A program made the translations under genes and the position numbers. From the NCBI GenBank assembly GCA_964478975.1, contig CAYZKQ010000001.1, positions 1 through 53,016 of the forward strand: a stretch of DNA of 53,016 nt, written 5' to 3'. How positions within the stretch are numbered: position 1 is the stretch's first letter; every line of letters starts with the position of its first letter. The notes beneath the pieces are model-generated. The model ran no database searches, was not told where the DNA came from, and saw nothing but the letters and a program-made list of their open reading frames with translations. This document shows, piece by piece, positions 1 to 53,016 of the stretch. The DNA comes from an uncultured Vicinamibacterales bacterium. GTDB lineage: Bacteria; Acidobacteriota; Vicinamibacteria; Vicinamibacterales; JAHECP01.

Positions 1-490
1 CCTGGAGGCGGCGCGGGCCGGCGACCGCCCGCAGGTGCACGTAACGGGCGGCGTCGACTACGCGAATCCGAACCCGCGCATCCTGCCGCGCGAGCGGGTG
101 TGGCAGTCGTCGTGGGACGCCGGCATCAGCGTCGCCTGGTCAGTCTGGGATGGGGGCCGCGTGCGCGCGCAGCAGGCCGAAGCGGCCGCCGCCGCGCGGG
201 CCAGTCGGGAGCGCCTGCTCGAGTTCGACACGCGCCTCGAGGTCGACGTCCGGCAGCGCCGGCTCGACCTCGAATCCAGTCTCGCCGCACTGGCCGCGGC
301 GGAGGCGGCGGTGCAGGCCGCGGCTGAAGCGCGGCGGGTCGTGACCGAACGCTACCGGCAGGGCCTGGCCACCAACACGGAGGTCCTCGACGCGCAGACG
401 GCGCTGCTCGAAGCCGAACTCGAGCGGACGCGCGCCATCGCGGCGAGCCGGCTCGCCGAAGCCGCCCTGCAGCGGGCGCTCGGCCGGTGA
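1..490 (+). CDS. Outer-membrane efflux protein (TolC/OprM family), C-terminal part; 5' end outside the window
   Basis: The reading frame is open from the window edge to the TGA at 488-490. The Ala/Leu/Glu-rich coiled-coil tail (RYRQGLATNTEVLDAQTALLEAELERTRA) is typical of the TolC family. ABC-2 exporter genes follow directly. Confidence 0.7.
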   Translation, partial: LEAARAGDRPQVHVTGGVDYANPNPRILPRERVWQSSWDAGISVAWSVWDGGRVRAQQAEAAAAARASRERLLEFDTRLEVDVRQRRLDLESSLAALAAAEAAVQAAAEARRVVTERYRQGLATNTEVLDAQTALLEAELERTRAIAASRLAEAALQRALGR

Positions 491-514
491 CCGGCCGGCG
501 CGTCGGAAGAGGCC

Positions 515-1474
515 ATGCCAGCCATCGAGGTCCGCAACCTGACGCGCCGGTTCGGGCGCTTCGTCGCCGTCGACGGCGTCAGCTTCGACGTGGCCGAGGG
601 CGAGGTCTTCGGGTTCCTCGGCGCCAACGGCGCCGGCAAATCGACGACGATCCGAATGCTCTGTGGGTTGCTCCGGCCGACGCGGGGCACGGCCCGCGTG
701 GCCGGCCTCGACGTCACCCGCGACCCGGAAAGCGTCAAGCGGCGCATCGGCTACATGTCGCAGCGCTTCTCGCTCTACGAGTCGCTCACCGTCGACGAGA
801 ACATCCGCTTTTTCGGCGGGCTCTATGGGCTCTCGGACGCCCGCCTCGCCGAGCGGCGCCGCTTCGTGCTCGAGATGGCGGGCCTCGTGGGCCGGGAGGC
901 GACGCGGGCCCGGGACCTCGCCGGCGGGTGGCGCCAGCGCCTCGCCCTGGGCTGCGCGATCCTGCACGAGCCGCCCATTCTCTTTCTCGACGAACCGACG
1001 GGGGGCGTCGACCCCGCCTCCCGGCGGGACTTTTGGCACCTCATCGACGAGCTCGCGGACCGCGGCGTCACGATTCTGGTGACCACGCACTACCTAGACG
1101 AGGCCGAGCGCTGCCACCGCGTGGCGATCATGCACGCCGGGCGCCTCGCGGCGATCGGCCGCATCCGGGACGTGAAGCGGATCTTCGACGACCGGCCCAT
1201 CGTCGAGGTCCGGGTCGACCGTCCGGTGGAGGCCATGGCCGTGCTCGACGCGATGCCCGAGGTGGAGAAAACCAGCCTGTTCGGCACGGCGGTCCATGCC
1301 GTCCTGAAAGTCCCGCGGCCGGACGAGGTCCCCATCGTCGCGCGCCTGCGCGCGGCCGGCCTGACGGTCGGGGCTGTCGAGGTCGTCCCGCCGTCGCTCG
1401 AGGACGTGTTTCTGGACGTGGTGGAACGGGCGGGTGGGACGGACGCCGGACCGCAGCACGCGGAGACGACATGA
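515..1474 (+). CDS. ABC transporter ATP-binding protein (ABC-2 / YbhF-like exporter)
   Basis: Walker A GANGAGKST, signature-like LAGGWRQRL, Walker B ILFLDEPT. The stop overlaps the next start (ATGA at 1471-1474). Confidence 0.93.
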   Translation: MPAIEVRNLTRRFGRFVAVDGVSFDVAEGEVFGFLGANGAGKSTTIRMLCGLLRPTRGTARVAGLDVTRDPESVKRRIGYMSQRFSLYESLTVDENIRFFGGLYGLSDARLAERRRFVLEMAGLVGREATRARDLAGGWRQRLALGCAILHEPPILFLDEPTGGVDPASRRDFWHLIDELADRGVTILVTTHYLDEAERCHRVAIMHAGRLAAIGRIRDVKRIFDDRPIVEVRVDRPVEAMAVLDAMPEVEKTSLFGTAVHAVLKVPRPDEVPIVARLRAAGLTVGAVEVVPPSLEDVFLDVVERAGGTDAGPQHAETT

Positions 1475-2580
1475 GGATCCTGGCCGTCGTCCGCAAGGAG
1501 TTCCGGCAAATCGGGCGCGACCGCCGGACCTTGTTCATCCTGCTGGTCGTCCCGGTCCTGCTCCTCGTGTTCTACGGCTACGCGTTGAACTTCGACATCC
1601 GCCACGTGGCCCTCGCGGTGGCCGACCGCGACGGCAGCCCCGAGAGCCGGCAGCTCGTGTCCGCCTTCGTCAACTCCGGGTATTTCGACTACGTCGCCCG
1701 GGTCGAGCACCCCGCGGACATCGACCGGCTCCTGGACACCGGCCGGGCCCGAGCCGTTCTCGTGATTCCGGAGCGGTTCGGCCGCCAGGTGCGCGCGGGC
1801 GAGGGGGCCACGGTCCAGATGATCGTGAATGGCGACAACGCCAACACCGGGTCGACCGTCGTGGGCTACGTCACCCGCGTCGTGAGCGGAGCGGCGGCGG
1901 CGATCGCGGGCGGGCCGGGCGTCCGCGTGCCCTTGCTCGTCACGGTCGAGCCGCGCATCTGGTACAACCCGGAGCTCCGGAGCACGCTCTTTCTCGTCCC
2001 CGGGCTCATCGCCTTCATCGCCATGATCGTCGGGGCCGCGTCGACGGCGCTCTCGATCGTCCGTGAAAAGGAGAGCGGGACGATGGAGCAGGTGCGGATG
2101 GCGCCCATCGGGGGGTTCGAGTACATCGTCGGGAAAACCCTGCCCTATCTGCTGCTGTCCTTCGCCTCGTCCATGTTCATCGTGCTGGTGTCGATGGGCC
2201 TGTTCGGCCTGCCGATGCGCGGCACCTGGGGGGCGCTCGTGCTGGCCGTGGCGGTGTTTCTCCTCGGCGCGCTGGCTACGGGCTTGTTCATCTCGACCGT
2301 GGCCGAGACCCAGCAGGTCGCGTTCCTGATGGCGCTGCTCATCACGTTTCTGCCGACGTTCATCCTGTCGGGTTTCATCTTTCCGATTTCGAGCATGCCG
2401 CGGGCGCTCCAGGTCGTGACCTATGCCGTGCCGGCCCGCTACTTTCTGGTCGTGTTGCGCGGGATCGTCCTCAAAGGGTCGAGCCTGAGCGTGTTGGCCG
2501 CGCCCATGTGGGCCCTGGTCGCTTACGCCGCGGTTTTTCTGGGGCTGGCCTCCCTTCGACTCGCTCGGGAGCACCGCTAG
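1471..2580 (+). CDS. ABC-2 type transporter permease
   Basis: ATG 1471 overlaps the upstream stop. The N-terminus MRILAVVRKEFRQIGRDRRTLFILLVVPVLL and a C-terminal cluster of hydrophobic helices are typical of ABC-2 permeases (YbhS/YbhR-like). Confidence 0.85.
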   Translation: MRILAVVRKEFRQIGRDRRTLFILLVVPVLLLVFYGYALNFDIRHVALAVADRDGSPESRQLVSAFVNSGYFDYVARVEHPADIDRLLDTGRARAVLVIPERFGRQVRAGEGATVQMIVNGDNANTGSTVVGYVTRVVSGAAAAIAGGPGVRVPLLVTVEPRIWYNPELRSTLFLVPGLIAFIAMIVGAASTALSIVREKESGTMEQVRMAPIGGFEYIVGKTLPYLLLSFASSMFIVLVSMGLFGLPMRGTWGALVLAVAVFLLGALATGLFISTVAETQQVAFLMALLITFLPTFILSGFIFPISSMPRALQVVTYAVPARYFLVVLRGIVLKGSSLSVLAAPMWALVAYAAVFLGLASLRLAREHR

Positions 2581-3743
2581 TGCCGCGCGCCACCTTCCTG
2601 TTCCGCGGGCCCTCGTCGTTCTCCGGCTGGCGCCGCGTCCTGTTCCTGGCACGCAAGGAGCTCATTGAGCTCAGGCGGGATCGGCGGCTGTTCTTCATCG
2701 TGATCGCCGCGCCCATCATCCAGTTGACGCTGCTCGGCTACGCGGCCACGACCGACGTGCGCAACGTGCCGGTCGTGGTGGCCGACGGGGACCGCTCGCG
2801 CCAGAGCCGCGCGCTCATCGGCCGGCTCGAGGCCTCGCCCTACTTCGAGGTGGTCGACACGGTCACGACCGTGGGGCAGATCGACGGCTACCTGCAGCGA
2901 GGGCTGGCGTGGATGGCCCTGTCGATCCCCCCGGGCTACGGGCGCCGCGTCGACGCCGGCGAAGGGGCCGCGGTACAGGTCGTGGCCGACGGCACGGACG
3001 GCAGCTCCACGACGGTGGCGCTCGGCTACGCGGTGAACCTCGTGGCTGGCCACGCGCAGGAGCTGCAGCGCGAGCGGCGGCCGACCCAGACGGCGCGGTC
3101 GCCCCTGGACGTGGAGGTCCGCGTCTGGTTCAACCCCGAGCTCGACAGCCGCGATTTCATGATCCCGGGCGTGCTCGCGTTGCTCCTGATGGTCGTGACG
3201 GCCAATCTGTCGGCCATGGCGATCGTGCGGGAGCGCGAAGCCGGCACCTTCGAGCAGCTCGCGGTCACCCCGCTCCGGCGGTGGGAGCTCATCGTCGGCA
3301 AGCTGTTGCCGTTCGCCCTCGTGGGCATGCTCGATGTCCTCCTCGTCACCGGCGTCGCCATCGGGTGGTTCGAGGTGCCGCTCAAGGGCAGCTTCGCGCT
3401 GCTCGTGGCGATGAGCGGCGTCTACCTGCTCACGACTCTCGGGGTCGGCCTGTTCGTGTCGACCGTCTCGTCCACCCAGCAGCAGGCGATGCTGACCGCC
3501 GTGTTCTTCTTCTTCTTCCCGATGCTGTATCTGTCCGGTTTCGTGTTTCCGATCGAGAACATGCCGCGAACGATTCAGCCGCTCACCTACCTCGTGCCGC
3601 TCCGGTACTACCTCGTCATCGTCCGGGGGATTTTCCTGAAGGGGGTGGGGCTGGACACGCTGTGGCCCGAGGCCCTCGCGCTGGGGGGGGGCCTGGGGAT
3701 TCTGGGGCTGGCGGTGGCGCGATCGCGGAAGCGGCTGGATTGA
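2580..3743 (+). CDS. ABC-2 type transporter permease (paralogue of the preceding gene)
   Basis: GTG 2580 overlaps the TAG of the previous gene. It has the LARKELIELRRDRRLFFIVIAAPIIQL motif and the same architecture as 1471-2580. The exact start is uncertain. Confidence 0.82.
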   Translation: MPRATFLFRGPSSFSGWRRVLFLARKELIELRRDRRLFFIVIAAPIIQLTLLGYAATTDVRNVPVVVADGDRSRQSRALIGRLEASPYFEVVDTVTTVGQIDGYLQRGLAWMALSIPPGYGRRVDAGEGAAVQVVADGTDGSSTTVALGYAVNLVAGHAQELQRERRPTQTARSPLDVEVRVWFNPELDSRDFMIPGVLALLLMVVTANLSAMAIVREREAGTFEQLAVTPLRRWELIVGKLLPFALVGMLDVLLVTGVAIGWFEVPLKGSFALLVAMSGVYLLTTLGVGLFVSTVSSTQQQAMLTAVFFFFFPMLYLSGFVFPIENMPRTIQPLTYLVPLRYYLVIVRGIFLKGVGLDTLWPEALALGGGLGILGLAVARSRKRLD

Positions 3744-3770
3744 CGGACAGGGCGCGCCGTCCCGCCGCCC

Positions 3771-4880
3771 TCACGCGGCGCGCGCCGCGAGGACGAGCTG
3801 CCGGATCATCCACGCGAGCGTCACGCCCGCGGCCGCGAGCAGGACGGCGAACAGCACGATCGCGCCCCACTGGGGTGCGACCCACGAGGCCGGCGCGAAG
3901 CCCGCCGCCTCGATGGCGGCCCGGCGGACGTGGTCCCGCGTCACCACCATGCAGGCGACCGAGAGCACGGCGGCGGCGGCGCCGCCACGGACGAACGGTG
4001 CGGGCCGCGGGGACGCCATGCCTCCGATCATCAACGCCACCGCGGCGACGCCAGCCGCGACGCCGGCGGCGAGGACGGCGCCAGCCGCCGGATCCGCGCC
4101 GCCCACGAGGTGCTCGATCGTCGGGCGCGGCAGCGCGCCCAGCCACCAGAAACCCACCAGAACATTCAGCATCGTGGCCGCGACGAACCACACGCTCCCG
4201 CGGCGCACGGCCCACGTGCCGAAGGCCGGCGCGCGCGACCGGACGCCGAGGCCGCCGAGCGCCGTCGCCAGGCCGGAGACCGCCACGGCGCCGAGCAGCA
4301 TGTGCAGAAACCGTGGCACGAGCGCCGGATCGCCCAGGGCGAGGTGCAGGCCACGCGGATCGGCGTGATACCGCGCGGCGAGCTCGTCGGGGCGCAGCAT
4401 CACGCTCATGTTGGTCGAGTAGATGACGCCGACGCCGATCAGGACGACCGCCACCGCGCCGGCGAGCGCGGCCGAGCAGCGGGACGACGACGTGCCCTGG
4501 AAGGCCAGCGCGTACGCTCCGTAGTAGGCCGCGATGAGCAAGAAGATCACCGACAGCCACGCCCACGCCATCACTACAGAGGAGGCGAAGAAGAGCCGCC
4601 CGTAGAGGACCTGGAGAAACAGCAGCGCGGCGACGCCGAGCGTGACCGTGGCGGCGAAGAGCACGGGCAGCGCCGCCGCCCACCGGCGGGCGAGCTCGCC
4701 GTCGTGGCCGTGGGGCGAACTCCGCGCGCGTACCCGGGCCACCGCGGCCAGGATGGCGCCACCGAGGAGCAGATTCATCGCCAGCGCGTGGAGCAGGAAC
4801 GTCAACAGAAGCCACGCCTGGAGGAACCACACCGGCGCGGGCAGCGGCAGGGGATCGGGTTGAGGCAGGCCGGGGGTCAT
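3771..4880 (-). CDS. Polytopic inner-membrane protein of unknown family (last gene of the por/nfn/cytochrome operon)
   Basis: ATG at 4880 overlaps the stop of the upstream gene (ATGA). It is 369 aa with roughly 9-10 hydrophobic segments (e.g. WFLQAWLLLTFLLHALAMNLLLGGAILAAV, VMAWAWLSVIFLLIAAYYGAYALAF). I could not assign any catalytic motif. Confidence 0.7.
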   Translation of the reverse strand: MTPGLPQPDPLPLPAPVWFLQAWLLLTFLLHALAMNLLLGGAILAAVARVRARSSPHGHDGELARRWAAALPVLFAATVTLGVAALLFLQVLYGRLFFASSVVMAWAWLSVIFLLIAAYYGAYALAFQGTSSSRCSAALAGAVAVVLIGVGVIYSTNMSVMLRPDELAARYHADPRGLHLALGDPALVPRFLHMLLGAVAVSGLATALGGLGVRSRAPAFGTWAVRRGSVWFVAATMLNVLVGFWWLGALPRPTIEHLVGGADPAAGAVLAAGVAAGVAAVALMIGGMASPRPAPFVRGGAAAAVLSVACMVVTRDHVRRAAIEAAGFAPASWVAPQWGAIVLFAVLLAAAGVTLAWMIRQLVLAARAA

Positions 4881-6595
4881 CGATCGCGCTCCTGGATCCG
4901 AGGCGCCTCGAGGCCGGCGAGGTACTCGGCGACCGCCCGCCGTTCGGCGTCGGTGCCCTCGAACGGGGGCATGAGCTCGCTGACCTCGGGCAGCCGGCCG
5001 ATCAGGTCGATGAGCTCGTCGAGCCGGCGGCCGCGGCCGGCGATCGGGAAGTCGCCGCCCGGGCCGTGGCACGCGCCGCAGTGCTCCTCGAAGTAGCGTT
5101 CCCCGAGCGTCGCCGCCGCCGCCCGCGCGGCACTCGCCCCGCCGAGGCTCGCCAGGTACGCCGCCAGCGCGCGGCGCTCCTCGGCGGTCCCGACGAAGGG
5201 GGGCATGCGGCGCCCGCGCCACGTCTCGAGCCGCAGGTCGGGATAATCCCAGCCCACCGGACGGCCGCCGGCGTCGACCGGGCGCGCGAGGCGCGCGAGC
5301 ACGCCGGAGAGCGCGGCCGCGCTCCGGCCACTCACAAGCTTGCGGATTCCGAGGTAGCCGTCGATCGTGTGGCACGCGGCGCACTCGCGCACGAAGAGTG
5401 CGCGTCCAGCCGCGAGCAGGCGGTCAGGGTCGCCGGTGTTCGTCGGTTCCACGCCCGGCCGCCCCCAGAGACTCGCGGCCAGTACCCCGCGCGCGTTCAG
5501 CGCGTCGATCGCGAACGGATCGGGCGCCACCCGGTCCCGGGCCGCGGTCGCGGGCGGTGGCAGGCGCACGCTGTTGACGAACATGTACCGGCCGATCACG
5601 TACGGCTTGCGCAGATCCTCGCGCACCCACTCGGCCCCGCCGACGGCGGCGAGGCCCAGGAGCATGAGCGAGGCGGCGGCGCCGCGCCCGTACCGCCGCG
5701 GACGCCCCCACACGATGGCGGCGGTTCCGGCCGCGAGGAGCGCGCACGCCGCCACGGCCACGCCCGCCGCGCGCTGCGCGACCGGATGGCCGCTCGCCGC
5801 CCCTTTCGCGATCGCACGCACGAGCGCCGCGAGGCCATCTCCGGTCACGCCGAAGATCTCCCGCACCGGCACGCCCGCCCCCGCGGCAGCGGTCAGGTAC
5901 CACACCGTCGCCGCCGGCAGGAGCACCGCGGCTGGGGCGATCCAGCCGAGGCCCGCGTCGCGCGCCACCCGGACTTTGAGCTCCGGGTCCCGCGTCCACG
6001 CGGCGACCGCCAGCGCGTAGAGCCCGGCGAGACCGACGGCCCCGAGCGTCCGGAGCACGAGCGCGGGCCAGTAGGTGGGGTTGAAAAACGCGTCCCACAG
6101 GCTGCGCGTCACGAGCCACCGCCCGGGCGTCAGCATGAAGGTCAGGATCCCGTTGATGATCGCCAGCGACGCCCAGGCGGCCGCGAAGTAGATCCAGCCG
6201 ACCGCCAGGTGCGTCCGGGGATCGAGTCGGTCCCACCCGTAGGCGTAGACCAGGGCCGCGGCGATCTCGACGACGAAGAACGTCCACTCGATCGCCCAGA
6301 CCCAGACGAAGGCGTTGATGAGCGCCGAGGTGGCCGCGGGCTGGACCAGGCCGATCGTGAACCAGATGCCGACGCCCGTCAGGGCGCCGAACACCAGCGT
6401 CAGGAGCACGAAGAAGCGGCTGAGCCGCCGGACGAACGCGAGGAGCGCCGCGTCCTCCCGCCGGCGCGCCCGGCGTTCGGCCAGGACGAGGAACAGGCCG
6501 CCGCCGACCGCGAAGTGCGACACGAAGACGTGGACGATCGCGACCCCCGCGATGAGCAAGCCTGCGGCCGGGAGCTCCCAGATCGGGTAGTTCAT
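4877..6595 (-). CDS. Cytochrome bd subunit-I (CydA)-like membrane domain fused to two C-terminal class-I c-type cytochrome domains
   Basis: ATG 6595 overlaps the porB stop (ATGA). The N-terminal polytopic part has IVHVFVSHF, AIEWTFFVVE and GWDRL, which align by eye with the E. coli CydA helix 1-4 core. The C-terminal part has two CxxCH sites (CAACH, CGACH). Each is followed by MPPF-GT-EERRA-A-YLA, indicating a tandem domain duplication. Confidence 0.8.
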   Translation of the reverse strand: MNYPIWELPAAGLLIAGVAIVHVFVSHFAVGGGLFLVLAERRARRREDAALLAFVRRLSRFFVLLTLVFGALTGVGIWFTIGLVQPAATSALINAFVWVWAIEWTFFVVEIAAALVYAYGWDRLDPRTHLAVGWIYFAAAWASLAIINGILTFMLTPGRWLVTRSLWDAFFNPTYWPALVLRTLGAVGLAGLYALAVAAWTRDPELKVRVARDAGLGWIAPAAVLLPAATVWYLTAAAGAGVPVREIFGVTGDGLAALVRAIAKGAASGHPVAQRAAGVAVAACALLAAGTAAIVWGRPRRYGRGAAASLMLLGLAAVGGAEWVREDLRKPYVIGRYMFVNSVRLPPPATAARDRVAPDPFAIDALNARGVLAASLWGRPGVEPTNTGDPDRLLAAGRALFVRECAACHTIDGYLGIRKLVSGRSAAALSGVLARLARPVDAGGRPVGWDYPDLRLETWRGRRMPPFVGTAEERRALAAYLASLGGASAARAAAATLGERYFEEHCGACHGPGGDFPIAGRGRRLDELIDLIGRLPEVSELMPPFEGTDAERRAVAEYLAGLEAPRIQERDR

Positions 6596-7476
6596 CGCGC
6601 GGCGTGGCTCAGGATGTCGTGCCAGCGCTGGTCGACCGCCTGGCGCACCTGTTCCAGGGCGTCCGGGTCGTTCACCAGGTCGCGGAAGCGACCCTGGCCT
6701 CGCAGATATTCCTCGATCGCTACCGGCGCCGGGTTGACGGTCAGCCGCCAGGTGCGGCCGTCCTCGACCTCGACGAGGGGGAAGACGCGCGCGGCGACGG
6801 CGAGGCGCACGTAGCGGATCGCGTGCTCCGAGGGAATCTTCCACCCGGGCGGACAGGGCGAGAGCAGGTGGATGAAGCGCGTCCCGGTGACCCGCCTGGC
6901 GCGCTGGAGTTTCGCCACCAGGTCGTCCGGATACGCGACCGTGGCCGTGGCGGCGTACGGGATCCGGTGCGCCACCATGATGGCGAGCAGGTCCTTCTTC
7001 GGCTGGGCCTTCCGCCCCGGCGTCGTGGTCGTCCACGCGCCCATCGGCGTGGCCGAGCTCCGCTGGATCCCGGTGTTCATGTAGGCTTCGTTGTCGTAAC
7101 AGATGTAGATGAAGTCCTCGTTCCGCTCGGCGGCGGCCGAGAGCGCCTGGATCCCGATGTCGAACGTGCCGCCGTCGCCGGCCCACGCGACGACCGTCGT
7201 CTCGCGGTCGCCCTTGAGGTCCAGCGCCGCGCGGACGCCCGACGCGGCGGCCGCCGCCGACGCGAACGGCGTGTGCATGACGGGCACCCCGGCGGCGCTG
7301 TAGGGCGACGGCCCGTCGATGATCGACCAGCAGCACGCCGGGATGACGAGCACGGTCCGGCGGCCGAGCGCCTTGAGGACGAGGCGCATGGCGAGGGCCG
7401 CGCCGCAGCCCGCGCACCCGAGGTGCCCGGGGGCGAGGATCTCGACGTCGGGAACGGCGTAGGTGGCCTGCGTCAT
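6592..7476 (-). CDS. porB: 2-oxoacid:ferredoxin oxidoreductase beta subunit (TPP-binding)
   Basis: TPP motif WAGDGGTFDIGIQALSAAAERNEDFIYICYDNEAYMNTG. Cys ligands occur in GCAGCG, PACCW and SPCPPGW. ATG 7476 overlaps the porA stop. Confidence 0.9.
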   Translation of the reverse strand: MTQATYAVPDVEILAPGHLGCAGCGAALAMRLVLKALGRRTVLVIPACCWSIIDGPSPYSAAGVPVMHTPFASAAAAASGVRAALDLKGDRETTVVAWAGDGGTFDIGIQALSAAAERNEDFIYICYDNEAYMNTGIQRSSATPMGAWTTTTPGRKAQPKKDLLAIMVAHRIPYAATATVAYPDDLVAKLQRARRVTGTRFIHLLSPCPPGWKIPSEHAIRYVRLAVAARVFPLVEVEDGRTWRLTVNPAPVAIEEYLRGQGRFRDLVNDPDALEQVRQAVDQRWHDILSHAAR

Positions 7477-8630
7477 GGCTTCAACCCCACCCACAGGCTG
7501 TCGTGCGACGGCCGGTCGTGCGCCCTAGCATCGTCGAGCACCGCGTCGAGCGTATCGGGCGTCACGTCGCGGCCGCCGAGGCCGGCGATATACGAGAACA
7601 CGACCGGCGCGGACGGCTGGTTGCAGAACGCCGCGCGGATCTCGGACGCCATGATGCCGCCGTGGCCGAACGAGAGGTTCCGGTCCACGACGGCGAGCTT
7701 GGCCGCCCGGCCGAGCAGGCGGCGCACGTGGTCGAAGGGGAAGGGCCGGAACAACCGGATCTTCGCCAGCCCGACGCGCTCGCCCCGCTGGCGCCGGGCG
7801 TCCACGACGCCGCGGGCCGTGCCGGCGATGGTCCCGGCGGTGACGAGGAGCAGGTCGGCGTCCTCGGCGCGGTAGGTGTCGAGGATCGGGTGATAGCGCC
7901 CGAAGCGCTCGCCGTACTCGCGGGCCGCCGCGTCGGCCACGCCCACCGCCGCCTGCAGGGCGCGCTCCATCCGGGCCCGCAGCTCCATGTAGCCGTCACC
8001 CGACGGGAGCCCGCCGAAGGCCCGCGGCTGGTCGACGTCGAGCGCGTAGGGCGGGGCGAACGGCGGCAGGTAGTCGTCGACGGCCGCCTGGTCGGGGATC
8101 GCGACCGGCTCTGAGGTGTGCGACAGGAAGAAGGCGTCAAGACACACCATCGCCGGCATCAGGACGCGCTCGGCCACCTTGAAGGCCTGGATGATCGTGT
8201 CGAGCACTTCCTGGTTGTTCTCGCAGTAGTACTGGATCCAGCCCGTGTCGCGCTGCGAGAGGCTGTCGGTCTGGTCGGCGAAGATGTTCCAGGGCGAGCC
8301 CAACGCCCGGTTCACGTTGGCCAGGACCACCGGCAACCGCGCGCCGGCGCACCAGTGCAGCATCTCGTGCATGTAGGCGAGGCCGTGCGAGGAGGTGGCG
8401 GTGAAGGCCCGGAGCCCCGCTTGCGACGCGCCGGCGCAGGTGGCCAGCGCGGAGTGCTCCGACTCGACGGCGACGAACCGCGCGTCGAGGCGCCCGTCGG
8501 CGCACATCTCCGAGAGCAGCTCGACGACCCCAGAGGACGGCGTGATGGGGTAGGCGGCGATCACGCGCGCCCGCGCGAGCTGCACCGCGTACGAAATCGC
8601 GTGCGTGCCCTCGATGACCTTCGTCGTCAT
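7473..8630 (-). CDS. porA: 2-oxoacid:ferredoxin oxidoreductase alpha subunit
   Basis: The N-terminus MTTKVIEGTHAISYAVQLARARVIAAYPITPSS is the classic PorA/VorA/KorA start. It is 385 aa. ATG 8630 overlaps the stop of the upstream fusion gene. Confidence 0.9.
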   Translation of the reverse strand: MTTKVIEGTHAISYAVQLARARVIAAYPITPSSGVVELLSEMCADGRLDARFVAVESEHSALATCAGASQAGLRAFTATSSHGLAYMHEMLHWCAGARLPVVLANVNRALGSPWNIFADQTDSLSQRDTGWIQYYCENNQEVLDTIIQAFKVAERVLMPAMVCLDAFFLSHTSEPVAIPDQAAVDDYLPPFAPPYALDVDQPRAFGGLPSGDGYMELRARMERALQAAVGVADAAAREYGERFGRYHPILDTYRAEDADLLLVTAGTIAGTARGVVDARRQRGERVGLAKIRLFRPFPFDHVRRLLGRAAKLAVVDRNLSFGHGGIMASEIRAAFCNQPSAPVVFSYIAGLGGRDVTPDTLDAVLDDARAHDRPSHDSLWVGLKP

Positions 8631-10339
8631 CGCGGTTCCTCGGGCAGAAGCGTCAGGGCGCCGCGGGGGCACTCGGCGGCGCAGATGCCGCAGCCCTTGC
8701 AGTGGGCGAGGTCGATCGTGTAGCGCCCGGCGCCGTCGCGCGCGACGGCAGCGTCGGGGCAGAACACCCGGCAGTTGTCGCAGCTCGTGCACGCCCCGCA
8801 CGTCACGCAGCGCCGCGCTTCGGCGACGGCCTGCGCCCACGCGAGCCCGCCCACCACCTCGGTGAAATCGCGGACGGCCTGCGCCGGCGGGACGAGCGGC
8901 GGCCGAACGCGGGGCGCGCGCGGGACATAGAAGAAGTTGAGGTCGCCCGGCCCGACCCGCACCGCGTCCGCGGCGTCGCCGAGCGCCCGACCCGCAAGCC
9001 ACGCGTCGATCGCCTCCGCCGCGCGCCGGCCCGACCCGATCGCCTCCACCACCGTGCCCGCCCCCGTCGCCGCGTCGCCGCCGGCGAAGACCGCCGCCCG
9101 GCTCGTGCGGCCCCAGCGGTCTGCCAGCAGACGTCCGCCCGCCGCCTCGACCAGGTCCGCGACCAGCGAGGTCTCCACCTCCTCGCCGATCGCGGTGAAC
9201 GCGTGGTCGGCGGCCAGCTCGAAGGTGCTCCCCGGGATGGGCTCCGGCCGGCGCCGGCCGGACGCGTCCGGTTCCCCGGGGCGCATCCGCTGGCACTCGA
9301 CGGCGGCGAGCCGTCCGCCCCGTTCGACGAAGCGCACCGGCGCCGCGTGGAAGATGAACGCGATCCCCTCAGCTTCCGCCTGCGCGATCTCGTCGGGGTG
9401 CGCCGGCATGTCCTCGCGGGCGCGCCGATACACGATCGTCGCCGCCGCCCCCAGCCGCACCGCCGCCCGGGCCGCGTCGAGGGCCGTGTTGCCGCCGCCC
9501 ACCACGACCGCGGGGCCGCCGAGCGAGGCCGCCGATCCCGCGTTGACCTGGCGCAGAAACTCGACGCCAGACCGGACGCCGTCCAGGTCTTCCCCAGGTA
9601 CCCCGACGCGCCGGGACCGCTGCGCCCCGATCGCCACGAACACCGCCTGGGAGTCCCGCAGCACGTCGAGCGGCCGCCCGGCCTCCACCCGGACGCCGCC
9701 GACGAAGCGGATCCCCATCGCCCGCAGCAGGTTGATCTCCTCGTCCAGCACCGCGCGCGGGAGGCGGTAGGCCGGAATTCCGTAGCGCAACATGCCGCCG
9801 GGCTCGGGCATCGCGTCGACGACCGTCACCCGGTGGCCGCGCCGGGCGAGGTGGTAGGCCGCCGTCAGGCCCGCCGGTCCCGCGCCCACGACCGCCACCG
9901 CGACACCCGACCCGCCGGCGACCTCCGCGCCGGGAAACCGCCGGCGTCTGGCTTCGTCGGCAATCGCACGCTCCACGGCATGGATCGCGACCGGCTCGTC
10001 GAACGCCAGGCGGTTGCACTCGCGCTCGCACGGGTGATAGCACACGCGCCCGCAGACGCCGGGCAGCGGGTTGTGCGCCCGGATGGTGCGCCAGGCCGCC
10101 TCGGCGTCGCCCGCGGCGGCGAGCGCGAGAAACGCCCGCACGTCGGTGCCCGCCGGGCAATCGAGATTGCAGGGCGAGGGCCGGGTCACATAGACCGGCC
10201 GGAACGTGCGCCAGTGGCCCGTCTGGAGCTCCCGGGTGCTCCGGAGCGAGACGGACATCGGCGGCCCCGGCGCGACCTCGTCGACCGGCCCGATCCGAAC
10301 CGCCGCCCGTGCCGCCGCGTCGTTCACCGTGTCTGCCAT
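8627..10339 (-). CDS. GltD/NfnB-family NAD(P)H flavoprotein fused to a PorD-type 2x[4Fe-4S] ferredoxin domain
   Basis: The N-terminus has QTGHWRTFRPVY, resembling the PorD TGxWRxFxP arm. Next comes the GltD Fe-S region (CNLDCP...NPLPGVCGRVCYHPCERECNR), with FAD fold VVGAGPAGL and NAD(P)H fold VVGGGNTALD. The C-terminus has CVTCGACTSCDNCRVFCP and CKGCGICAAECP ferredoxin motifs. It is 570 aa. Confidence 0.85.
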   Translation of the reverse strand: MADTVNDAAARAAVRIGPVDEVAPGPPMSVSLRSTRELQTGHWRTFRPVYVTRPSPCNLDCPAGTDVRAFLALAAAGDAEAAWRTIRAHNPLPGVCGRVCYHPCERECNRLAFDEPVAIHAVERAIADEARRRRFPGAEVAGGSGVAVAVVGAGPAGLTAAYHLARRGHRVTVVDAMPEPGGMLRYGIPAYRLPRAVLDEEINLLRAMGIRFVGGVRVEAGRPLDVLRDSQAVFVAIGAQRSRRVGVPGEDLDGVRSGVEFLRQVNAGSAASLGGPAVVVGGGNTALDAARAAVRLGAAATIVYRRAREDMPAHPDEIAQAEAEGIAFIFHAAPVRFVERGGRLAAVECQRMRPGEPDASGRRRPEPIPGSTFELAADHAFTAIGEEVETSLVADLVEAAGGRLLADRWGRTSRAAVFAGGDAATGAGTVVEAIGSGRRAAEAIDAWLAGRALGDAADAVRVGPGDLNFFYVPRAPRVRPPLVPPAQAVRDFTEVVGGLAWAQAVAEARRCVTCGACTSCDNCRVFCPDAAVARDGAGRYTIDLAHCKGCGICAAECPRGALTLLPEEPR

Positions 10340-10347
10340 GACGGCCT

Positions 10348-10932
10348 CTATCGCCGCGCGCGGGCCGCAGAGGCCAGCGCGGGACGCCCCCGCACGGCGC
10401 CGAACGCTTCCCGCGCCGCGGCCTGATTCGCCTCCGGCTTGACCGGCACCAGCTCGGGAATGGCCTCGAGCAGGGTCTCGAGGCGGACGAGCCGCGTGAC
10501 CGCCGCGAACGCGCCGGCCATCGCCGTGTTGACGATGGGGTTCGTGCGCGTGCCGAGGCCGTGGGTGAGCGCGATCCCCGTCGCGTCGCACGTCGCCACG
10601 CTGAAGTCGTCCGGCAGGCCCAGCGCGTCGGGCCCCCGGCTGGTGTTCACGACGATCCACCCGCCCGACTTCAGCCCGGCGGTCACGTCGGTCGCCTCCA
10701 GCAAGCCGGCGTCGAGCACGATCACGTGGTCCGGCTCGTAGACCTGGTAGTGCGCCGTGATGGGCCCCTGGTCCGCGCGCAGAAACGCCGCCACTGGCGC
10801 GCCGGTCCGTTCCGCCCCGAACGCGGGAAACGCCTGCACCTGCCAGCCCTCGCGGAACAGCGCCGTCGCCAGCAGCTTCGACGCCATCACCGCGCCCTGA
10901 CCGCCGCGCCCGTGCACCCGAATCGCCACCAC
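10348..10932 (-). CDS. porG: 2-oxoacid:ferredoxin oxidoreductase gamma subunit
   Basis: Starts VAIRVHGRGGQGAVMASKLLA (GRGGQG motif) and is 194 aa, the typical gamma subunit size. GTG start lies 3 nt after the stop of the upstream gene. Confidence 0.9.
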   Translation of the reverse strand: MVAIRVHGRGGQGAVMASKLLATALFREGWQVQAFPAFGAERTGAPVAAFLRADQGPITAHYQVYEPDHVIVLDAGLLEATDVTAGLKSGGWIVVNTSRGPDALGLPDDFSVATCDATGIALTHGLGTRTNPIVNTAMAGAFAAVTRLVRLETLLEAIPELVPVKPEANQAAAREAFGAVRGRPALASAARARR

Positions 10933-10935
10933 GGA

Positions 10936-12354
10936 TCACCACCCGTCGGGAAAGCCGTCCCGCAGATACCGGTCGATCGCCCGCGCCGCCCGCCGGCCGG
11001 CCCCCATCGCCGAAATCACCGTCGCGCCGCCCGTGACGATGTCGCCCCCGGCGAAGACGCCTTTCTTATAGGTCGCGCCCGTCCGCTCGTCGGCCTCGAT
11101 GTAGCCGCGGCGGTTCACCCGGAGGTCCGGCGTCGTGGACCGGATGAGCGGGTTCGCGCCCTGGCCGACCGCGAACACCACCGTGTCGACCTCGAGGTCG
11201 AACTCCGACCCGGGCACCGGGACGGGGCTCCGGCGGCCGGAGGCGTCCGGCTCGCCGAGCGCCATCCGGATGGCGCGCATCGCGCGCACGCGCGACCGCT
11301 CGTCGCCGAGGATCGCGACCGGCGCCGCCAGCAGGATGAACTCGACCCCTTCTTCTTCGGCGTGCGCGATCTCTTCCTCGCGCGCCGGCATTTCGTCGCG
11401 GGAACGCCGGTAGACCAGATACGCGTGCTCGGCGCCGAGCCGGAGCGCGGTCCGGACCGCGTCCATCGCCGTGTTGCCCCCGCCCACCACCGCGACCCGG
11501 CGCCCCCGGACGATGGGCGTGTCAGTTTCCGGAAAGCGGTAGGCCTGCATCAGGTTCGACCGCGTCAGGAACTCGTTCGCCGAGTAGACCCCGACCAGGT
11601 TGATGCCGGGAATCTCGGGGAAGAACGGCAGGCCGGCGCCCGTGCCGATGAACACCGCCTCGTACCCGAGCTCGCTCATGAGCTCGTCGACCGTGAACGT
11701 CCGCCCGATGACGTGGTTCGTCCGGATCTCCACGCCCAGGCGCTTGAGGGCCTCGATCTCGCGCTCGACGATCGCTTTCGGCAGCCGGAACTCGGGGATC
11801 CCGTACATCAGGACGCCCCCCGGCTTGTGGAGCGCCTCGAAGATCGTCACGCTGTGGCCCAGCCTGGCCAGGTCCGCCGCGACCGTCAGGCCCGCCGGAC
11901 CGGATCCCACGACCGCCACGCGGTGTCCCGTCGGCGGCGGCGGCGGCCCGGTGTCCGACCAGTTCATCGCCGCGGCATAGTCCGCGACGAACCGCTCGAG
12001 CCGCCCGATGGCGACGGGCTCGAACTTCACGCCCAGCGTGCATCGTTTCTCGCACTGGTCTTCCTGCGGGCACACGCGCCCGCAGATGGCCGGGAGCACG
12101 TTCTTCTCGTAGACCGTGCGAAACGCCGCCTCGAACGCGCGCTCGGCCACCTGCTGGACGAACCGGGGAATGTCGATTTCCACGGGACACCCGGCGACAC
12201 ACGGCTGGTTCTTGCAGAGGATGCAGCGATTCGCTTCCTGCACGGCGAGGTCCGGGGTGTACCCGGTGGCGACTTCCTCGAACCGCCGCCGCCGCACCTC
12301 GGGGTCGAGGCACGGCATCGGGGTTTTCGTCTTCTGCCCGATCTTCTTCGCCAC
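10936..12354 (-). CDS. NADPH-dependent glutamate synthase small-chain-like oxidoreductase (NfnB/SudA/GltD family)
   Basis: Fe-S motifs CILCKNQPCVAGCP and CGRVCPQEDQCEKRC. Dinucleotide folds VVGSGPAGL and VVGGGNTAMD. It is 472 aa. Confidence 0.9.
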   Translation of the reverse strand: MAKKIGQKTKTPMPCLDPEVRRRRFEEVATGYTPDLAVQEANRCILCKNQPCVAGCPVEIDIPRFVQQVAERAFEAAFRTVYEKNVLPAICGRVCPQEDQCEKRCTLGVKFEPVAIGRLERFVADYAAAMNWSDTGPPPPPTGHRVAVVGSGPAGLTVAADLARLGHSVTIFEALHKPGGVLMYGIPEFRLPKAIVEREIEALKRLGVEIRTNHVIGRTFTVDELMSELGYEAVFIGTGAGLPFFPEIPGINLVGVYSANEFLTRSNLMQAYRFPETDTPIVRGRRVAVVGGGNTAMDAVRTALRLGAEHAYLVYRRSRDEMPAREEEIAHAEEEGVEFILLAAPVAILGDERSRVRAMRAIRMALGEPDASGRRSPVPVPGSEFDLEVDTVVFAVGQGANPLIRSTTPDLRVNRRGYIEADERTGATYKKGVFAGGDIVTGGATVISAMGAGRRAARAIDRYLRDGFPDGW

Positions 12355-12357
12355 GGT

Positions 12358-13209
12358 TCACCTCGGCATCAGCGCCGGCGTCTGCGGGGGAGCCTGGCAC
12401 CGCTCGAGCGCCAGGCGCTCCTGCTCGCGATAGGCCGTGAGGCGCGCGGCGAGCTCGGCGAAATCCACCTGGTGACCGTCGAACTCCGGCCCGTCGACAC
12501 AGACGAACTTCGGCCGCCCGCCCACCGTCACCCGGCAGCCGCCGCACATGCCGGTGCCGTCGATCATGATGGGGTTGAGGCTGACGATCGTCTTGAGGCC
12601 CAGCGGCCGCGTCAGCTCGCACACCGCGCGCATCATCGGGAGCGGCCCGATGGCGACCACCTCGTCGAAGCGACAGCCCTCGCGCAGCAACGCGCGCAGC
12701 GCGTCAGGGACGAGGCCGGGCATCCCGTACGACCCGTCGTCCGTCGTCACGATGACGCGGTCGGCCACGGCCCGCATCTCCGCTTCGAGAATCACGAGCG
12801 CGCGGGAGCGGGCCCCGATGACCGCCGTCACGCGGCCGCCGGCCGCCTTGAAGCCGCGCGCGATGGGGTAGGCCACGGCCGCGCCGATGCCGCCCCCGAT
12901 CGCGCACACCGAGCGGCCCGGCGCGATCTGCGTCGGCTGGCCCAACGGCCCGGCGATGTCGAGAATCGTGTCGCCCGGCTCGAACGCGTTCAGCTCGCGC
13001 GTCGTCTTGCCGACACCCTGGACGATGAGCGCGATCGCCCCGCTCGGCGGGTCCGCGTCGGCGATCGTGAGGGGAATGCGCTCCCCCGTTTCCCGGAGAC
13101 GGACGATCACGAACTGGCCGGGGCGGCGTTTGCGGGCGATGTGCGGGGCGTCGATCCAGAAGCGGACGATGTCGGGTGCAAGCACCTGCTTGCTGAGGAT
13201 ACGGTGCAC
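12358..13209 (-). CDS. Ferredoxin-NADP+ reductase-like FAD/NAD(P)- and [2Fe-2S]-binding protein (NfnA/SudB/PyrK family)
   Basis: VHRILSKQVLAPDIVRFWIDAP aligns with the usual N-terminus of NfnA/PyrK. C-terminal cluster motif GTGMCGGCRV...FVCVDGPEF. GTG 13209 was chosen as the start because the upstream part of the ORF is low-complexity. Confidence 0.8.
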   Translation of the reverse strand: MHRILSKQVLAPDIVRFWIDAPHIARKRRPGQFVIVRLRETGERIPLTIADADPPSGAIALIVQGVGKTTRELNAFEPGDTILDIAGPLGQPTQIAPGRSVCAIGGGIGAAVAYPIARGFKAAGGRVTAVIGARSRALVILEAEMRAVADRVIVTTDDGSYGMPGLVPDALRALLREGCRFDEVVAIGPLPMMRAVCELTRPLGLKTIVSLNPIMIDGTGMCGGCRVTVGGRPKFVCVDGPEFDGHQVDFAELAARLTAYREQERLALERCQAPPQTPALMPR

Positions 13210-13407
13210 GAGGCCCCCCGGGGTCGCTGGACAGGCGGGCGCCGGACACCCGGCGCCTCCCTTCCCGCCACTCTTCCGGGCAGCAAGCGGGATACCAGGT
13301 GGGGGCGGGGGGACGGCCGGCCCGGCCAGGCCAGCGCGGGGCTGTCGGCCCGCCGAAGGCGCCCAGGCGTGCCCGTGCCCGGGCGCCGCTGATTCTTTCG
13401 GCGTCGC

Positions 13408-13469
13408 GTGCCGGCTTTCCGGCACCCCGGATCGGAACGTTTGCGCGGGCGGGCGCGGGTTTTCCCGCG
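13408..13469 (-). terminator. Two GC hairpins downstream of the M20 gene (possible terminator / operon boundary)
   Basis: CGCGGG-TTTT-CCCGCG lies at 13454-13469, 5 nt after the stop codon. GTGCCGG-CTTT-CCGGCAC lies at 13408-13425. Neither has a U-tract. Confidence 0.3.
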
Positions 13470-13474
13470 GGGCC

Positions 13475-14986
13475 CTACCGCTTCCGATAGTCGAGGGGCG
13501 GGGGACGGTCGCCGACGAGCGGCCGGTAGACGAAGTCGGGGCCGACCCGGGCCTGGTACTCGGCCCGTGCCTTCGCGAGCAGCGCCGGATTGGTGAACAG
13601 GTCCGCCGCCGTGAGGGCCAGGGTCTTCGCCGCCACCAGCATGCCCTTGACCCCGATGCTCGTCCCGCCGGCGGCGATCGCCTGCCAGGAATGCGCCGCC
13701 GTGCCCGGCACCCACGTGGCCGCTCGCAGCCCCGTGGTCGGCACCACCCAGCTCACGTCCGCGACGTCGGTCGACCCGCCGGCTTCCTTGATCGCGAACG
13801 GCTCGATCGCGGCGGCGGTCTCGATCGGCGGCGCCTCGGGCGGCAGCGAGCGCCGCAGCGTCTCGGCGAAAGCGCGCTCCTCGGGGGAGTAGGTGACTCC
13901 GCCGACCCGGCGGAGGTTGTCGTCCATGACCCGCGCGAGCGCCTCGTTCGGCAGGATCGCGTAGATCCCGTGGATGACTTCGTGGTCCACGCTCGTGCCC
14001 GTCCCCATCGCGGCGCCCTCGGCCGCTTTGACGACGCGGTCGAAGATTTCCGCAACCTGGCGCGGGTCGGGGTGGCGCACGTAGTAGAAGACCTCCGCGA
14101 AGTCCGGGACGACGTTGGGCGCCGCGCCGCCGTTCGTGATGACGTAGTGGATGCGCGTGTCTTCGGGGACGTGCTCGCGCATCAGGTTGACCATATAGTT
14201 CATCGCTTCGACGCCGTCGAGCGCCGACCGCCCGCGCTCCGGGGCGGCCGCCGCGTGCGCCGAGACGCCGCGGAACCGGAACTTGGCGGACTTGTTGGCG
14301 AGCGAGCTCCCGGGGCTCGCGTCGTTGCGGTCGGCCGCGTGCCAGTGCAGAACGGCGTCGACATCCTTGAACAGGCCCGCGCGGACCATGTACACCTTGC
14401 CGGCGCCCCCTTCTTCGGCGGGGGTGCCGTAGAGGCGCACCGTCCCCGGCGTGCCCGTCCGCGCGAGCCACTCCTTGACCGCGATGGCCGCGGCCGTCGA
14501 CCCGGTGCCGAACAGATGATGGCCGCAGGCGTGTCCGGCCTCCTTGTGGGGGAGAGGTTTGCGCTCGGGCACGGCGTCCTGCGTGATGCCCGGGAGCGCG
14601 TCGAATTCCGCGAGGATGGCGATGACGGGCTTCCCCCGCCCGAAGCTCGCCACGAAGGCCGTGGGCATGCCCGCCACGCCCGCCTCGACGCTGAACCCGG
14701 CCGCCCGGAGCTCGGCCTGGAGCAGGGCGGAGCTCTCGACTTCTTGATAGCCGACTTCGGCCAGCTCCCAGATGCGGGTGGCGACCTCGGCGTAGTGCGC
14801 GGCGCGCGCCTCGATCGAGGTCACGAGCGCCTGCCGGTCGGGCGCGAGGCTGGCGCGCGCCGGGTCGACTTGCGCCGTGGCGACCGCCGCCGGGAGCGCG
14901 ACGAGCGCCGCCACCACGCCGCCGCCCGCGGCGCGCCACGCCCGGGCGAGGGCCCACCGAACCGCCAGTTCGCGTGCGCACGTCAT
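13475..14986 (-). CDS. M20-family amidohydrolase (AbgB / aminobenzoyl-glutamate utilisation-like), secreted
   Basis: GGAGGA RBS 5 nt before ATG 14986, followed by a signal-like N-terminus. Metal-site motif GHACGHHLFG, and overall M20D-like sequence (TPAEEGGAGK, FRGVSAHAAAAPERGRSALD). Confidence 0.85.
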   Translation of the reverse strand: MTCARELAVRWALARAWRAAGGGVVAALVALPAAVATAQVDPARASLAPDRQALVTSIEARAAHYAEVATRIWELAEVGYQEVESSALLQAELRAAGFSVEAGVAGMPTAFVASFGRGKPVIAILAEFDALPGITQDAVPERKPLPHKEAGHACGHHLFGTGSTAAAIAVKEWLARTGTPGTVRLYGTPAEEGGAGKVYMVRAGLFKDVDAVLHWHAADRNDASPGSSLANKSAKFRFRGVSAHAAAAPERGRSALDGVEAMNYMVNLMREHVPEDTRIHYVITNGGAAPNVVPDFAEVFYYVRHPDPRQVAEIFDRVVKAAEGAAMGTGTSVDHEVIHGIYAILPNEALARVMDDNLRRVGGVTYSPEERAFAETLRRSLPPEAPPIETAAAIEPFAIKEAGGSTDVADVSWVVPTTGLRAATWVPGTAAHSWQAIAAGGTSIGVKGMLVAAKTLALTAADLFTNPALLAKARAEYQARVGPDFVYRPLVGDRPPPLDYRKR

Positions 14987-15124
14987 GGACCGTCCTCCAC
15001 GAGATGCTTCATAGTCCGGCGCAGAATAACACACCGCCGCCGCGACCCGCGGCGGCCCGCGTGGACTCGGAGCCCGGCCGAACGGGATAGAGGCGGGTCG
15101 GCCGCGCCATCATATGATGAAGAA

Positions 15125-15619
15125 ATGTCCGAGCTGAGCCTCCAGGACCGCTACGGTCCGCAGTCGACCTGCTTCGGGTGCGGGCCCGCCAACCCCCACG
15201 GCCTGCACATCAAGAGCCGGCCGGCCCCGGAAGACGACGAGGAGCTCGTCGCCGAGTGGATGCCGGAGAAGCGGTACGAGGCGTTCGACGGCTATCTGAA
15301 CGGCGGGATCATCGGGACGCTGCTCGACTGCCACTGCAACTGGACGGCCGCCTACCACCTGATGAAGAAGGCCGGGGCGGCGCACCCGCCGTTCACCGTG
15401 ACCGCCGAGTACACGATTCGGATGCGGCGCCCGACGCCTGCGACCGGTCCCGTGCGCCTCCGCGCGCGGGTGGTCGAGGCGACCGAGAACCGGGCGGTCG
15501 TCGAAGGGACGCTGGAAGCGGGGGGCGAGGTCACGGCGAGGTGCCGCGGGGTGTTCGTCGCGGTGGGTCCCGGGCATCCGGCGTTCGACCGGTGGAAGGC
15601 CGGGACCGGCGAGGGCTGA
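15125..15619 (+). CDS. Hotdog-fold (PaaI-type) thioesterase superfamily protein
   Basis: 164 aa with CFGCGPANPHGLH near the N-terminus, GGIIGTLLDCHCNW, and a C-terminal strand pattern typical of PaaI/DUF4442-like thioesterases. Confidence 0.75.
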   Translation: MSELSLQDRYGPQSTCFGCGPANPHGLHIKSRPAPEDDEELVAEWMPEKRYEAFDGYLNGGIIGTLLDCHCNWTAAYHLMKKAGAAHPPFTVTAEYTIRMRRPTPATGPVRLRARVVEATENRAVVEGTLEAGGEVTARCRGVFVAVGPGHPAFDRWKAGTGEG

Positions 15620-15634
15620 GCGGCCTCCGGGTCA

Positions 15635-15652
15635 TTGTGAAGGCGTTCACAA
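15635..15652. promoter_or_regulatory. Perfect CRP/FNR-type palindrome TTGTGAA-ggcg-TTCACAA (core TGTGA-N6-TCACA)
   Basis: Read directly from the sequence. It has 7-bp perfect arms and sits 6 nt upstream of the -35 hexamer of the suf promoter. Confidence 0.4.
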
Positions 15653-15657
15653 AAGCG

Positions 15658-15686
15658 TTGACCGGGGGATGAGGCTGCGTTAAACT
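15658..15686 (+). promoter_or_regulatory. Sigma-70-type promoter of the Rrf2-suf operon
   Basis: TTGACC (15658-15663), 17-nt spacer, TAAACT (15681-15686). It lies 26 nt upstream of the Rrf2 ATG. Confidence 0.45.
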
Positions 15687-15711
15687 CGGACTCAGCAGGT
15701 CGGATATCACC

Positions 15712-16185
15712 ATGCTGCGATTGTCCAAGCGTGCCGATTACGCGCTCATTGCGATGCGGCATCTGGCCCTCAACGCGGACCGCGGCTGGGCCAGCGCCCG
15801 GGAGATCGCCGAGGCGTACCACGTCCCGCTGGAGCTGCTGGCGAAGGTGCTGCAGCGGCTGGTGCGGAAAGGGCTGCTGGCCTCGCACCAGGGGGTCCAC
15901 GGGGGGTACGAGCTGGCGCGCCCGGCGACGCACATCTCGGTGGCGCAGGTCATCGAGGCGATCGACGGGCCGCTCACCATGACGGCGTGTTCGGAGGCGG
16001 ACGATTCGTGCGACCAGTTTCCACACTGCAACATCCGCGACCCGCTCTGGCGCATCAAGGACCGGCTGGTCGAGGCGCTCTCGACGTGCTCGATCCAGGA
16101 GATGGCGACCGAGAGCGCGCCGGCGCCGGCGGGCGGGGCGGCACCGGTGCGGGTCGTGATGGGGCCGTCGAAGGCGACGGCGTGA
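15712..16185 (+). CDS. Rrf2-family Fe-S-binding transcriptional regulator (IscR/SufR-like)
   Basis: The N-terminus MLRLSKRADYALIAMRHLA is the Rrf2 signature. Cluster ligands CSEADDSCDQFPHC. It is the first gene of the suf operon. Confidence 0.9.
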   Translation: MLRLSKRADYALIAMRHLALNADRGWASAREIAEAYHVPLELLAKVLQRLVRKGLLASHQGVHGGYELARPATHISVAQVIEAIDGPLTMTACSEADDSCDQFPHCNIRDPLWRIKDRLVEALSTCSIQEMATESAPAPAGGAAPVRVVMGPSKATA

Positions 16186-16200
16186 GGGAGCGGACGGGTC

Positions 16201-16530
16201 ATGATCCAGGTGAGCGAGAACGCGTCGCGGCAGATCGTCAAGCTCAAGGCGAAGCAGCAGTTGCCGCCGTCGGGCGGCTTGCGCGTCGGGGTGAAGGCCG
16301 GCGGCTGTTCGGGCTTCGAGTATGTCTTTGCGTGGGAGCCGGCTCCCCGCGACACGGATATCGTGGTGGAAGGGTCGGGCGGCGCGCGGGTGTTCGTCGA
16401 CCCGAAGAGTCTCCGGCTGCTCGCGGGCACGGTGCTGGACTACGACACGAGTCTGCTCAGCCGCGGGTTCGTCCTGGCGAATCCGAACGCCAAGAGCACG
16501 TGCGGGTGCGGGCAGTCGTTCAGCGTCTGA
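16201..16530 (+). CDS. sufA: A-type Fe-S cluster carrier (HesB/IscA/SufA family)
   Basis: GGCSGFEY motif and C-terminal CGCGQSF. It is 109 aa. Confidence 0.88.
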
Positions 16531-16546
16531 CGGGACGGAGAAGACG

Positions 16547-17992
16547 ATGAGCACAGCGGTTCGGACGATCGAGGAACTGGCCACGCGGGAATACAAGTAC
16601 GGGTTCTACACGCCGGTCGAGGAGGACAAGGTTCCGCCGGGGTTGAACGAGGACGTCATCCGGCTCATCTCCGCGAAGAAGCAGGAGCCGGACTGGTTGC
16701 TCGAGTGGCGGCTCAAGGCCTACCGGGCGTGGCTCACCATGGCGGAGCCGCGGTGGGCGAACATCACTTACGGGCCGATCGACTACCAGGCGATCAGCTA
16801 CTACTCGGCGCCCAAGCGCCGGCCGACCTACAACAGCCTGGACGAGGTCGACCCGGAGATTCTGCGGACCTTCGAGAAGCTCGGCATTCCCCTCGAGGAG
16901 CAGAAGCGGCTGGCGGGGGTGGCGGTCGACGCGGTGTTCGATTCGGTGTCGGTGGCCACGACGTTCCGGGAGAAGCTCGCCGAGCTGGGGATCATCTTCT
17001 GTTCGTTCTCGGAGGCGGTGCGCGAGCATCCGGACCTGGTGCGGCAGTATCTGGGGTCTGTAGTCCCCTACACGGACAACTTCTTCGCGGCGCTCAACTC
17101 CGCCGTCTTCAGCGACGGGTCGTTCGCCTACATCCCGAAGGGCGTGCGCTGTCCGATGGAGCTGTCCACTTACTTCCGCATCAACGCGATGAACACCGGC
17201 CAGTTCGAGCGCACCCTGATCGTCGCGGACGAGGGCGCGTCGGTGAGCTACCTCGAGGGCTGCACGGCGCCGATGCGCGACGAGAACCAGCTCCACGCGG
17301 CGGTGGTCGAGCTGGTCGCGCTGGACGAGGCGACCATCAAGTACTCGACCATCCAGAACTGGTATCCCGGGGACAAGCAGGGCCAGGGCGGCATCTACAA
17401 TTTCGTGACCAAGCGCGGCAAGTGTCAGGGGCGGCGGTCGAAGATCACGTGGACGCAGGTCGAGACCGGCTCGGCCATCACGTGGAAGTACCCGAGCTGT
17501 CTGCTCATCGGCGACGAGTCCGTCGGCGAGTTCTATTCGGTCGCCACGGTGAACCACTACCAGCAGGCCGACACGGGCACGAAGATGATCCACGTGGGCC
17601 GGCGCACGAAGAGCACGATCGTCTCGAAGGGCATTTCGGCGGGGCACGGCCAGAACACCTACCGCGGGCTCGTCCGCATCGGCAAGCACGCCCAGTACGC
17701 GCGGAACTACTCGCAGTGCGACTCGCTGCTCATCGGGGACCAGTGCGGGGCGCACACCTTCCCGTACCTGGACATCCGCAACAGCACGGCGCGGGTCGAG
17801 CACGAGGCGTCGACGTCGAAGATCGGGGAGGACCAGATCTTCTACTGCCGCCAGCGCGGCCTCGGGACCGAGGACGCGGTCAACCTGATCGTCAGCGGCT
17901 TCTGCAAGGAAGTCTTCCGGGAGCTGCCGATGGAATTCGCCGTCGAGGCCCAGAAGCTGCTGAGCGTGAGCCTGGAAGGGAGTGTCGGATAA
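16547..17992 (+). CDS. sufB: Fe-S cluster assembly scaffold SufB
   Basis: 481 aa with highly conserved SufB blocks ([51 protein letters not shown]). Confidence 0.95.
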
Positions 17993-17998
17993 CGCATC

Positions 17999-18766
17999 AT
18001 GCTGGAGATTCGAGATCTGAAGGCGTCGGCCGAGGGCCGCGAGATCCTGCACGGCGTCAGCCTGTCGGTGCGGGCGGGCGAAGTCCACGCGATCATGGGC
18101 CCGAACGGCTCGGGCAAGAGCACGCTCGCGCGGGTGCTGGCGGGACACCCGGGCTACGAGGTGACCGCCGGGACGGTGCTCTACGAGGGGCGGGACCTGC
18201 TGGCGATGGACCCGGAAGAGCGCGCGCGCGAGGGGCTGTTCATGGCGTTCCAGTACCCGGTGGAGATCGCCGGGGTGAACAACGCCTACTTCTTGAAGGC
18301 GGCGCTCAACGCGCTCCGCAAGCACCGCGGCGAGCCGGAGGTGGACGCCATCGAGTTCATGACCCTCATCCGCGAAAAGGCGAAGCTGCTGGAGCTCGAC
18401 CCCGCGATGCTCAACCGCCCGGTCAACGAGGGGTTTTCGGGCGGCGAGAAGAAGCGGAACGAGATCTTCCAGATGCTGGTGCTCGAGCCGAAGCTCGCGA
18501 TCCTCGACGAGACGGATTCTGGCCTCGACATCGACGCCCTCAAGGTGGTGGCCAACGGCGTCAACGCCATGCGGAGCCCCAGCCGGGCGATCGTGGTGGT
18601 GACGCACTACCAGCGGCTGCTCAACTACATCGTGCCCGACATCGTCCACGTGCTCGTCGACGGGCGCATCGTCCGCTCGGGCGACAAGACCCTGGCCCTC
18701 GAGCTCGAAGAGAAAGGGTACGGCTGGGTCGAGGCGGAAGCGGCTGGCGCCGCCGCGCGCAGCTAG
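17999..18766 (+). CDS. sufC: Fe-S cluster assembly ATPase SufC
   Basis: Walker A GPNGSGKST, FSGGEKKRNEI, LAILDETDSGLD. Confidence 0.95.
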   Translation: MLEIRDLKASAEGREILHGVSLSVRAGEVHAIMGPNGSGKSTLARVLAGHPGYEVTAGTVLYEGRDLLAMDPEERAREGLFMAFQYPVEIAGVNNAYFLKAALNALRKHRGEPEVDAIEFMTLIREKAKLLELDPAMLNRPVNEGFSGGEKKRNEIFQMLVLEPKLAILDETDSGLDIDALKVVANGVNAMRSPSRAIVVVTHYQRLLNYIVPDIVHVLVDGRIVRSGDKTLALELEEKGYGWVEAEAAGAAARS

Positions 18767-18774
18767 GGGGAGCG

Positions 18775-20100
18775 ATGGCGACGTTCGTCGAGGCGGCCCG
18801 CGACGCCTATCTCGCCGAGTACGCGCGCGCCCGCCAGGCCGACCGCCTCGGGCCGGCCTGGCTGGCCGAGGTGCGCGCGCGCGCCGTCCGCGCCTTCGAG
18901 CAGCTCGGTTTCCCCACGACCAGGGACGAGGAGTGGCGCTTCACGAACATCGCGCCCATCACCACGCGCGTGTTCGTCCCGGCGGATCCGGCGGGCCGGC
19001 GCGCCGTGACGCGGGAGGACGTGGCCCGTGTGACCCTCCCGGGCGCCGGCCGCGTCCGGGTCGTCTGCGTCAACGGCCGCTATGCCCCGGAACTCTCTGA
19101 CCTGGACGGGCTGCCGCAGGGCGTCGAAGTGCGCGGGCTCCGGGAGGTCCTCGAGGCCGAACCGGCCCGCCTGCAGCCCTGGTTGGCCCAGGTCGCCGGC
19201 TTCCGCAGCCACGCCTTCGCTGCGCTCAACACGGCGCTCTTTGACGACGGCGTGTTCGTCTTCGTGCCGCCGCACGCCGTCGTCGACGAGGCGATCGAGG
19301 TGGTGTCGGTCACCTTCGCCGGCGGCGCCGACGTGGTGGCCCACCCGCGGGTGCTCGCGGTGGCGGCCGAGGACAGTCAGGTGCGGCTGGTCGAGCAGCA
19401 CGTGGGCGTCGGCGACGGCGTCTACTTCGCCAACCCGATCAGCGAGGTGGTGGTCGGCGACCACGCCGTCGTGGACCACTACCGCGTCCAGCGGGAGGCC
19501 GTCGGCGCGTTCCACCTCGGGGGCCTGCACGCGCGCGTCGGGCGCGCCGCGAGCTTCACCTCGCACGCGGTGTCGCTGGGGGCAGCGCTCGCCCGGCACG
19601 ACCTCTCGGCCGAGCTCGGCGGCGAGGGCGGCGAGTGCACCCTGAACGGCCTGTACCTCGCCGACGGCGACCGGCTGGTGGACCACCACACGACGATCGT
19701 GCACGCGCAGCCGCACTGCGACAGCCACGAGGTCTACAAGGGGATCCTGGCGGGTCGCGCGCAAGGCGTGTTCAACGGGAAAATCGTCGTCCGGCCCGGG
19801 GCGCAGAAGACCGACGCCAAGCAGACCAACCGGGCCCTGCTGCTCTCCGACGAGGCGCAGATCAACACCAAGCCGCAGCTCGAGATCTTCGCCGACGATG
19901 TCAAGTGCACCCACGGGGCGGCGGTGGGGCAGCTCGACGAGGACGCGATCTTCTATCTCCGCTCGCGGGGCCTGGGCCTCCGGGAGGCGCGCCGGCTGCT
20001 CGTGCAGGCGTTCGCGGGCGACATCCTCAACCGTGTGCGCCTCGAGGGACTGCGCCACGCGCTCGAGGCGGCCATGCTGCGCCTGCTGCCGGAGCCATGA
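18775..20100 (+). CDS. sufD: Fe-S cluster assembly protein SufD
   Basis: 441 aa with the SufD C-terminal beta-helix blocks ([34 protein letters not shown]). Its stop overlaps the sufS start. Confidence 0.92.
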
Positions 20101-21365
20101 GCGAGCGTCTCGGTGGGGTGGCGGCCGTCCCGGCGGTCTGGCACGCGCCGCTGGACGTCGCGCGCGTCCGGGCCGATTTCCCCATCCTGCGCCAGACGGT
20201 GCGGGGCCGCCCGCTGGTCTATCTCGACAACGCCGCGACGACGCAAAAACCCCAGGCGGTGATCGACGCGCTGCGGAAGGCGTATGCCGAGGAGAACGCC
20301 AACATCCACCGCGGCGTGCACTTCCTGAGCGAGCTGGCCACGGCCGCGTTCGAAGACGCGCGCCGCGCCGTCCAGCGGTTCATCAACGCCGCCGACGCCC
20401 GCGAGATCGTGTTCGTGCGGGGGACCACCGAAGCGATCAATCTCGTGGCGGCGACCTTCGGCCGCCAGCGCGTGGGCCCCGGCGACGAGATCGTGCTCTC
20501 CCACATGGAGCACCACTCCAACATCGTCCCGTGGCAGTTGCTGTGCGAGGAGACAGGGGCGCGGCTGCGGGTCATCCCGGTCACGGACCGGGGCGAGCTG
20601 GACCTGGAGGCGTTCGAGCGGCTCGTGGGGCCGCGGACGCGGATCGTCTCGATCGTCCACGTGTCGAACGCCCTCGGCACGGTCAACCCGGTCCGGCGGG
20701 TGGTCGAGATCGCGCACCGCGCGGGCGTGCCGGTCCTGGTCGACGGGGCGCAGGCCGTCGCCCACCTGCCCGTGGACGTCCAGGCGATCGGGTGCGACTT
20801 CTACGCGTTCTCCGGCCACAAACTGTTCGGCCCGACGGGCATCGGCGTGCTCTACGGGCGCCTGCCCCTGCTCGAGGCGATGCCCCCGTACCAGGGCGGC
20901 GGCGACATGATCCGGTCGGTGACCTTCGAGCGGACGACCTACAACGACGTCCCGCACAAGTTCGAGGCGGGGACGCCGAACATCGCCGGCGCGATCGGCC
21001 TGCGCGCCGCGATCGATTACCTGCGCCGGCTGGACTTCGGCGCCGTCGCCGCGCACGAGCACGACCTGCTCGCCTACGCGACCGAGCGGCTGCGGGAGAT
21101 CCCCCGCGTCCGGATCATCGGGACGGCGCCGGAGAAGAGCGCCATCGTGTCCTTCGTGCACGAGCACGTGCACCCCCACGACATCGGGACGATCCTCGAC
21201 CACGAGGGCGTGGCCATCCGGACCGGCCATCACTGTTGCCAGCCCCTCATGCAGCGGTTCGGCGTGCCGGCGACGGCCCGCGCGTCCTTCGCGGTCTACA
21301 ACACCCGCGAGGAAGTCGACGCGCTCGTCGCCGCGATGCAGAAGGTCCGCGAGGTCTTCGGCTGA
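20097..21365 (+). CDS. sufS: Cysteine desulfurase SufS (group II)
   Basis: PLP lysine in [11 protein letters not shown], catalytic Cys in [13 protein letters not shown] overlap with sufD. Confidence 0.95.
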
Positions 21366-21817
21366 TGTCCGATCTCCGGGAGCTCTATCAGGAAGTCATC
21401 CTCGACCACAACCGGCGCCCGCGGAACTTCCGACGGCTGCCCGACGCCAACCGGCGGGCCGAGGGCTTCAACCCCCTGTGCGGAGACCGCCTGACGCTGT
21501 TTCTCAAGGTCGACGGCGACGTGATCCGCGAAGCCGGGTTCCAGGGGTCGGGCTGCGCGATTTCGAAGGCGTCCGCCTCGCTCCTGACCGAGGCCGTCGC
21601 GGGCAAGACCGTGGCGGCCGCGCGGGCGATGTTCGAGCGGTTTCACCGGATGGTCACGAGCGCGCCGGACAGCACGGAGGATTTCTCGGACCTCGGCAAG
21701 CTCGCCGTGCTCGCCGGCGTGCGGGAGTTCCCGGTGCGGGTCAAGTGCGCCAGCCTGGCGTGGCACACGTTGAAGGCGGCGCTGGAGGCGAGGGCGGAGC
21801 CGGTGTCGACGGAGTAG
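21365..21817 (+). CDS. sufU: SUF-system NifU/IscU-like sulfur-transfer/scaffold protein SufU
   Basis: Three conserved Cys in NPLCGD, GSGCAIS and VKCASL. The start overlaps the sufS stop (TGATG). Confidence 0.9.
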   Translation: MSDLRELYQEVILDHNRRPRNFRRLPDANRRAEGFNPLCGDRLTLFLKVDGDVIREAGFQGSGCAISKASASLLTEAVAGKTVAAARAMFERFHRMVTSAPDSTEDFSDLGKLAVLAGVREFPVRVKCASLAWHTLKAALEARAEPVSTE

Positions 21818-21860
21818 GGGTCCGCAAGCCGGGCCTGTCGGCCCCGGGGAGACCCTCGAG

Positions 21861-22283
21861 GTGCCCATGACGAACCATCGTCGCGTCGATGTGTGGTTGC
21901 AGGCCGAGCAGCCGCCCGGGCCGTCGGGGTCGTCCCCGGGGGCGGGGCTGGCCGGGCTCGTGAGCGATCCGCTCAAGACGCTCGAGCTCAAGCCGCACGT
22001 CGTCGAGGCGCTCTCGACCGTCTACGACCCGGAGATTCCCGTCAACATCTACGAGCTCGGGCTCATCTACGACATCGTGATCGACGCGAACGGCGTCGTG
22101 GGGATCCGCATGACCTTGACGGCGCCGGCGTGTCCGGCGGCCCAGACCCTGCCGCTCGAAGTCGAGCACAAGATCCGGCGCATCCCCGGGGTCACCGACG
22201 TGAGGGTCGAGGTCGTCTGGGAGCCACCGTGGGATCGCGACAAGATGTCGGACGCGGCGAAGCTGGCGCTCGGACTCTTGTGA
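21861..22283 (+). CDS. sufT: DUF59 / SufT-like Fe-S assembly protein with an N-terminal extension of about 40 aa
   Basis: VYDPEIPVNIYELGLIY and LTAPACP motifs. The start is ambiguous between GTG 21861 and ATG 21867. Confidence 0.85.
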   Translation: MPMTNHRRVDVWLQAEQPPGPSGSSPGAGLAGLVSDPLKTLELKPHVVEALSTVYDPEIPVNIYELGLIYDIVIDANGVVGIRMTLTAPACPAAQTLPLEVEHKIRRIPGVTDVRVEVVWEPPWDRDKMSDAAKLALGLL

Positions 22284-22538
22284 GGCCCCCGCACGGGTCG
22301 GCGGCCGTCCGGCTGGCCTTCCGACAAAATTGTCAGCCAAACGTGTAACCGCGAGCGCGTCCCGACTGCCAATTCTTGTCAGTCGTTTCGCCGCGCGGCG
22401 CGTGGTACACTGCGCGCGAGCGCGTCAGCAATCGAGGACCGTCTCGTCGGCTCCGAGAGACGCTCAACACTGGCGCGCCTGCGCCGTGTTCGCGGCGTCG
22501 AGTCGATCGGTCGTGGGCTGGTGTCCGGAGGACCAGTC

Positions 22539-23054
22539 ATGACTCTGTCACGCAACGCAACAGGAGTTCGCAAGGCGATCCCCAGACTCGTCGGGATGGC
22601 CGCGGCGATCCAGCTCCTCGCGATCGCGCCGGCCTCTGGACAGGCGAGCCGGACCGTGGTCGAAGTCGTCGTGCCGTTTCACCAAACTGTCCCGGTTCCG
22701 TGCGCCAACGGCGGGAACGGGGAACAGGTGGTGCTGATCGGCGACCAGGTCGTGGAGATCCGCACGACCGTGGATGCGGCCGGGGGCACCCACACAGTCG
22801 TCCATTCCATGCCCCTGCGGATCTGGGCGACGGGATCGACGACGGGCGACGTCTATCAGGCGACGATCGTGGGGACTCTGGTCGTGAATCGGTCGTCCGA
22901 GGGCGCCGAAACGACTACGCTCATCAGCAACTTCCTTCTGATCGGCCGGGGTCCTCGGAACAACGTCGTGGCGCACGGCGTGTTCCATCAGACGTTCCTG
23001 CCCGATGGGACACCGGCGGGGCAAGTCGACGTCGACGTGTCGTTCTGCCGGTAG
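22539..23054 (+). CDS. Secreted hypothetical protein, no recognisable family
   Basis: GGAGGA RBS 6 nt upstream of ATG 22539. Signal peptide (RLVGMAAAIQLLAIAPASGQA), beta-rich Thr/Val-rich sequence, and two Cys, one near the N-terminus and one at the C-terminus. Amino-acid composition looks coding. Confidence 0.6.
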   Translation: MTLSRNATGVRKAIPRLVGMAAAIQLLAIAPASGQASRTVVEVVVPFHQTVPVPCANGGNGEQVVLIGDQVVEIRTTVDAAGGTHTVVHSMPLRIWATGSTTGDVYQATIVGTLVVNRSSEGAETTTLISNFLLIGRGPRNNVVAHGVFHQTFLPDGTPAGQVDVDVSFCR

Positions 23055-23207
23055 CGTGGCGCGGACGGGCACCGGCCGCCGTTGCGGTGCGGTGTGTCCG
23101 CGGCGGCCTAGGCCTCTCGAGACCCGCCGCAGTCGGCTTGCGGCTCGGCCCCGGGCCGGGGACCACGGGGCGCGGTATGATCCCGCCCCCAGGAGGTGTC
23201 CCACCCG

Positions 23208-24422
23208 ATGCGCCGAACGGTCTCCGCCACCCTGATCGCCCTCACGGTGCTGGCCGCCGGGGTCCGCGCCCCGGCCCAGCAGCCGCGCCCGCGCGCCGCC
23301 GCCGCGGTTCCGCCGCCGGCGCCCGTTTACTTCCCGCCGCGAGGGGAATGGGAACGTCGCGAGCCGGAAGCGGTCGGCATGAGCGCGGCGCGGCTGCAGC
23401 AGGCCGTCGAGTTCGCGATCGCCAACGAGAATCCCGCGACGAAAGACCTCGCCCTCGACCTCCAGTTGACCTTCGGGCTACGCGAACCGATGTTCAAAAT
23501 CCTCGGGCCGACCAGGCCCCGCGGGGGCGCCAACGGCCTCGTGATCCGCAAAGGTTACGTCGTGGCCGAGTGGGGCGACACGGCGCGCTCCGACATGACG
23601 TTCAGCGTGACGAAAACGTTTCTGTCGACCGTCGTGGGCCTCGCGTGGCAGCGTGGGCTCATCCGCAACCTGAGCGATCGGGTCAAGGATTACGTGCCCG
23701 ATCCGGAGCTCTTCGAGTCGGAGCACAACGCGAAGATTACCTGGGAGCACCTGCTGCGCCAGACGAGCGACTGGTCAGGGACGCTGTGGGGGATTCCCGA
23801 CTGGGCCGACCGCCCCGAGGGCCGGACGCCGGCCGACTACCCGAACCGCCCCATGCGGGAACCCGGGACCTTCTACAAATACAACGACGTGCGCGTGAAC
23901 CTGCTGGCGCTCTGCGCGCTGCACGTGTGGCGGCGGCCGCTGCCGCAGGTGCTGCGCGAGGAGGTGATGGACCCCATCGGCGCGTCGACGACCTGGCGCT
24001 GGCACGGGTACGAGAACTCCTGGGTGGTGATCGACGGCCAGCAGATGCAATCGGTCTCCGGCGGCGGCCACTTCGGCGGCGGCCTGTTCATCAGCGCCTG
24101 GGACCTCGCGCGGTTCGGGTATCTGTTTCTCCGGAACGGCACGTGGGGCGACCGCCGGATCGTCAGCGAGCGGTGGATCGCGATGGCCCGGACGGGCGGT
24201 CCGGCGAATGCGGAATACGGCTTCATGAACTGGTTCCTGAATCCGGGACGCCAGTCGCTCCCGAGCGCGCCCGAATCGAGCGTCACCTTCCGCGGCAGCG
24301 GCCAGAACATCGTCTACCTCGACTGGGAGCACGACCTGCTGGTCGTGGTCCGGTGGATCAGGGGAGGACCCGCCCTGGATCGGTTCCTCGGGCTCGTCCT
24401 CGGTGCGATCGAGCCGGCGTGA
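23208..24422 (+). CDS. Secreted serine hydrolase, beta-lactamase / class-C-like family
   Basis: AGGAGG RBS, signal peptide, and an SxxK nucleophile motif (FSVTKTF). About 400 aa, typical for the family. Confidence 0.8.
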   Translation: MRRTVSATLIALTVLAAGVRAPAQQPRPRAAAAVPPPAPVYFPPRGEWERREPEAVGMSAARLQQAVEFAIANENPATKDLALDLQLTFGLREPMFKILGPTRPRGGANGLVIRKGYVVAEWGDTARSDMTFSVTKTFLSTVVGLAWQRGLIRNLSDRVKDYVPDPELFESEHNAKITWEHLLRQTSDWSGTLWGIPDWADRPEGRTPADYPNRPMREPGTFYKYNDVRVNLLALCALHVWRRPLPQVLREEVMDPIGASTTWRWHGYENSWVVIDGQQMQSVSGGGHFGGGLFISAWDLARFGYLFLRNGTWGDRRIVSERWIAMARTGGPANAEYGFMNWFLNPGRQSLPSAPESSVTFRGSGQNIVYLDWEHDLLVVVRWIRGGPALDRFLGLVLGAIEPA

Positions 24423-24596
24423 GCCGCGGCGCGCACGCCGGCCACCCGCGGCGTGGGCTGGGGCAGGACCCGGTCGGAAAGCCCCCTGCGGCCGGCGCTG
24501 GCGAGTGACGGGCGCCTCGACGCCTGGTCCGGGGCGCGGCGGCGACGGCGCCGGCGGCGGGCCATCCGGATCGAGGCCGGCGGTGGCCGGTGCGAT

Positions 24597-24625
24597 TTGA
24601 CATCCTGGACGCCCTGGCGTAAGCT
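24597..24625 (+). promoter_or_regulatory. Sigma-70-type promoter upstream of the TonB-dependent receptor
   Basis: TTGACA (24597-24602), 17-nt spacer, TAAGCT (24620-24625). It is followed by a lower-GC leader of about 125 nt and a GAGGAGG RBS. Confidence 0.45.
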
Positions 24626-24752
24626 GGGGCGCGTTACATAACGAGCGTTCGGTTTGTTAATTGGGCTACCCGACAGCGACAGGCGCCGTATCGACAACCC
24701 GCTGACCCGCCGGAGGGCTTCACGCTCGTCCGACCAGGTCGAGGAGGCACGC

Positions 24753-27542
24753 ATGTTCGTCCCACGCTTCCGCCCGCGCAGCGGCCGCGTAGCCGGAACC
24801 CTCGCCGCCTTCGCCTTCGCGGCGCTCGCCACCCCGGTGGCGCGCGCGCAGACGGCCGACGCCACGATCGAGGTCGTGGTCACCGACCAGAGCGGGGCGG
24901 CGCTCCCGGGCGTGACGGTCCAGATCGTGAACACGGAGACGGGTCTCGAGCGGCTGGTCGTGACCGACCAGACGGGCACGGCGCGGATGCCGGCCCTGCC
25001 GCCGGGGTCGTACCGGGTGCGGTTCGAGCTCCAGGGCTTCACCACGGTCGTGCAGGAGGGCGTCTCGCTGCGCGTCGGCCAGACGGCGCGCCTCTCGGTC
25101 ACGATGCACGTGGCGCAGGTGGCGGAGACCGTGACGGTGGTCGCGGGGGTGCCGCTCGTCGACGTCTACAAGACCGATTCGTCGACCACCATCGTGCCGG
25201 AGCAGATTCAGGCGCTGCCCGTGGCCGACCGCGACTTCCAGCGGCTGGCGTATCTCGCGCCCGGGGTGCAGCGCGAGCGCGGGGGGTTCCGCTTCATCAC
25301 GAACGCCCCGGTCCTCGGCGCGGGCGGCAACGCGAGCCAGGCCACGATCATGATCGACGGCGTGGACTTCACGGACCCGACGCTCGGGCTGGCCCGGGCG
25401 CGGTTCAGCCAGGATGCGATCAGCGAGTTCCGGGTCATCACGAATCGCTTCGACACGGAGGTGGGCGGCTCCGCGGGGGGTGCGTTGTCGGTGGTGACCA
25501 AGTCGGGCACGAACGAGCGCCGGGGCTCCGGTTTCGCCTTCTTCCGCGACGAGCGCCTGCGCGCGAAAGGGGCCCTCGAGGCGGCGAAGAACGACTATTC
25601 GCGCCAGCAGGTTGGCGTTACGCTCGGGGGGCCTATCGTCCGCGACCGGACCCACTATTTCGGGGCGTTCGAGCAGATCAACGAGGATACGATCACGCTG
25701 TTCCGCCCGGGCGGTCAGTACGCGTCGCGGGCGGGCGACGTGCCGGTCCCGCTGGATCAGTCGCTCGTCTACGCAAGTGTCGACCACCGCGCGGGCACGC
25801 GTCAGGATCTGCGGGTCAAGTTCGTGTACGAGCGCTACCGGCAGCGCAACTTCCGGGTGGGGGGTGTCGCGGACGAGTCGAGCGGGATGGCGCTCAACCG
25901 TGACAACGTCAACCTCGCCTTCACGCACGCGTGGACCGTGACGTCCGCGTCGCTCAACCGGCTGGCCGTGCAGGTGGGGCGCCGGAAGTTCGACGAGCCG
26001 AACAATTCCGAGGCGCTCTCGGAGTACTTCTCGAGCGGCAACACCCTGGTGACGGGCGCCAACATCGTCGGGGACCAGACCGATACTGGCGACATCGTCG
26101 AGCTCCGCGACACGTTCTTCACCCGCGTGGGGGCGGGTCGGTGGGCCGCCGATGTGAAGGTCGGGGGCGTGTGGCAGTGGGTGCGCGACGACTGGGATTT
26201 CCCCGTCTACCCGCGGAACTTGATGATTTACGTCACGGACGCCCGCGCGCTCCCGCTGCTCTACGTCGACGCGTCGGGCTCCGGCCGGTCCGTCATCGAG
26301 ACGAACCTGATCGCGGGCTTCGCGCAAGCCGACCTGCGGCCGTCGCCGCACCTGACCGTCAGCCTCGGGGTGCGCTACGACCTGGACACGGCGGGCAACA
26401 ATCCCGACTTCACGAGCCCGTTGCAGCCCGAGCCGCGCGGGCGGGACACGAACAACGTCCAGCCGCGCGGCGGCTTCTCGTGGGATGTGCGCGGGGACGG
26501 CACCCACGTCGTGCGGGGCGGCGCGGGTCTGTTCACGGGGCGCTTTCTGCTGGTGCCCGCCCACGTCGAGCGGCAGCAGAACGGGTTCACGGGCCGCATC
26601 ATCCAGCAACGGTTGAACGGCCTGCTCGTCGGGCTGCCCGCGTTCGCCCTGAGCGCGGCGAGCCCCTCGACGACCGGGTTGCCGCTCCCCAGGGACGCGG
26701 CGCGCATCGCGGACCGGCTGGTGAACCCCCAGGCGACCCAGGTGACCGCGGGCTACACCGTGCGGCTCGGGCGGACGGGCCTGTTCGCCGACGTGGAGGG
26801 CGTTTACGTCCGCGGGTGGGACGAGATCGTGATCCGCGACACGAACTTCCGCGGCAACGCCGCGGGCGGCGGGCGCCTCAACCCCGCCTTCAACCAGATC
26901 AACGCCTACACGAACGAGGGGCGGTCGACGTATCGGGCGCTCGTGCTCAGCCTGAACGGCACCCTGCGCGGCGGCCACGTCCTGACGGCGTCGTGGACGC
27001 TCGCCGACAAGCGGAACATCGGGGACGACTTCAGCCCGGCCTTGACCGACTATCCCGACGATCCCGCGAACATCGCGGCCGAGTACGGGCGATCGCGCGC
27101 CGACGAGCGGTCCCGGGTCGTCGCCTCGGGGGTGTTCCATCTGCCGTACCGCCTCACGGTCGCGCCGATTTTCGAGTACGGGTCGGGGCAGCCGTGGAAT
27201 CACCGCCTCGGCTACGACTACAACGGCGACGGGAAAAACTCCGACCGCCCCGCCGGCATGAAGAAGTTCGCCGAAGACGGCCCGAACTTCGCGCAGGTCA
27301 ACCTGCGCGTGACCTACGCCCTGCCGCTCGGCCGGCGGGCGAGAGCGGACCTGATCGCCGAAGCCTTCAACCTGTTCGACCGGACGAACTACGATGTCAA
27401 CTCGATGCTGAACGGCGAATTCCTGAGCGGCCCCACGCTCGCGAACCCCGCTCTGCCCGCCGTGCCCAACCCCCGGTTCAAGCAGTACACCGCGACCCTG
27501 ACGCCGTTCGAGGCCCAGCTCGGCGTCCGGGTCGTTTTTTGA
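24753..27542 (+). CDS. TonB-dependent receptor-like outer-membrane protein with N-terminal carboxypeptidase-regulatory-like domain
   Basis: Signal peptide ending ARAQT and a CarboxypepD_reg-like block (IEVVVTDQSGAALPGVTVQIVNTETG ... GSYRVRFELQGF). It has a plug region, a long beta-barrel, and a C-terminal aromatic residue (LGVRVVF). Confidence 0.85.
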   Translation: MFVPRFRPRSGRVAGTLAAFAFAALATPVARAQTADATIEVVVTDQSGAALPGVTVQIVNTETGLERLVVTDQTGTARMPALPPGSYRVRFELQGFTTVVQEGVSLRVGQTARLSVTMHVAQVAETVTVVAGVPLVDVYKTDSSTTIVPEQIQALPVADRDFQRLAYLAPGVQRERGGFRFITNAPVLGAGGNASQATIMIDGVDFTDPTLGLARARFSQDAISEFRVITNRFDTEVGGSAGGALSVVTKSGTNERRGSGFAFFRDERLRAKGALEAAKNDYSRQQVGVTLGGPIVRDRTHYFGAFEQINEDTITLFRPGGQYASRAGDVPVPLDQSLVYASVDHRAGTRQDLRVKFVYERYRQRNFRVGGVADESSGMALNRDNVNLAFTHAWTVTSASLNRLAVQVGRRKFDEPNNSEALSEYFSSGNTLVTGANIVGDQTDTGDIVELRDTFFTRVGAGRWAADVKVGGVWQWVRDDWDFPVYPRNLMIYVTDARALPLLYVDASGSGRSVIETNLIAGFAQADLRPSPHLTVSLGVRYDLDTAGNNPDFTSPLQPEPRGRDTNNVQPRGGFSWDVRGDGTHVVRGGAGLFTGRFLLVPAHVERQQNGFTGRIIQQRLNGLLVGLPAFALSAASPSTTGLPLPRDAARIADRLVNPQATQVTAGYTVRLGRTGLFADVEGVYVRGWDEIVIRDTNFRGNAAGGGRLNPAFNQINAYTNEGRSTYRALVLSLNGTLRGGHVLTASWTLADKRNIGDDFSPALTDYPDDPANIAAEYGRSRADERSRVVASGVFHLPYRLTVAPIFEYGSGQPWNHRLGYDYNGDGKNSDRPAGMKKFAEDGPNFAQVNLRVTYALPLGRRARADLIAEAFNLFDRTNYDVNSMLNGEFLSGPTLANPALPAVPNPRFKQYTATLTPFEAQLGVRVVF

Positions 27543-27589
27543 GCGAGCCGGTGAGGCCCGGCGCGGACCCGGGGCCGTCCGCGAGCGCG

Positions 27590-28396
27590 ATGGCGGGCCC
27601 CGAGAAAGGCGGCAGCGCGGTGGAGACCGGCCTGGCCGGGAAAGTCGTGATCGTCACGGGGGGCGCGGCCGGCATCGGCCGCGCGACGGCGGCGGCCTTC
27701 GCGGAGCGGGGCGCGCGCGTCGCGGCCTGGGATGTCCAGGACGAGCCCGCCGGCCTGGCCGCGGAGATCGCCACGGCCGGAGAGCCGGGGCTGGTCGCGC
27801 GGGTCGACGTCACGGACCCGGACGCGGTCGAGCGGGGCGTGCAGGAGGTCGTCGCCCGCTGGGGCCGGGTCGACGTGCTGGTCAACAACGCGGGCATCGT
27901 CCGCGACGCCCAGGTCGTCAAGTGGAAGGACGGCGCCGTCGTGGCGCGGCTGTCGGACGCCGCCTTCGACGCGGTGGTCGCCGTGAACCTGAAGGGAGTG
28001 TTCTACTGCGCGCGGGCGGTCGTCCCGCACATGATCCGCCAGGGCGGCGGCGTGATCCTCAACGCCACTTCGGTCGTGGCGCTCTACGGCAACTTCGGCC
28101 AGACCAACTACGCCGCCGCCAAAGCCGGCGTCATCGCCATGACGCGCACGTGGGCCCGGGAGCTCGGTCGCTACGGGATCCGCGTCAACGCGGTGGCGCC
28201 GGGGTTCATCCGCACCGACATGCTGCGCTCGGTGCCCCCGAAGGCGCTCGACGACCTTGTGGCCCGCACGCCGGTCGGCCGCCTGGGGGAGCCCCGGGAC
28301 GTCGCCGAGGCCTACGTGTGGCTCGCGTCGGACCGGGCCCGGTTCGTCCACGGAGCGGTGCTGTCGGTCGACGGCGGCCTCGTGCTCGGGACCTAG
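27590..28396 (+). CDS. Classical short-chain dehydrogenase/reductase (FabG-like 3-oxoacyl reductase)
   Basis: TGGAAGIG, NNAG and YAAAK motifs. The start is uncertain (ATG 27590, or in-frame GTG 27551 or 27620). Confidence 0.88.
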   Translation: MAGPEKGGSAVETGLAGKVVIVTGGAAGIGRATAAAFAERGARVAAWDVQDEPAGLAAEIATAGEPGLVARVDVTDPDAVERGVQEVVARWGRVDVLVNNAGIVRDAQVVKWKDGAVVARLSDAAFDAVVAVNLKGVFYCARAVVPHMIRQGGGVILNATSVVALYGNFGQTNYAAAKAGVIAMTRTWARELGRYGIRVNAVAPGFIRTDMLRSVPPKALDDLVARTPVGRLGEPRDVAEAYVWLASDRARFVHGAVLSVDGGLVLGT

Positions 28397-28397
28397 C

Positions 28398-29429
28398 ATG
28401 CCGCGGCTGTCCAGGGTCGAGAGGGAACGCCTGCCGACGCCTCGTTATGCGCGCCTGAGGGCCACCGCCCGGTACGTCCCCGAGATCGAAGTCACCAACG
28501 ATCACCTGCGCGCCAGGTTCGGCGCGCGCTTCCCGGACTTCGTCGACAAGATGGAGGCGGCGAGCGGCATCCGGACCCGATGGGTGGCGCCGGAGGGGTG
28601 GGCGACGTCCGATGTCGCGCTGCCGGCCGCGCGCCTGGCCCTCGAGCGCGCCGGCCGGCGGCCGAACGAGGTCGACCTGATCATCGTGGGGACGGACTCG
28701 CCGGACTACATCACGCCGGCCACCTCGGTCGTGCTCCAGCACAAGCTGGGCGCCGCGCGCGCGGGCACCTTCGACGTCGGCTGTGCGTGCGCGTCGTTCC
28801 CGACCGGGCTCGCGGCGGCCGCGGGGATCCTGGCCACGAACCGCGCGATGCGGACGGTGCTCGTGGTGGGCGTCTACCGCATGAGCCGGCTAGCGGATCC
28901 GGACGACCCCATGGTGTTCTTCTACAGCGACGGCGCCGGCGCGGCGGTGCTCGAGCCCGGGGACGAGCCCGGGTTTCTCGGCGCGGTGTTCCAGGCCGAC
29001 GGCGCGTACCACGCCTACTGGGGGCTGTACTCTGGGGGGACCTACGAGCCTGCGACCGAAGCCTCCGTGCGGGCCGGACGCACGCGCGTGCGCATGCTCC
29101 AGCGCTACCCGCCGGAGATCAACCACGAGGGGTGGCCGCGGCTGGTCCGGCAGCTCGCCGACGAGGTCGGCTTCGCGGTGCGCGACATCGACTTCATCAT
29201 CTTCACCCAGGTGAGGAAACCGAGCATCGAGCTCGTGATGCACGAGCTCGGCCTGCCGCTCGAGCGCACCCATACCGTCATGGACCGCTACGGGTACACG
29301 GGCTCGGCCTGCATCCCCATGGCGCTGGACGAGGCGCTCGAGCGCGGCCGCATCCGGCCTGGCGCCTTGCTCGTGCTGGTCGGCTCGGGCGTGGGCTACA
29401 ACCAGGCGGCGGTGGCGTGGCGCCTCTGA
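28398..29429 (+). CDS. KAS III (FabH)-like thiolase-fold protein retaining the Cys but lacking the His/Asn of the catalytic triad
   Basis: FDVGCACASF aligns with FabH FDVAAACAGF (Cys112). FabH PHQAN corresponds to FTQVR, and HGNTSAAS corresponds to YGYTGSAC. The start lies 1 nt after the SDR stop. Confidence 0.85.
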   Translation: MPRLSRVERERLPTPRYARLRATARYVPEIEVTNDHLRARFGARFPDFVDKMEAASGIRTRWVAPEGWATSDVALPAARLALERAGRRPNEVDLIIVGTDSPDYITPATSVVLQHKLGAARAGTFDVGCACASFPTGLAAAAGILATNRAMRTVLVVGVYRMSRLADPDDPMVFFYSDGAGAAVLEPGDEPGFLGAVFQADGAYHAYWGLYSGGTYEPATEASVRAGRTRVRMLQRYPPEINHEGWPRLVRQLADEVGFAVRDIDFIIFTQVRKPSIELVMHELGLPLERTHTVMDRYGYTGSACIPMALDEALERGRIRPGALLVLVGSGVGYNQAAVAWRL

Positions 29430-30991
29430 CCGGCGACCTTCTCGGCGAACGCGCGCGGGTGACGCCTGCGCGGACGGCGGTCGTCGAGGTGTCGTCGGGC
29501 CGCCGGCTGAGTTACGCCGCGCTCGACGCCCGGGCCCGGGCGGCCGCCGGCGTCGTGCGCGGCGACTTCGGTCTTCGTCCCGGGGACCGGCTCGGGCTCC
29601 TCGCCGGCAACTCGATCGAATTTCTCGACCTGTTCTTCGCCGCACCCAAGGCCGGCTTCGTCTTCGTCCCGCTCAGCCTCCGCCTGGCGCCTCCGGAGCT
29701 GGCGGCCATCGTCCGCGACAGTGGCCTGCGCGTGCTGGTCTACGACGCGGCGTCGGCCCAGACCGTGACGGCCCTGCAGCAACTCGTGACGCTCGACCGC
29801 TGGGTAGCCCTCGAGGCCGGGGTCCTCGCGGAGGCCGTGCAGCGTGCGACCGAGGGGGGACCGCCCCGTCCCGAGCCCTGGGCGCTCGAGCGCCGCAGCC
29901 CCGAAGACCTCCACTGCCTCCTCTACACGAGCGGGACGACCGGGCGTCCCAAGGGCGTCATGATCCCGTACCGCATGGTGGTGTGGAACGCCTACAACAC
30001 GGTGCTCTCGTGGCGCCTCCGCGGCGACGATGTGAGCCCGATCTTCACGCCGCTCGCTCATGCGGGCGGCCTCACGGTGTTCTTGACGCCGCTCGTGGCG
30101 GCCGGGGGCACGGTCGTGCTCCACCGCGGCTTCGACCCGGGCGAAATCTGGCGCACGATCGAGCGGGAGCGCTGCACGGTGGCGCTGGGCGTCCCCACGA
30201 TCTGGCAGCGACTCCTGGACGCGCCGGAATTTGCCACAATCGACCTCCGCCACGTCCGCTGGTTCATCAGCGGTGGTGCCCCGCTCCCAGTGTTTCTCGT
30301 CGACGAGTACCGGCGGCGGGGCGTCGTGCTCAAGCAGGGCTACGGCCTGACCGAGGTGGGCGTGAACTGCTTCACCATGACGTGCGAGGACGCGCTGCGG
30401 AAAAAGGGCTCCATCGGCAAGCCGCTCATGTTCACCGACGCGAAGCTGGTGGACGATGAGGGGCGGGAGGTCGCAGTGGGGGAAGTCGGCGAGCTGTGGC
30501 TGCGCGGGCCGCACGTCTGCCGCGGCTACTGGAACGACCCGGAGGCCACGGCCGCCGTCCTCGACGCCGACGGGTGGTTCCACACGGGCGACCTCGCGCG
30601 GTGCGACGCCGAGGGGTTCTACTACATCGCCGGGCGCAAGAAGGATCTGTTCATCAGCGGCGGCCTGAACGTCTATCCGGCCGAGGTCGAGGCGGCGCTG
30701 CTCGCGCATCCGGACGTGGCGGACGCCGCCGTCATCGGGGTCGCGGATCCCGTCTGGGGCGAAGTCGGCGTCGCCTTCATCGTCGCGCGCGCGGGCCGCC
30801 CCGTGACGGAGCCGGCGCTCGTGCCGCACCTCGAGGCGCGCCTGGCGCGGTACAAGATCCCCAAGGCGTTCGTTCTGGTCGACGCGCTCCCGCGGACGCC
30901 GTACGGGAAAGTCCTCAAGCGCGAGCTCGCCGCGCAGTACGCCGCCCGGCGGGCATCGCCCGGCGACGGGGGCGAGGAGAAGACGCCATGA
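29417..30991 (+). CDS. AMP-dependent synthetase/ligase (acyl-CoA synthetase superfamily)
   Basis: YTSGTTGRPKG, GYGLTEV, GWFHTGDLA and PRTPYGKVLK motifs. The GTG start overlaps the end of the KASIII-like gene by 13 nt. Confidence 0.88.
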   Translation: MAPLTGDLLGERARVTPARTAVVEVSSGRRLSYAALDARARAAAGVVRGDFGLRPGDRLGLLAGNSIEFLDLFFAAPKAGFVFVPLSLRLAPPELAAIVRDSGLRVLVYDAASAQTVTALQQLVTLDRWVALEAGVLAEAVQRATEGGPPRPEPWALERRSPEDLHCLLYTSGTTGRPKGVMIPYRMVVWNAYNTVLSWRLRGDDVSPIFTPLAHAGGLTVFLTPLVAAGGTVVLHRGFDPGEIWRTIERERCTVALGVPTIWQRLLDAPEFATIDLRHVRWFISGGAPLPVFLVDEYRRRGVVLKQGYGLTEVGVNCFTMTCEDALRKKGSIGKPLMFTDAKLVDDEGREVAVGEVGELWLRGPHVCRGYWNDPEATAAVLDADGWFHTGDLARCDAEGFYYIAGRKKDLFISGGLNVYPAEVEAALLAHPDVADAAVIGVADPVWGEVGVAFIVARAGRPVTEPALVPHLEARLARYKIPKAFVLVDALPRTPYGKVLKRELAAQYAARRASPGDGGEEKTP

Positions 30992-31800
30992 CCGAGACGC
31001 TGGTGGCCCATCAGGTGACCGGCCGCGCTGACGCGCCGCCCGTCCTGCTGCTGAACGGCGGCCTCATGACCTATGCCGCGTGGGAGCCGCTGGCCGCCGG
31101 TTTGCGGGACCGCTACCGCGTCGTGGCCTTCGACTTCCGCGGGCAATGGCTGTCGCCGGGCGCGCCGCCGGCGACGCTCGATGGGCACGTCGAGGACGTG
31201 CGGGCGTTGCTCGATCATCTCGGGATCGAGCACGCGCACCTCGTCGGCACCTCGTTCGGCGCGATCGTCGGACTGCTGCTGGCGGCGCGGGCGCCGGAAC
31301 GAGTACGATCGGTGACGGCCGTCACGGCCACCGAGCGCGTGACGCCGGAGATGTGGCGGGCGGCCGGGCCGTTGCGCGAGGCGTGCCGGCAGGCCGCAGC
31401 GGGCGGCGACGGCGGGCTCTTCTTCGACCACGTGGCGGCCGCCACCTTCTCGCCCGCCTACCGCGCCGCCCAGGCGGGCGTGCTGGCGGAGCGCCGGCGT
31501 CAGGTGGCGGCGATGCCGCCGGCCTGGTTCGACGGGGTCCTCGGCCTGCTCGGCGCCCTCGAAGGGCTGGATCTGACGCCGGTGCTGCCCGGCCTCCGGT
31601 GCCCGGCGCTCGTGGTCGGGGCTGAGCTCGACGCGACGTTCCCCGTCGAGCACTCGCGGGCGCTGGCGGCGCACATCCCGGGGGCGAGGCTGGCGATCGT
31701 GCCGGGGTGCGGACACGGGCTCGTGGTCGAGGCGGCGGACCGGCTGTCGGCGATCGTGCAGGCGTTTCTCGCCGACGCCGAGCCCGGGAGGGTCTCATGA
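30988..31800 (+). CDS. Alpha/beta-fold hydrolase
   Basis: ATGA overlap with the ligase stop. GxSxG nucleophile elbow (LVGTSFGA) and C-terminal GCGH. It is 270 aa. Confidence 0.85.
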   Translation: MTETLVAHQVTGRADAPPVLLLNGGLMTYAAWEPLAAGLRDRYRVVAFDFRGQWLSPGAPPATLDGHVEDVRALLDHLGIEHAHLVGTSFGAIVGLLLAARAPERVRSVTAVTATERVTPEMWRAAGPLREACRQAAAGGDGGLFFDHVAAATFSPAYRAAQAGVLAERRRQVAAMPPAWFDGVLGLLGALEGLDLTPVLPGLRCPALVVGAELDATFPVEHSRALAAHIPGARLAIVPGCGHGLVVEAADRLSAIVQAFLADAEPGRVS

Positions 31801-32999
31801 CGTCCGTCTACATCGCGGCCTACCATCAATCGCCGTTCGGCAAGCTGAAGGCGCTCACGGTCCCGGAGATCATCGAGCGGGCCGTCCGCGGGGTCTGCGA
31901 CGCCGCCGGCGTGGAGCCCGAGGTCGTCGACGTCGCGTCGATCGGCGCGACCTGCAACTTCTCGTTGAACGAGCAAGGTCTGCTCGCCGGGCTGGTGGCG
32001 ATGGTGCCCGGGCTGGCCGGCAAGCCCATCGAGGCGGTCGAGAACGCGTGCGCGTCGGGCGGCCAGGCGGTGCTCGCCGTCGTCCAGAAGCTGCAGCTCG
32101 GGCTGGGCGACGTGGGCCTCGCCATCGGCTACGAGAAGATGCGCGATGCCGAGGGCAAGATGGACGGCAAGCTCATCGGGAAGGTGCTTGGCTACTTTTC
32201 CCATCCGGACGAGCGCGAGGGCAAGGTGTTCGTGTTTCCGCACCTCTTCGCCGAGGTCATGCGGGACTACATGGCGGCGCACGGGGTGACCGAGCGCGAC
32301 CTGGCCGCCATCGCGGTGCAGGAGTACGCCAACGCCCAGCACAACCCGTACGCCCAGATGCGCGGCGTCCACCTCACCCTCGACCAGGCGGTCGCCATCG
32401 AGGGCGTCAACCGCTACGTCGTCGAGGGCCTGCCGCTCAAGACCTACGACTGTTCTCAGATCAGCGACGGCTACGCCGCGCTGCTGCTCGCGACCGAGCG
32501 GGGACTCGCGCGGTTGGGCCTCGACAAGCGCGACACGGTCCGGCTGGCTGGGTGGGCGCAGGCGACCGACCCGATCAAGAAAGCCGGGCGTGATGTGCTG
32601 CGCCCGGCGGGCGCCTACCGGGCGATGCGCCAGGCCTACGACCGGGCCGGCGTGACGGCGACGGATGTCAACGTGGCGGAGATCCACGACTGCTTCACCG
32701 TGATGGGGGCGATCGGGACGGAGGTGCTGGGCAAGGCGGACTACGGGCAGGGGGCGCGCTACTGGGTCGACGGGAAGGCCGCGCCCGACGGCGAGTGCGG
32801 GATCAACACGTCGGGCGGCCTCATCGCGAAGGGGCATCCGGTGGGGGCCACTGGCGTCGCGATGATCGGCTGGTGCGCGTGGCAACTGCTCGGCAAGGTC
32901 CCGCCGCCCTTGCAGGTCAGGAACGTTCGGGTGGCGGCGACGTTCAACATCGGGGGGCCCATCTGCGCGTCGGTGTGCACGGTGCTGACGCGGGACTAG
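31797..32999 (+). CDS. Thiolase-domain protein (SCP-x / propanoyl-CoA C-acyltransferase-like)
   Basis: ATGA overlap with the hydrolase stop. Active-site blocks VENACASGG, EIHDCF and TSGGLIAKGHPVGATG. Confidence 0.88.
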   Translation: MTSVYIAAYHQSPFGKLKALTVPEIIERAVRGVCDAAGVEPEVVDVASIGATCNFSLNEQGLLAGLVAMVPGLAGKPIEAVENACASGGQAVLAVVQKLQLGLGDVGLAIGYEKMRDAEGKMDGKLIGKVLGYFSHPDEREGKVFVFPHLFAEVMRDYMAAHGVTERDLAAIAVQEYANAQHNPYAQMRGVHLTLDQAVAIEGVNRYVVEGLPLKTYDCSQISDGYAALLLATERGLARLGLDKRDTVRLAGWAQATDPIKKAGRDVLRPAGAYRAMRQAYDRAGVTATDVNVAEIHDCFTVMGAIGTEVLGKADYGQGARYWVDGKAAPDGECGINTSGGLIAKGHPVGATGVAMIGWCAWQLLGKVPPPLQVRNVRVAATFNIGGPICASVCTVLTRD

Positions 33000-33072
33000 C
33001 CGCGGCGGGCGCGGCGTCCCGCGCGGCGACACCGGGACCCCTCGCGGGCTCGGAGGAGGCGGCGGCGGGAGC

Positions 33073-33708
33073 ATGAACCGGAGGGCACGGCGCCTCCAGG
33101 AGGCGCGGTCGGAGCGGAGTCGCGCGCAGATCTTGCAGGCGGCGCTCGAGCTCTTTTCGAACCGCGGTTACCACGGCACGAGCATGCGGGACATCGCCCG
33201 GGCCGCCGGCGTCTCGACGGGCAACGTCTACCACCAGTTTCCGGACAAGGAGACGATCTTCAACGCGCTGCTCGACCAGTACTGGGCCGCGATCGACTCG
33301 CCGGAGTTCCCCTTCAACAAGGCGCTCGCCGCCGGGGCGTTTCCGAACGACCTCGAGGCGCTCGGGCGCGCCGCGCGGGAAAGCATCGAGCAGTACCGGG
33401 CCTACGTCGCGCTCATCTACGTGGACGTCGTGGAGTTCGACGGCAGCCACATCCGCAAGTTCTACGCGGACATGGCCCGGCGGTTCCAGGCTTTCCTCGA
33501 GCAGAACCAGGACCGGCTCAATCTGGACCGCCTGCGCCCCGGGGTGTCGCCGCTGGCGGCCGTCATGCTCGCCAGTCGATTCCTGCTCCACTACTTCGCC
33601 GTCGAGGTCGTCTTCGGCGTGCCGAACCACTTCGGCGCGGACACCGACACCGTGCTCAAACAGATCGCCGACATCCTGACGCACGGCATGCTGCGGCCGG
33701 CGAGCTGA
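33073..33708 (+). CDS. TetR/AcrR-family transcriptional regulator
   Basis: N-terminal HTH ILQAALELFSNRGYHGTSMRDIARAAGVSTGNVYHQF. Confidence 0.92.
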   Translation: MNRRARRLQEARSERSRAQILQAALELFSNRGYHGTSMRDIARAAGVSTGNVYHQFPDKETIFNALLDQYWAAIDSPEFPFNKALAAGAFPNDLEALGRAARESIEQYRAYVALIYVDVVEFDGSHIRKFYADMARRFQAFLEQNQDRLNLDRLRPGVSPLAAVMLASRFLLHYFAVEVVFGVPNHFGADTDTVLKQIADILTHGMLRPAS

Positions 33709-33716
33709 CCGGAGCC

Positions 33717-36071
33717 TCAGCGCCGCGGTCGGTTCGCCTCGTCCGTGGCGCGCAACGGGTACTCCTTGGGCGGTTCGGCGCCGAGCAGGTGGCGCACGAA
33801 GTAGTCCCATCGCCGCCGGGTCATGTAGGGTTCGTTCCCGAAGCCGTGGCGCCGGTTCGGGAACAGGATGAGGTCGAAATCCTTGTTGTGCCGGATGAGC
33901 TCGTTCACCAGAAGCAGGGTGTTGTCGGGCGGCACGTTGCTGTCGAGGGTGCCGTGGGCGAGCAGCAGCTTGCCCTTCAGGTTTTTCGCCAGGTTCTGGT
34001 TCGCCTGGTCGTCGTAGTTGGTGGTCGCGTCGGGCCGGCGCTCGAGCAGGCCGTGCCACTTCTCGCCCCAGTCGTCCTCGTACAGGCGGTTGTCGTGGTT
34101 GCCGGCCTGCGACACCGCCACCTTGAAGAACTCCGGGTAGCGCAGGATCGCGTCGGCCGCCGCGTACCCCCCGCCCGAGTGCCCGTAGATCCCGGCGCGA
34201 TCCAGGTCGATCCAGGGGTACCGGGCGGCCAGCTCCTTCATCCCCGCGATCTGGTCCGGGAGCCCGTTGTCACCCATGTTGCCGTAGTACGCCGCGTGGA
34301 AGGACTTGGACCGCATGGGCGTGCCCATCGCGTCGATCGACACGACGATGAAGCCCAGCTCCGCGAGGGCTTGCGCGTCGCCGCGGGCCGCCTGGAAGCT
34401 GCGGCTCCCGACGCTCCCGGTCTGCGGGCCGGGGTAGATGCGGTTGACGATGGGGTACTTCTTCGACGGGTCGAACCAGGTGGGCCGGAACAGAAGCCCG
34501 TAGAGGTCCGTCCGGCCGTCGCGCGCCCTCACCGTGATCGGGATCGGCGGCTGCCACCCGGCCTCCCGCAGCTTCGAGATGTCGGCCCGCTCCAGCTCGA
34601 GCACGACCCGCCCCTCCAGGTCGCGGACGACCGTGACGGGCGGCTCGGTGGGGGTGGAGGCGCTGTCGACGAACCACCGGTGCGAGGGCGAAAACGTCAC
34701 GTCGTGGTCGCGGTCCTCCGGCGTGAGCAGCCGGAGGTCACTGCCGTCGAACCGCACGCGGTAGAGGCGCCGGAAGTAGGGGTCGCCCGGCTCGCGGCCC
34801 GCCCCCGTAAAGTAGATCGTCCGCGCCGCCTCGTCGATGTGCAGGACCTGCAGCACGTTCCACGCGCCGCGGGTGATCTGGTGCTTCAGGCGGCCGCTCG
34901 CGAGGTCATACAGGTAGAGATGGCCCCAATCGTCGCGCTGCGAGAACCACAGCAGCTCGTTCGACGCGGGCAGCGCGTGCCAGTTGACGCGGCCGAACCC
35001 CGACTCGAAGAACGTCGCGCTCGTCTCCTCGAGGAGGTCCTTCACCACGCCGGTCTCCGCGTCGGCGACCCGAAGCGTCGCCCGCTTGTGGTCGCGGGAC
35101 GTGGAGAGGAAGAACAGGCGCGCGGCGTCCGGACTCCACTCGACGTCCACCCACCGCCCGCCGCAGACAACGTGGTCGCACAGGCTCGAGCGGTGGGGAT
35201 CCGGCGGCATCTGGAGCCGGACTACGCGCGGGCCGTCGACGTGGATGATCACGCGGTGAATCATGAAGATGTGCTCGTCGCCGACGAGCGGGTACTTCCA
35301 CCGCTCCAACCGCGGGTGTCCGGCGCGCGTCTCCACCAGGTACATCTCTTCGACCTGCCGCCCGTCGTGCTGGAACGTCGCGATCTTCTTCGAGTCCGGC
35401 GACCAGAGGAGCACCGGCCGATCGCTCCTCGTCCAGCCCGCGTTGTCCGTGGCGTACCCGAAGTCCGGGACGCCGTCCGTCGTGAGCTGCACCTCCCGGC
35501 CGGTGGCGAGCTCGCGCACCCACAGGTTGTGGTCGCGGATGAACGCCGCCCGCGCGCCGTCGGGGGATACCACGGCGTTGGCTGGCGGGGCCGGCGGCCG
35601 CGCTGCCGCCGTACACGCTGTGCCGTCGACGTCGCACGTGAACCGGCGATCGCCGACGGTGAACGTCAGGCGTTTTTCGTCCGGCGAGAGCTCGAACTGC
35701 TGGAACGGCAGCCGGTACGGTTCGTAGGTCGTCCCCGCGGCGCGCGAGAGCGCCGCCGCGAGGCGCACGTGGTCGAAGGCGGGCCCGCGGGTCCGACGCG
35801 CCGGGTCCACCAGCACGAACTCGTGGCCTTCGGGGATAGCGTTGCGATACCAGAACCGATCGCCGCCGATCCACGTGGGCCGCACCGCCGCGCGGAACAC
35901 GAGCGGGTTGACCCGGTAGTCGAGCAGCCGCTCGGCGCGGGCGTAGTCGTCCGCCGTCAATACCCGCGGGGCGTACGGTTCGGGGGTCTGTCCCACCGCC
36001 GGCCCGGCGACGGCGAGCGTGGCGGCGAAGACCAGGCAGCAGGAATGTCGGTGTCGGGTCGATGCGCGCAT
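33717..36071 (-). CDS. Dipeptidyl-peptidase IV-like S9B serine peptidase, secreted
   Basis: Signal peptide, a long DPP-IV-type beta-propeller N-domain, the S9 catalytic domain with GIYGHSGGGY, and a C-terminal GTLDSNV...H pattern. Confidence 0.88.
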   Translation of the reverse strand: MRASTRHRHSCCLVFAATLAVAGPAVGQTPEPYAPRVLTADDYARAERLLDYRVNPLVFRAAVRPTWIGGDRFWYRNAIPEGHEFVLVDPARRTRGPAFDHVRLAAALSRAAGTTYEPYRLPFQQFELSPDEKRLTFTVGDRRFTCDVDGTACTAAARPPAPPANAVVSPDGARAAFIRDHNLWVRELATGREVQLTTDGVPDFGYATDNAGWTRSDRPVLLWSPDSKKIATFQHDGRQVEEMYLVETRAGHPRLERWKYPLVGDEHIFMIHRVIIHVDGPRVVRLQMPPDPHRSSLCDHVVCGGRWVDVEWSPDAARLFFLSTSRDHKRATLRVADAETGVVKDLLEETSATFFESGFGRVNWHALPASNELLWFSQRDDWGHLYLYDLASGRLKHQITRGAWNVLQVLHIDEAARTIYFTGAGREPGDPYFRRLYRVRFDGSDLRLLTPEDRDHDVTFSPSHRWFVDSASTPTEPPVTVVRDLEGRVVLELERADISKLREAGWQPPIPITVRARDGRTDLYGLLFRPTWFDPSKKYPIVNRIYPGPQTGSVGSRSFQAARGDAQALAELGFIVVSIDAMGTPMRSKSFHAAYYGNMGDNGLPDQIAGMKELAARYPWIDLDRAGIYGHSGGGYAAADAILRYPEFFKVAVSQAGNHDNRLYEDDWGEKWHGLLERRPDATTNYDDQANQNLAKNLKGKLLLAHGTLDSNVPPDNTLLLVNELIRHNKDFDLILFPNRRHGFGNEPYMTRRRWDYFVRHLLGAEPPKEYPLRATDEANRPRR

Positions 36072-36164
36072 GGCAGGGCTCTCTCGAGAGTCTGGCCTCG
36101 ACCGGCGGGAACGGCGCGCCGGCCGACGGCTAAGGTATCATGGCGCAGGCGCGCGAGGGGATGC

Positions 36165-37016
36165 ATGTCGCTCGCGGTCGTCGGGCTCATCGTCCTGGGC
36201 CTGGTCCCGCCGGCGTCGGGGTTGGATGTCGCACAGGCACCTGCCGGACAGGCGTTGTCCGGCGCGCGCTCGCGCCCGGCGCAGGCGCAGCCTGGCGCGG
36301 TGTCCGCGGCTCCGCAGACGCCGGCGGTCCCGCGGACCCAGTCCGCGCGCCCGGCGCCCCTGACCCTGACGATTCAGGTCACCGACGGGACGGGCGTGGT
36401 CCTGGGTGGCGTCCAGGTGCGCGCCAGCGGTCCGGTCGAGCGCGAGGGTCGCACGTCGGACGAGGGAGTGGTCGCGTTCACGAATCTCAAGGCCGGCACG
36501 TATCGGCTCCGGTTCGTCCGCGAAGGCTACGTCACCCTCGAACGCGAGGTCACGCTGCGCGCGGGACAACCGCTCCGCGTCGACGTGATGCTGTCGGACG
36601 CGCCGCCGCCCATCCCGCCCGCACCCCCGCCGCCGGCACCCCCGCCGGAGCCCCCGGCGCCGGCTCCGCCGCCGGTCGCCGAGCCGAAGACGGTCGGGAT
36701 TCCCTCGTTCATCGAGCTGAACTTCATCGGCGCCCGCGCCATGCGCAAGGACTCGGTGCTCGCGTGCGCGGGGACGGGGACGGCGGTGCTCGTCCAGCTC
36801 CGCGAAGCCCTCCCGGACGAGGTGCACGGCGCCACGGATGAGTGGCTCTACGTGGTGGCAGGCGAAGGCACGCTGCAGGTCGGCGGGCGCGAAGAGAAGC
36901 TCGCGGCGGGCACGTTCAGTCTCGTGCCGCGCACGGTCCCGCACACGATCGTGCCGAGGGGCCGCAACCCGCTCATCCTGATCGCGATCCAAACCGGCAC
37001 GCCGTGCCGGATGTGA
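36165..37016 (+). CDS. Secreted chimeric protein: carboxypeptidase-regulatory-like domain, Pro-rich linker, cupin domain
   Basis: Signal-like N-terminus and a CarboxypepD_reg-like block (LTIQVTDGTGVVLGGVQVRA...GTYRLRFVREGY). The linker is PPPIPPAPPPPAPPPEPPAPAPPPV. The cupin-like C-terminus is HGATDEWLYVVAGEGTLQVGG...VPRTVPH. Confidence 0.7.
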   Translation: MSLAVVGLIVLGLVPPASGLDVAQAPAGQALSGARSRPAQAQPGAVSAAPQTPAVPRTQSARPAPLTLTIQVTDGTGVVLGGVQVRASGPVEREGRTSDEGVVAFTNLKAGTYRLRFVREGYVTLEREVTLRAGQPLRVDVMLSDAPPPIPPAPPPPAPPPEPPAPAPPPVAEPKTVGIPSFIELNFIGARAMRKDSVLACAGTGTAVLVQLREALPDEVHGATDEWLYVVAGEGTLQVGGREEKLAAGTFSLVPRTVPHTIVPRGRNPLILIAIQTGTPCRM

Positions 37017-37084
37017 AGCGTGTCGTCCGCCGCCACCGCTCGGCCTGTCCGGAAGGCCGGCCGCGGTCCATTTTCATCGGGTCA

Positions 37085-37823
37085 TCAAGTCGGGCGGCGC
37101 CACCAGACGGCGGCGGAGGGGACCGTCACGGTCCGCCCCGGACCGTAGATCACGCGACCCGGCCGGGCGCCGGTGTGCTCGCCCCGCCGGATCACGACGC
37201 GCCCGTTGACCAGGACGTACTCGATCCCCCGCGGGTACTGGTGCGGCTTCGTCCCGCATGGCCTCTCGCGCCAGCGCCTTCATCCGTTCGAGCTCGGCGC
37301 GGGTCGGTTTGCGGAACACCTCGCCCATGACCATCCGGCGGAGCTGGCCGGCGGCGACATACGACATCAGGTTGACCGCGATGCCCCGGCGCTGGACGAG
37401 ATCGAAGTACTCGCGGAAGGTCGCCCACGTGTCCCGCACGCCGGCCCGCTCGAGCTCGGGCTCGACAAGGGGCGTCCGGGGCGCCGGGGAGCTGCCCTCG
37501 CCCACGACCTCGAGGGTGACGCCCTGTCGGACTTTGCTCTGGGCGTCTCCGTCGCGGAGCAGCGTCAGTTTCGAGTGCGCGTGCAGGTCGATGAAGCCGG
37601 GCGTGACGACCAGCCCGGTCGCGTCGATCGTCTCGACCGCGGGCCCGTCGAGGCGGCGGGCGACCGCCACGATGCGTCCATCCCGAACCCCGACATCCGC
37701 GGCGAACCACGGGTTGCCCGTCCCGTCGATCACGTGCCCGCCGCGGATGAGCCCGTCGTACCGGGCGGGCTGCGGCGCGGCGGCGCCCAACGCGAGGAGC
37801 ACCACGGGAACAAGCCTGCGCAT
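37085..37823 (-). pseudogene. N-acyl-D-amino-acid deacylase (D-aminoacylase) remnant with a large internal deletion and frameshift
   Basis: The N-terminal 190 aa or so are good (GFIDLHAHS, ...ELERMKALAREAM), then the frame turns to junk. A different frame from about 37250 down to the TGA at 37085-37087 encodes the family C-terminus KPHQYPRGIEYVLVNGRVVIRRGEHTGARPGRVIYGPGR. The central part of the TIM barrel is absent. Confidence 0.6.
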
Positions 37824-37909
37824 CGACGTCCCTCCAGAGCGCCCTCATCTTACTCAGGCGCCGACCCGGCCGGCGCGCCGGCACGCGGGCGGCTCCGGCA
37901 CGCCGCAGC

Positions 37910-37938
37910 TTGGCTGCGCGGCGCGATGCGTGTACGCT
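37910..37938 (+). promoter_or_regulatory. Possible sigma-70-type promoter for the DUF72 gene
   Basis: TTGGCT, 17-nt spacer, TACGCT. It lies about 50 nt upstream of GTG 37988. The -10 element is weak. Confidence 0.25.
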
Positions 37939-37987
37939 GCTACGGAGCCCCGCACGCCAGCGGCGGGCGGTCACCGAGGAGTCGCGC

Positions 37988-38701
37988 GTGGCCTACTGGA
38001 TCGGCACCTCCGGCTACAGCTACCCCGAATGGCGGGGCAGTTTCTACCCGGAGAAGCTCCCGGCCGCCAGGATGCTGCCCTTCTACGCCGAACGGTTCCG
38101 GACCGTCGAGATCAACAACACGTTCTACCGGCTGCCCACCGCCAAGACCGTGGGCGGCTGGGCGGCCCAGACGCCGCCCGGGTTTCGGTTCACGCTGAAG
38201 GCGCCGCGCCGCATCACCCACGACGCGCGGCTCGTGGGTGTGGATGATCTCGTGCGCGTGTTTCTCGACGTCGCCGGGACCCTCGGCGCCAAGCTCGGCG
38301 TGGTGCTCTTCCAACTACCGCCGTCGTTCCGCAAGGACCTCGGCGTCCTGCACGCATTTCTCGATCGGCTGCCGGCGGATCGGCGGGCCGCGATCGAGTT
38401 CCGCCACCCGTCCTGGCTCGCGGACGAGGTCTTCGCAGCCCTGAAAGCGCGCAACGTCGCCCTCTGCGTCGCCGACAGCGAGGCGCATCGCACGCCGGCC
38501 GTGGCCACCGCGGACTTCGGGTACTTCCGCCTGCGCGACGAGGGGTACGATCGCAAGGACCTGGATCGCTGGGCGGCCACGATCGCCGGCCTCGCGGTCA
38601 AGTGGCGCGAGACGTTCGTCTACTTCAAGCACGAGGAGCACGGCAAGGGACCGGCGTTCGCCGCGCAGCTCATGCGCGCGCTCGGGGTGCCGGCGCCGTG
38701 A
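37988..38701 (+). CDS. DUF72 family protein
   Basis: GAGGAG RBS before GTG 37988. Characteristic motifs GTSGYSYPEWRGSFYP, FYRLP, FQLPPSF, FRHPSW and YFRLRD. Confidence 0.88.
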   Translation: MAYWIGTSGYSYPEWRGSFYPEKLPAARMLPFYAERFRTVEINNTFYRLPTAKTVGGWAAQTPPGFRFTLKAPRRITHDARLVGVDDLVRVFLDVAGTLGAKLGVVLFQLPPSFRKDLGVLHAFLDRLPADRRAAIEFRHPSWLADEVFAALKARNVALCVADSEAHRTPAVATADFGYFRLRDEGYDRKDLDRWAATIAGLAVKWRETFVYFKHEEHGKGPAFAAQLMRALGVPAP

Positions 38702-39677
38702 CGCCGATCGCCCGCGTGACGAACTCGAGCACGTTCCCCTCGGCCCAGTAGCCGTCGTGGCCATCGCGGGGCGTCGTGACGAAGCCGCAATGGCCTCCGT
38801 GACGGGTGCGCATCAGCGTGATCCACGGGTTCGACTGCACGCGCGCATCGTCGAACATCCTAGCGGGAACCAGCGGGTCGTCTTCCGCCGTGACGATGAG
38901 CGTCGGCACGCGAATGCGGTCCACGACGCGGATCGCGCTGGCGCGTTCGTAGTAGTCGGCCGCGTCGCGGAACCCGTGGTGCGGCGCCGTGAAGATCTCG
39001 TCAAAGGTTCGGATCGACCGGACCTCGCCCAGCCGGTCGATCGGGAACCGCCCGGGGAACAGCCTCGCCTTCCGGCGCATCCGCCGCTTCAGGCTGCGCA
39101 CGAAGTGCCACTGGTAGACCCAGTTGCGCGGCTGCTCGAGCGCCTCGACGCATCGCGCCAGGTCGATGGTCGGGGAGACCGCGCAGACCGCGCGGAGCTC
39201 GGGCGGCGGCGCGCCGCCGTATTCCCCGGCCAGCTTCAGGGCGAGGTTGCCGCCCAGCGAGTACCCCACGACGGCGATGGCGCCGAGGCCGTCGACGGCG
39301 CGCAGCTCGTCCAGCACCGCTCTCGGGTCCGACGTGAGCCCCGAATGATACAGGCTGTCGCTCAGGTGTTCCGTCCCGCCGCAGTTGCGCTGGTTGAGCC
39401 GGACGACGTTGAAGCCGGCGGCGACGAACTTGTCCGCCAGGCCGCGCATGTAGTGGGCCTCGCTCGAGCCTTCCAGGCCGTGCAGCGCCAGCACGGTCGG
39501 GCGCGTCCAGGGGCGATCCTGCCAGTGGCACTGCGCCGAGACCCGTGACCCCGGGGCTACGTCGAACCAGCGCGGGACGGGCGGCGGCAGCCTGGGGAAC
39601 GCGCGCGGCTTCGCCCAGGCGTAGATCGTCATCCGGTGCGGGCCGGCCCACCGCGGCAGCGGGGTGTAGGGTTCCAT
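38670..39677 (-). CDS. Alpha/beta hydrolase (YheT/AB-hydrolase-4-like)
   Basis: HGLEGSS, nucleophile elbow GYSLGGN, and C-terminal HGGHCGF. Its 3' end overlaps the convergent DUF72 gene by 32 nt. Confidence 0.85.
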   Translation of the reverse strand: MEPYTPLPRWAGPHRMTIYAWAKPRAFPRLPPPVPRWFDVAPGSRVSAQCHWQDRPWTRPTVLALHGLEGSSEAHYMRGLADKFVAAGFNVVRLNQRNCGGTEHLSDSLYHSGLTSDPRAVLDELRAVDGLGAIAVVGYSLGGNLALKLAGEYGGAPPPELRAVCAVSPTIDLARCVEALEQPRNWVYQWHFVRSLKRRMRRKARLFPGRFPIDRLGEVRSIRTFDEIFTAPHHGFRDAADYYERASAIRVVDRIRVPTLIVTAEDDPLVPARMFDDARVQSNPWITLMRTRHGGHCGFVTTPRDGHDGYWAEGNVLEFVTRAIGVTAPAPRARA

Positions 39678-39799
39678 CTCGTCCGCATTCTACGACGCGG
39701 CGCCGGGGTCAGGCGCCGAAGGCTGTAGCCGCCCGATCGCTCCGCCGCGCCTGCGCTACAATCTCGGCGTCGCCCGAGCCTTTCAGGAGTCGCCGATCC

Positions 39800-41731
39800 A
39801 TGCCTCGACGTTCCCGCTCCATCGTCCTGCGGCTGTGCGTACTCGTCGCGGCGGTCTTTTTCTTCTGCGGTGCGCCCATCGCCCCGCGCGCCGTCCAGCC
39901 GGCCCCGGACGCGCTCGACATGGTCGTGACCAGGAACCTCATGGTGCCCATGCGCGACGGCGTGCGCCTGGCGACCGACGTCTACCGGCCCGCGAGGAAC
40001 GGCGTGCCCGTCGAGGGCCGGTTCCCGGTGATCCTCGAGCGCACGCCGTACAACAAGGACGGGGCGCAGAATTGGGCGCGCACGTTCGTCGCGCGCGGCT
40101 ATGTCGTGGTGGCGCAGGATGTCCGCGGCCGCTACCGGTCCGAGGGGCGCTGGCGGCCGCTGCGCGACGACGTGCAGGATGGCTACGACACGGCGAGATG
40201 GATCGGGGAGCAGGCGTGGTGCGACGGCGGGATCGGGACGGTGGGGACGTCGTATCCCGGCGGGACGCAGCACGCGCTGGCCATCTCGAACCCCCCGTAC
40301 TTGAAGGCCATGATCCCGGTGGACGCCATGTCGAACTTCGGCCGCTACGGCATCCGCCACAACGGGGCGTTCGAACTGCGGTGGTTCAACTGGGTCCTGA
40401 CGCTCGGCAACGCCATCGGGGGGCGCAACGGCGAGGCGGCCGCGGCCCGAGCGGCCTCGACGCCGGCGGCCGTGCCGGCACTGCTCCAGATGGGCGGCAT
40501 GGTGCGGGAGTACGTCCGGTCGCTCCCGCTCCGGCCGGGCCTCACCCCGCTCCAGTTCGCGCCGGACTACGAGGCCTGGCTCGTCGAGGCCATGCGGCAC
40601 GGCGATTACGACGAGTTCTGGAAAGATCACGGCTCGAGCGTGGTGGACCACCTCGGCGAATACAAAGACATCCCGGTCCTGCACGTCACGGGGTGGTACG
40701 ATTCGTGGGGCACGCAGGTGGCCAACCTGAATTACGTCGAGCTCCGGCGGACCAAGAAGAGCCTTCAGAAGCTCTTGATCGGGCCGTGGACCCACGGCGG
40801 CCAGACCCGGTCGAACGCGGGCGAAGCGGAGTTCGGCCCGGCGGCGGCGATCGCGTTCAACGAGCTGCGCCTGCGCTGGTTCGACCGCTGGCTCAAGGGG
40901 GTCGACAACGGGATCGACCGCGAGCCACCGGTCCGCCTGTTCGTGATGGGCGGCGGGGACGCGCACAAGACCCCCGAGGGCCGCCTCTTCGTCGGCGGCC
41001 GCTGGCGCGACGAGCAGGAGTGGCCGCTCGCGCGGGCGCAGGCCACGCCGTACTACCTGCACGCGGGCGGGGGCCTCTCGCCGCAGAAGCCGAACGGCCC
41101 GGCCGAGCCGACGCGCTTTCTGTTCGACCCGCGCCACCCGGTGCCGACGATCGGGGGCAACGTCTCCTCAGAGGGCGCCCTCATGTTCCGCGGCGCGGCC
41201 GATCAGCGGTGCCGCCCGGATTTCTGGCTGTGCGAGGACAGCAAGCCGCTCTCGACGCGGAACGACGTGCTCGTGTTCCAGACGCCGCCCCTCGACCGCG
41301 ACCTCGAGGTGACCGGACGGCTCGTCGTCAGGCTGTGGGCGAGCTCGAGCGCGCCGGACACCGACTTCACGGCGAAGCTCGTCGACGTCTATCCGCCCAA
41401 CGCCGATTTCCCCGCCGGCGTCGACCTCAACGTCGCCGACAGCATCGTCCGCGCGCGGTACCGGAACGGACCCGGCAAGGCGGAGCTCCTGACCCCCGGG
41501 CGCGTCTACGAGTTCACGATCGAGATGTACCCGACGTCGCTCGTGTTCCAGAAGGGGCACCGCATCCGGCTCGACATCTCGAGCAGCAATTTCCCGCGGT
41601 TCGACGTGAACTCGAACACGGGTGAGCCCCTCGGCGACCACCGCCGGTGGGCGATCGCCGAGAACGCGGTGTACCACGACGCCGCGCGCCCCTCGCACAT
41701 CGTGCTGCCGGTGGTGCCGGCGGGGCGGTAG
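39800..41731 (+). CDS. CocE/NonD-family hydrolase (X-Pro dipeptidyl-peptidase S15-like), secreted
   Basis: AGGAG RBS and a signal peptide. RDGVRLATDVYRP, ERTPYNK and GTSYPG motifs, plus a C-terminal jelly-roll domain (SSSNFPRFDVNSNTGEP). Confidence 0.9.
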   Translation: MPRRSRSIVLRLCVLVAAVFFFCGAPIAPRAVQPAPDALDMVVTRNLMVPMRDGVRLATDVYRPARNGVPVEGRFPVILERTPYNKDGAQNWARTFVARGYVVVAQDVRGRYRSEGRWRPLRDDVQDGYDTARWIGEQAWCDGGIGTVGTSYPGGTQHALAISNPPYLKAMIPVDAMSNFGRYGIRHNGAFELRWFNWVLTLGNAIGGRNGEAAAARAASTPAAVPALLQMGGMVREYVRSLPLRPGLTPLQFAPDYEAWLVEAMRHGDYDEFWKDHGSSVVDHLGEYKDIPVLHVTGWYDSWGTQVANLNYVELRRTKKSLQKLLIGPWTHGGQTRSNAGEAEFGPAAAIAFNELRLRWFDRWLKGVDNGIDREPPVRLFVMGGGDAHKTPEGRLFVGGRWRDEQEWPLARAQATPYYLHAGGGLSPQKPNGPAEPTRFLFDPRHPVPTIGGNVSSEGALMFRGAADQRCRPDFWLCEDSKPLSTRNDVLVFQTPPLDRDLEVTGRLVVRLWASSSAPDTDFTAKLVDVYPPNADFPAGVDLNVADSIVRARYRNGPGKAELLTPGRVYEFTIEMYPTSLVFQKGHRIRLDISSSNFPRFDVNSNTGEPLGDHRRWAIAENAVYHDAARPSHIVLPVVPAGR

Positions 41732-41749
41732 CCGGGCCGCCGCAGCGCG

Positions 41750-42265
41750 TCAGAAGCCTTCGTCGGCGGAGGGGCCGTAGATCGCCGGCACCGGCACGTC
41801 GCGCAGGCGCAGATAGACGCTGAGCTGGCCCCGGTGGTGGATCGAATGGTTCAGGATGAAGCTCCGGAGGGCGCCGAGGCGCGGCACCGTGAAGACCTCC
41901 TGGCCCCCGCGCTTGAGGGACCAGGGGGCGAGCCACTCGGCGTCGGTCTTCTGCGCGATCTTGGCGCGGCCGCTGGCCACGACGCCGTCGAAGCGCGCGA
42001 GCACGTCCGCGCGGGACGCCGGCTGCTTCGGCCCTGCGTCGCGCTCGCCGGCGGGGACGTCGGCCACGAGGTCGAACGACGGGGCGTCGAGAATCGCGCC
42101 GATCCAGTGGGGGATATCCGAGAGGTGCCAGGCGAGCTGGCCGAGCGTCATGGATTTCTCGTGGGGCGTCCAGGCCAACGCCGCGTCGGGTACGCGCTCG
42201 AGCAGCCGCCGCGTCACGCCCATCTCGTGGTCGAACTCCGGCAAGAGACCCTCGGTGATGCTCAC
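41750..42265 (-). CDS. DinB-family metal-dependent four-helix-bundle protein
   Basis: AGGAGG RBS 5 nt before GTG 42265. LGQLAWHL and NHSIHHRGQLSVYLR motifs. Confidence 0.85.
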   Translation of the reverse strand: MSITEGLLPEFDHEMGVTRRLLERVPDAALAWTPHEKSMTLGQLAWHLSDIPHWIGAILDAPSFDLVADVPAGERDAGPKQPASRADVLARFDGVVASGRAKIAQKTDAEWLAPWSLKRGGQEVFTVPRLGALRSFILNHSIHHRGQLSVYLRLRDVPVPAIYGPSADEGF

Positions 42266-42428
42266 ACGTGCCTCCTGGTTCTGCAACTCCACATTCTAGC
42301 CCGATCCGACGCGTCGAGCCGCGATCTCCGCGTCGCCACACCCCGTGCCCCGCGAGCGAACGTCGCCGTGCGGTCGCGCCCGGCGCTCTGGTAGAATGCC
42401 GCCAATCCGGGTCGAGCGCGGAACGAGC

Positions 42429-43142
42429 ATGAGGCTCCCGCAGGCACGGGCGTGGAGACGCCGGCTGGGCCGCGGCGCGGCGGTCGCGGTGTTCGCGTAC
42501 GGGCTGGGCGGCGCGGTCTGGGCGGACACGTGCGTGAACGGCGTCCGCCAGACCACGGCGGGGGAACGCGCCTTCCACCTGGATACGCTCACTCGCCTCC
42601 GCGCCGCGATGCCGCCGCTGCCGCCCGGCTGGCGCGTCGTGGACGAAACGGAAATCCGCGCGCCGCTGCTCGCCTGCATCGGGCAGGAACGCCGTCCCCT
42701 GACGCTCGAATACGTCCTGCGCTTGATGCCCGCCGGGCCCGAGCCGGCCGGCGGCGCCGACGGCCGGGCCGAGTCCGGCACGGGCGCCCCGGCGCCCGCC
42801 GCGGTCCGCATCACGGTGCGCGTCAATGCGGCGGATCACGCCCTCGGCGACGCGCCGGAGCCGTTCGCGGTCCCCGCGGTCACGCTCGCTTTCCGCGGCG
42901 GGTGGACCGAGGAGAATCGGGCCCGCGTGCACTTGCTCGTCGGGGACTGGTGGTGGGACCCCGATGACCCGAGCGAGCCGGCGGGGCGCCCGCGCGCGCA
43001 CGCGTCGCTCGGCGCCGACGCGCCGCACACGCGCGTCCAGAGTCTCGCGGTCGAACTCGACGGCGCGCGGCCCGACGTTGACCTGATGCTCGCGCGCCTC
43101 GACCTGCCTCGGCTCGCGGCCATCGTGGCGCCGGGGCGGTGA
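42429..43142 (+). CDS. Secreted hypothetical protein
   Basis: ATG 42429 followed by a signal-like segment (GAAVAVFAYGLGGAVWA). The sequence is non-repetitive. No family was recognised. Confidence 0.5.
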   Translation: MRLPQARAWRRRLGRGAAVAVFAYGLGGAVWADTCVNGVRQTTAGERAFHLDTLTRLRAAMPPLPPGWRVVDETEIRAPLLACIGQERRPLTLEYVLRLMPAGPEPAGGADGRAESGTGAPAPAAVRITVRVNAADHALGDAPEPFAVPAVTLAFRGGWTEENRARVHLLVGDWWWDPDDPSEPAGRPRAHASLGADAPHTRVQSLAVELDGARPDVDLMLARLDLPRLAAIVAPGR

Positions 43143-43154
43143 GGGCGCTACCGC

Positions 43155-44120
43155 TCACGCCAGGACGCGCCGGGAGATCACGCTCCAGACGGCGTAGGCG
43201 AGGCGCCGCCGGTCGTGCCGCGCGATCTCGCCAGACCAGAACTCGCCCGTCACGACCTCGCACTCCGGCGGGATGTCGCCGAGGGGCAGCGGCGTCTTGT
43301 GTTCGGCGGCGTAGCGGGCGCGCACCGCGTCGGACGGGGCCGCCGTGTTCACGATCACGACGTCGATGGGCCGGCCGATCGCGTCGCGCATCCGGCGGAC
43401 GGCCTCGGCGGCCGTGAAGCCGGCCATCCCGCGTCCCTCGGTGAGCAGGTTCGCCACGAGAATGATCGGGCCGCGCACGGCGGCCATGGCCTCGCGCGCG
43501 CCGCGCACCTGGAAGATGGGCATCAGGCTCGTGTAGAAACTGCCGGGCCCGATGATGGCGACGTCGAACTCCGCGATCGCCCGGGCCGTGGCCGGGTGGA
43601 TCGTGACGGGCGGTTCCAACCACACGCGCGCGATCGTGCGGCCGGCGAACTGGCCGTCGTCCACCTCGACCTCGCCGCGGGTCTCCGAGCCGTCGCTGTA
43701 CTCGGCGCACAGGCTGGCCTGCTCGACGCTGACCGGCCACACCCGCCCCTCGCACCCGAGCAGCGTGCGGAGGCCGTCGACCGCGGCGAGAAAGTCCCCG
43801 CTGTAGCGCTCCATCATGGAGAGGAGCAGGTTGCCGCCGGTGTGGCCCGCCAGCCGAACGCTTTCCAGCATGGGCAGGCGGGACAGGAGCAGCTTGCGCG
43901 CCTCCCGCTCGTTCCGGGCCAGCGCGAGGGCACAGCGCAGCACATCGCCGGGAGGCAGCACGCCCAGCTCGTCGCGAAGCTGTCCGGACGAGCCGCCGCT
44001 GTCGAACATCGTCACGACGGCGTGCACCGACAGCCAGGGGTTGTTCTTGAGGCCGCCGAGCAGACTGGGCAAGCCCGTCCCGCCGCCGAAGCACCCGACC
44101 GTGATGGGGCGGAGCTGCAT
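43155..44120 (-). CDS. YvcK/CofD-family (UPF0052, gluconeogenesis-factor-like) protein
   Basis: N-terminal GGGTGLPSLLGGLK and SGGSSG motifs, and IIGPGSFYTSLMP. It is 321 aa. Confidence 0.85.
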   Translation of the reverse strand: MQLRPITVGCFGGGTGLPSLLGGLKNNPWLSVHAVVTMFDSGGSSGQLRDELGVLPPGDVLRCALALARNEREARKLLLSRLPMLESVRLAGHTGGNLLLSMMERYSGDFLAAVDGLRTLLGCEGRVWPVSVEQASLCAEYSDGSETRGEVEVDDGQFAGRTIARVWLEPPVTIHPATARAIAEFDVAIIGPGSFYTSLMPIFQVRGAREAMAAVRGPIILVANLLTEGRGMAGFTAAEAVRRMRDAIGRPIDVVIVNTAAPSDAVRARYAAEHKTPLPLGDIPPECEVVTGEFWSGEIARHDRRRLAYAVWSVISRRVLA

Positions 44121-44129
44121 GGCCTGACC

Positions 44130-44870
44130 CTAGCGCCGGCGCCGCCGTGCCGCGCGCAGCCGGGCGGCTTTCTTGCGCGCGGCCTCCTCGATGACGCGGG
44201 CGAGCAGGGCGCCGGTCTCCCCGCCCGTCACCGGTCGCTTCGCGGCCCAGATGGCCGGGTCGTCCTCCGCTAGGATGTCCGCGAAGTCGCCCGCGCTCGC
44301 CACGCTCAAGGGCGCGAACGCCGTGATGTCCAGGGGGCCCGCCCACGCGTCGCGGTGCTTGATCAGCAGCCAGCTCTCGCGGCCGGCGGGCGCGTCCGGC
44401 CGCGCGCCGGCTTCGCGGCGCGGGGCCGAGCGGGTGCGGACGAGCCCCCACGACCCTTTCAGCTTGTATCCATCGAGGGTGAACTTCAGTTCCCCGCGGG
44501 CCAGCGCCGCGTCCACATCGTCGACCTGCGGCGTCCACGTGCCCCGGTCCCACAGCATCACGATGCCCGCCCCGTAGCCTTCGGGAATGACGCCTTCGAA
44601 GGTGCCGTACTCGAGGGGGTGATCCTCGACCCGCACCGCGAGGCGCTTGTCGCGCGGATCGAGCGACGGTCCCCTGGGCACCGCCCACGAGACGAGCACC
44701 CCGCCATGCTCGAGTCGGAGATCGTAGTGCAGGTGGCGGGCGAGATGCTTGTGCACGCAGAAGAAGCGGGCCGCCGCGCGTCCCGCCCGCGCGGGGTGCC
44801 GCCGCTCGCTTCCGGGCGGCTCGGGCGACCTGCGGAAGTCGCGCTTTGCCCGGTACCGGTCGAGACTCAT
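44130..44870 (-). CDS. Stand-alone DNA ligase D 3'-phosphoesterase (PE) domain protein
   Basis: RDFRRSPEP, HLHYDLRLE, SWAVPRGPS and DHPLEYGTFEGVIPEGYGAG are hallmark LigD-PE motifs. No ligase, polymerase or Ku gene lies in the window. Confidence 0.85.
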   Translation of the reverse strand: MSLDRYRAKRDFRRSPEPPGSERRHPARAGRAAARFFCVHKHLARHLHYDLRLEHGGVLVSWAVPRGPSLDPRDKRLAVRVEDHPLEYGTFEGVIPEGYGAGIVMLWDRGTWTPQVDDVDAALARGELKFTLDGYKLKGSWGLVRTRSAPRREAGARPDAPAGRESWLLIKHRDAWAGPLDITAFAPLSVASAGDFADILAEDDPAIWAAKRPVTGGETGALLARVIEEAARKKAARLRAARRRRR

Positions 44871-44892
44871 GGCCCGCAGTCCGGCGCGCCGC

Positions 44893-46374
44893 TCATCGGG
44901 CGGGGGCGGGGAAGAACGGTTCCCACTTCTCGCGCGGCGGGGGCGGGGTCAACCAGCTCACCACGATCAGGGACACGAGCGACACAATCAGCGCGGGAAA
45001 GATCGCGTCGCGTTCGACCCACGCCGCCGGCAAGATCGCCTTGCCGCCGTAGTTCCAGAAGATCGTGACAGCCGTGCCCAGCGCCAGCGAGACGATCGCC
45101 CCGGACGCCGTCGCCCGCTTCCAGAAGAACGCGGCCATCACGACCGGCGTGATGGCCGCCGAATAGATCGTGTAAGCGTAGAGCGCCATCGCGAGGATCG
45201 ACGTCCAGTACGCCCCCTGGAGCAGCGCGAACAGCCCGAGCGCGACCACGAGCCCCCGCGAGACCACCAGGACCCGCCGGTGGGAGGCCCTCGGGTTGAT
45301 GAACCGCGTGTAGACGTCGTTCACCAGGTTCGTCGCCGGCGAAAAAATGTAGTTGTTCGCCGTCGAGATGACCTTCGCGAAAATCGCCCCCATCAGGAGC
45401 GCCCCGACGAGCGGCGGGAGCCCGTGCCGCGCGGCGAACGGAATGATTTCCCGCGGCCGCGCCGCGATCTCGGGGTGCCCCGGGAACGCCGCCGAGGCGA
45501 AGATCGCGATCGCCACGATCAGGGTCTCCAGCACGAGCGTCCCCACGATCCACCATGCCACCGCGACGCGGGCGTCCCGCTCGGAGCGGGCCGAGAAAAA
45601 CTTCTGATACATGCTCTGGTTGCCGAGCATCAGGAGAAACACCGGCACGAAAAACTCCATGGCGCGCGTGAACGACAGCCGCCCCAGGACCTGAAAGTGC
45701 TCCGGGGGCAGCACCTGGTGCAGCCCGGCCCAGCCGTTCGCCTTCGCGAGCAACAACGGCGCCGCCAGCAGCCCCGTGGCCGTGATGAGCAGGCCGATGA
45801 CCACGTCCATGTACGCCACGGAGGCCATCCCCGCGAGCGCCGTAAACGACAGCACGAAGGCCGCCATGATGCACATGCCCAGGGCGTGCTCGTTGCCCGG
45901 CGCGAAGCCGAACCAGTCCCGCGCCACCGCGTCGAGCCCGGGGAAGGCGAGGTGCAGAATATCGCCGCCCCCCTTGAACTGATAGGACGTGATCGCCGTG
46001 TACGCGAAGAGGATCGCAATCGTCCCCATCACCCGCGCGGCCGCGTTGTACCGCGCTTCGAGCAGGTCGGGAATCGTGAACTGCGCGAACTTCCGCGCCC
46101 GCGGCGCCACAAAGTAGATGATCAGGAGCCCCACCCACCCGCCCGCCGGCTGCCAGAGCGACGGGAACCCGTTCAGGTACGCGTTCTCGGCGCCCGCGAA
46201 CAGACTCCCCGCCCCGATCCACGACGAAAGCAGCGTGAAAATGAGGACCGACGCCGGCAGCGAACGGCCCGCCACGAGGAAATCGGCCTTCGTCTTGACC
46301 TTCCGCACCTGCGCCACACTGACGCCGAGCAGCGTCACGACGATGAGCGCGAGCACCAGGACGTAGAGATTCAT
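44893..46374 (-). CDS. Sodium:solute symporter (SSS) family transporter
   Basis: 493 aa with about 13 hydrophobic segments. N-terminal FLVAGRSLP and SWIGAGSLFG-like motifs. Confidence 0.85.
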   Translation of the reverse strand: MNLYVLVLALIVVTLLGVSVAQVRKVKTKADFLVAGRSLPASVLIFTLLSSWIGAGSLFAGAENAYLNGFPSLWQPAGGWVGLLIIYFVAPRARKFAQFTIPDLLEARYNAAARVMGTIAILFAYTAITSYQFKGGGDILHLAFPGLDAVARDWFGFAPGNEHALGMCIMAAFVLSFTALAGMASVAYMDVVIGLLITATGLLAAPLLLAKANGWAGLHQVLPPEHFQVLGRLSFTRAMEFFVPVFLLMLGNQSMYQKFFSARSERDARVAVAWWIVGTLVLETLIVAIAIFASAAFPGHPEIAARPREIIPFAARHGLPPLVGALLMGAIFAKVISTANNYIFSPATNLVNDVYTRFINPRASHRRVLVVSRGLVVALGLFALLQGAYWTSILAMALYAYTIYSAAITPVVMAAFFWKRATASGAIVSLALGTAVTIFWNYGGKAILPAAWVERDAIFPALIVSLVSLIVVSWLTPPPPREKWEPFFPAPAR

Positions 46375-46380
46375 GGGGGC

Positions 46381-46659
46381 TCACTCCTTCGGGGGCACGT
46401 AGTCCGGCGGGAGCGCCGACCCCTCGCCGAAGAAGAACGCCTCCATGTACCGCGCGATGAGCTCTTGCGCTTCCTTCTGGAACGGCAGCAGCCGGTACTC
46501 GTTCAGGATCATCTTCATCCGTTCCTCCCACATCCGCCACGCTTCCGCCGAGACATGTTCGTAGATCCGCTGCCCCAGCTCGCCCGGCCACGGCGGGGCG
46601 TCGAGCCCGGGCAGCTCGCGGCGGAACTTCACACAATAGACCGTCCGCCCAGTCGCCAT
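46381..46659 (-). CDS. yggX: Fe(2+)-trafficking / oxidative-damage protection protein YggX
   Basis: 92 aa. RTVYCVKFRRELPGLDAPPWPGELGQRIYEHVSAEAWRMW...ILNEYRL matches the YggX pattern. Confidence 0.88.
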   Translation of the reverse strand: MATGRTVYCVKFRRELPGLDAPPWPGELGQRIYEHVSAEAWRMWEERMKMILNEYRLLPFQKEAQELIARYMEAFFFGEGSALPPDYVPPKE

Positions 46660-46975
46660 CGTCTCCGAACCTCCTCCCGTTGCGCCATCTTATCCGGGAC
46701 ACGACGTCCGCCCAAGAACGCGGTGCGCAGCCGCGGGCTGTGGTGGCGGCGCCTCCCAGCCCAACCCTCCGGCCGAGTGACTGGAAACCAGACAGACGTG
46801 TCTTGATTCCATGCACTGACACGGCCGTCATGCGGGACGGCCCGGCTGGGTAACGTGCTGAGCAGTCATGAGTTGTGTCCAGCATCGGACCGACGGGAGA
46901 GTGCTAGCTCTGGCATATGGTTTGTAGCTCAGCCACAAGAACACTCGACACCGGAGGGGAAGGGAGTATGAGTCC

Positions 46976-47212
46976 ATGAACGAGTTGCTCGACGGGGCGG
47001 ATTCCGGGACGCCCCGCAAGTCGCGCCGCGGGTTTGCGTCCATGTCTCCGGACAAGCAGCGCGAAATCGCGAGCAAGGGCGGGCGCGCCGCCCACGAGAA
47101 AGGCACCGCCCACGAGTGGACGCCCGAGGAAGCTCGGGCCGCGGGTCGCAAGGGCGGGTTGACGAGCCGCGGCGGACGCGGGCGGGCATCGACCGCACCG
47201 CCGGCCGCCTGA
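46976..47212 (+). CDS. KGG-repeat general stress protein (YciG/GsiB-like)
   Basis: GGAGGGGAAGGGAG RBS. GFASMSPDKQREIASKGGRAAH and EEARAAGRKGG repeats. Confidence 0.85.
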   Translation: MNELLDGADSGTPRKSRRGFASMSPDKQREIASKGGRAAHEKGTAHEWTPEEARAAGRKGGLTSRGGRGRASTAPPAA

Positions 47213-47247
47213 ACACCGGTCGAACCGGCGCCACCCACCAGAAGCTC

Positions 47248-47281
47248 GAGCGGCCGGCGCAATCCGAGCCTCCGGCCGCTC
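47248..47281 (+). terminator. GC-rich hairpin downstream of the KGG gene
   Basis: Perfect 10-bp inverted repeat GAGCGGCCGG (47248-47257) / CCGGCCGCTC (47272-47281) with a 14-nt loop. There is no T-tract. Confidence 0.35.
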
Positions 47282-47457
47282 GGCCATCCAGCGCCTGCTG
47301 CCGCTCTCCCTGCTCTCCTTCCGGTACGGTCCCCCGCCCCGCACGGCCTCGCTCCCCGAGCGTCGGACAAGAGCTGTCGCGGCTGGTCGGGGGCTCGCTC
47401 GGGTTACCCCGTTCGAGCGGCCGCGCGGACTTCGGCATCCTCCGATCGATTCGGAGC

Positions 47458-49479
47458 TCAGTGCCGCCCGAGCAAGGCGACCTGCACGCGGGCGTCGTTG
47501 AAGCAGGCGCCGCCGCCGAGGTCCGTGAGCGTGTCGGGGACCAGCGCGGTCGCGGTCTGCCCGTTGAGGGTGTGCTTGCGCCACAGGCCTTTCGGCAGGC
47601 AGACGACGCCGGGGCGCAGCCGAGGATTGATGGTCGCCGGACAGTGCACTTCGCCCAGGGCGTTGAACACCCGCACCTCGTCACCGTCGCTGATGTGGCG
47701 CGCCTCTGCGTCGGCCGGGTGGATCTCCAGCCGCGCCGGTTCGTCGCGCAGCTCGCCGAGGGTGGACGAGATCGTCCGACTCGTGGCGGGGGAGACCAAG
47801 GCCAGGGGGTACTCGCTGGTGCCCGGGTCGGGCCGGTAGGTGTAGAGGCCGCCGGGCGTCTCGGCCGCGAGCGCCTCCGGGTACAGGTGGACCTTGCCGT
47901 CCGGCGTCTGCGGAAAGACGTTCCCGAACTGGACCGGCGCTCCGTCGTAAGGCGGGTCGGCGATGCCGCGTTCGAGCAGAGCGGTCCGCACCGCCTCGGG
48001 GAACCTCGCCGTGACGCGGAGCAGCGTTTCGGTGTCCGCTTCGCCGTCGGGCGCGAGCCCGAGACGGCGGGCGATTTCGCTGAAGACTTCGCCGTTCGGC
48101 CGCGCCTCGCCGACCGCGTCGATGACCGGGCGGACGAGCTGCAGGCTGACGGGGCCGTAGGCCTTGGCGATGTCGTAGTGCTCGAGGAAGGTCGTGGCGG
48201 GCAGGATGACGTCGGCGTACCTGGCCGTGTCGGTGAGGACCTGGTCGAACACGACGGTGAAGAGGTCTTCGCGCGCCAGCCCCTGCAAGACCCGGTTCTG
48301 GTCCGGCATCGTGACGGCGGGGTTGCAGTTGTAGACGAACAGGACGCGCACGGGCGGGTCGTCGAATTCCGTCAGGGCGCGGCCGAGCTGGTTCATGTTC
48401 ACGAGGCGCGTGGGCGGTTCGGGGGCGTCGATCCACATGGCGGCTTTCAGGCCCCACGACGCCGAGTTGCTCATCGTGTAGCCGCCCCCACGGACGCCGA
48501 ACTTGCCGGCCACGGCGGGCAGGGCCAGCACGGCCATGACGGCGCTCCCGCCGTTGCGGTTGCGTTCGATCCCCCAGCCGCAGCGGATGACGGCGGGGGT
48601 GCGCTCCGCGTAGAGCCGGGCGAACTGTTCGAGGTGCGCCGGGTCGATGCCCGCTTCCGCGGCGGCCCGCGGGATGGGCCACTCGGCGGCGCGCGCGCGG
48701 AACGCCTCGACGCCGCGGGCGTGTTGAGCCAGAAACGCCAGGTCGGCCAGGCCGTGCTCGAACAGGTAGTGGTGGACGGCGAGGGCGACGGGCAGGTCGG
48801 TGCCCGGTCGCACCGGCAGGTGCAGGTCGGCGAGGCGGGCGAGGGGCGTCGCGCGCGGGTCGACGACGACCAGCGCAGCGCCCCGGCGCTGCGCTTCGCG
48901 GATGGCGGGGACGAGGTGGATGCTCGAGCTCGAGGGGTTGGCCCCCCACACGACGATCAGGCGGGCGTGCACGTAGTCCGCGTAGGTCACGCTCGGCATC
49001 TTGCCGTAGAGGGCCTCGTTGGCGGCGCCGGTCGCGGCGGCGCAGACCGTCCGCGCGAGCCGCGACGCGCCGAGCCGCCGCCACAGTTCCGCATCGGCGG
49101 TGTCCTTGGTCAGGAGGCCGTTCGACCCCCCGTACGAGAAGGGCAGAATGGCTTCGCCGCCCCAGCGGTCGCGCACTTCGCGCAGCGCCCCCGCGACGGC
49201 GTCCAGCGCTTCGTCCCAGCTCACCCGCTGGAACACCCCGGCGCCCTTGGGCCCCGTGCGGAGGCCGGGATAGAGCATCCGGTCCTGGCCGTAGACGCGG
49301 CGGTCGAAGCCGCGGACTTTCGCGCAGATGAACCCGTCGGTCGCCGGCGCCCGCCGCGACCCGTCGATCTTCACGATGCGGCCGCGTTCGACCGAGACGG
49401 CAAGGCTGCAGGAATCGGGGCAATCGAGCGGGCACGCCGTGTCGATGGTCGAGCGTCCCCAGGTCACCGGTGGTCGCAT
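47458..49479 (-). CDS. Molybdopterin (bis-MGD) oxidoreductase, single-subunit cytoplasmic type
   Basis: N-terminal [4Fe-4S] motif CPLDCPDSCSL...FICAKV, then the MopB core and a C-terminal molybdopterin dinucleotide-binding domain (ARLEIHPADAEARHISDGDEVRVFN). There is no in-frame TGA. ATG 49479 was chosen as the start. Confidence 0.88.
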   Translation of the reverse strand: MRPPVTWGRSTIDTACPLDCPDSCSLAVSVERGRIVKIDGSRRAPATDGFICAKVRGFDRRVYGQDRMLYPGLRTGPKGAGVFQRVSWDEALDAVAGALREVRDRWGGEAILPFSYGGSNGLLTKDTADAELWRRLGASRLARTVCAAATGAANEALYGKMPSVTYADYVHARLIVVWGANPSSSSIHLVPAIREAQRRGAALVVVDPRATPLARLADLHLPVRPGTDLPVALAVHHYLFEHGLADLAFLAQHARGVEAFRARAAEWPIPRAAAEAGIDPAHLEQFARLYAERTPAVIRCGWGIERNRNGGSAVMAVLALPAVAGKFGVRGGGYTMSNSASWGLKAAMWIDAPEPPTRLVNMNQLGRALTEFDDPPVRVLFVYNCNPAVTMPDQNRVLQGLAREDLFTVVFDQVLTDTARYADVILPATTFLEHYDIAKAYGPVSLQLVRPVIDAVGEARPNGEVFSEIARRLGLAPDGEADTETLLRVTARFPEAVRTALLERGIADPPYDGAPVQFGNVFPQTPDGKVHLYPEALAAETPGGLYTYRPDPGTSEYPLALVSPATSRTISSTLGELRDEPARLEIHPADAEARHISDGDEVRVFNALGEVHCPATINPRLRPGVVCLPKGLWRKHTLNGQTATALVPDTLTDLGGGACFNDARVQVALLGRH

Positions 49480-49564
49480 GGGCGTCGTGGCTCCAGTGTA
49501 CCACGCGCCGCCGGCCGGCGCCGACGGTTTATGATGGTCCCGAACGCTCCACGAAACGGCTGCC

Positions 49565-50872
49565 ATGGGGACGGCCGTGCCGCACATCGTGATCGTGGGC
49601 GGGGGAGTCGGCGGCCTGTATGCGGCGCGGGCGCTCCGGCGCCGTCGCGGCGTCCGCGTGACGCTCGTGGACGCCCGTAACCACCACGTCTTTCAGCCGT
49701 TGTTGTACCAGGTGGCGACGGCGGGGTTGTCGCCGGGCGATATCGCCTCGCCGATCCGCTGGGTGCTGCGGCGGCAGCGCAACGTGCGCGTGCTGCTCGG
49801 CGAGGTGACCGGCGTCGACCTGGCGCGGCGCGTCGCCCTGCTCGCCGACGGGGACGCGATCGCTTACGATTTCTTGATCGTGGCGGCGGGCGCTACGCCG
49901 AGCTATTACGGGCACGACGAGTGGCGCGACGCCGCGCCGGGTCTCAAGACGCTCGAGGACGCCCTCGAGATTCGCCGCCGGGTGCTGCTGGCCTTCGAGC
50001 GGGCCGAGCGGGCGGCGGACGCGCAGGTCCGGCGGCGGCTCCTCACCTTCGTGGTGGTCGGCGGGGGCCCGACGGGCGTCGAGCTCGCAGGCGCACTCGC
50101 CGAGATCGCGCGGCAAACCGTCGCCGACGAGTACCGGGGCATCGACCCCCGGGCCGCGCGCATCGTGCTCGTGGAGACCGGGCCCGCGATCCTCCCGGCG
50201 TTCCCGCCCGGGTTGCGCGCCGCGGCGCAGCGGGCGCTCGAGCGCCTGGACGTCGAGGTCCGAACGGGGGTGCCGGTCACGCACATCGCCGACGGGGTGA
50301 TCCAGGTCGGCGGCGAGCGGTGGGAGGTCGGCACGGTGCTGTGGGCCGCGGGCGTCTCCGCGGCGCCGCTCGGCCGCCGCCTCGGCGCGGCGGTCGACAG
50401 CGCCGGGCGCGTCTACGTCAACCCGGACCTGTCCATTCCCGGCCACCCAGAGGTCTTCGTGGTGGGAGACCTCGCGGCGTTCGTCGTCGCGCGCGACGAG
50501 CACGGGCGGGAGACGCTGCTGCCGGGCGTTGCGCAGGTGGCGATGCAGCAGGCGCGGCACGCGGTGCGGAACATCCGGCGGACGTTGGACGGCCGCCCCC
50601 GGGTGCCGTTTCGGTATCGGGACTACGGGAACCTCGCGACGATCGGGCGGAATGTCGCCGTCGCTGACTTCGGACGGCTGCGCCTCGACGGGCGCCTCGC
50701 GTGGTTCCTCTGGCTGTTCGTGCACATCGTCTGGCTCATCGGGTTCCGCAATCGGCTGGGGGTGCTGGTGCAGTGGGCGTGGGCGTACGTCACGTACCAG
50801 CGCAGCGCGCGGTTGATCACCGAGACCGCCGCGAGCCGGGAGCGGCCGGTGGCGTTCAAGGTGCGGCGGTGA
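49565..50872 (+). CDS. ndh: Type II NADH dehydrogenase (NDH-2)
   Basis: IVIVGGGVGG and VVVGGGPTGVE dinucleotide folds, FQPLLYQVA, and a C-terminal amphipathic/hydrophobic tail. Confidence 0.88.
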   Translation: MGTAVPHIVIVGGGVGGLYAARALRRRRGVRVTLVDARNHHVFQPLLYQVATAGLSPGDIASPIRWVLRRQRNVRVLLGEVTGVDLARRVALLADGDAIAYDFLIVAAGATPSYYGHDEWRDAAPGLKTLEDALEIRRRVLLAFERAERAADAQVRRRLLTFVVVGGGPTGVELAGALAEIARQTVADEYRGIDPRAARIVLVETGPAILPAFPPGLRAAAQRALERLDVEVRTGVPVTHIADGVIQVGGERWEVGTVLWAAGVSAAPLGRRLGAAVDSAGRVYVNPDLSIPGHPEVFVVGDLAAFVVARDEHGRETLLPGVAQVAMQQARHAVRNIRRTLDGRPRVPFRYRDYGNLATIGRNVAVADFGRLRLDGRLAWFLWLFVHIVWLIGFRNRLGVLVQWAWAYVTYQRSARLITETAASRERPVAFKVRR

Positions 50873-50892
50873 AAGGGGGAGGGCAGATCGGC

Positions 50893-51984
50893 ATGACCAG
50901 AAGTGCGTGGCTGCGGTGGGGTATCGTGGCGGCAGCGGCGCTCGCCGCCGCCGGGCCCGGCGCGTCGCCGGCGATCGACGAGCGGTATTCGCGCGGCACC
51001 TACCTCCTCCTGCAGCAGGTCGTGACGCGCGTGTCGAACCTGACCGCCATCGCGCTGTTCGACGTGCTGGCGGTCGCGGCGCTCGGGGCCGCGGCCGCCC
51101 TCGTGGTCCGGCGGGTCCGCGCGCGCGGCGCGGGCGCGTGGGGGCCGGTGTTGCGGCGGCTCGCGGGCGACGCGATCGTGGCGGGCGCGCTTCTGTACCT
51201 GGTGTTCCTGGCGGTGTGGGGCTTGAACTACCGGCGGCTGCCGCTGGTCGACGTGCTCGACTTCGACCGCGCCCGCGTGACGCCCGACGCCCTCCTGAGT
51301 CTGGCCGCGCGCGCCGTCGACGAGCTCAATCGGCTCCACACCGAAGCCGAGTCGCGCGGCTGGCCCTCGCTCGACGGCGTGAGCGGCGACCTGGCGCCGG
51401 CATTCGCGAGCGTGCAGAGCGAGCTGGGGCTGCCGCGTCCCGCCGTGCCCGGGCGGCCGAAGCGCTCGCTGCTGGGTTGGTACTTCCCGCGGGCGGCCAT
51501 CGACGGCATGATCGACCCGTTCTTCCTGGAGGTCATCCTCAATCCGGAGGTCCTGCCTTTCGAGCGCCCCATGGCGCTCGCGCACGAGTGGGCGCACCTG
51601 GCGGGCTTCGCCGACGAGGCCGAGGCGAGCTTTGTCGGGTGGGTGACGTGCCTCCGCGCCGGCGACCACGAACGCTACAGCGCGTGGTTGTCGCTCCTGC
51701 TGCACCTGGCGGCCGAGCTGCCGCGGCACGAGTACGTGGCGGCACTGACGCGCCTCGACGCGGGCCCGCGCGACCACCTGCGGGCGATCATCGCCCGCGT
51801 GGACCGCTCGGCGGTCCGGCCGGTCCGGGAGGTCGCGCGCCGCACCTACGACGGCTACCTCAAGGCCAACCGCGTCGAGCGCGGCATCCAGCGCTACGAC
51901 GATGTCGTCATGTTGGTGGCGGGGACGCGGTTCGACGAGGGCTTCGTGCCGCGGCGGCGGCCTCCCGCCGGCGCCGAGGACTGA
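50893..51984 (+). CDS. DUF3810-like membrane-anchored putative zinc metallopeptidase
   Basis: N-terminal TM segments, a YFP...IDGM.DPFF block, and an HExxH-like AHEWAHLAGF. Confidence 0.7.
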   Translation: MTRSAWLRWGIVAAAALAAAGPGASPAIDERYSRGTYLLLQQVVTRVSNLTAIALFDVLAVAALGAAAALVVRRVRARGAGAWGPVLRRLAGDAIVAGALLYLVFLAVWGLNYRRLPLVDVLDFDRARVTPDALLSLAARAVDELNRLHTEAESRGWPSLDGVSGDLAPAFASVQSELGLPRPAVPGRPKRSLLGWYFPRAAIDGMIDPFFLEVILNPEVLPFERPMALAHEWAHLAGFADEAEASFVGWVTCLRAGDHERYSAWLSLLLHLAAELPRHEYVAALTRLDAGPRDHLRAIIARVDRSAVRPVREVARRTYDGYLKANRVERGIQRYDDVVMLVAGTRFDEGFVPRRRPPAGAED

Positions 51985-51995
51985 GGCGTCGCGCC

Positions 51996-52325
51996 CTAGT
52001 CGGGAGTCGGGTCGAGCTTCTCGAAGTCGTCCTCGGTGAGCGGGCCCGCGCGCTCCGCGGGCCGGGGCGGAGCCGGCTGGCCGAGGTCGAGGCGGTCCAG
52101 CTCGTCGGCCGTGAGGGCGGGTTGTGCCGGCGCGCGGCGCAGGGCCTCGGGGTTGAAGTCCGCCGTGCGGCGGCCGCGAACTTCGACGCGCACCCACGCC
52201 CGCCAGTTGCACGCGTGGCAGCGGTGCGGCCGCTTCGCGGTGAACACCTGCCGGAGGCGCTCGGCGAAGCCGCGGTGGCGCGAAAGATACACGCGGGTGG
52301 ACCCGCAGCGAGGGCACTGGGTCAT
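51996..52325 (-). CDS. Small zinc-ribbon protein
   Basis: MTQCPRCGS...RCHACNWR gives two CxxC pairs, followed by an acidic, Pro-rich tail. The start was chosen at the internal ATG 52325. Confidence 0.5.
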   Translation of the reverse strand: MTQCPRCGSTRVYLSRHRGFAERLRQVFTAKRPHRCHACNWRAWVRVEVRGRRTADFNPEALRRAPAQPALTADELDRLDLGQPAPPRPAERAGPLTEDDFEKLDPTPD

Positions 52326-52461
52326 GGGCCGAGCCTCCGCGACGCGCTCGCGTGGCGACGTATCGGCGCGAGCGGTCCCGAACTTGAGCACTCCAGGCCC
52401 GGCGAGCCCGCCGCCGAGCCGACCCCGCGCGACTCGCGGGCCGACCGGGCCGGTTCCGCCT

Positions 52462-53016
52462 TCAGCGGAGCGCCGCGAGGCGCTGCTTCGCGAGCGGCGC
52501 AACCAGGGGGCCGTCGAACCACAGCGTCGCGTCGGCGGCGGCCGCCGCGCGCTCGAAGGCCGCCCGGGCGTCGGCGGTCCGGTTGAGGGCTTCGTAGCAG
52601 AGCCCCATCAAATAGGCGACCGTGCCCGCCGCGACGCCGGGACCGTCCGGCACGTTTACCTGCCGGAGCGACTCGAGCGCCGGTTCCCAGTCGTTCAGGC
52701 TGAGGTGGGCGATAGCGAGGTTCAAGCGCGCCACCATCTGTTCGAGGGGACGGGGGCCGGCCTGCACAGCGTCGCGCATCTCGAGCAGGACCTTGTTGTA
52801 GAGGGCCGTCCGGTTGCCCAGCCGCAGCGGGTTCGGCATCTCGATCACCGAGAGCTTGACTTGGCGGGTCGCGCCGTCGCGCTGGACCTCGAGAACCAGC
52901 TCGCCCCCAGGGGCCGTGCCGGCGGTCCGCGCCTGGAGGTCTCCCGCCGAGGCGACGGGCTGGCCGCCGGCGCCGACGATGACGAGCGCGCCCGCTTCGC
53001 TCTCTTCGGCCGCCAG
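52462..53016 (-). CDS. PDZ-domain plus TPR-like C-terminal protein; 5' end outside the window
   Basis: The frame is open to the window edge. A PDZ-like segment is present (ALVIVGAGGQPVASAGDLQA...GGELVLEVQRDGATRQVKLSV), followed by helical TPR-like repeats (AIAHLSLNDWEPALESL, AYLMGLCYEALNRTADARAAFERA). Confidence 0.65.
   Translation of the reverse strand: MAAEESEAGALVIVGAGGQPVASAGDLQARTAGTAPGGELVLEVQRDGATRQVKLSVIEMPNPLRLGNRTALYNKVLLEMRDAVQAGPRPLEQMVARLNLAIAHLSLNDWEPALESLRQVNVPDGPGVAAGTVAYLMGLCYEALNRTADARAAFERAAAAADATLWFDGPLVAPLAKQRLAALR

Follow-up and report, generated by a model that had tools for sequence, protein, structure and literature searches.

Three separately conserved redox modules, an NfnAB transhydrogenase, a 2-oxoacid oxidoreductase and a cytochrome-bd-like pair, joined in one gene cluster of a small acidobacterial clade

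The systems closest to the locus described here include the NfnAB transhydrogenases, with solved structures from T. maritima (4YLF) and P. furiosus (NfnI, 5JCA), and the four-subunit 2-oxoacid oxidoreductases of the PorABGD/VorABGD type, the acceptor of which is ferredoxin. In PadEFGHI (phenylglyoxylate:NAD+ oxidoreductase) and in the eukaryotic pyruvate:NADP+ oxidoreductase (PNO) an OFOR core delivers electrons through a bound flavoprotein to a pyridine nucleotide, as the enzyme of the present locus is predicted to do; the PNO flavoprotein is of the cytochrome-P450-reductase type and not of the GltD type. The presence of Nfn in an aerobic acidobacterium was termed surprising in a review of these enzymes (PMC6405883). 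The cytochrome-bd-like OR-C1a/OR-C1b family is described as common in Acidobacteria by Murali, Gennis and Hemp (2021, bioRxiv 10.1101/2021.01.16.426971). A literature search found no biochemically characterised member of the OR-C family, and the O2-reductase activity discussed below is for this reason a prediction.

The window, that is, the whole 53,016-nt stretch of DNA that was analysed, contains representatives of all three kinds of system side by side. An ORF check confirmed the eight ORFs of the cluster, all on the minus strand between positions 3771 and 13209, listed here from the 3' end of the cluster:

3771-4880, minus strand: mem (369 aa), OR-C1b-type CydA-like paralogue, membrane partner of the cytochrome
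4877-6595, minus strand: cyt (572 aa), OR-C1a-type cytochrome-bd-like subunit with 8 TM helices and two periplasmic c-type haem domains
6592-7476, minus strand: porB (294 aa), TPP-binding beta subunit; TPP_enzyme_C
7473-8630, minus strand: porA (385 aa), alpha subunit; POR_N and PFOR_II
8627-10339, minus strand: fusion (570 aa), GltD/NfnB-like flavoprotein with a PorD-type 2x[4Fe-4S] delta module
10348-10932, minus strand: porG (194 aa), gamma subunit of a four-subunit 2-oxoacid oxidoreductase; PF01558 POR
10936-12354, minus strand: nfnB (472 aa), GltD-like FAD/2x[4Fe-4S] large subunit of NfnAB; TIGR01316
12358-13209, minus strand: nfnA (283 aa), FAD/[2Fe-2S] small subunit of the NfnAB transhydrogenase; NF004862

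As the original prediction had stated, four junctions are ATGA overlaps (8627-8630, 7473-7476, 6592-6595 and 4877-4880); the remaining gaps in the operon are of 8, 3 and 3 nt. Its domain assignments, CydA-like and PorD included, were borne out by Pfam and NCBIfam. The eight genes probably form one transcription unit, and a convergent ABC-transporter operon borders the locus on the side of the bd-like pair.

The region upstream of nfnA contains three elements:

13282-13297, minus strand: sigma-54-type -24/-12 promoter element TGGTATCCCGCTTGCT, lying 73 nt ahead of the nfnA start codon
13409-13424, minus strand: palindrome TGCCGGAAAGCCGGCA, approximately 120 nt further upstream than the -24 box, partly conserved in an alignment of four orthologous upstream regions
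13240-13255, minus strand: palindrome CGCCGGGTGTCCGGCG, lying between promoter and nfnA start codon, almost invariant across the four aligned regions

The pattern TGGYAY-N5-TTGCW has a single match in the 53 kb, against 0.00 matches expected by chance, and the element is also kept upstream of nfnA in the related loci L161, L167 and L168. No sigma-54 site was found inside the operon with a relaxed pattern. The promoter upstream of nfnA probably drives the whole operon. The distal palindrome is a candidate site for an activator (enhancer-binding protein); the proximal one could act as an operator or fold into a 5'-UTR hairpin.

The NfnA-like/NfnB-like pair proved to be a true NfnAB. Both subunits passed their NCBIfam cut-offs (nfnA against NF004862, 391.7 bits with a cut-off of 220; nfnB against TIGR01316, 599.5 bits with a cut-off of 471.75), and both are close to solved NfnAB structures: nfnA scored 329 bits against the P. 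furiosus NfnI small subunit (5jca_S), and nfnB 600 bits against T. maritima NfnB (4ylf_B) over residues 9-465.

Of the oxidoreductase subunits, porG matched TIGR02175 with 191 bits (cut-off 81). The best NCBIfam models for porB fell just under their cut-offs (VorB-like, 392 vs 405 bits; PorB, 348 vs 405). For porA, the PorA and VorA equivalog models both scored under cut-off, so that the substrate is not fixed beyond the two candidates, pyruvate or a branched-chain 2-oxoacid. The product of the fusion gene combines Fer4_20, Pyr_redox_2 and a PorD-type 2x[4Fe-4S] domain (Pfam, NCBIfam); it contains two CxxCxxCxxxCP motifs, and its residues 514-568 were matched by the PorD_Arch and PorD_KorD models. 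The ferredoxin module is thus indeed built into a flavoprotein, a PorD-type delta sitting in a GltD-type protein, and in agreement with the expected lack of a free ferredoxin gene no other ORF with a CxxCxxCxxxCP motif was found in the 53-kb window. The arrangement itself is not a new type: GltD::PorD is already an NCBIfam subfamily, NF009410 (PRK12771), which the fusion matched with 571 bits (cut-off 516) over residues 34-567 of 570. Its homologues number more than 7,900, many of them adjoining porG, porA and porB. Since the delta module forms part of a GltD-type protein, it is reasonable to predict an NAD(P)+-linked 2-oxoacid oxidoreductase with the fusion as its putative NAD(P)+ exit; as a literature search found neither a paper on the function of the PRK12771 family nor a biochemically characterised member, the acceptor is given here as predicted.

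The cyt protein consists of the N-terminal half of Cyt_bd_oxida_I followed by two c-type cytochrome domains (CxxCH at 405 and 506). Its signature residues H22, E103, E110, Y117, Y119, H129 and S143 agree with the OR-C1a reference row, its AF2 model contains 8 TM helices, and the top 19 Foldseek matches of this model are all bd oxidase subunits. The haem-c entry domain is periplasmic, as it comes after the 8 TM helices and arginine-rich cytoplasmic loops. The mem protein had no Pfam or NCBIfam match; it is nevertheless a CydA-like paralogue, as indicated by hhalign against the cytochrome family (probability 97.1%, E 5.6e-11, 284 columns) and by an AF2 model (pLDDT 87.8) for which ranks 1-17 of the top 19 Foldseek matches are bd oxidase subunits I/II. 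Of 80 genome loci, 73 have its gene next to that of the cytochrome. The membrane module is of a type already described, as it fits the OR-C1a/OR-C1b family. A link of the cytochrome to quinone had been suggested as possible, but the quinol-binding half of CydA is missing from it.

The three modules are distributed independently of each other. No por or nfn gene lay within 10 kb of the bd-like pair in any of 80 genomes; ORFs flanking such pairs belonged to 131 different Pfam families, and no POR, TPP or Nfn family was among the 25 most frequent ones listed. The porG-fusion-porA-porB unit is kept in at least 29 metagenome loci, and none of the 49 por loci from metagenomes having at least 1.8 kb of downstream sequence contained the bd-like pair. 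A por-cytochrome adjacency conserved across genomes, as would follow from the original prediction, was hence absent from 80/80 pair genomes and 49/49 por loci. nfnA was likewise missing near por-fusion operons in 80 of 80 metagenome loci and in L171. In one relative, L172, por-nfnAB is immediately followed by a gene for a small periplasmic cytochrome c, which could hint at a recurrent link of POR/Nfn with c-type cytochromes.

The join between nfn-por and the bd-like pair is limited to one Vicinamibacterales-like clade, in which it was found in six lineages (the window, L161/L162, L163/L164, L166, L167 and L173). In an NJ tree the cytochromes of the linked lineages group into one clade (the NJ trees carry no support values). 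As had been proposed, porB and the cytochrome gene are translationally coupled in the window, and so they are in three relatives (L161, L163 and L166), the junction being a 4-nt overlap in all four; L173 has a gap of 9 nt instead, and L167 one of 75 nt. Nested beside L167 in the NJ tree and sharing its flanking genes, L168/L169 have the six nfn-por genes intact and lack the bd-like pair, on a contig recovered in two samples. Left behind as a scar are the porB stop, the 9-nt spacer and cytochrome codons 2-6; the pair was deleted from the nfn-por operon. The join has a single origin and was lost once. No clade-specific insertions were seen in the linked cyt and mem proteins. Among further small insertions at the 3' boundary, L161 carries a toxin-antitoxin pair. 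Taken together, the cluster combines three redox modules, each conserved in its own right, and this combination belongs to a single small clade of acidobacteria.

We consider it likely that these modules are co-expressed and do not constitute a physical supercomplex. An nfn-por operon already in place would have gained the bd-like pair at its 3' end, once and in one clade, and the pair would be expressed with this operon while not being physically wired to it. Each of the three modules would be self-sufficient, NfnAB being the first. In the second, a PorG/PorD/PorA/PorB-type enzyme whose delta 2x[4Fe-4S] module is joined to a further 2x[4Fe-4S], FAD and an NAD(P)H site, electrons would pass from the TPP site through the Fe-S cluster chain to FAD and finally to NAD(P)+, with no free ferredoxin. 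The third, the OR-C1 enzyme, is predicted to keep a di-haem O2-reduction site while lacking the quinol site and to take up electrons on the periplasmic side via its two c-haems; reducing equivalents would reach it from NAD(P)H by way of the respiratory chain and cytochrome c. By analogy, the benefit would lie in making a high-affinity O2 consumer or terminal oxidase together with oxygen-labile Fe-S/TPP enzymes, perhaps under low oxygen. The retention of the 4-nt overlap among cytochromes that are 65-77% identical argues for selection for tight co-expression more than for a fresh accident.

This last observation also bears on a neutral juxtaposition, in which the pair landed by chance downstream of porB and is read through from the nfn-por promoter, the two being functionally unrelated. 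The highly variable neighbours of the pair across genomes, the variable junction with its one clean loss, and the insertion in L161 at the same 3' boundary would all fit such an event, but six lineages retain the arrangement down to approximately 60% cytochrome identity, and the overlap kept in four of them with no internal promoter motif points to selection for co-expression; we regard this reading as unlikely. The membrane-associated supercomplex originally proposed, in which PorGDAB and the fused flavoprotein would assemble with NfnAB and both membrane proteins and hand 2-oxoacid electrons over to quinone, cytochrome or O2, appears extremely improbable. The overlap in four lineages, the single recognisable promoter and the persistence of the join across six lineages are what it would lead one to expect. 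However, the join is restricted to one clade and each module is found without the other almost everywhere, L168/L169 deleted the pair and left nfn-por intact, the junction has opened in two linked lineages, and no docking domain was added in the linked clade. The cytochrome has no quinol-binding half, and the compartments differ: its haem-c entry is periplasmic, whereas the POR and Nfn proteins, in which no hydrophobic (membrane or signal) segments were seen, are soluble and cytoplasmic. It is also very unlikely that NfnA forms a pair with the fused GltD-like subunit in the way it does with NfnB, the oxidoreductase then standing in for ferredoxin as the low-potential arm of an enzyme that, by flavin-based electron bifurcation, links the oxidation or the reductive carboxylation of 2-oxoacids to NADH and NADPH. 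Over approximately 400 residues the fusion shares 41-43% identity with NfnB, and it also matched NfnB-type structures, and nfnAB is linked to por in two orders, upstream in the clade of the window and downstream in L172; yet a complete NfnB, the normal partner, is already encoded beside NfnA, and as most por-fusion operons lack nfnA the fused enzyme must work without it.

Each part of the locus can be set beside its known counterpart. Both Nfn subunits align end to end with those of 4YLF and 5JCA and differ from them in that the nfn genes are joined into an operon with POR and that the present host is from a mostly aerobic phylum. With PorABGD/VorABGD the locus shares the alpha, beta and gamma subunits, the delta-type 2x[4Fe-4S] module, an equal gene order class and strong matches to the TIGR02175 and TIGR02179 subfamily models. 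In contrast to these enzymes, where delta is a free protein of 8-10 kDa, the delta module here makes up the 55 residues at the C-terminus of the 570-aa GltD-like flavoprotein; scores stay under the equivalog cut-offs for PorA, PorB and Vor, and the predicted acceptor is NAD(P)+ instead of ferredoxin. Similarity to PadEFGHI is limited to weak to moderate matches to the PadE, PadF, PadG and PadI models, all far under cut-off (305 vs 700, 220 vs 700, 149 vs 300 and 39 vs 150), and the single-chain PFOR model TIGR02176 scored 152 vs 911. The 'NAD(P)-binding protein' subfamily NF009410, a family that exists as a sequence model only, is matched in full length with nothing structurally different. Murali et al. 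do not mention pyruvate in the supplementary files or POR in the main-text passages on operon context. Like OR-C1a, the cytochrome is a CydA-like subunit with 8 TM helices in which H22, E103 and E110 are the equivalents of H19, E99 and E107, the 7-residue Glu-Glu spacing being kept; as in the reference row, the Tyr pair, His and Ser are present and the quinol-side ligands H186 and M393 are missing. C-terminal CxxCH haem-c domains and an adjacent CydA-like paralogue are further features shared with OR-C1a/OR-C1b. The mem partner is predicted to have 9 helices, vs the 8 given for OR-C1b by Murali et al., and the present pair departs from OR-C1 as published in being appended to an nfn-por operon.

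Minus-strand open reading frames were found at the stated coordinates for all eight genes of the operon, ATGA start/stop overlaps were confirmed at the fusion/porA, porA/porB, porB/cytochrome and cytochrome/membrane protein junctions, and the remaining three junctions have small gaps of 8, 3 and 3 nt. The genes, and the putative signals in front of them, are listed here in the direction of transcription:

13409-13424, minus strand, conserved GC-rich palindrome flanking the sigma-54-type motif
13282-13297, minus strand, sigma-54-type -24/-12 promoter, TGGTATCCCGCTTGCT, 73 nt before the nfnA start
13240-13255, minus strand, conserved GC-rich palindrome flanking the sigma-54-type motif
12358-13209, minus strand, nfnA
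10936-12354, minus strand, nfnB
10348-10932, minus strand, porG
8627-10339, minus strand, GltD::PorD fusion
7473-8630, minus strand, porA
6592-7476, minus strand, porB
4877-6595, minus strand, 572-aa cytochrome
3771-4880, minus strand, 369-aa membrane protein

All domain assignments of the original prediction, including CydA-like and PorD, were upheld by Pfam and NCBIfam profile searches. The absence of a free ferredoxin gene was also borne out, as no further ferredoxin-type motif was found anywhere in the 53-kb window, and the ferredoxin module does lie inside the flavoprotein, as a PorD-type dicluster at residues 514-568 of the 570-aa fusion. The operon is very likely real and the observation made on it is correct; three modules with independent distributions are combined in it.

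In an alignment of the window with three relatives (L161, L167 and L168, homologous loci carrying por and/or cytochrome genes), TGGTAT-N5-TTGCT was invariant upstream of nfnA. For the degenerate pattern TGGYAY-N5-TTGCW the 53-kb window (G+C 72%) has a single site, against 0.00 expected, and each of the three relatives likewise has one, always in front of nfnA; a relaxed sigma-54 pattern gave no site inside the operon. Taken together, these signals support a single eight-gene transcription unit, putatively under sigma-54 control. No gene for a GAFTGA-type sigma-54 activator was found in the window. Scans of 3400-13700 for sigma-70 promoters and intrinsic terminators gave nothing above chance and are therefore uninformative on internal signals. 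A GC-rich hairpin in the 75-nt gap between porB and the cytochrome gene of L167 was considered as a terminator and rejected, as it was no stabler than shuffled sequence (z = -1.55).

The modules of a four-subunit Por/Vor-type enzyme (alpha, beta, gamma and delta) are all present according to Pfam and NCBIfam. Pfam assigns POR to PorG, POR_N and PFOR_II to PorA and TPP_enzyme_C to PorB, while in the fusion Fer4_20 and Pyr_redox_2 precede the dicluster, whose two CxxCxxCxxxCP motifs correspond to a 2x[4Fe-4S] delta module at the C-terminus. The fusion scored 571.1 bits with NF009410/PRK12771 'NAD(P)-binding protein' (cut-off 516, residues 34-567); among solved structures the nearest to it are modules of NfnB type, and a PFOR delta subunit is matched by its tail. 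Homologues of the fusion number more than 7,900, with source names such as 'NAD(P)-binding protein', 'FAD-dependent oxidoreductase' and '2-oxoacid:acceptor oxidoreductase delta subunit', and a literature search gave no description of function for the GltD::PorD fusion or PRK12771. The scores fell below the cut-offs for the NCBIfam equivalog PorA_Arch (461 vs 550), the PorB model PRK11865 (348 vs 405) and a Vor beta subfamily model (392 vs 405), and therefore no 2-oxoacid substrate was assigned. GltD-like modules, according to the review PMC8097209, couple NAD(P)H to a partner via low-potential [4Fe-4S] clusters; since they work in this way, an electron route that starts at TPP, runs along Fe-S clusters and FAD and ends at NAD(P)+ would be the natural prediction, and it is reasonable to read the predicted oxidoreductase as NAD(P)+-linked.

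Upstream of these genes, NfnA-type (FAD, [2Fe-2S]) and NfnB-type (FAD, 2x[4Fe-4S]) subunits are encoded side by side, with NCBIfam scores of 391.7 for NfnA (NF004862, cut-off 220) and 599.5 for NfnB (TIGR01316, cut-off 471.75). NfnB aligned end to end with Thermotoga maritima NfnB (4ylf_B, 600 bits) and NfnA with the Pyrococcus furiosus NfnI small subunit (5jca_S, 329 bits), which marks them as an ordinary NfnAB pair. The nfnAB genes lie upstream of por in the clade of the window and downstream of porB in L172, where the order (6432-13416) is porG-fusion-porA-porB-nfnA-nfnB; these two gene orders suggest a functional tie of Nfn with the fused type of oxidoreductase. The tie is not universal, and nfnAB is absent from locus L171. 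In the L172 assembly porA and porB are frameshifted, and a 110-aa monohaem cytochrome c with a signal peptide (CSLCH) is encoded 35 nt after nfnB; it was rejected as a relative of the haem-c domains of the window, with no similarity by tblastn at E 1e-3.

On sequence and model grounds, the 572-aa cytochrome conforms to OR-C1a, a subfamily within the cytochrome bd superfamily. Pfam Cyt_bd_oxida_I covers its N-terminal half only (profile positions 6-199 of 418), and two c-type cytochrome domains are found in addition. H19, E99 and E107 of E. coli CydA correspond to H22, E103 and E110 of the window cytochrome, with a shortened Glu-Glu spacing, and these three residues were invariant in 30- and 36-sequence alignments; Y117, Y119, H129 and S143 agree with the reference row for OR-C1a, shifted throughout by -2. 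A quinol site was not found, as the Q-loop half of CydA and the H186/M393 ligands of haem b558 are missing: residues 181-184 read L, R, T, L, so that the H186 position lacks a His, and the only invariant histidines are H22, H27, H129 and those of the two CxxCH motifs. The AF2 model (pLDDT 83.7) has eight TM helices (9-45, 49-84, 86-119, 126-153, 175-198, 204-239, 271-297 and 304-329) and, after them, two domains resembling cytochrome c, with CxxCH at 405 and 506 and with Met464 and Met542, and in a Foldseek search against the PDB its top 19 matches were all bd oxidase subunits. A search for an exact copy of this cytochrome gave no record.

The 369-aa protein is identified, from profile and fold comparison, as the putative OR-C1b partner. 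It matched no Pfam or NCBIfam family, its 333 homologues are all annotated 'hypothetical', and its family profile found no solved structure by sequence alone, the relation to CydA being seen only by profile-profile and fold comparison. With hhalign it aligned to the cytochrome family over 284 columns (probability 97.1%), H31 falling on H22 of the cytochrome and the E103 region on a gap, so that the proton-channel glutamates are absent. Foldseek with its AF2 model (pLDDT 87.8) returned bd oxidase subunits I and II as 17 of the top 19 matches (ranks 1-17), and the protein is no closer to one of these two subunits than to the other. The membrane module, here called the bd-like pair, is predicted to be fed by cytochrome c and not by quinol.

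The distribution of the por-cytochrome join was examined from both sides. A scan of one genome per species yielded 80 loci with cytochrome homologues from Acidobacteriota, Chloroflexota, Verrucomicrobiota, Bacteroidota, Calditrichota and other phyla, with at least 1.5 kb of flank upstream in 64 and downstream in 66. Cytochrome and partner lie side by side in 73 of the 80, and none has a por or nfn homologue within 10 kb. In L035-L080 (Bacteroidota, Ignavibacteriota, Calditrichota and similar) the pair is reversed, with the partner gene first, one haem-c domain is present in the cytochrome, and a PsiE-family gene of ~150 aa often lies just upstream (11/141 flanking ORFs); a distance of ~1.6 kb separates the two genes in Verrucomicrobiota. 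In the reverse survey, homologues of PorB at 51-64% identity defined 80 metagenome loci: the porG-fusion-porA-porB unit was seen in at least 29, no nfnA was found near them, and none of the 49 loci having at least 1.8 kb downstream carries a bd-like pair after por. Conservation of this adjacency across genomes, which the original prediction proposed to test, did not hold broadly, and the join is real in one narrow clade only.

In that clade, which holds the nearest homologues of the cytochrome, the gene stands directly 3' of porB in L161/L162 (76% identity to the window), L163/L164 (77%), L166 (65%) and L173 (60%), and also in L167 (62%, cytochrome cluster P0040), a locus found by way of the fusion protein. 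All eight genes are present in L161 and L167, and as in the window ABC-2 transporter genes lie downstream in both and an M20 peptidase gene upstream in L161. In an NJ tree the porB-linked cytochromes form one clade and all others are stand-alone, for example that of L165, which adjoins metH and a rubrerythrin-like gene; this points to a single acquisition. The porB/cytochrome junction varies: the two genes overlap by 4 nt in the window and in L161, L163 and L166, and are separated by 9 nt in L173 and by 75 nt in L167. At the other end, the operon and the convergent ABC-2 operon finish 27 nt apart in the window (3744-3770), while in L161 the stretch between the bd-like pair and the ABC-2 genes (12854-14437) holds an insertion of a nucleotidyltransferase-like ORF plus an RHH/PemK toxin-antitoxin pair, which makes this 3' boundary an insertion hotspot.

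A natural deletion was found in L168/L169, the same sequence from two independent samples, where M20-nfnA-nfnB-porG-fusion-porA-porB is followed directly by the convergent ABC-2 genes. This lineage falls inside the linked clade (fusion tree; PorA+PorB identity 84% to L167 and 81% to the rest). The sequence directly after its porB stop, GCGCGTAGCGGCGTGACATAACTACCCCATCTGG, is matched by the L173 junction, GCGCGTAGCGGCGTGCCATGAACTACCCCATCTGG, and what the two share, kept in L168 as a scar (10833-10858), is the porB stop, a spacer of 9 nt, a start codon that is damaged in the scar, and cytochrome codons 2-6 (NYPIW). Scar and nested position indicate that the bd-like pair was lost with the six nfn-por genes intact. 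The oxidoreductase can do without the membrane pair. The 185 nt after the scar resemble a C-terminal fragment of an unrelated peptidase-like gene.

Beyond the M20 peptidase, an Rrf2-family regulator, SufB, SufC and further Fe-S assembly genes (15712-22283, plus strand) run divergently from the nfn-por side, so that a cluster-rich enzyme operon adjoins an Fe-S assembly operon; this neighbourhood is kept in L161/L170. Genes for CofD (2-phospho-L-lactate transferase, F420 biosynthesis; 43155-44120, minus), a molybdopterin oxidoreductase (47458-49587, minus) and an NDH-2-type NADH dehydrogenase (49565-50872, plus) are also present, and several peptidase genes (M20, S9, S15) point to amino-acid catabolism.

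The original prediction had joined these modules in a membrane-associated supercomplex passing 2-oxoacid electrons to NAD(P)+/quinone, or to cytochrome or O2. Attachment of c-haems requires a periplasmic location. The arginine-rich loops 40-49 and 298-303 of the cytochrome mark the cytoplasmic side, which places its N-terminus and the haem-c domain after TM8 in the periplasm; there is no structural basis here for direct electron transfer between the Fe-S chain of POR, on the cytoplasmic side, and haems on the periplasmic side. None of the POR and Nfn subunits contains a hydrophobic segment, and neither the cytochrome nor its partner carries an extra insertion specific to the linked clade. Distribution, natural deletion, variable junction, topology and missing docking features all disfavour the supercomplex, which is unlikely. 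We consider it highly improbable that the OR-C1 enzyme is, in this clade, a dedicated and physically associated partner of the NADP-linked oxidoreductase and Nfn that attaches them to the membrane and delivers 2-oxoacid electrons to O2; if true, such an assembly would be the first case of an OR-C oxidase with a role in physiology assigned to it.

The best-supported reading is co-expression, in which a haem-c-fed bd-like oxidase would be made together with an oxygen-labile POR/Nfn set, likely in the low-oxygen metabolism of a soil acidobacterium; the close homologues are named Vicinamibacterales. Its main rival is a neutral juxtaposition of the bd-like pair and nfn-por. The nearest ORFs flanking bd-like pairs belong to 131 different Pfam families, without a recurrent partner in the genome loci except PsiE in Bacteroidota-type loci, and superoxide dismutase occurs among them three times. 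Clade-specific co-transcription with the oxygen-labile POR/Nfn set hints that in soil Acidobacteria the role of OR-C oxidases may be to respire at low oxygen or to scavenge oxygen, and overlap, gap and deletion provide natural variants for comparison. The value of the locus lies in two uncharacterised enzyme families and these variants; no new kind of system is opened.

Compared with known systems, the oxidoreductase is neither a single-chain PFOR or eukaryotic pyruvate:NADP+ oxidoreductase (TIGR02176 152 vs cut-off 911, and the subunits are separate genes) nor phenylglyoxylate:NAD+ oxidoreductase (PadEFGHI), since the PadE, PadF, PadG and PadI equivalog cut-offs were missed (149 vs 300, 39 vs 150, 305 vs 700 and 220 vs 700). 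GltS, DPD, NfnB and AegA are the proteins that the excerpted text of PMC8097209 counts as GltD-like, and no fusion with POR is mentioned there. A GltD::PorD-type enzyme would be a bacterial 2-oxoacid:NAD(P)+ oxidoreductase bypassing ferredoxin, with thousands of homologues. Fused oxidoreductase and OR-C modules are both widespread, no bench study of them was found, and OR-C oxidases make up a whole branch of the bd superfamily without known physiology. A canonical cytochrome bd quinol oxidase (CydAB) was rejected, as only half of the CydA profile is matched and the 369-aa protein, having no Pfam match at all, has no CydB family match. The membrane module has already been described bioinformatically, not biochemically: OR-C1a and OR-C1b are defined in Murali, Gennis and Hemp 2021 (bioRxiv 10.1101/2021.01.16.426971), where O2 reductase activity with cytochrome c as donor is, as here, predicted only, and where eight TM helices are stated for OR-C1b, whereas the AF2 model of the 369-aa protein has nine long helices, the last at 338-368.

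Follow-up and report, generated by a model that had tools for sequence, protein, structure and literature searches.

Judged by their sequences, the adjacent genes at 4877-6595 and 3771-4880 specify the two subunits of an oxidase from the OR-C1 branch of the cytochrome bd superfamily, a branch with c-type haems of its own in place of the quinol site, which has already been catalogued and is not a new class. The reading that we favour, with a probability of roughly two in three, is that the two products, OR-C1a and OR-C1b, constitute a cytochrome c:O2 oxidoreductase built on a bd scaffold, and that the linkage of their genes to the Por/Nfn genes upstream reflects co-regulation. The OR-C1a subfamily was defined by Murali, Gennis and Hemp in 2021 and is widespread in Acidobacteria (bioRxiv 10.1101/2021.01.16.426971); it is the kind of uncharacterised bd-like family with fused c haems, noted in comparative genomics, that the original prediction had mentioned. 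The features of the two genes in the window (the whole stretch of 53,016 nucleotides that was analysed) are as follows:

4877-6595, minus strand: OR-C1a, subunit I of the CydA type, with two c-type haem domains at the C-terminus (translation; Pfam PF01654, PF13442 and PF00034)
5597-6595, minus strand: OR-C1a membrane domain, aa 1-333, eight predicted transmembrane (TM) helices (alignment A2, HMM alignment to 5DOQ_A, hhalign, hydropathy, DSSP, K+R bias)
5144-5413, minus strand: class-I cytochrome c domain 1, aa 395-484, with CAACH at 405-409 (nt 5369-5383) and the candidate Met ligand M464 in MPPF
4919-5116, minus strand: class-I cytochrome c domain 2, aa 494-559, with CGACH at 506-510 (nt 5066-5080) and the candidate Met ligand M542 in MPPF
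3771-4880, minus strand: OR-C1b, 369 aa, a haem-c-free, diverged CydA paralogue with nine TM helices, the predicted second subunit (hhalign, AF2, Foldseek, adjacency)

The CydA-like core and haem c domains of OR-C1a

The OR-C1a open reading frame (GC3 of 0.93) encodes 572 amino acids and starts with MNYPIWE, an N-terminus that is invariant across the aligned homologues. The CydA four-helix core that had been recognised there by eye is matched by the Pfam profile Cyt_bd_oxida_I (PF01654) with an E-value of 8.5e-15 and a score of 54.7 bits against a cut-off of 26.2; the match covers residues 15-201 and profile positions 6-199 of 418, that is, the first four helices only. The OR-C1a family profile matches Geobacillus CydA (5DOQ_A) over chain residues 10-392 (E=6e-10), and hhalign assigns a probability of 95.6% to the relationship between OR-C1a and this CydA. 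In both the HMM and the hhalign alignments, H22, E103 and E110 coincide with H21, E101 and E108 of the Geobacillus chain; the E. coli equivalents are H19 for H22, and E99 and E107 for E103 and E110, which are spaced by six residues. The helix-1 His and the two conserved Glu of the original prediction are thereby borne out. The 28 homologues of alignment A2, drawn from at least 10 phyla, show no variation at these three positions, nor at Y117, W78, E322, R325, E326, R329 and P331, and almost none at Y119 and S143. The exact GWDRL string, on which the assignment had also leaned, fared less well: it aligns with WDRF of Geobacillus CydA but is found only in the Acidobacteriota among the 28 homologues and is no family-wide motif.

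The E322/R325/E326/R329/P331 motif aligns with W441/E445/R448 ('E.GRQPW') of CydA, whereas in the OR-C1a row of Supplementary Table 6 of Murali, Gennis and Hemp the counterparts of E445 and W441 are given as absent (bioRxiv 10.1101/2021.01.16.426971), so that the presence of a second high-spin haem site in OR-C1a is uncertain. The Q-loop and the His/Met ligands of haem b558, which could not be recognised initially, are indeed missing from the alignments to 5DOQ_A: a large deletion occupies the place of the Q-loop, and neither H186 nor M393, the b558 ligands, has an equivalent in the OR-C1a alignments, with R182 or L181 at the H186 position. By these alignments, OR-C1a retains the CydA core along with the residues that hold and serve the high-spin haem O2-reducing site (H22, E103, E110, E326 and R329); the quinol site, the Q-loop and the ligands of haem b558 are gone.

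Eight hydrophobic TM helices are predicted in OR-C1a from hydropathy and DSSP. The full-length AlphaFold model, made from the single sequence, was poor (pLDDT of 44.7) and was used for helix counts only; the eight-TM topology is therefore based on homology, hydropathy and charge bias. The K+R values are 3.1, 2.1, 3.8 and 1.5 in the odd loops compared to 0, 0, 0.8 and 1.3 in the even loops, an enrichment that implies an orientation with both the N-terminus and the C-terminus outside. In CydA, TM8 terminates on the periplasmic side, and the predicted topology of OR-C1a agrees with this arrangement, placing both CxxCH domains in the periplasm, as anticipated in the original prediction. Together with the significant Cyt_bd_oxida_I match, this means that both of the refuting checks posed there turned out in favour of the assignment. 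The two tandem class-I cytochrome c units that it described are paralogues with 34% identity (E=4e-8), and the 120 closest homologues conserve their CxxCH motifs and Met residues; these two putative periplasmic His/Met c-type haem domains take the place of TM9. Across the OR-C1a family, the number of c haems is 1, 2, 3 or 8, matching the published counts.

The family includes numerous proteins of anaerobic or sulfate-reducing lineages that have eight haems with c3/c7-like domains, and these versions, the loss of the b558 site and the lack of any biochemical work on OR-C in the literature that we searched, including purification of any member, would fit a complex that does not reduce O2 but employs the bd scaffold for detoxification of NO or H2O2, or for periplasmic or extracellular electron exchange. 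Such a function appears very improbable, considering that the residues by which the core for O2 reduction and proton delivery is defined, namely the equivalents of H19, E99 and E107 and a Glu resembling E445, do not vary within the family, and that Murali et al. read the family as oxygen reductases (bioRxiv 10.1101/2021.01.16.426971). The most likely function of OR-C1 would be that of an O2 reductase fed by cytochrome c; for OR-C in general, we infer the haem content, the attachment of haem c, the reduction of O2 and the formation of an a/b complex.

The partner gene and the assignment to OR-C1

The start of the 3771-4880 gene overlaps the stop of the OR-C1a gene (ATGA in the junction sequence). 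Its polytopic product, initially considered unrelated, turns out to be a paralogue with the bd fold. Pfam and NCBIfam scans of this protein gave no match, and BLASTP between OR-C1a and OR-C1b found nothing (E=9.9); the relationship is revealed only by profile-profile and fold comparison. Of the 29 members of its family, 2 reach PF01654. Against the OR-C1a family, hhalign reported a probability of 97.7% (E=2e-12, 274 columns), with H31 aligned to H22, and the 17 top Foldseek matches of the AF2 model (pLDDT of 92.3) are all CydA or CydB chains, CydA being the best (TM-score of 0.65) and CydB the next. No chain was found when the OR-C1b family profile was run against PDB sequences, and its match to the single Geobacillus CydA is weak (probability of 27%, with only TM1-2 aligned). 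In alignment A1, H31, the counterpart of H22/H19, is invariant and H193 is at least 90% conserved, its spacing from the NP/DP motif being equal to that of H186 in CydA; a search of the same alignment for equivalents of E99 and E107 found none, and there is no conserved Glu in TM3.

The two genes adjoin in 77 of the 77 loci with enough flanking sequence, and in one relative they form a putative in-frame a-b fusion. A further homologue search from alignment A1 yielded only more acidobacterial 'hypothetical proteins', and the published list of OR-C1b consists largely of haem-free 'hypothetical proteins' that adjoin OR-C1a, some of them from Acidobacteria (bioRxiv 10.1101/2021.01.16.426971). Because the hhalign probability, the 17 top Foldseek matches and the adjacency at every testable locus converge, the product of 3771-4880 is predicted to be OR-C1b, a bd-fold paralogue of CydA that has diverged and stands in the place of CydB. 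The locus supports the view of the unannotated 'hypothetical protein' beside OR-C1a as the missing second subunit. Cyt_bd_oxida_II (PF02322, CydB) was sought with Pfam among the 41 proteins called in the window, the partner included, and was not found; the absence of cydB was therefore correctly noted, but the description of the oxidase as encoded without it is misleading, given that the next gene is OR-C1b. A search for a conserved third gene found ORFs of 162 and 169 aa after the partner at loci L003 and L087; neither the remaining loci nor the window contain homologues of these ORFs.

All the sequence features by which OR-C1a has been defined are found here, namely homology to the first four CydA helices, the H19, E99 and E107 equivalents along with Tyr, no quinol site, Q-loop or b558 ligands, a C-terminal CxxCH extension after eight TM helices and an adjacent OR-C1b. 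The residues agree with the OR-C1a row of Supplementary Table 6, which gives 8 TM, H19, E99, E107, S140, Y, Y and W at the E74 position, with H186 lost (bioRxiv 10.1101/2021.01.16.426971). Likewise, the partner shows the features of OR-C1b: it is a diverged CydA paralogue with the fold of a bd subunit, in which the H19 equivalent is present and E99 and E107 are absent. The pair falls outside canonical CydAB, having no Q-loop, quinol site, H186 or M393 and no adjacent PF02322 CydB, and outside OR-N, OR-C1a possessing 8 rather than 10-14 TM helices, carrying CxxCH twice and lacking a counterpart of H186. The OR-C1a architecture is common to more than 2000 protein clusters, mostly from Acidobacteriota. 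As a proxy for clade placement, we used the identity of 34-45% between the membrane domain of the window protein and that of 8-haem proteins from Desulfovibrionales, Thermodesulfovibrio and Bacteroidota, which typify OR-C1a. OR-C proteins occur commonly in Acidobacteriota of soils and in a large number of nominal anaerobes. If the function proposed here is correct, they would act as cytochrome c oxidases on a copper-free bd scaffold and reduce O2 outside the haem-copper superfamily. The present locus is a clean, compact two-gene example of OR-C1 with only two c haems.

The Por/Nfn operon and the source of electrons

Upstream of OR-C1a (6592-13209), the following genes, identified from gene calls, Pfam and NCBIfam, are given in the order of transcription:

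12358-13209, minus strand: NfnA-like
10936-12354, minus strand: NfnB/GltA-like
10348-10932, minus strand: PorC
8627-10339, minus strand: GltD-like NAD(P)-binding protein fused to PorD
7473-8630, minus strand: PorA
6592-7476, minus strand: PorB, the stop of which overlaps the start of OR-C1a (ATGA)

From this genomic link, the original prediction drew a hypothesis for the electron donor, which spelt out would be that POR, or reduced ferredoxin, donates electrons directly to the bd-like protein as the terminal acceptor of the adjacent pyruvate/2-oxoacid:ferredoxin oxidoreductase (POR). The link itself is real: besides the PorB/OR-C1a overlap, all eight genes are tightly packed, and the junction is kept in relatives at 76%, 77% and 65% identity. 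Nevertheless, a role of POR as the direct donor is extremely unlikely. The linkage is confined to the window and to loci L001/L002, L084/L085 and L086, a shallow acidobacterial clade, and is missing at L087 and L019 (63-65% identity) as well as at about 75 more distant loci, while the a/b pair is always retained. Furthermore, POR and ferredoxin are cytoplasmic whereas the predicted location of the c haems is the periplasm; the cytoplasmic loops of OR-C1a, at 7-15 residues and with no Fe-S or flavin domain (Pfam, topology prediction), offer no docking domain; the POR cluster has NAD(P)-linked acceptors of its own, the GltD-like protein fused to PorD and the NfnAB-like proteins; and elsewhere the pair is found with Rieske and cytochrome b genes. 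The position of the Por/Nfn genes next to OR-C1 is specific to a small acidobacterial clade, and these genes are context and not a family-wide part of the oxidase. The locus also shows that the neighbouring POR genes provide no basis for inferring the electron donor of OR-C1.

An indirect link would be respiratory protection, whereby the oxidase draws its electrons from the ordinary respiratory chain and scavenges O2 for the O2-labile, Fe-S-rich Por/Nfn proteins together with which it is expressed. Scavenging of O2 is a known role of bd oxidases, the coupled junction is conserved over the 65-77% identity range, many Fe-S proteins are encoded in the operon (Pfam, NCBIfam), and close to it are a SUF cluster for Fe-S assembly and an Rrf2 regulator that is transcribed divergently. 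We nonetheless consider this link unlikely: its sole basis is gene order, the search for FNR-type boxes gave matches at the chance level only, and no more than a few metagenomic relatives show the arrangement. Scans for Rfam families and tRNAs found none, and the promoter and terminator scan was not informative. Clustering of the flanking ORFs, which is noisy because naive ORF calls in high-GC DNA include shadow ORFs, recovered only clade-local neighbours beyond the a/b pair. Quite unlikely, too, is a more elaborate scheme in which, in a Vicinamibacteria-like clade, OR-C1 is hard-wired by translational coupling to the O2-labile NAD(P)-linked 2-oxoacid oxidoreductase/Nfn operon as a dedicated O2 scavenger, with the cofactors split so that a b558-like haem resides on subunit b (H193) and the O2 site on subunit a, as in no solved bd oxidase.

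We read the coupling of the pair to Por/Nfn as co-regulation, with no direct electron-transfer link. If OR-C1 is a cytochrome c:O2 oxidoreductase on a bd scaffold, its electrons would come from a donor in the periplasm, for instance a cytochrome c, soluble or of the membrane, that a bc-type complex or ACIII has reduced; they would pass through the two c haems to b/d-type haems, where O2 would be reduced to water, with proton uptake from the cytoplasm via an E103/E110 channel. In this acidobacterial clade, the pair has been appended to the Por/Nfn operon and is coupled to it translationally. Cytochrome c has been proposed as the donor for the family (bioRxiv 10.1101/2021.01.16.426971), and a cytochrome c or bc-type donor is supported by operons of Verrucomicrobiota with the order OR-C1b, Rieske, cytochrome b, OR-C1a. 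The conservation of the PorB coupling across 65-77% identity, for its part, hints at a functional tie that the cytochrome c model leaves unexplained.

Comparison with known bd oxidases and cytochrome c modules

The closest known relatives are the OR-C1a and OR-C1b proteins of Murali et al. (2021), which share with the present pair the 8-TM CydA core, the key residues, the loss of the Q-loop, H186 and M393, the CxxCH extension and a neighbouring paralogue, frequently one devoid of haem c. The protein described here is a 2-haem acidobacterial form, whereas the published reference is the 8-haem Desulfovibrio protein; the differences also include 9 predicted TM helices in OR-C1b against 8 in their description, the E445/R448-like motif that we find in OR-C1a and they list as absent, and the fusion of the pair to a Por/Nfn operon, which they do not describe.

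Compared to canonical CydAB (qOR1-3; E. coli 6RKO/6RX4 and Geobacillus 5DOQ), the fold is shared by the predicted subunit b and the core residues by subunit a. Of the solved structures, the Geobacillus qOR3 enzyme matches OR-C1a best by sequence, in keeping with the shared six-residue Glu spacing. Unlike CydAB, OR-C1 has no Q-loop, quinol site, b558 His/Met ligands, PF02322 CydB or CydX, TM9 is replaced in OR-C1a by the two predicted c-haem domains, and the second subunit is a CydA-like paralogue. The CydAA' enzyme of Caldivirga maquilingensis (qOR4a/qOR4b) is similarly composed of two CydA paralogues, the second of which has the H19 equivalent and lacks the proton-channel Glu, but it oxidises quinol, has no haem c and originates from an independent duplication (bioRxiv 10.1101/2021.01.16.426971).

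The OR-N proteins with petABD partners in Nitrospirota and Chloroflexota resemble OR-C1 in having no quinol site and in their association with Rieske and cytochrome b genes, which OR-C1 shows in Verrucomicrobiota; they differ in possessing 10-14 TM helices and no fused haem c, and in retaining the H186 equivalent. With respect to the identity of the c-haem module, the NCBIfam and Pfam matches to the CcoP and QcrC families were weak, all far below the family cut-offs. By architecture, CcoP, the dihaem c subunit of cbb3 oxidase, and the dihaem QcrC offer a parallel in their tandem class-I His/Met c-haem module, which is periplasmic and feeds a membrane oxidase; in OR-C1a, the corresponding module is fused to a bd-type rather than a haem-copper core.

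The CydA-like gene and its operon

The G+C content of the window is about 72%, so that raw ORF lists are full of shadow ORFs; gene calling based on GC3 yielded a single real gene at 4877-6595 (minus strand), which encodes a 572-aa protein beginning with MNYPIWE, here denoted OR-C1a (subunit a). The N-terminus is invariant among homologues (M1, N2, P4, W6), so that the called start is correct. OR-C1a is number seven in a close-set run of eight genes on the minus strand, with ATGA overlaps at both the PorB/OR-C1a junction and that between OR-C1a and its partner, OR-C1b (subunit b).

Operon genes, in order, and other respiration-related genes of the window
12358-13209, minus: NfnA-like FAD/[2Fe-2S] protein (gene 1)
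10936-12354, minus: NfnB/GltA-like protein (gene 2)
10348-10932, minus: PorC (gene 3)
8627-10339, minus: GltD-like NAD(P)-binding protein fused to PorD ferredoxin domain (gene 4)
7473-8630, minus: PorA (gene 5)
6592-7476, minus: PorB (gene 6)
4877-6595, minus: OR-C1a (gene 7)
3771-4880, minus: OR-C1b, 369-aa polytopic protein (gene 8)
47458-49467, minus: cytoplasmic-type molybdopterin oxidoreductase
49565-50872, plus: type II NADH dehydrogenase

The region 6592-13209 (minus strand) is an unusual 2-oxoacid oxidoreductase operon in which PorC, PorA and PorB are all present, the GltD-like NAD(P)-binding flavoprotein (570 aa, NF009410) is fused to the delta ferredoxin domain, and NfnA/NfnB-like genes come first; this gene content suggests an enzyme that is NAD(P)-linked rather than purely ferredoxin-linked. 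The GltD-PorD/NfnAB set resembles NAD-linked phenylglyoxylate dehydrogenase, with matches below the family cut-offs; as to the substrate, none of the Por, Vor and phenylglyoxylate models reaches its cut-off. On the strand opposite this Fe-S-rich operon, approximately 2.5 kb upstream and past an M20 peptidase gene, the interval 15712-22283 (plus strand) holds an Rrf2-family regulator and, after it, a SUF Fe-S assembly cluster (A-type carrier, SufB, SufC, SufD, SufS, NifU/SufU-like and FeS_assembly_P proteins), a neighbourhood also found in L001, a homologous locus from another genome. The only other respiration-related genes lie at 47458-50872, and the window contains no genes for a bc complex, ACIII, a haem-copper oxidase or cytochrome c maturation.

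Domains and predicted topology of OR-C1a

The original prediction of a bd-like protein with fused c haems is borne out by Pfam, which gives a Cyt_bd_oxida_I match over the gathering score (E=8.5e-15), limited to OR-C1a residues 15-201 (profile positions 6-199 of 418), and two cytochrome c domains (395-484 and 494-559). With a profile of 28 diverse homologues, residues 10-392 of the Geobacillus CydA chain 5DOQ_A were matched at E=6e-10. Both the profile alignment and hhalign pair H22 with the helix-1 His of CydA, E103/E110 with E101/E108 of 5DOQ_A, and the conserved E322-x2-R325-E326-x2-R329-x-P331 with W...E..RQPW, that is, W441/E445/R448 of E. coli. In OR-C1a, the latter region reads E-W-V-R-E-D-L-R-K-P (aa 322-331, window 5603-5632), an invariant motif; should the alignment to the E445 motif hold, the protein keeps the second high-spin haem ligand. 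Relative to 5DOQ_A, the Q-loop is a long deletion in the family, and H186 and M393 have no His or Met counterpart, the H186 position being taken by the invariant R182 (or L181).

Hydropathy, DSSP on a low-confidence model and family-wide K+R counts indicate eight TM helices. Mean K+R is higher in the odd loops (3.1, 2.1, 3.8, 1.5) than in the even ones (0, 0, 0.8, 1.3), and both termini are therefore predicted to be outside, in agreement with the topology of CydA, where TM8 ends on the periplasmic side. This N-out/C-out arrangement puts the CxxCH motifs in the predicted periplasmic portion, as anticipated.

The 120 closest homologues conserve CAACH (405-409) and CGACH (506-510), each with a following MPPF (M464, M542). 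The two domains are paralogous to each other; NCBIfam matches to dihaem c subunits, such as QcrC and CcoP, are all sub-threshold. Across our locus sample, OR-C1a carries one (14 loci), two (26), three (1) or eight (32) c haems. The 8-haem form (L044 10001-12634 and about 30 other loci, in Bacteroidota, Ignavibacteria, Calditrichota, Thermodesulfovibrio and Desulfovibrionales) has the membrane domain and the first of the class-I c domains in common with the window protein; some 240 aa of spacer then precede seven more CxxCH motifs, which give cytochrome c3/c7-like matches. The partner gene is upstream in these clades, as is, in 11 loci, a gene for a PsiE-family membrane protein. One OR-C1a gene (L030 2964-4594) is broken: its first 226 aa are 76% identical up to a stop, after which homology resumes at 52%, indicating a pseudogene or an assembly chimera.

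The adjoining partner and a proposed mechanism

The partner, originally described as unrelated-looking, has no Pfam or NCBIfam match and no BLASTP match to OR-C1a. It is nevertheless bd-like: when its family profile is compared with that of the CydA-like membrane domain, the probability is 97.7% (E=2e-12, 274 columns), and partner H31 aligns with OR-C1a H22. An AlphaFold model built from 78 homologues (pLDDT 92.3) has nine TM helices, and a Foldseek comparison with the PDB gives only cytochrome bd subunits among the 17 best matches, CydA chains first (TM ~0.65) and CydB chains after; taken singly, 2 of 29 family members reach PF01654. The partner adjoins the CydA-like gene in all 77 loci with enough flank (83 were sampled; in each of the six without it, a contig end truncates the locus). 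It follows that gene in Acidobacteriota, Chloroflexota and Armatimonadota and precedes it in Bacteroidota, Ignavibacteria, Calditrichota and Nitrospirota, while in Verrucomicrobiota it lies 2.7 kb upstream. Thus, canonical CydB is indeed absent, as first noted, but the next gene encodes a CydA-derived second subunit.

H31 is invariant (window 4788-4790) and H193 is at least 90% conserved (window 4302-4304), ten residues past a DP motif, which is the spacing of NP to H186, the b558 ligand, in CydA; the family alignment shows no conserved Glu in TM3. Judging from these residues, the haem-c-free partner may bind haem itself, unlike CydB. In an Acidobacteriota MAG (MFD05942.bin.1.436; L017 10001-12598), an 865-aa in-frame ORF joins the OR-C1a membrane domain, the first c-haem domain, a Pro/Ala-rich linker and complete OR-C1b, the second c domain being missing. 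This fusion, a single MAG case that could be an assembly artefact, is topologically feasible and fits the view of a and b as one enzyme.

Building on homology, conserved residues, domain order, predicted topology, and the fold and strict co-occurrence of the partner, we propose that a and b would form a heterodimer whose covalently attached His/Met c haems, facing the periplasm, would be reduced by a c-type donor. Electrons would pass from these to high-spin b/d haems with H22 and E326 as ligands, O2 being reduced to water with protons delivered via E103/E110. Cytochrome c:O2 oxidoreductase activity of the pair is, on balance, somewhat probable.

Electron donor and relation to the OR-C family

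The genomic link to POR had led to the proposal of POR as the electron donor. The PorB-ATGA-OR-C1a junction recurs in L001/L002 (76% identity), L084/L085 (77%) and L086 (65%), and is absent from L087 (63%), L019 (65%), L003 (59%) and all of the approximately 75 more distant loci. The a/b pair is the conserved unit, with no conserved third gene beside it. Verrucomicrobiota have a compact operon of four genes in which the Rieske and cytochrome b genes stand between the two members of the pair. In MAG operon L031 7294-11386 (also L033-L036 and L045), the order is OR-C1b, Rieske [2Fe-2S], cytochrome b and one-haem OR-C1a, so that a bc-type quinol-oxidising module sits inside the OR-C1 operon; this points to a route from quinol through bc and haem c to the bd-type site. 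Given this operon, the cytoplasmic location of POR, its own GltD-like NAD(P)-binding subunit fused to PorD and NfnAB-like genes, the cytoplasmic loops of OR-C1a, which are only 7-15 residues long and lack a cofactor domain, and the predicted periplasmic orientation of the c haems, direct donation by POR or ferredoxin is highly improbable. The shared junction might instead reflect co-regulation of the oxidase with the Por operon, possibly for O2 protection of O2-labile Fe-S enzymes, although we consider this doubtful.

The bd superfamily has been split into qOR, OR-C and OR-N (Murali, Gennis & Hemp 2021, 10.1101/2021.01.16.426971). In that work, the defining traits of OR-C1a are a CydA core of ~8 TM, a lost quinol site and a C-terminal extension in the periplasm that carries haem c; 0-8 CxxCH motifs and a wide distribution in Acidobacteria are also reported. 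OR-C1b, the paralogue next to it, is considered there to make up one enzyme with OR-C1a, and the entries listed for it are largely haem-free 'hypothetical proteins' adjoining OR-C1a, some from Thermoanaerobaculum and Chloracidobacterium. Cytochrome c is named as the likely OR-C donor, and pet genes are described with OR-N, with no mention for OR-C in the text consulted. Every residue in the OR-C1a row of its Table S6 (8 TM; H19, E99, E107, S140, Y, Y, W at the E74 position; H186 replaced) has its counterpart in the window protein, namely H22, E103, E110, S143, Y117, Y119, W78 and L181/R182, and we assign the window genes to OR-C1a/b with a probability of about 0.9.

Among the scored candidates, more than 2000 clusters at 90% identity, mostly from Acidobacteriota and annotated 'c-type cytochrome', have the OR-C1a architecture, and 218 clusters at 50% identity have E<=1e-30. 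Our literature search found no biochemical study of OR-C, which in a 2026 structural paper is still a phylogenetic class only. The window pair is a further, ordinary member of this known family. Compared to the published description, there are three minor differences: the E445/R448-like motif detected here in OR-C1a, where Table S6 has E445 and W441 absent; the nine TM helices predicted for OR-C1b, against eight in the paper; and, as a lead only, the conserved OR-C1b H193, located at the CydA H186 distance from the NP/DP motif.

What the first reader, a model, noticed from the sequence alone, without database searches (positions are those of the whole stretch)
8627..10339. PorD ferredoxin subunit appears split around, and fused to, a GltD-like NAD(P)H flavoprotein
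The 570-aa product starts with QTGHWRTFRPVY, which resembles the TGxWRxFxP arm that precedes the cluster domain in archaeal-type PorD. It continues as a GltD/NfnB-like module (NPLPGVCGRVCYHPCERECNR, VVGAGPAGL, VVGGGNTALD). It ends with a canonical 2x[4Fe-4S] ferredoxin domain (CVTCGACTSCDNC...CP, CKGCGICAAECP) immediately before porA. The first GltD cluster motif is reduced to CNLDCP, versus CILCKNQPCVAGCP in the neighbouring NfnB-like paralogue, so two Cys ligands seem to be missing. Together this implies direct intramolecular electron transfer from the TPP/Fe-S centres to FAD and then NAD(P)+, without diffusible ferredoxin.
Basis: partly seen in the sequence, partly recalled or inferred. Interest (0 to 1): 0.7.

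Follow-up and report, generated by a model that had tools for sequence, protein, structure and literature searches.

The report
PorD split by an NfnB-like flavoprotein
The ferredoxin (delta) subunit of a pyruvate/2-oxoacid oxidoreductase has a whole NADP-binding iron-sulfur flavoprotein inserted into it, so the enzyme probably hands its electrons straight to NADP+ instead of to free ferredoxin; the family is widespread and catalogued, but I found no study of it.

Summary
The ORF is real: 8627-10339, minus strand, 570 aa, with its stop overlapping the porA start. The split-PorD reading holds.

- **PorD halves.** Residues 34-51 and 517-570, joined in silico, align end to end with the solved Methanosarcina PorD. 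They score 87-92 bits on the PorD profile, against 62-66 bits for controls.
- **Fold.** Deleting the arm from the AlphaFold input removes the C-terminal beta-strand. This indicates that the arm pairs with the ferredoxin domain.
- **The "missing" cysteines.** They are relocated, not lost. Residues 490-516 (RDFTEV...EARRCVTCG) are the N-terminal quarter of the NfnB Fe-S domain, moved behind the flavoprotein. C511 and C514 align with T. maritima NfnB Cys39 and Cys42. StnC and Bfu-type NfnA have the same segment order.
- **Gene context.** The gene sits in the porD slot (porG-X-porA-porB). The window has no other ferredoxin ORF. Among related loci, the arm occurs only in POR-linked genes.
- **Family.** It passes the NCBIfam PRK12771 cut-off. 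About 95 of the top 150 clusters at 50% identity share the architecture.
- **Function (inferred, untested).** A ferredoxin-independent 2-oxoacid:NADP+ oxidoreductase.

The parts
8627..10339 (-). Whole fusion gene (570 aa plus stop): PorD with an inserted, circularly permuted NfnB/GltD-like Fe-S flavoprotein.
   Evidence: NCBIfam PRK12771 scores 571.1 bits (cut-off 516), with residues 34-567 matching profile positions 27-565 of 566.
10187..10240 (-). PorD N-terminal arm, residues 34-51 (STRELQTGHWRTFRPVYV). It forms beta-strand 46-50 in the model.
   Evidence: It aligns with M. acetivorans PorD (9bt4_G) residues 12-29, STLANKTGGWRNFRPVYI. It adds about 25 bits on the PorD profiles compared with shuffled or reversed controls. 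R44 and P48 are invariant; T40, G41 and W43 are at least 90% conserved.
9935..10177 (-). NfnB/GltD Fe-S domain, C-terminal three quarters (residues 55-135). Residues aligning with the T. maritima NfnB ligands: C57 and C108 for the distal cluster; C61, C100, C104 and E123 for the proximal cluster.
   Evidence: It matches Pfam Fer4_20 profile positions 30-111 of 113 only. It aligns with T. maritima NfnB 4ylf_B. The ligand numbering comes from PMC7596348.
8975..9922 (-). FAD and NADP(H) Rossmann domains (residues 140-455). They include the YRR motif (Y304-R306), R192 (equivalent to P. furiosus NfnB R201) and H314 (in place of P. furiosus NfnB R333).
   Evidence: The meaning of YRR is taken from PMC7596348. 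The R333 criterion is taken from PMC12221290.
8873..8974 (-). Linker (residues 456-489), shared with StnC and Bfu-type NfnA.
   Evidence: The alignment with 9bov_A runs colinearly across this stretch. N468, F470, Y471, F472 and R477 are conserved.
8792..8872 (-). Relocated N-terminal quarter of the NfnB Fe-S domain (residues 490-516, RDFTEVVGGLAWAQAVAEARRCVTCGA). It supplies C511 and C514 to the distal cluster.
   Evidence: Placing it in front of residues 55-140 raises the Fer4_20 score from 68.8 to 98.4 bits and extends profile coverage from 31-111 to 3-111. The rearranged sequence is colinear with 4ylf_B residues 14-125, so C511 aligns with Cys39 and C514 with Cys42. C511 and C514 are invariant.
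8630..8791 (-). PorD 2x[4Fe-4S] core (residues 517-570): C517/C520/C523/C527 and C547/C550/C553/C557, plus the C-terminal strand 562-566.
   Evidence: PorD_KorD profile positions 24-78 of 78 and PorD_Arch 32-84 of 85. It aligns with 9bt4_G residues 32-84. All eight Cys are invariant.
10348..10932 (-). porG (gamma subunit), directly upstream.
   Evidence: PF01558. TIGR02175 scores 191 bits (cut-off 81).
7473..8630 (-). porA (alpha subunit). Its start overlaps the stop of the fusion gene.
   Evidence: POR_N plus PFOR_II. PorA_Arch scores 460.7 bits, below its cut-off of 550, so the substrate is not assigned.
6592..7494 (-). porB (beta subunit, binds TPP).
   Evidence: TPP_enzyme_C. The best NCBIfam hits are the VOR beta and PorB models, both just below their cut-offs.
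10936..12354 (-). Canonical nfnB in the same operon (lineage-specific neighbour).
   Evidence: TIGR01316 scores 599.5 bits (cut-off 471.75). It has a full Fer4_20 match, profile 2-112, and reads MPAREEE at the position where the fusion protein aligns DMPAHPDE with P. furiosus NfnB EMTAREEE around R333.
12358..13425 (-). nfnA-like gene. This is the longest ORF; the real start is probably near 13206.
   Evidence: NF004862 scores 389 bits and matches from residue 74 onwards. The orthologue in L081 is 281 aa.

Best explanation
**What it is.** The gene encodes the delta (PorD) subunit of an archaeal-type four-subunit pyruvate/2-ketoisovalerate-family oxidoreductase (porG-X-porA-porB). A complete NfnB/GltD-like iron-sulfur flavoprotein has been inserted into it, two to three residues before the first cluster cysteine.

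**How the insert is arranged.** The insert is circularly permuted. Its chain starts at the PCxxxCP half of the NfnB Fe-S domain, runs through the FAD and NADP(H) domains and a linker, and ends with the helix-plus-CxxC segment that normally opens NfnB. PorD keeps its own two ends. The arm (residues 34-51) folds back as strand beta-1 onto the C-terminal 2x[4Fe-4S] core (residues 517-570).

**The junction.** C511 and C514 complete the NfnB distal cluster. C517, C520 and C523, only two residues further on, bind a PorD cluster.

**Inferred electron path.** TPP on PorA/B, then the PorB [4Fe-4S], then the two PorD clusters, then the NfnB distal cluster (C511, C514, C57, C108), then the proximal cluster (C61, C100, C104, E123), then FAD, then NADP+.

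**Predicted reaction.** 2-oxoacid + CoA + NADP+ gives acyl-CoA + CO2 + NADPH. No diffusible ferredoxin is needed. With a donor couple near -500 mV and NADP+ at -320 mV (textbook values), the reaction is effectively irreversible.

**Shown versus inferred.** Shown: domain homologies, the permutation, the insertion point, conservation, gene context and the arm-to-ferredoxin pairing in the model. Inferred: cluster occupancy, inter-cluster distances, substrate, NADP+ reduction and ferredoxin independence.
For: **PorD halves.**
- The in-silico join of residues 28-54 with 517-570 scores 91.6 bits on TIGR02179 (cut-off 60.05), covering profile positions 6-78 of 78. On PorD_Arch it scores 90.1 bits.
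- On TIGR02179 the controls score as follows: ferredoxin core alone 61.9, native upstream sequence 61.6, reversed arm 66.0, shuffled arm 65.5. All of these start at profile position 23-27.
- Apart from PRK12771, the N-terminal 75 aa alone hit only PorD-type families among 18,950 models: PorD_Arch E = 0.003, PorD_KorD 0.011, VorD 0.045.
- The join aligns with solved PorD 9bt4_G residues 12-84 (E = 5e-20) and with the oxalate oxidoreductase delta subunit 5c4i_B residues 243-310.

**Permutation.**
- The Fer4_20 score rises from 68.8 to 98.4 bits, with full profile coverage, only when residues 484-516 are placed in front of 55-140. A shuffled control scores 68.7.
- The rearranged sequence is colinear with T. 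maritima NfnB residues 14-125.
- The native chain is colinear with Bfu-type NfnA and StnC: 9bov_A, 9n5u_A and 8oh5_C.

**Structure.**
- AlphaFold2 gives pLDDT 91.8 and pTM 0.88, with strands at 46-50 and 562-566.
- In the model of residues 52-570, all other strands persist. Strand 562-566 disappears, and the pLDDT of the last residue block falls from 84 to 68.

**Conservation.** All 16 ligands, the arm and YRR are invariant or nearly so in 117 sequences.

**Context.**
- The gene occupies the porD slot.
- No other CxxCxxCxxxCP ORF exists in the 53 kb window.
- L081 has the same synteny. In L082 porG is fused in front of the arm. L084 has porG-X-porA-porB.
- Among the 80 genome loci scanned, the arm occurs only in POR-linked genes (L001-L006, L010, L012, L020). 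It is absent from NfnB genes paired with nfnA and from NuoG-, NuoF- and HdrA-type fusions.

**Flavin site.** H314 replaces P. furiosus NfnB R333, which the literature treats as specific to bifurcating NfnB.
Against: - There are no biochemical data for any member of the family, as far as the searchable literature shows.
Sulfur-to-sulfur and inter-cluster distances, and the position of the module relative to PorA/B, are therefore unmeasured.
- The intact protein, scored as it stands, falls below the PorD_KorD cut-off (56.1 against 60.05 bits).
- A canonical nfnAB pair in the same operon needs a ferredoxin-type partner. This hints that the PorD clusters may still talk to other proteins.
- E123, the glutamate ligand associated with the low-potential proximal cluster of bifurcating NfnB, is retained.
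- The substrate is unassigned: the PorA and PorB scores are below the equivalog cut-offs.
Confidence: 0.7

Rival explanations
1. Dual-outlet enzyme. The PorD clusters stay accessible and still reduce a diffusible ferredoxin, or dock the co-encoded NfnAB. The inserted flavoprotein is then a second, possibly regulated, exit to NADP+ rather than the only one.
For: nfnA and nfnB abut porG in the window and in L081, and Nfn needs a ferredoxin-type partner. POR next to nfnAB also occurs without the fusion, in L061. DsrL shows that an NfnB-like protein with a C-terminal ferredoxin domain can dock on a partner enzyme (PMC7596348).
Against: No ferredoxin gene is present in the 53 kb window. Most lineages with the fusion lack nfnAB nearby (L001-L005, L010, L012, L082, L084). 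In sequence, the junction places the NfnB distal-cluster ligands two residues from those of a PorD cluster.
Confidence: 0.15
2. Reverse or bifurcating operation. NADPH reduces the FAD, which bifurcates. The low-potential electron passes through the glutamate-ligated proximal cluster and PorD into PorAB to drive pyruvate synthesis from acetyl-CoA and CO2. The high-potential electron leaves via NfnA.
For: The proximal-cluster glutamate (E123) and R192 (equivalent to P. furiosus NfnB R201) are conserved. An nfnA gene lies in the same operon.
Against: H314 replaces R333, and there is no NfnB-type N-terminal extension. nfnA is followed by its own canonical nfnB. Most fusion-bearing loci have no nfnA. 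StnC, which shares the same segment order, is reported to be non-bifurcating (PMC10482914).
Confidence: 0.07
3. An independent DsrL-like or Fnor-like NAD(P)H:acceptor oxidoreductase that merely neighbours POR genes and is not a POR subunit.
For: The generic database names are 'NAD(P)-binding protein' and 'glutamate synthase beta subunit-like'. Stand-alone NfnB-like Fnor enzymes exist (PMC12221290).
Against: The arm is PorD-specific and found only in POR-linked genes. There is no separate porD. The gene start and stop are tightly coupled to porG and porA. Natural porG fusions exist (P0118, P0120 and others).
Confidence: 0.03

Closest known systems
PorD, the delta subunit of archaeal-type four-subunit pyruvate/2-ketoisovalerate:ferredoxin oxidoreductases (solved example: M. 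acetivorans, PDB 9bt4 chain G)
   Same: It has the N-terminal arm ST..TGxWRxFRPVY and the 2x[4Fe-4S] core. Its gene lies between porG and porA. The predicted beta-1/C-terminal strand pairing is present.
   Different: About 465 residues of flavoprotein are inserted between the arm and the first cluster Cys. The intact protein scores below the PorD_KorD cut-off.
NfnB / GltD-type Fe-S flavoproteins (T. maritima NfnB 4ylf_B, P. furiosus NfnI-B 5jca_L) and stand-alone NfnB-like Fnor enzymes
   Same: It has ligands for two [4Fe-4S] clusters, including the proximal-cluster glutamate. It also has FAD, the YRR NADP(H) motif and the R201 equivalent.
   Different: The first quarter of the Fe-S domain is moved behind the flavoprotein. 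His replaces R333. There is no adjacent nfnA of its own. It scores below the TIGR01316 cut-off (314.8 against 471.75).
StnC (8oh5_C) and Bfu-type NfnA (9bov_A, 9n5u_A); NCBIfam PRK12814
   Same: These are the best sequence and fold matches. They have the same segment order: PCxxxCP, then FAD/NADPH, then linker, then EAxRCxxCG. The module is again inserted into another Fe-S protein and wired to its clusters.
   Different: The host is NuoG-like, with a 2Fe-2S domain in front, not PorD. In StnC the proximal-cluster fourth ligand is Lys, whereas here it is Glu.
DsrL, the NAD(P)H:acceptor oxidoreductase of DsrAB
   Same: It is an NfnB-like body with a C-terminal 2x[4Fe-4S] ferredoxin domain that feeds a partner enzyme (PMC7596348).
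   Different: DsrL keeps the normal N-terminal order and has no PorD arm. Its authors explicitly excluded look-alikes linked to POR genes, which describes this family.
NAD(P)+-linked 2-oxoacid oxidoreductases: Euglena/Cryptosporidium pyruvate:NADP+ oxidoreductase, Azoarcus phenylglyoxylate:NAD+ oxidoreductase PadEFGHI, Azoarcus KorABC (from my own knowledge, not verified here)
   Same: The overall logic matches: a TPP/Fe-S 2-oxoacid oxidoreductase joined to a flavoprotein that reduces a pyridine nucleotide. PadE, PadF, PadG and PadI are distant hits of PorG, the ferredoxin core, PorA and PorB.
   Different: The flavoprotein modules are of other types and are appended or separate, not inserted into PorD. 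No PadH-type model hit the flavoprotein part at E <= 1e-8.

Membership tests
NCBIfam NF009410 / PRK12771 'NAD(P)-binding protein' | Whole-protein score at or above the curated cut-off, with full-length coverage | tested here: met
   571.1 bits against a cut-off of 516. Residues 34-567 match profile positions 27-565 of 566.
PorD (TIGR02179 PorD_KorD; NF040684 PorD_Arch) | Contiguous match above the curated cut-off | tested here: not met
   The intact protein scores 56.1 bits (cut-off 60.05) and matches profile positions 24-78 only. PorD_Arch scores 64.8 bits (cut-off 120).
PorD (TIGR02179 PorD_KorD; NF040684 PorD_Arch) | N-terminal arm plus 2x[4Fe-4S] core, once the insert is removed | tested here: met
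   The in-silico join scores 87.0-91.6 bits and covers profile positions 6-78 of 78. Controls score 61.6-66.0 bits. It aligns end to end with 9bt4_G residues 12-84.
PorD (TIGR02179 PorD_KorD; NF040684 PorD_Arch) | Gene lies with porG, porA and porB, and there is no other delta subunit | tested here: met
   The order is porG-X-porA-porB with an overlapping stop and start. No other ferredoxin-motif ORF is in the window. The same holds in L081, L082 and L084. The rest of the genome is not visible.
PorD (TIGR02179 PorD_KorD; NF040684 PorD_Arch) | Physical assembly with PorA, PorB and PorG | not testable with these tools
   Only single-chain prediction was available, and it returns no coordinates.
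NfnB (bifurcating large subunit of NfnAB) | TIGR01316 score above the cut-off | tested here: not met
   314.8 bits against a cut-off of 471.75. The neighbouring gene at 10936-12354 scores 599.5.
NfnB (bifurcating large subunit of NfnAB) | Extended N-terminus, Arg333, and nfnA immediately upstream (criteria of PMC12221290) | tested here: not met
   The N-terminal segment is relocated. H314 stands at the R333 position. The gene directly upstream is porG.
NfnB/GltD Fe-S domain (Pfam Fer4_20) | Eight ligands for two [4Fe-4S] clusters | tested here: met
   All are present, but in permuted order: C511, C514, C57 and C108 for one cluster; C61, C100, C104 and E123 for the other (numbering). Cluster occupancy itself was not tested.
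DsrL | Criteria of PMC7596348: canonical N-terminal ferredoxin domain, a dsrAB-containing genome, and no link to POR genes | tested here: not met
   The N-terminal order is permuted. The gene lies inside a por operon. No dsrAB was seen among the window genes I annotated.
Glutamate synthase small subunit (GltD proper) | TIGR01317 or TIGR01318 above the cut-off, and a gltB partner | tested here: not met
   182.8 against 447.7 bits and 267.3 against 482.95 bits. No gltB lies beside it.

The most novel reading that the evidence does not exclude
The inserted NfnB-like flavin is a bifurcating or confurcating site hard-wired to a 2-oxoacid oxidoreductase. [quoted passage not shown] Run in the other direction, pyruvate oxidation would be confurcated with NADH to give 2 NADPH. 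All of this would occur in aerobic soil bacteria.
Probability: 0.06. Interest if true: 0.85.

Novelty: new variant of a known kind. Interest (0 to 1): 0.5.

Why it matters
If the inference holds, a large and phylogenetically broad group of bacteria oxidise pyruvate or branched-chain 2-oxoacids with an oxygen-sensitive-type TPP/Fe-S enzyme that makes NADPH directly. The group includes Acidobacteriota such as Vicinamibacterales, Actinomycetota and Rhodocyclaceae. These enzymes would bypass both ferredoxin and the pyruvate dehydrogenase complex, which changes how redox budgets are read from such genomes. At present these genes are annotated as 'NAD(P)-binding protein' or 'glutamate synthase beta subunit-like'.

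The topology is also instructive. One flavoprotein cassette with the same permuted order is inserted into two unrelated Fe-S hosts, NuoG-like and PorD. In both hosts a cluster is completed by cysteines from both sides of the junction. This offers a clear natural template for wiring modular redox enzymes.

Tried and rejected
- **Short-query protein search.** A 60-aa query across the arm/PCxxxCP junction, meant to count family members, gave only 2 candidates. The word index does not suit short queries, and a capped search was lost.
- **Genome-contig scan.** The closest lineages therefore came from look-ups by exact protein instead.
- **Model coordinates.** They are not exposed, so no Cys-to-Cys or inter-cluster distances could be measured. 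I used an arm-deletion model as an indirect test.
- **Cluster C6 ligands in StnC.** I looked for an explicit ligand list in the StnC paper and its supplements and found none. The Bfu NfnABC paper did not give one either.
- **PadH as a homologue of the flavoprotein module.** Rejected: no hit at E <= 1e-8. I did not confirm that a PadH model exists in the library.
- **Literature searches for a characterised example.** Searches found none. A Nitrotoga preprint was a false lead.
- **Andersson and Roger 2002 on GltD fusions.** The paper is not held.
- **Longer ORF.** The 771-aa ORF listed from a GTG at 10942 was rejected as the gene. It overlaps porG in another frame, and homologues start about 28 residues before the arm.
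- **GC3-based gene calling of the rest of the window.** It was too ambiguous at 72% GC to be useful.


Full report
**Observation**

The minus-strand ORF at 8627-10339 encodes 570 aa. Its ATG at 10339 follows a GAGG, 6 nt after the porG stop. Its TGA overlaps the porA ATG as ATGA. The gene order on the minus strand is nfnA-like, nfnB, porG, this gene, porA, porB, and then a gene fusing a cytochrome bd-like domain to cytochrome c domains.

The TGHWR motif lies at residues 40-44, not at the start of the protein. The neighbouring NfnB does carry CILCKNQPCVAGCP, where this protein has only CNLDCP.

**Family**

- NCBIfam places the whole protein in PRK12771, 'NAD(P)-binding protein', at 571 bits against a cut-off of 516, with end-to-end coverage.
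- A search of 5.8 billion proteins returned thousands of hits. The best 120 are almost all about 560 aa long and 50-80% identical. Named ones come from Vicinamibacterales, other Acidobacteria and Betaproteobacteria. JGI calls some of them '2-oxoacid:acceptor oxidoreductase delta subunit'.
- Among the best 150 representatives of 50%-identity clusters, 64 carry the strict arm-to-PCxxxCP junction together with CxxCGxCxxCxxCxxxCP. About 30 more carry arm variants such as TGxWK, TGxWS or TGxWG. At least 11 have PorG fused in front.
- In an alignment of 117 members, the arm and 16 cluster ligands are invariant or at least 90% conserved. The conserved arm positions are T40, G41, W43, R44, R47 and P48.

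**Is the N-terminus a PorD arm?**

The intact protein matches PorD profiles only over positions 24-78 of 78. I joined residues 28-54 or 28-56 to residues 517-570 in silico.

- The join scores 87.0-91.6 bits on PorD_KorD, covering positions 6-78. On PorD_Arch it scores 85-90 bits.
- On PorD_KorD the ferredoxin core alone scores 61.9 bits, with its native upstream sequence 61.6, with the reversed arm 66.0 and with a shuffled arm 65.5.
- Apart from PRK12771, the first 75 residues alone hit only PorD, PorD_KorD and VorD models among 18,950 families.
- Against the PDB, the join aligns without gaps with M. acetivorans PorD (9bt4_G residues 12-84, E = 5e-20). The arm reads STRELQTGHWRTFRPVYV against STLANKTGGWRNFRPVYI. 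The join also aligns with the delta domain of oxalate oxidoreductase.

The arm is not generic to GltD-like proteins. Among the 80 related genome loci scanned, it occurs only where POR genes are adjacent:

- L001-L005, L010 and L012 have the order porG-porA-porB-fusion.
- L006 and L020 are the other two arm-bearing loci.
- L007 and L013 have degenerate arms beside divergent 2-oxoacid oxidoreductase genes.
- The arm is absent from NfnB genes paired with nfnA and from modules embedded in NuoG-, NuoF- or HdrA-like proteins.

**Structure**

AlphaFold2 with the 117-sequence alignment gives pLDDT 91.8 and pTM 0.88. The model has a strand at residues 46-50 in the arm and another at 562-566 at the C-terminus. 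Coordinates are not exposed, so I modelled residues 52-570 with the same alignment. Every other strand is retained. The 562-566 strand is no longer assigned, and the pLDDT of the last residue block falls from 84 to 68.

The simplest reading is that the arm strand pairs with the C-terminal strand. This is the beta-1/beta-4 pairing of clostridial-type ferredoxins; the join aligns its PVYV with the AYVI of 1fca.

**The "missing" cysteines**

Pfam Fer4_20 matches residues 55-133 only from profile position 30. Placing residues 484-516 in front of residues 55-140 raises the score from 68.8 to 98.4 bits and extends coverage to profile positions 3-111 of 113. A shuffled prefix scores 68.7 bits and the native N-terminus 68.4 bits.

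The rearranged sequence is colinear with T. maritima NfnB residues 14-125. The alignment gives these equivalences:

| This protein | T. maritima NfnB |
|---|---|
| RDFTEVVGGL | RNFEEVALGY |
| C511 | Cys39 |
| C514 | Cys42 |
| C57 | Cys47 |
| C61 | Cys51 |
| E123 | the Glu of LERF |

Löffler et al. report that Cys39, Cys42, Cys47 and Cys100 bind the distal cluster, and that Cys51, Cys90, Cys96 and Glu117 bind the proximal cluster (PMC7596348).

The ligands are therefore relocated, not lost: the NfnB module is circularly permuted. The same order is seen in the best PDB matches, Bfu-type NfnA (9bov_A, 9n5u_A) and StnC (8oh5_C). These are colinear with the native chain through ...EAxRCxxCG. In StnC the GltD-like region is reported to hold two [4Fe-4S] clusters in a linear chain leading to the host's clusters (PMC10482914).

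**Anatomy**

| Residues | Segment |
|---|---|
| 34-51 | PorD arm |
| 55-135 | NfnB Fe-S domain, second part |
| 140-455 | FAD and NADP(H) domains |
| 456-489 | linker |
| 490-516 | NfnB Fe-S domain, first part |
| 517-570 | PorD ferredoxin core |

The run C511-x2-C514-x2-C517-x2-C520-x2-C523 straddles the junction. Its first two cysteines belong to the NfnB distal cluster and the next three to a PorD cluster. From my memory of the D. africanus PFOR structure, the first CxxCxxC run binds the outermost cluster. If so, the chain would be linear. I did not verify this here.

**Flavin site**

- Y304-R305-R306 are invariant. They correspond to the NfnB YRR motif that accommodates the phosphate of NADP(H).
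- R192 aligns with P. furiosus NfnB R201.
- H314 replaces R333. Huang et al. find R333 conserved in bifurcating NfnB but not in non-bifurcating Fnor enzymes (PMC12221290).
- The upstream paralogue has Arg at that position, passes the NfnB model, and follows an nfnA gene.

**Context**

- No other ferredoxin-motif ORF exists in the window.
- L081 (69% identity) has identical synteny, including nfnAB and the cytochrome gene.
- L082 encodes a fusion of PorG, arm, flavoprotein and ferredoxin core, followed by porA and porB.
- L084 has porG-X-porA-porB.

The protein therefore stands in for PorD.

**Mechanism (inferred)**

Electrons from the TPP intermediate pass through the PorB cluster, the two PorD clusters, the NfnB distal and proximal clusters and FAD to NADP+. 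The result would be a ferredoxin-independent and effectively irreversible 2-oxoacid:NADP+ oxidoreductase. The substrate is not assigned: the PorA and PorB scores fall just below the POR and VOR equivalog cut-offs.

The rival readings are a dual outlet to ferredoxin or NfnAB, a bifurcating or reverse mode of operation, and an unrelated neighbour. They are weighed in the rival-explanations section of this report.

**Comparison and novelty**

The architecture is catalogued and abundant. [quoted passage not shown] Such genes have therefore been seen before. I found no description or biochemical study of them.

Functional analogues with other flavoprotein modules exist, namely PNO, PadEFGHI and KorABC. 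I cite these from my own knowledge. I rate the finding as a new variant of a known kind and of moderate interest.

Noticed in passing
window 10936-13425 (-): A canonical nfnA-nfnB pair abuts porG in the same operon. The nfnB passes TIGR01316 and has Arg at the P. furiosus NfnB R333 position. The operon therefore encodes two NfnB-type modules. The arrangement is conserved in L081 but absent from most other fusion-bearing loci.
   Followed up: partly
window 3771-6595 (-): Directly downstream of porB lies a gene that fuses a cytochrome bd subunit-I-like membrane domain to two cytochrome c domains (PF01654, PF00034, PF13442). It is followed by a membrane protein of about 370 aa with no Pfam hit. 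Both are syntenic in L081. Any link to the POR operon is unknown.
   Followed up: partly
window 15712-20100 (+): An Fe-S assembly cluster lies just beyond the operon: an Rrf2/IscR-like regulator, a HesB/IscA-like protein, and SufB, SufC and SufD. These names come from reading the translations only; none was run through a family search.
   Followed up: no
L082 6214-8469; also P0120 and P0131/P0134/P0136 and others: In some lineages PorG is fused in front of the arm, giving proteins of about 750 aa (gamma, arm, flavoprotein, ferredoxin core). This leaves a three-gene or two-gene POR.
   Followed up: partly
L001-L005, L010, L012: In Actinomycetota and one Rhodocyclaceae MAG, the fusion gene follows porB (porG-porA-porB-fusion) instead of sitting between porG and porA.
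   Followed up: partly
L007 7001-8599; L013 7001-8560: These family members have a degenerate arm with no TGxWR; only ...RPVYxDLLPPC remains. They lie next to much more divergent OFOR alpha and beta genes (26-30% identity to the window's PorA and PorB).
   Followed up: no
L008, L011, L024, L028 (NuoG-like); L018, L029-L031, L033, L043 (NuoF-like); L017, L019, L021, L069: NfnB/GltD-like modules with the reduced PCxxxCP motif are embedded in several different large Fe-S proteins. This suggests a reusable insertion cassette. I did not check whether each one is permuted in the same way.
   Followed up: no
window 47458-49692 (-) and 49535-50872 (+): A molybdopterin oxidoreductase and an NDH-2-type NADH dehydrogenase are present. 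The rest of the window encodes CarboxypepD_reg/OMP-barrel proteins and S9 and S15 peptidases. This fits an aerobic soil Acidobacteriota genome.
   Followed up: no
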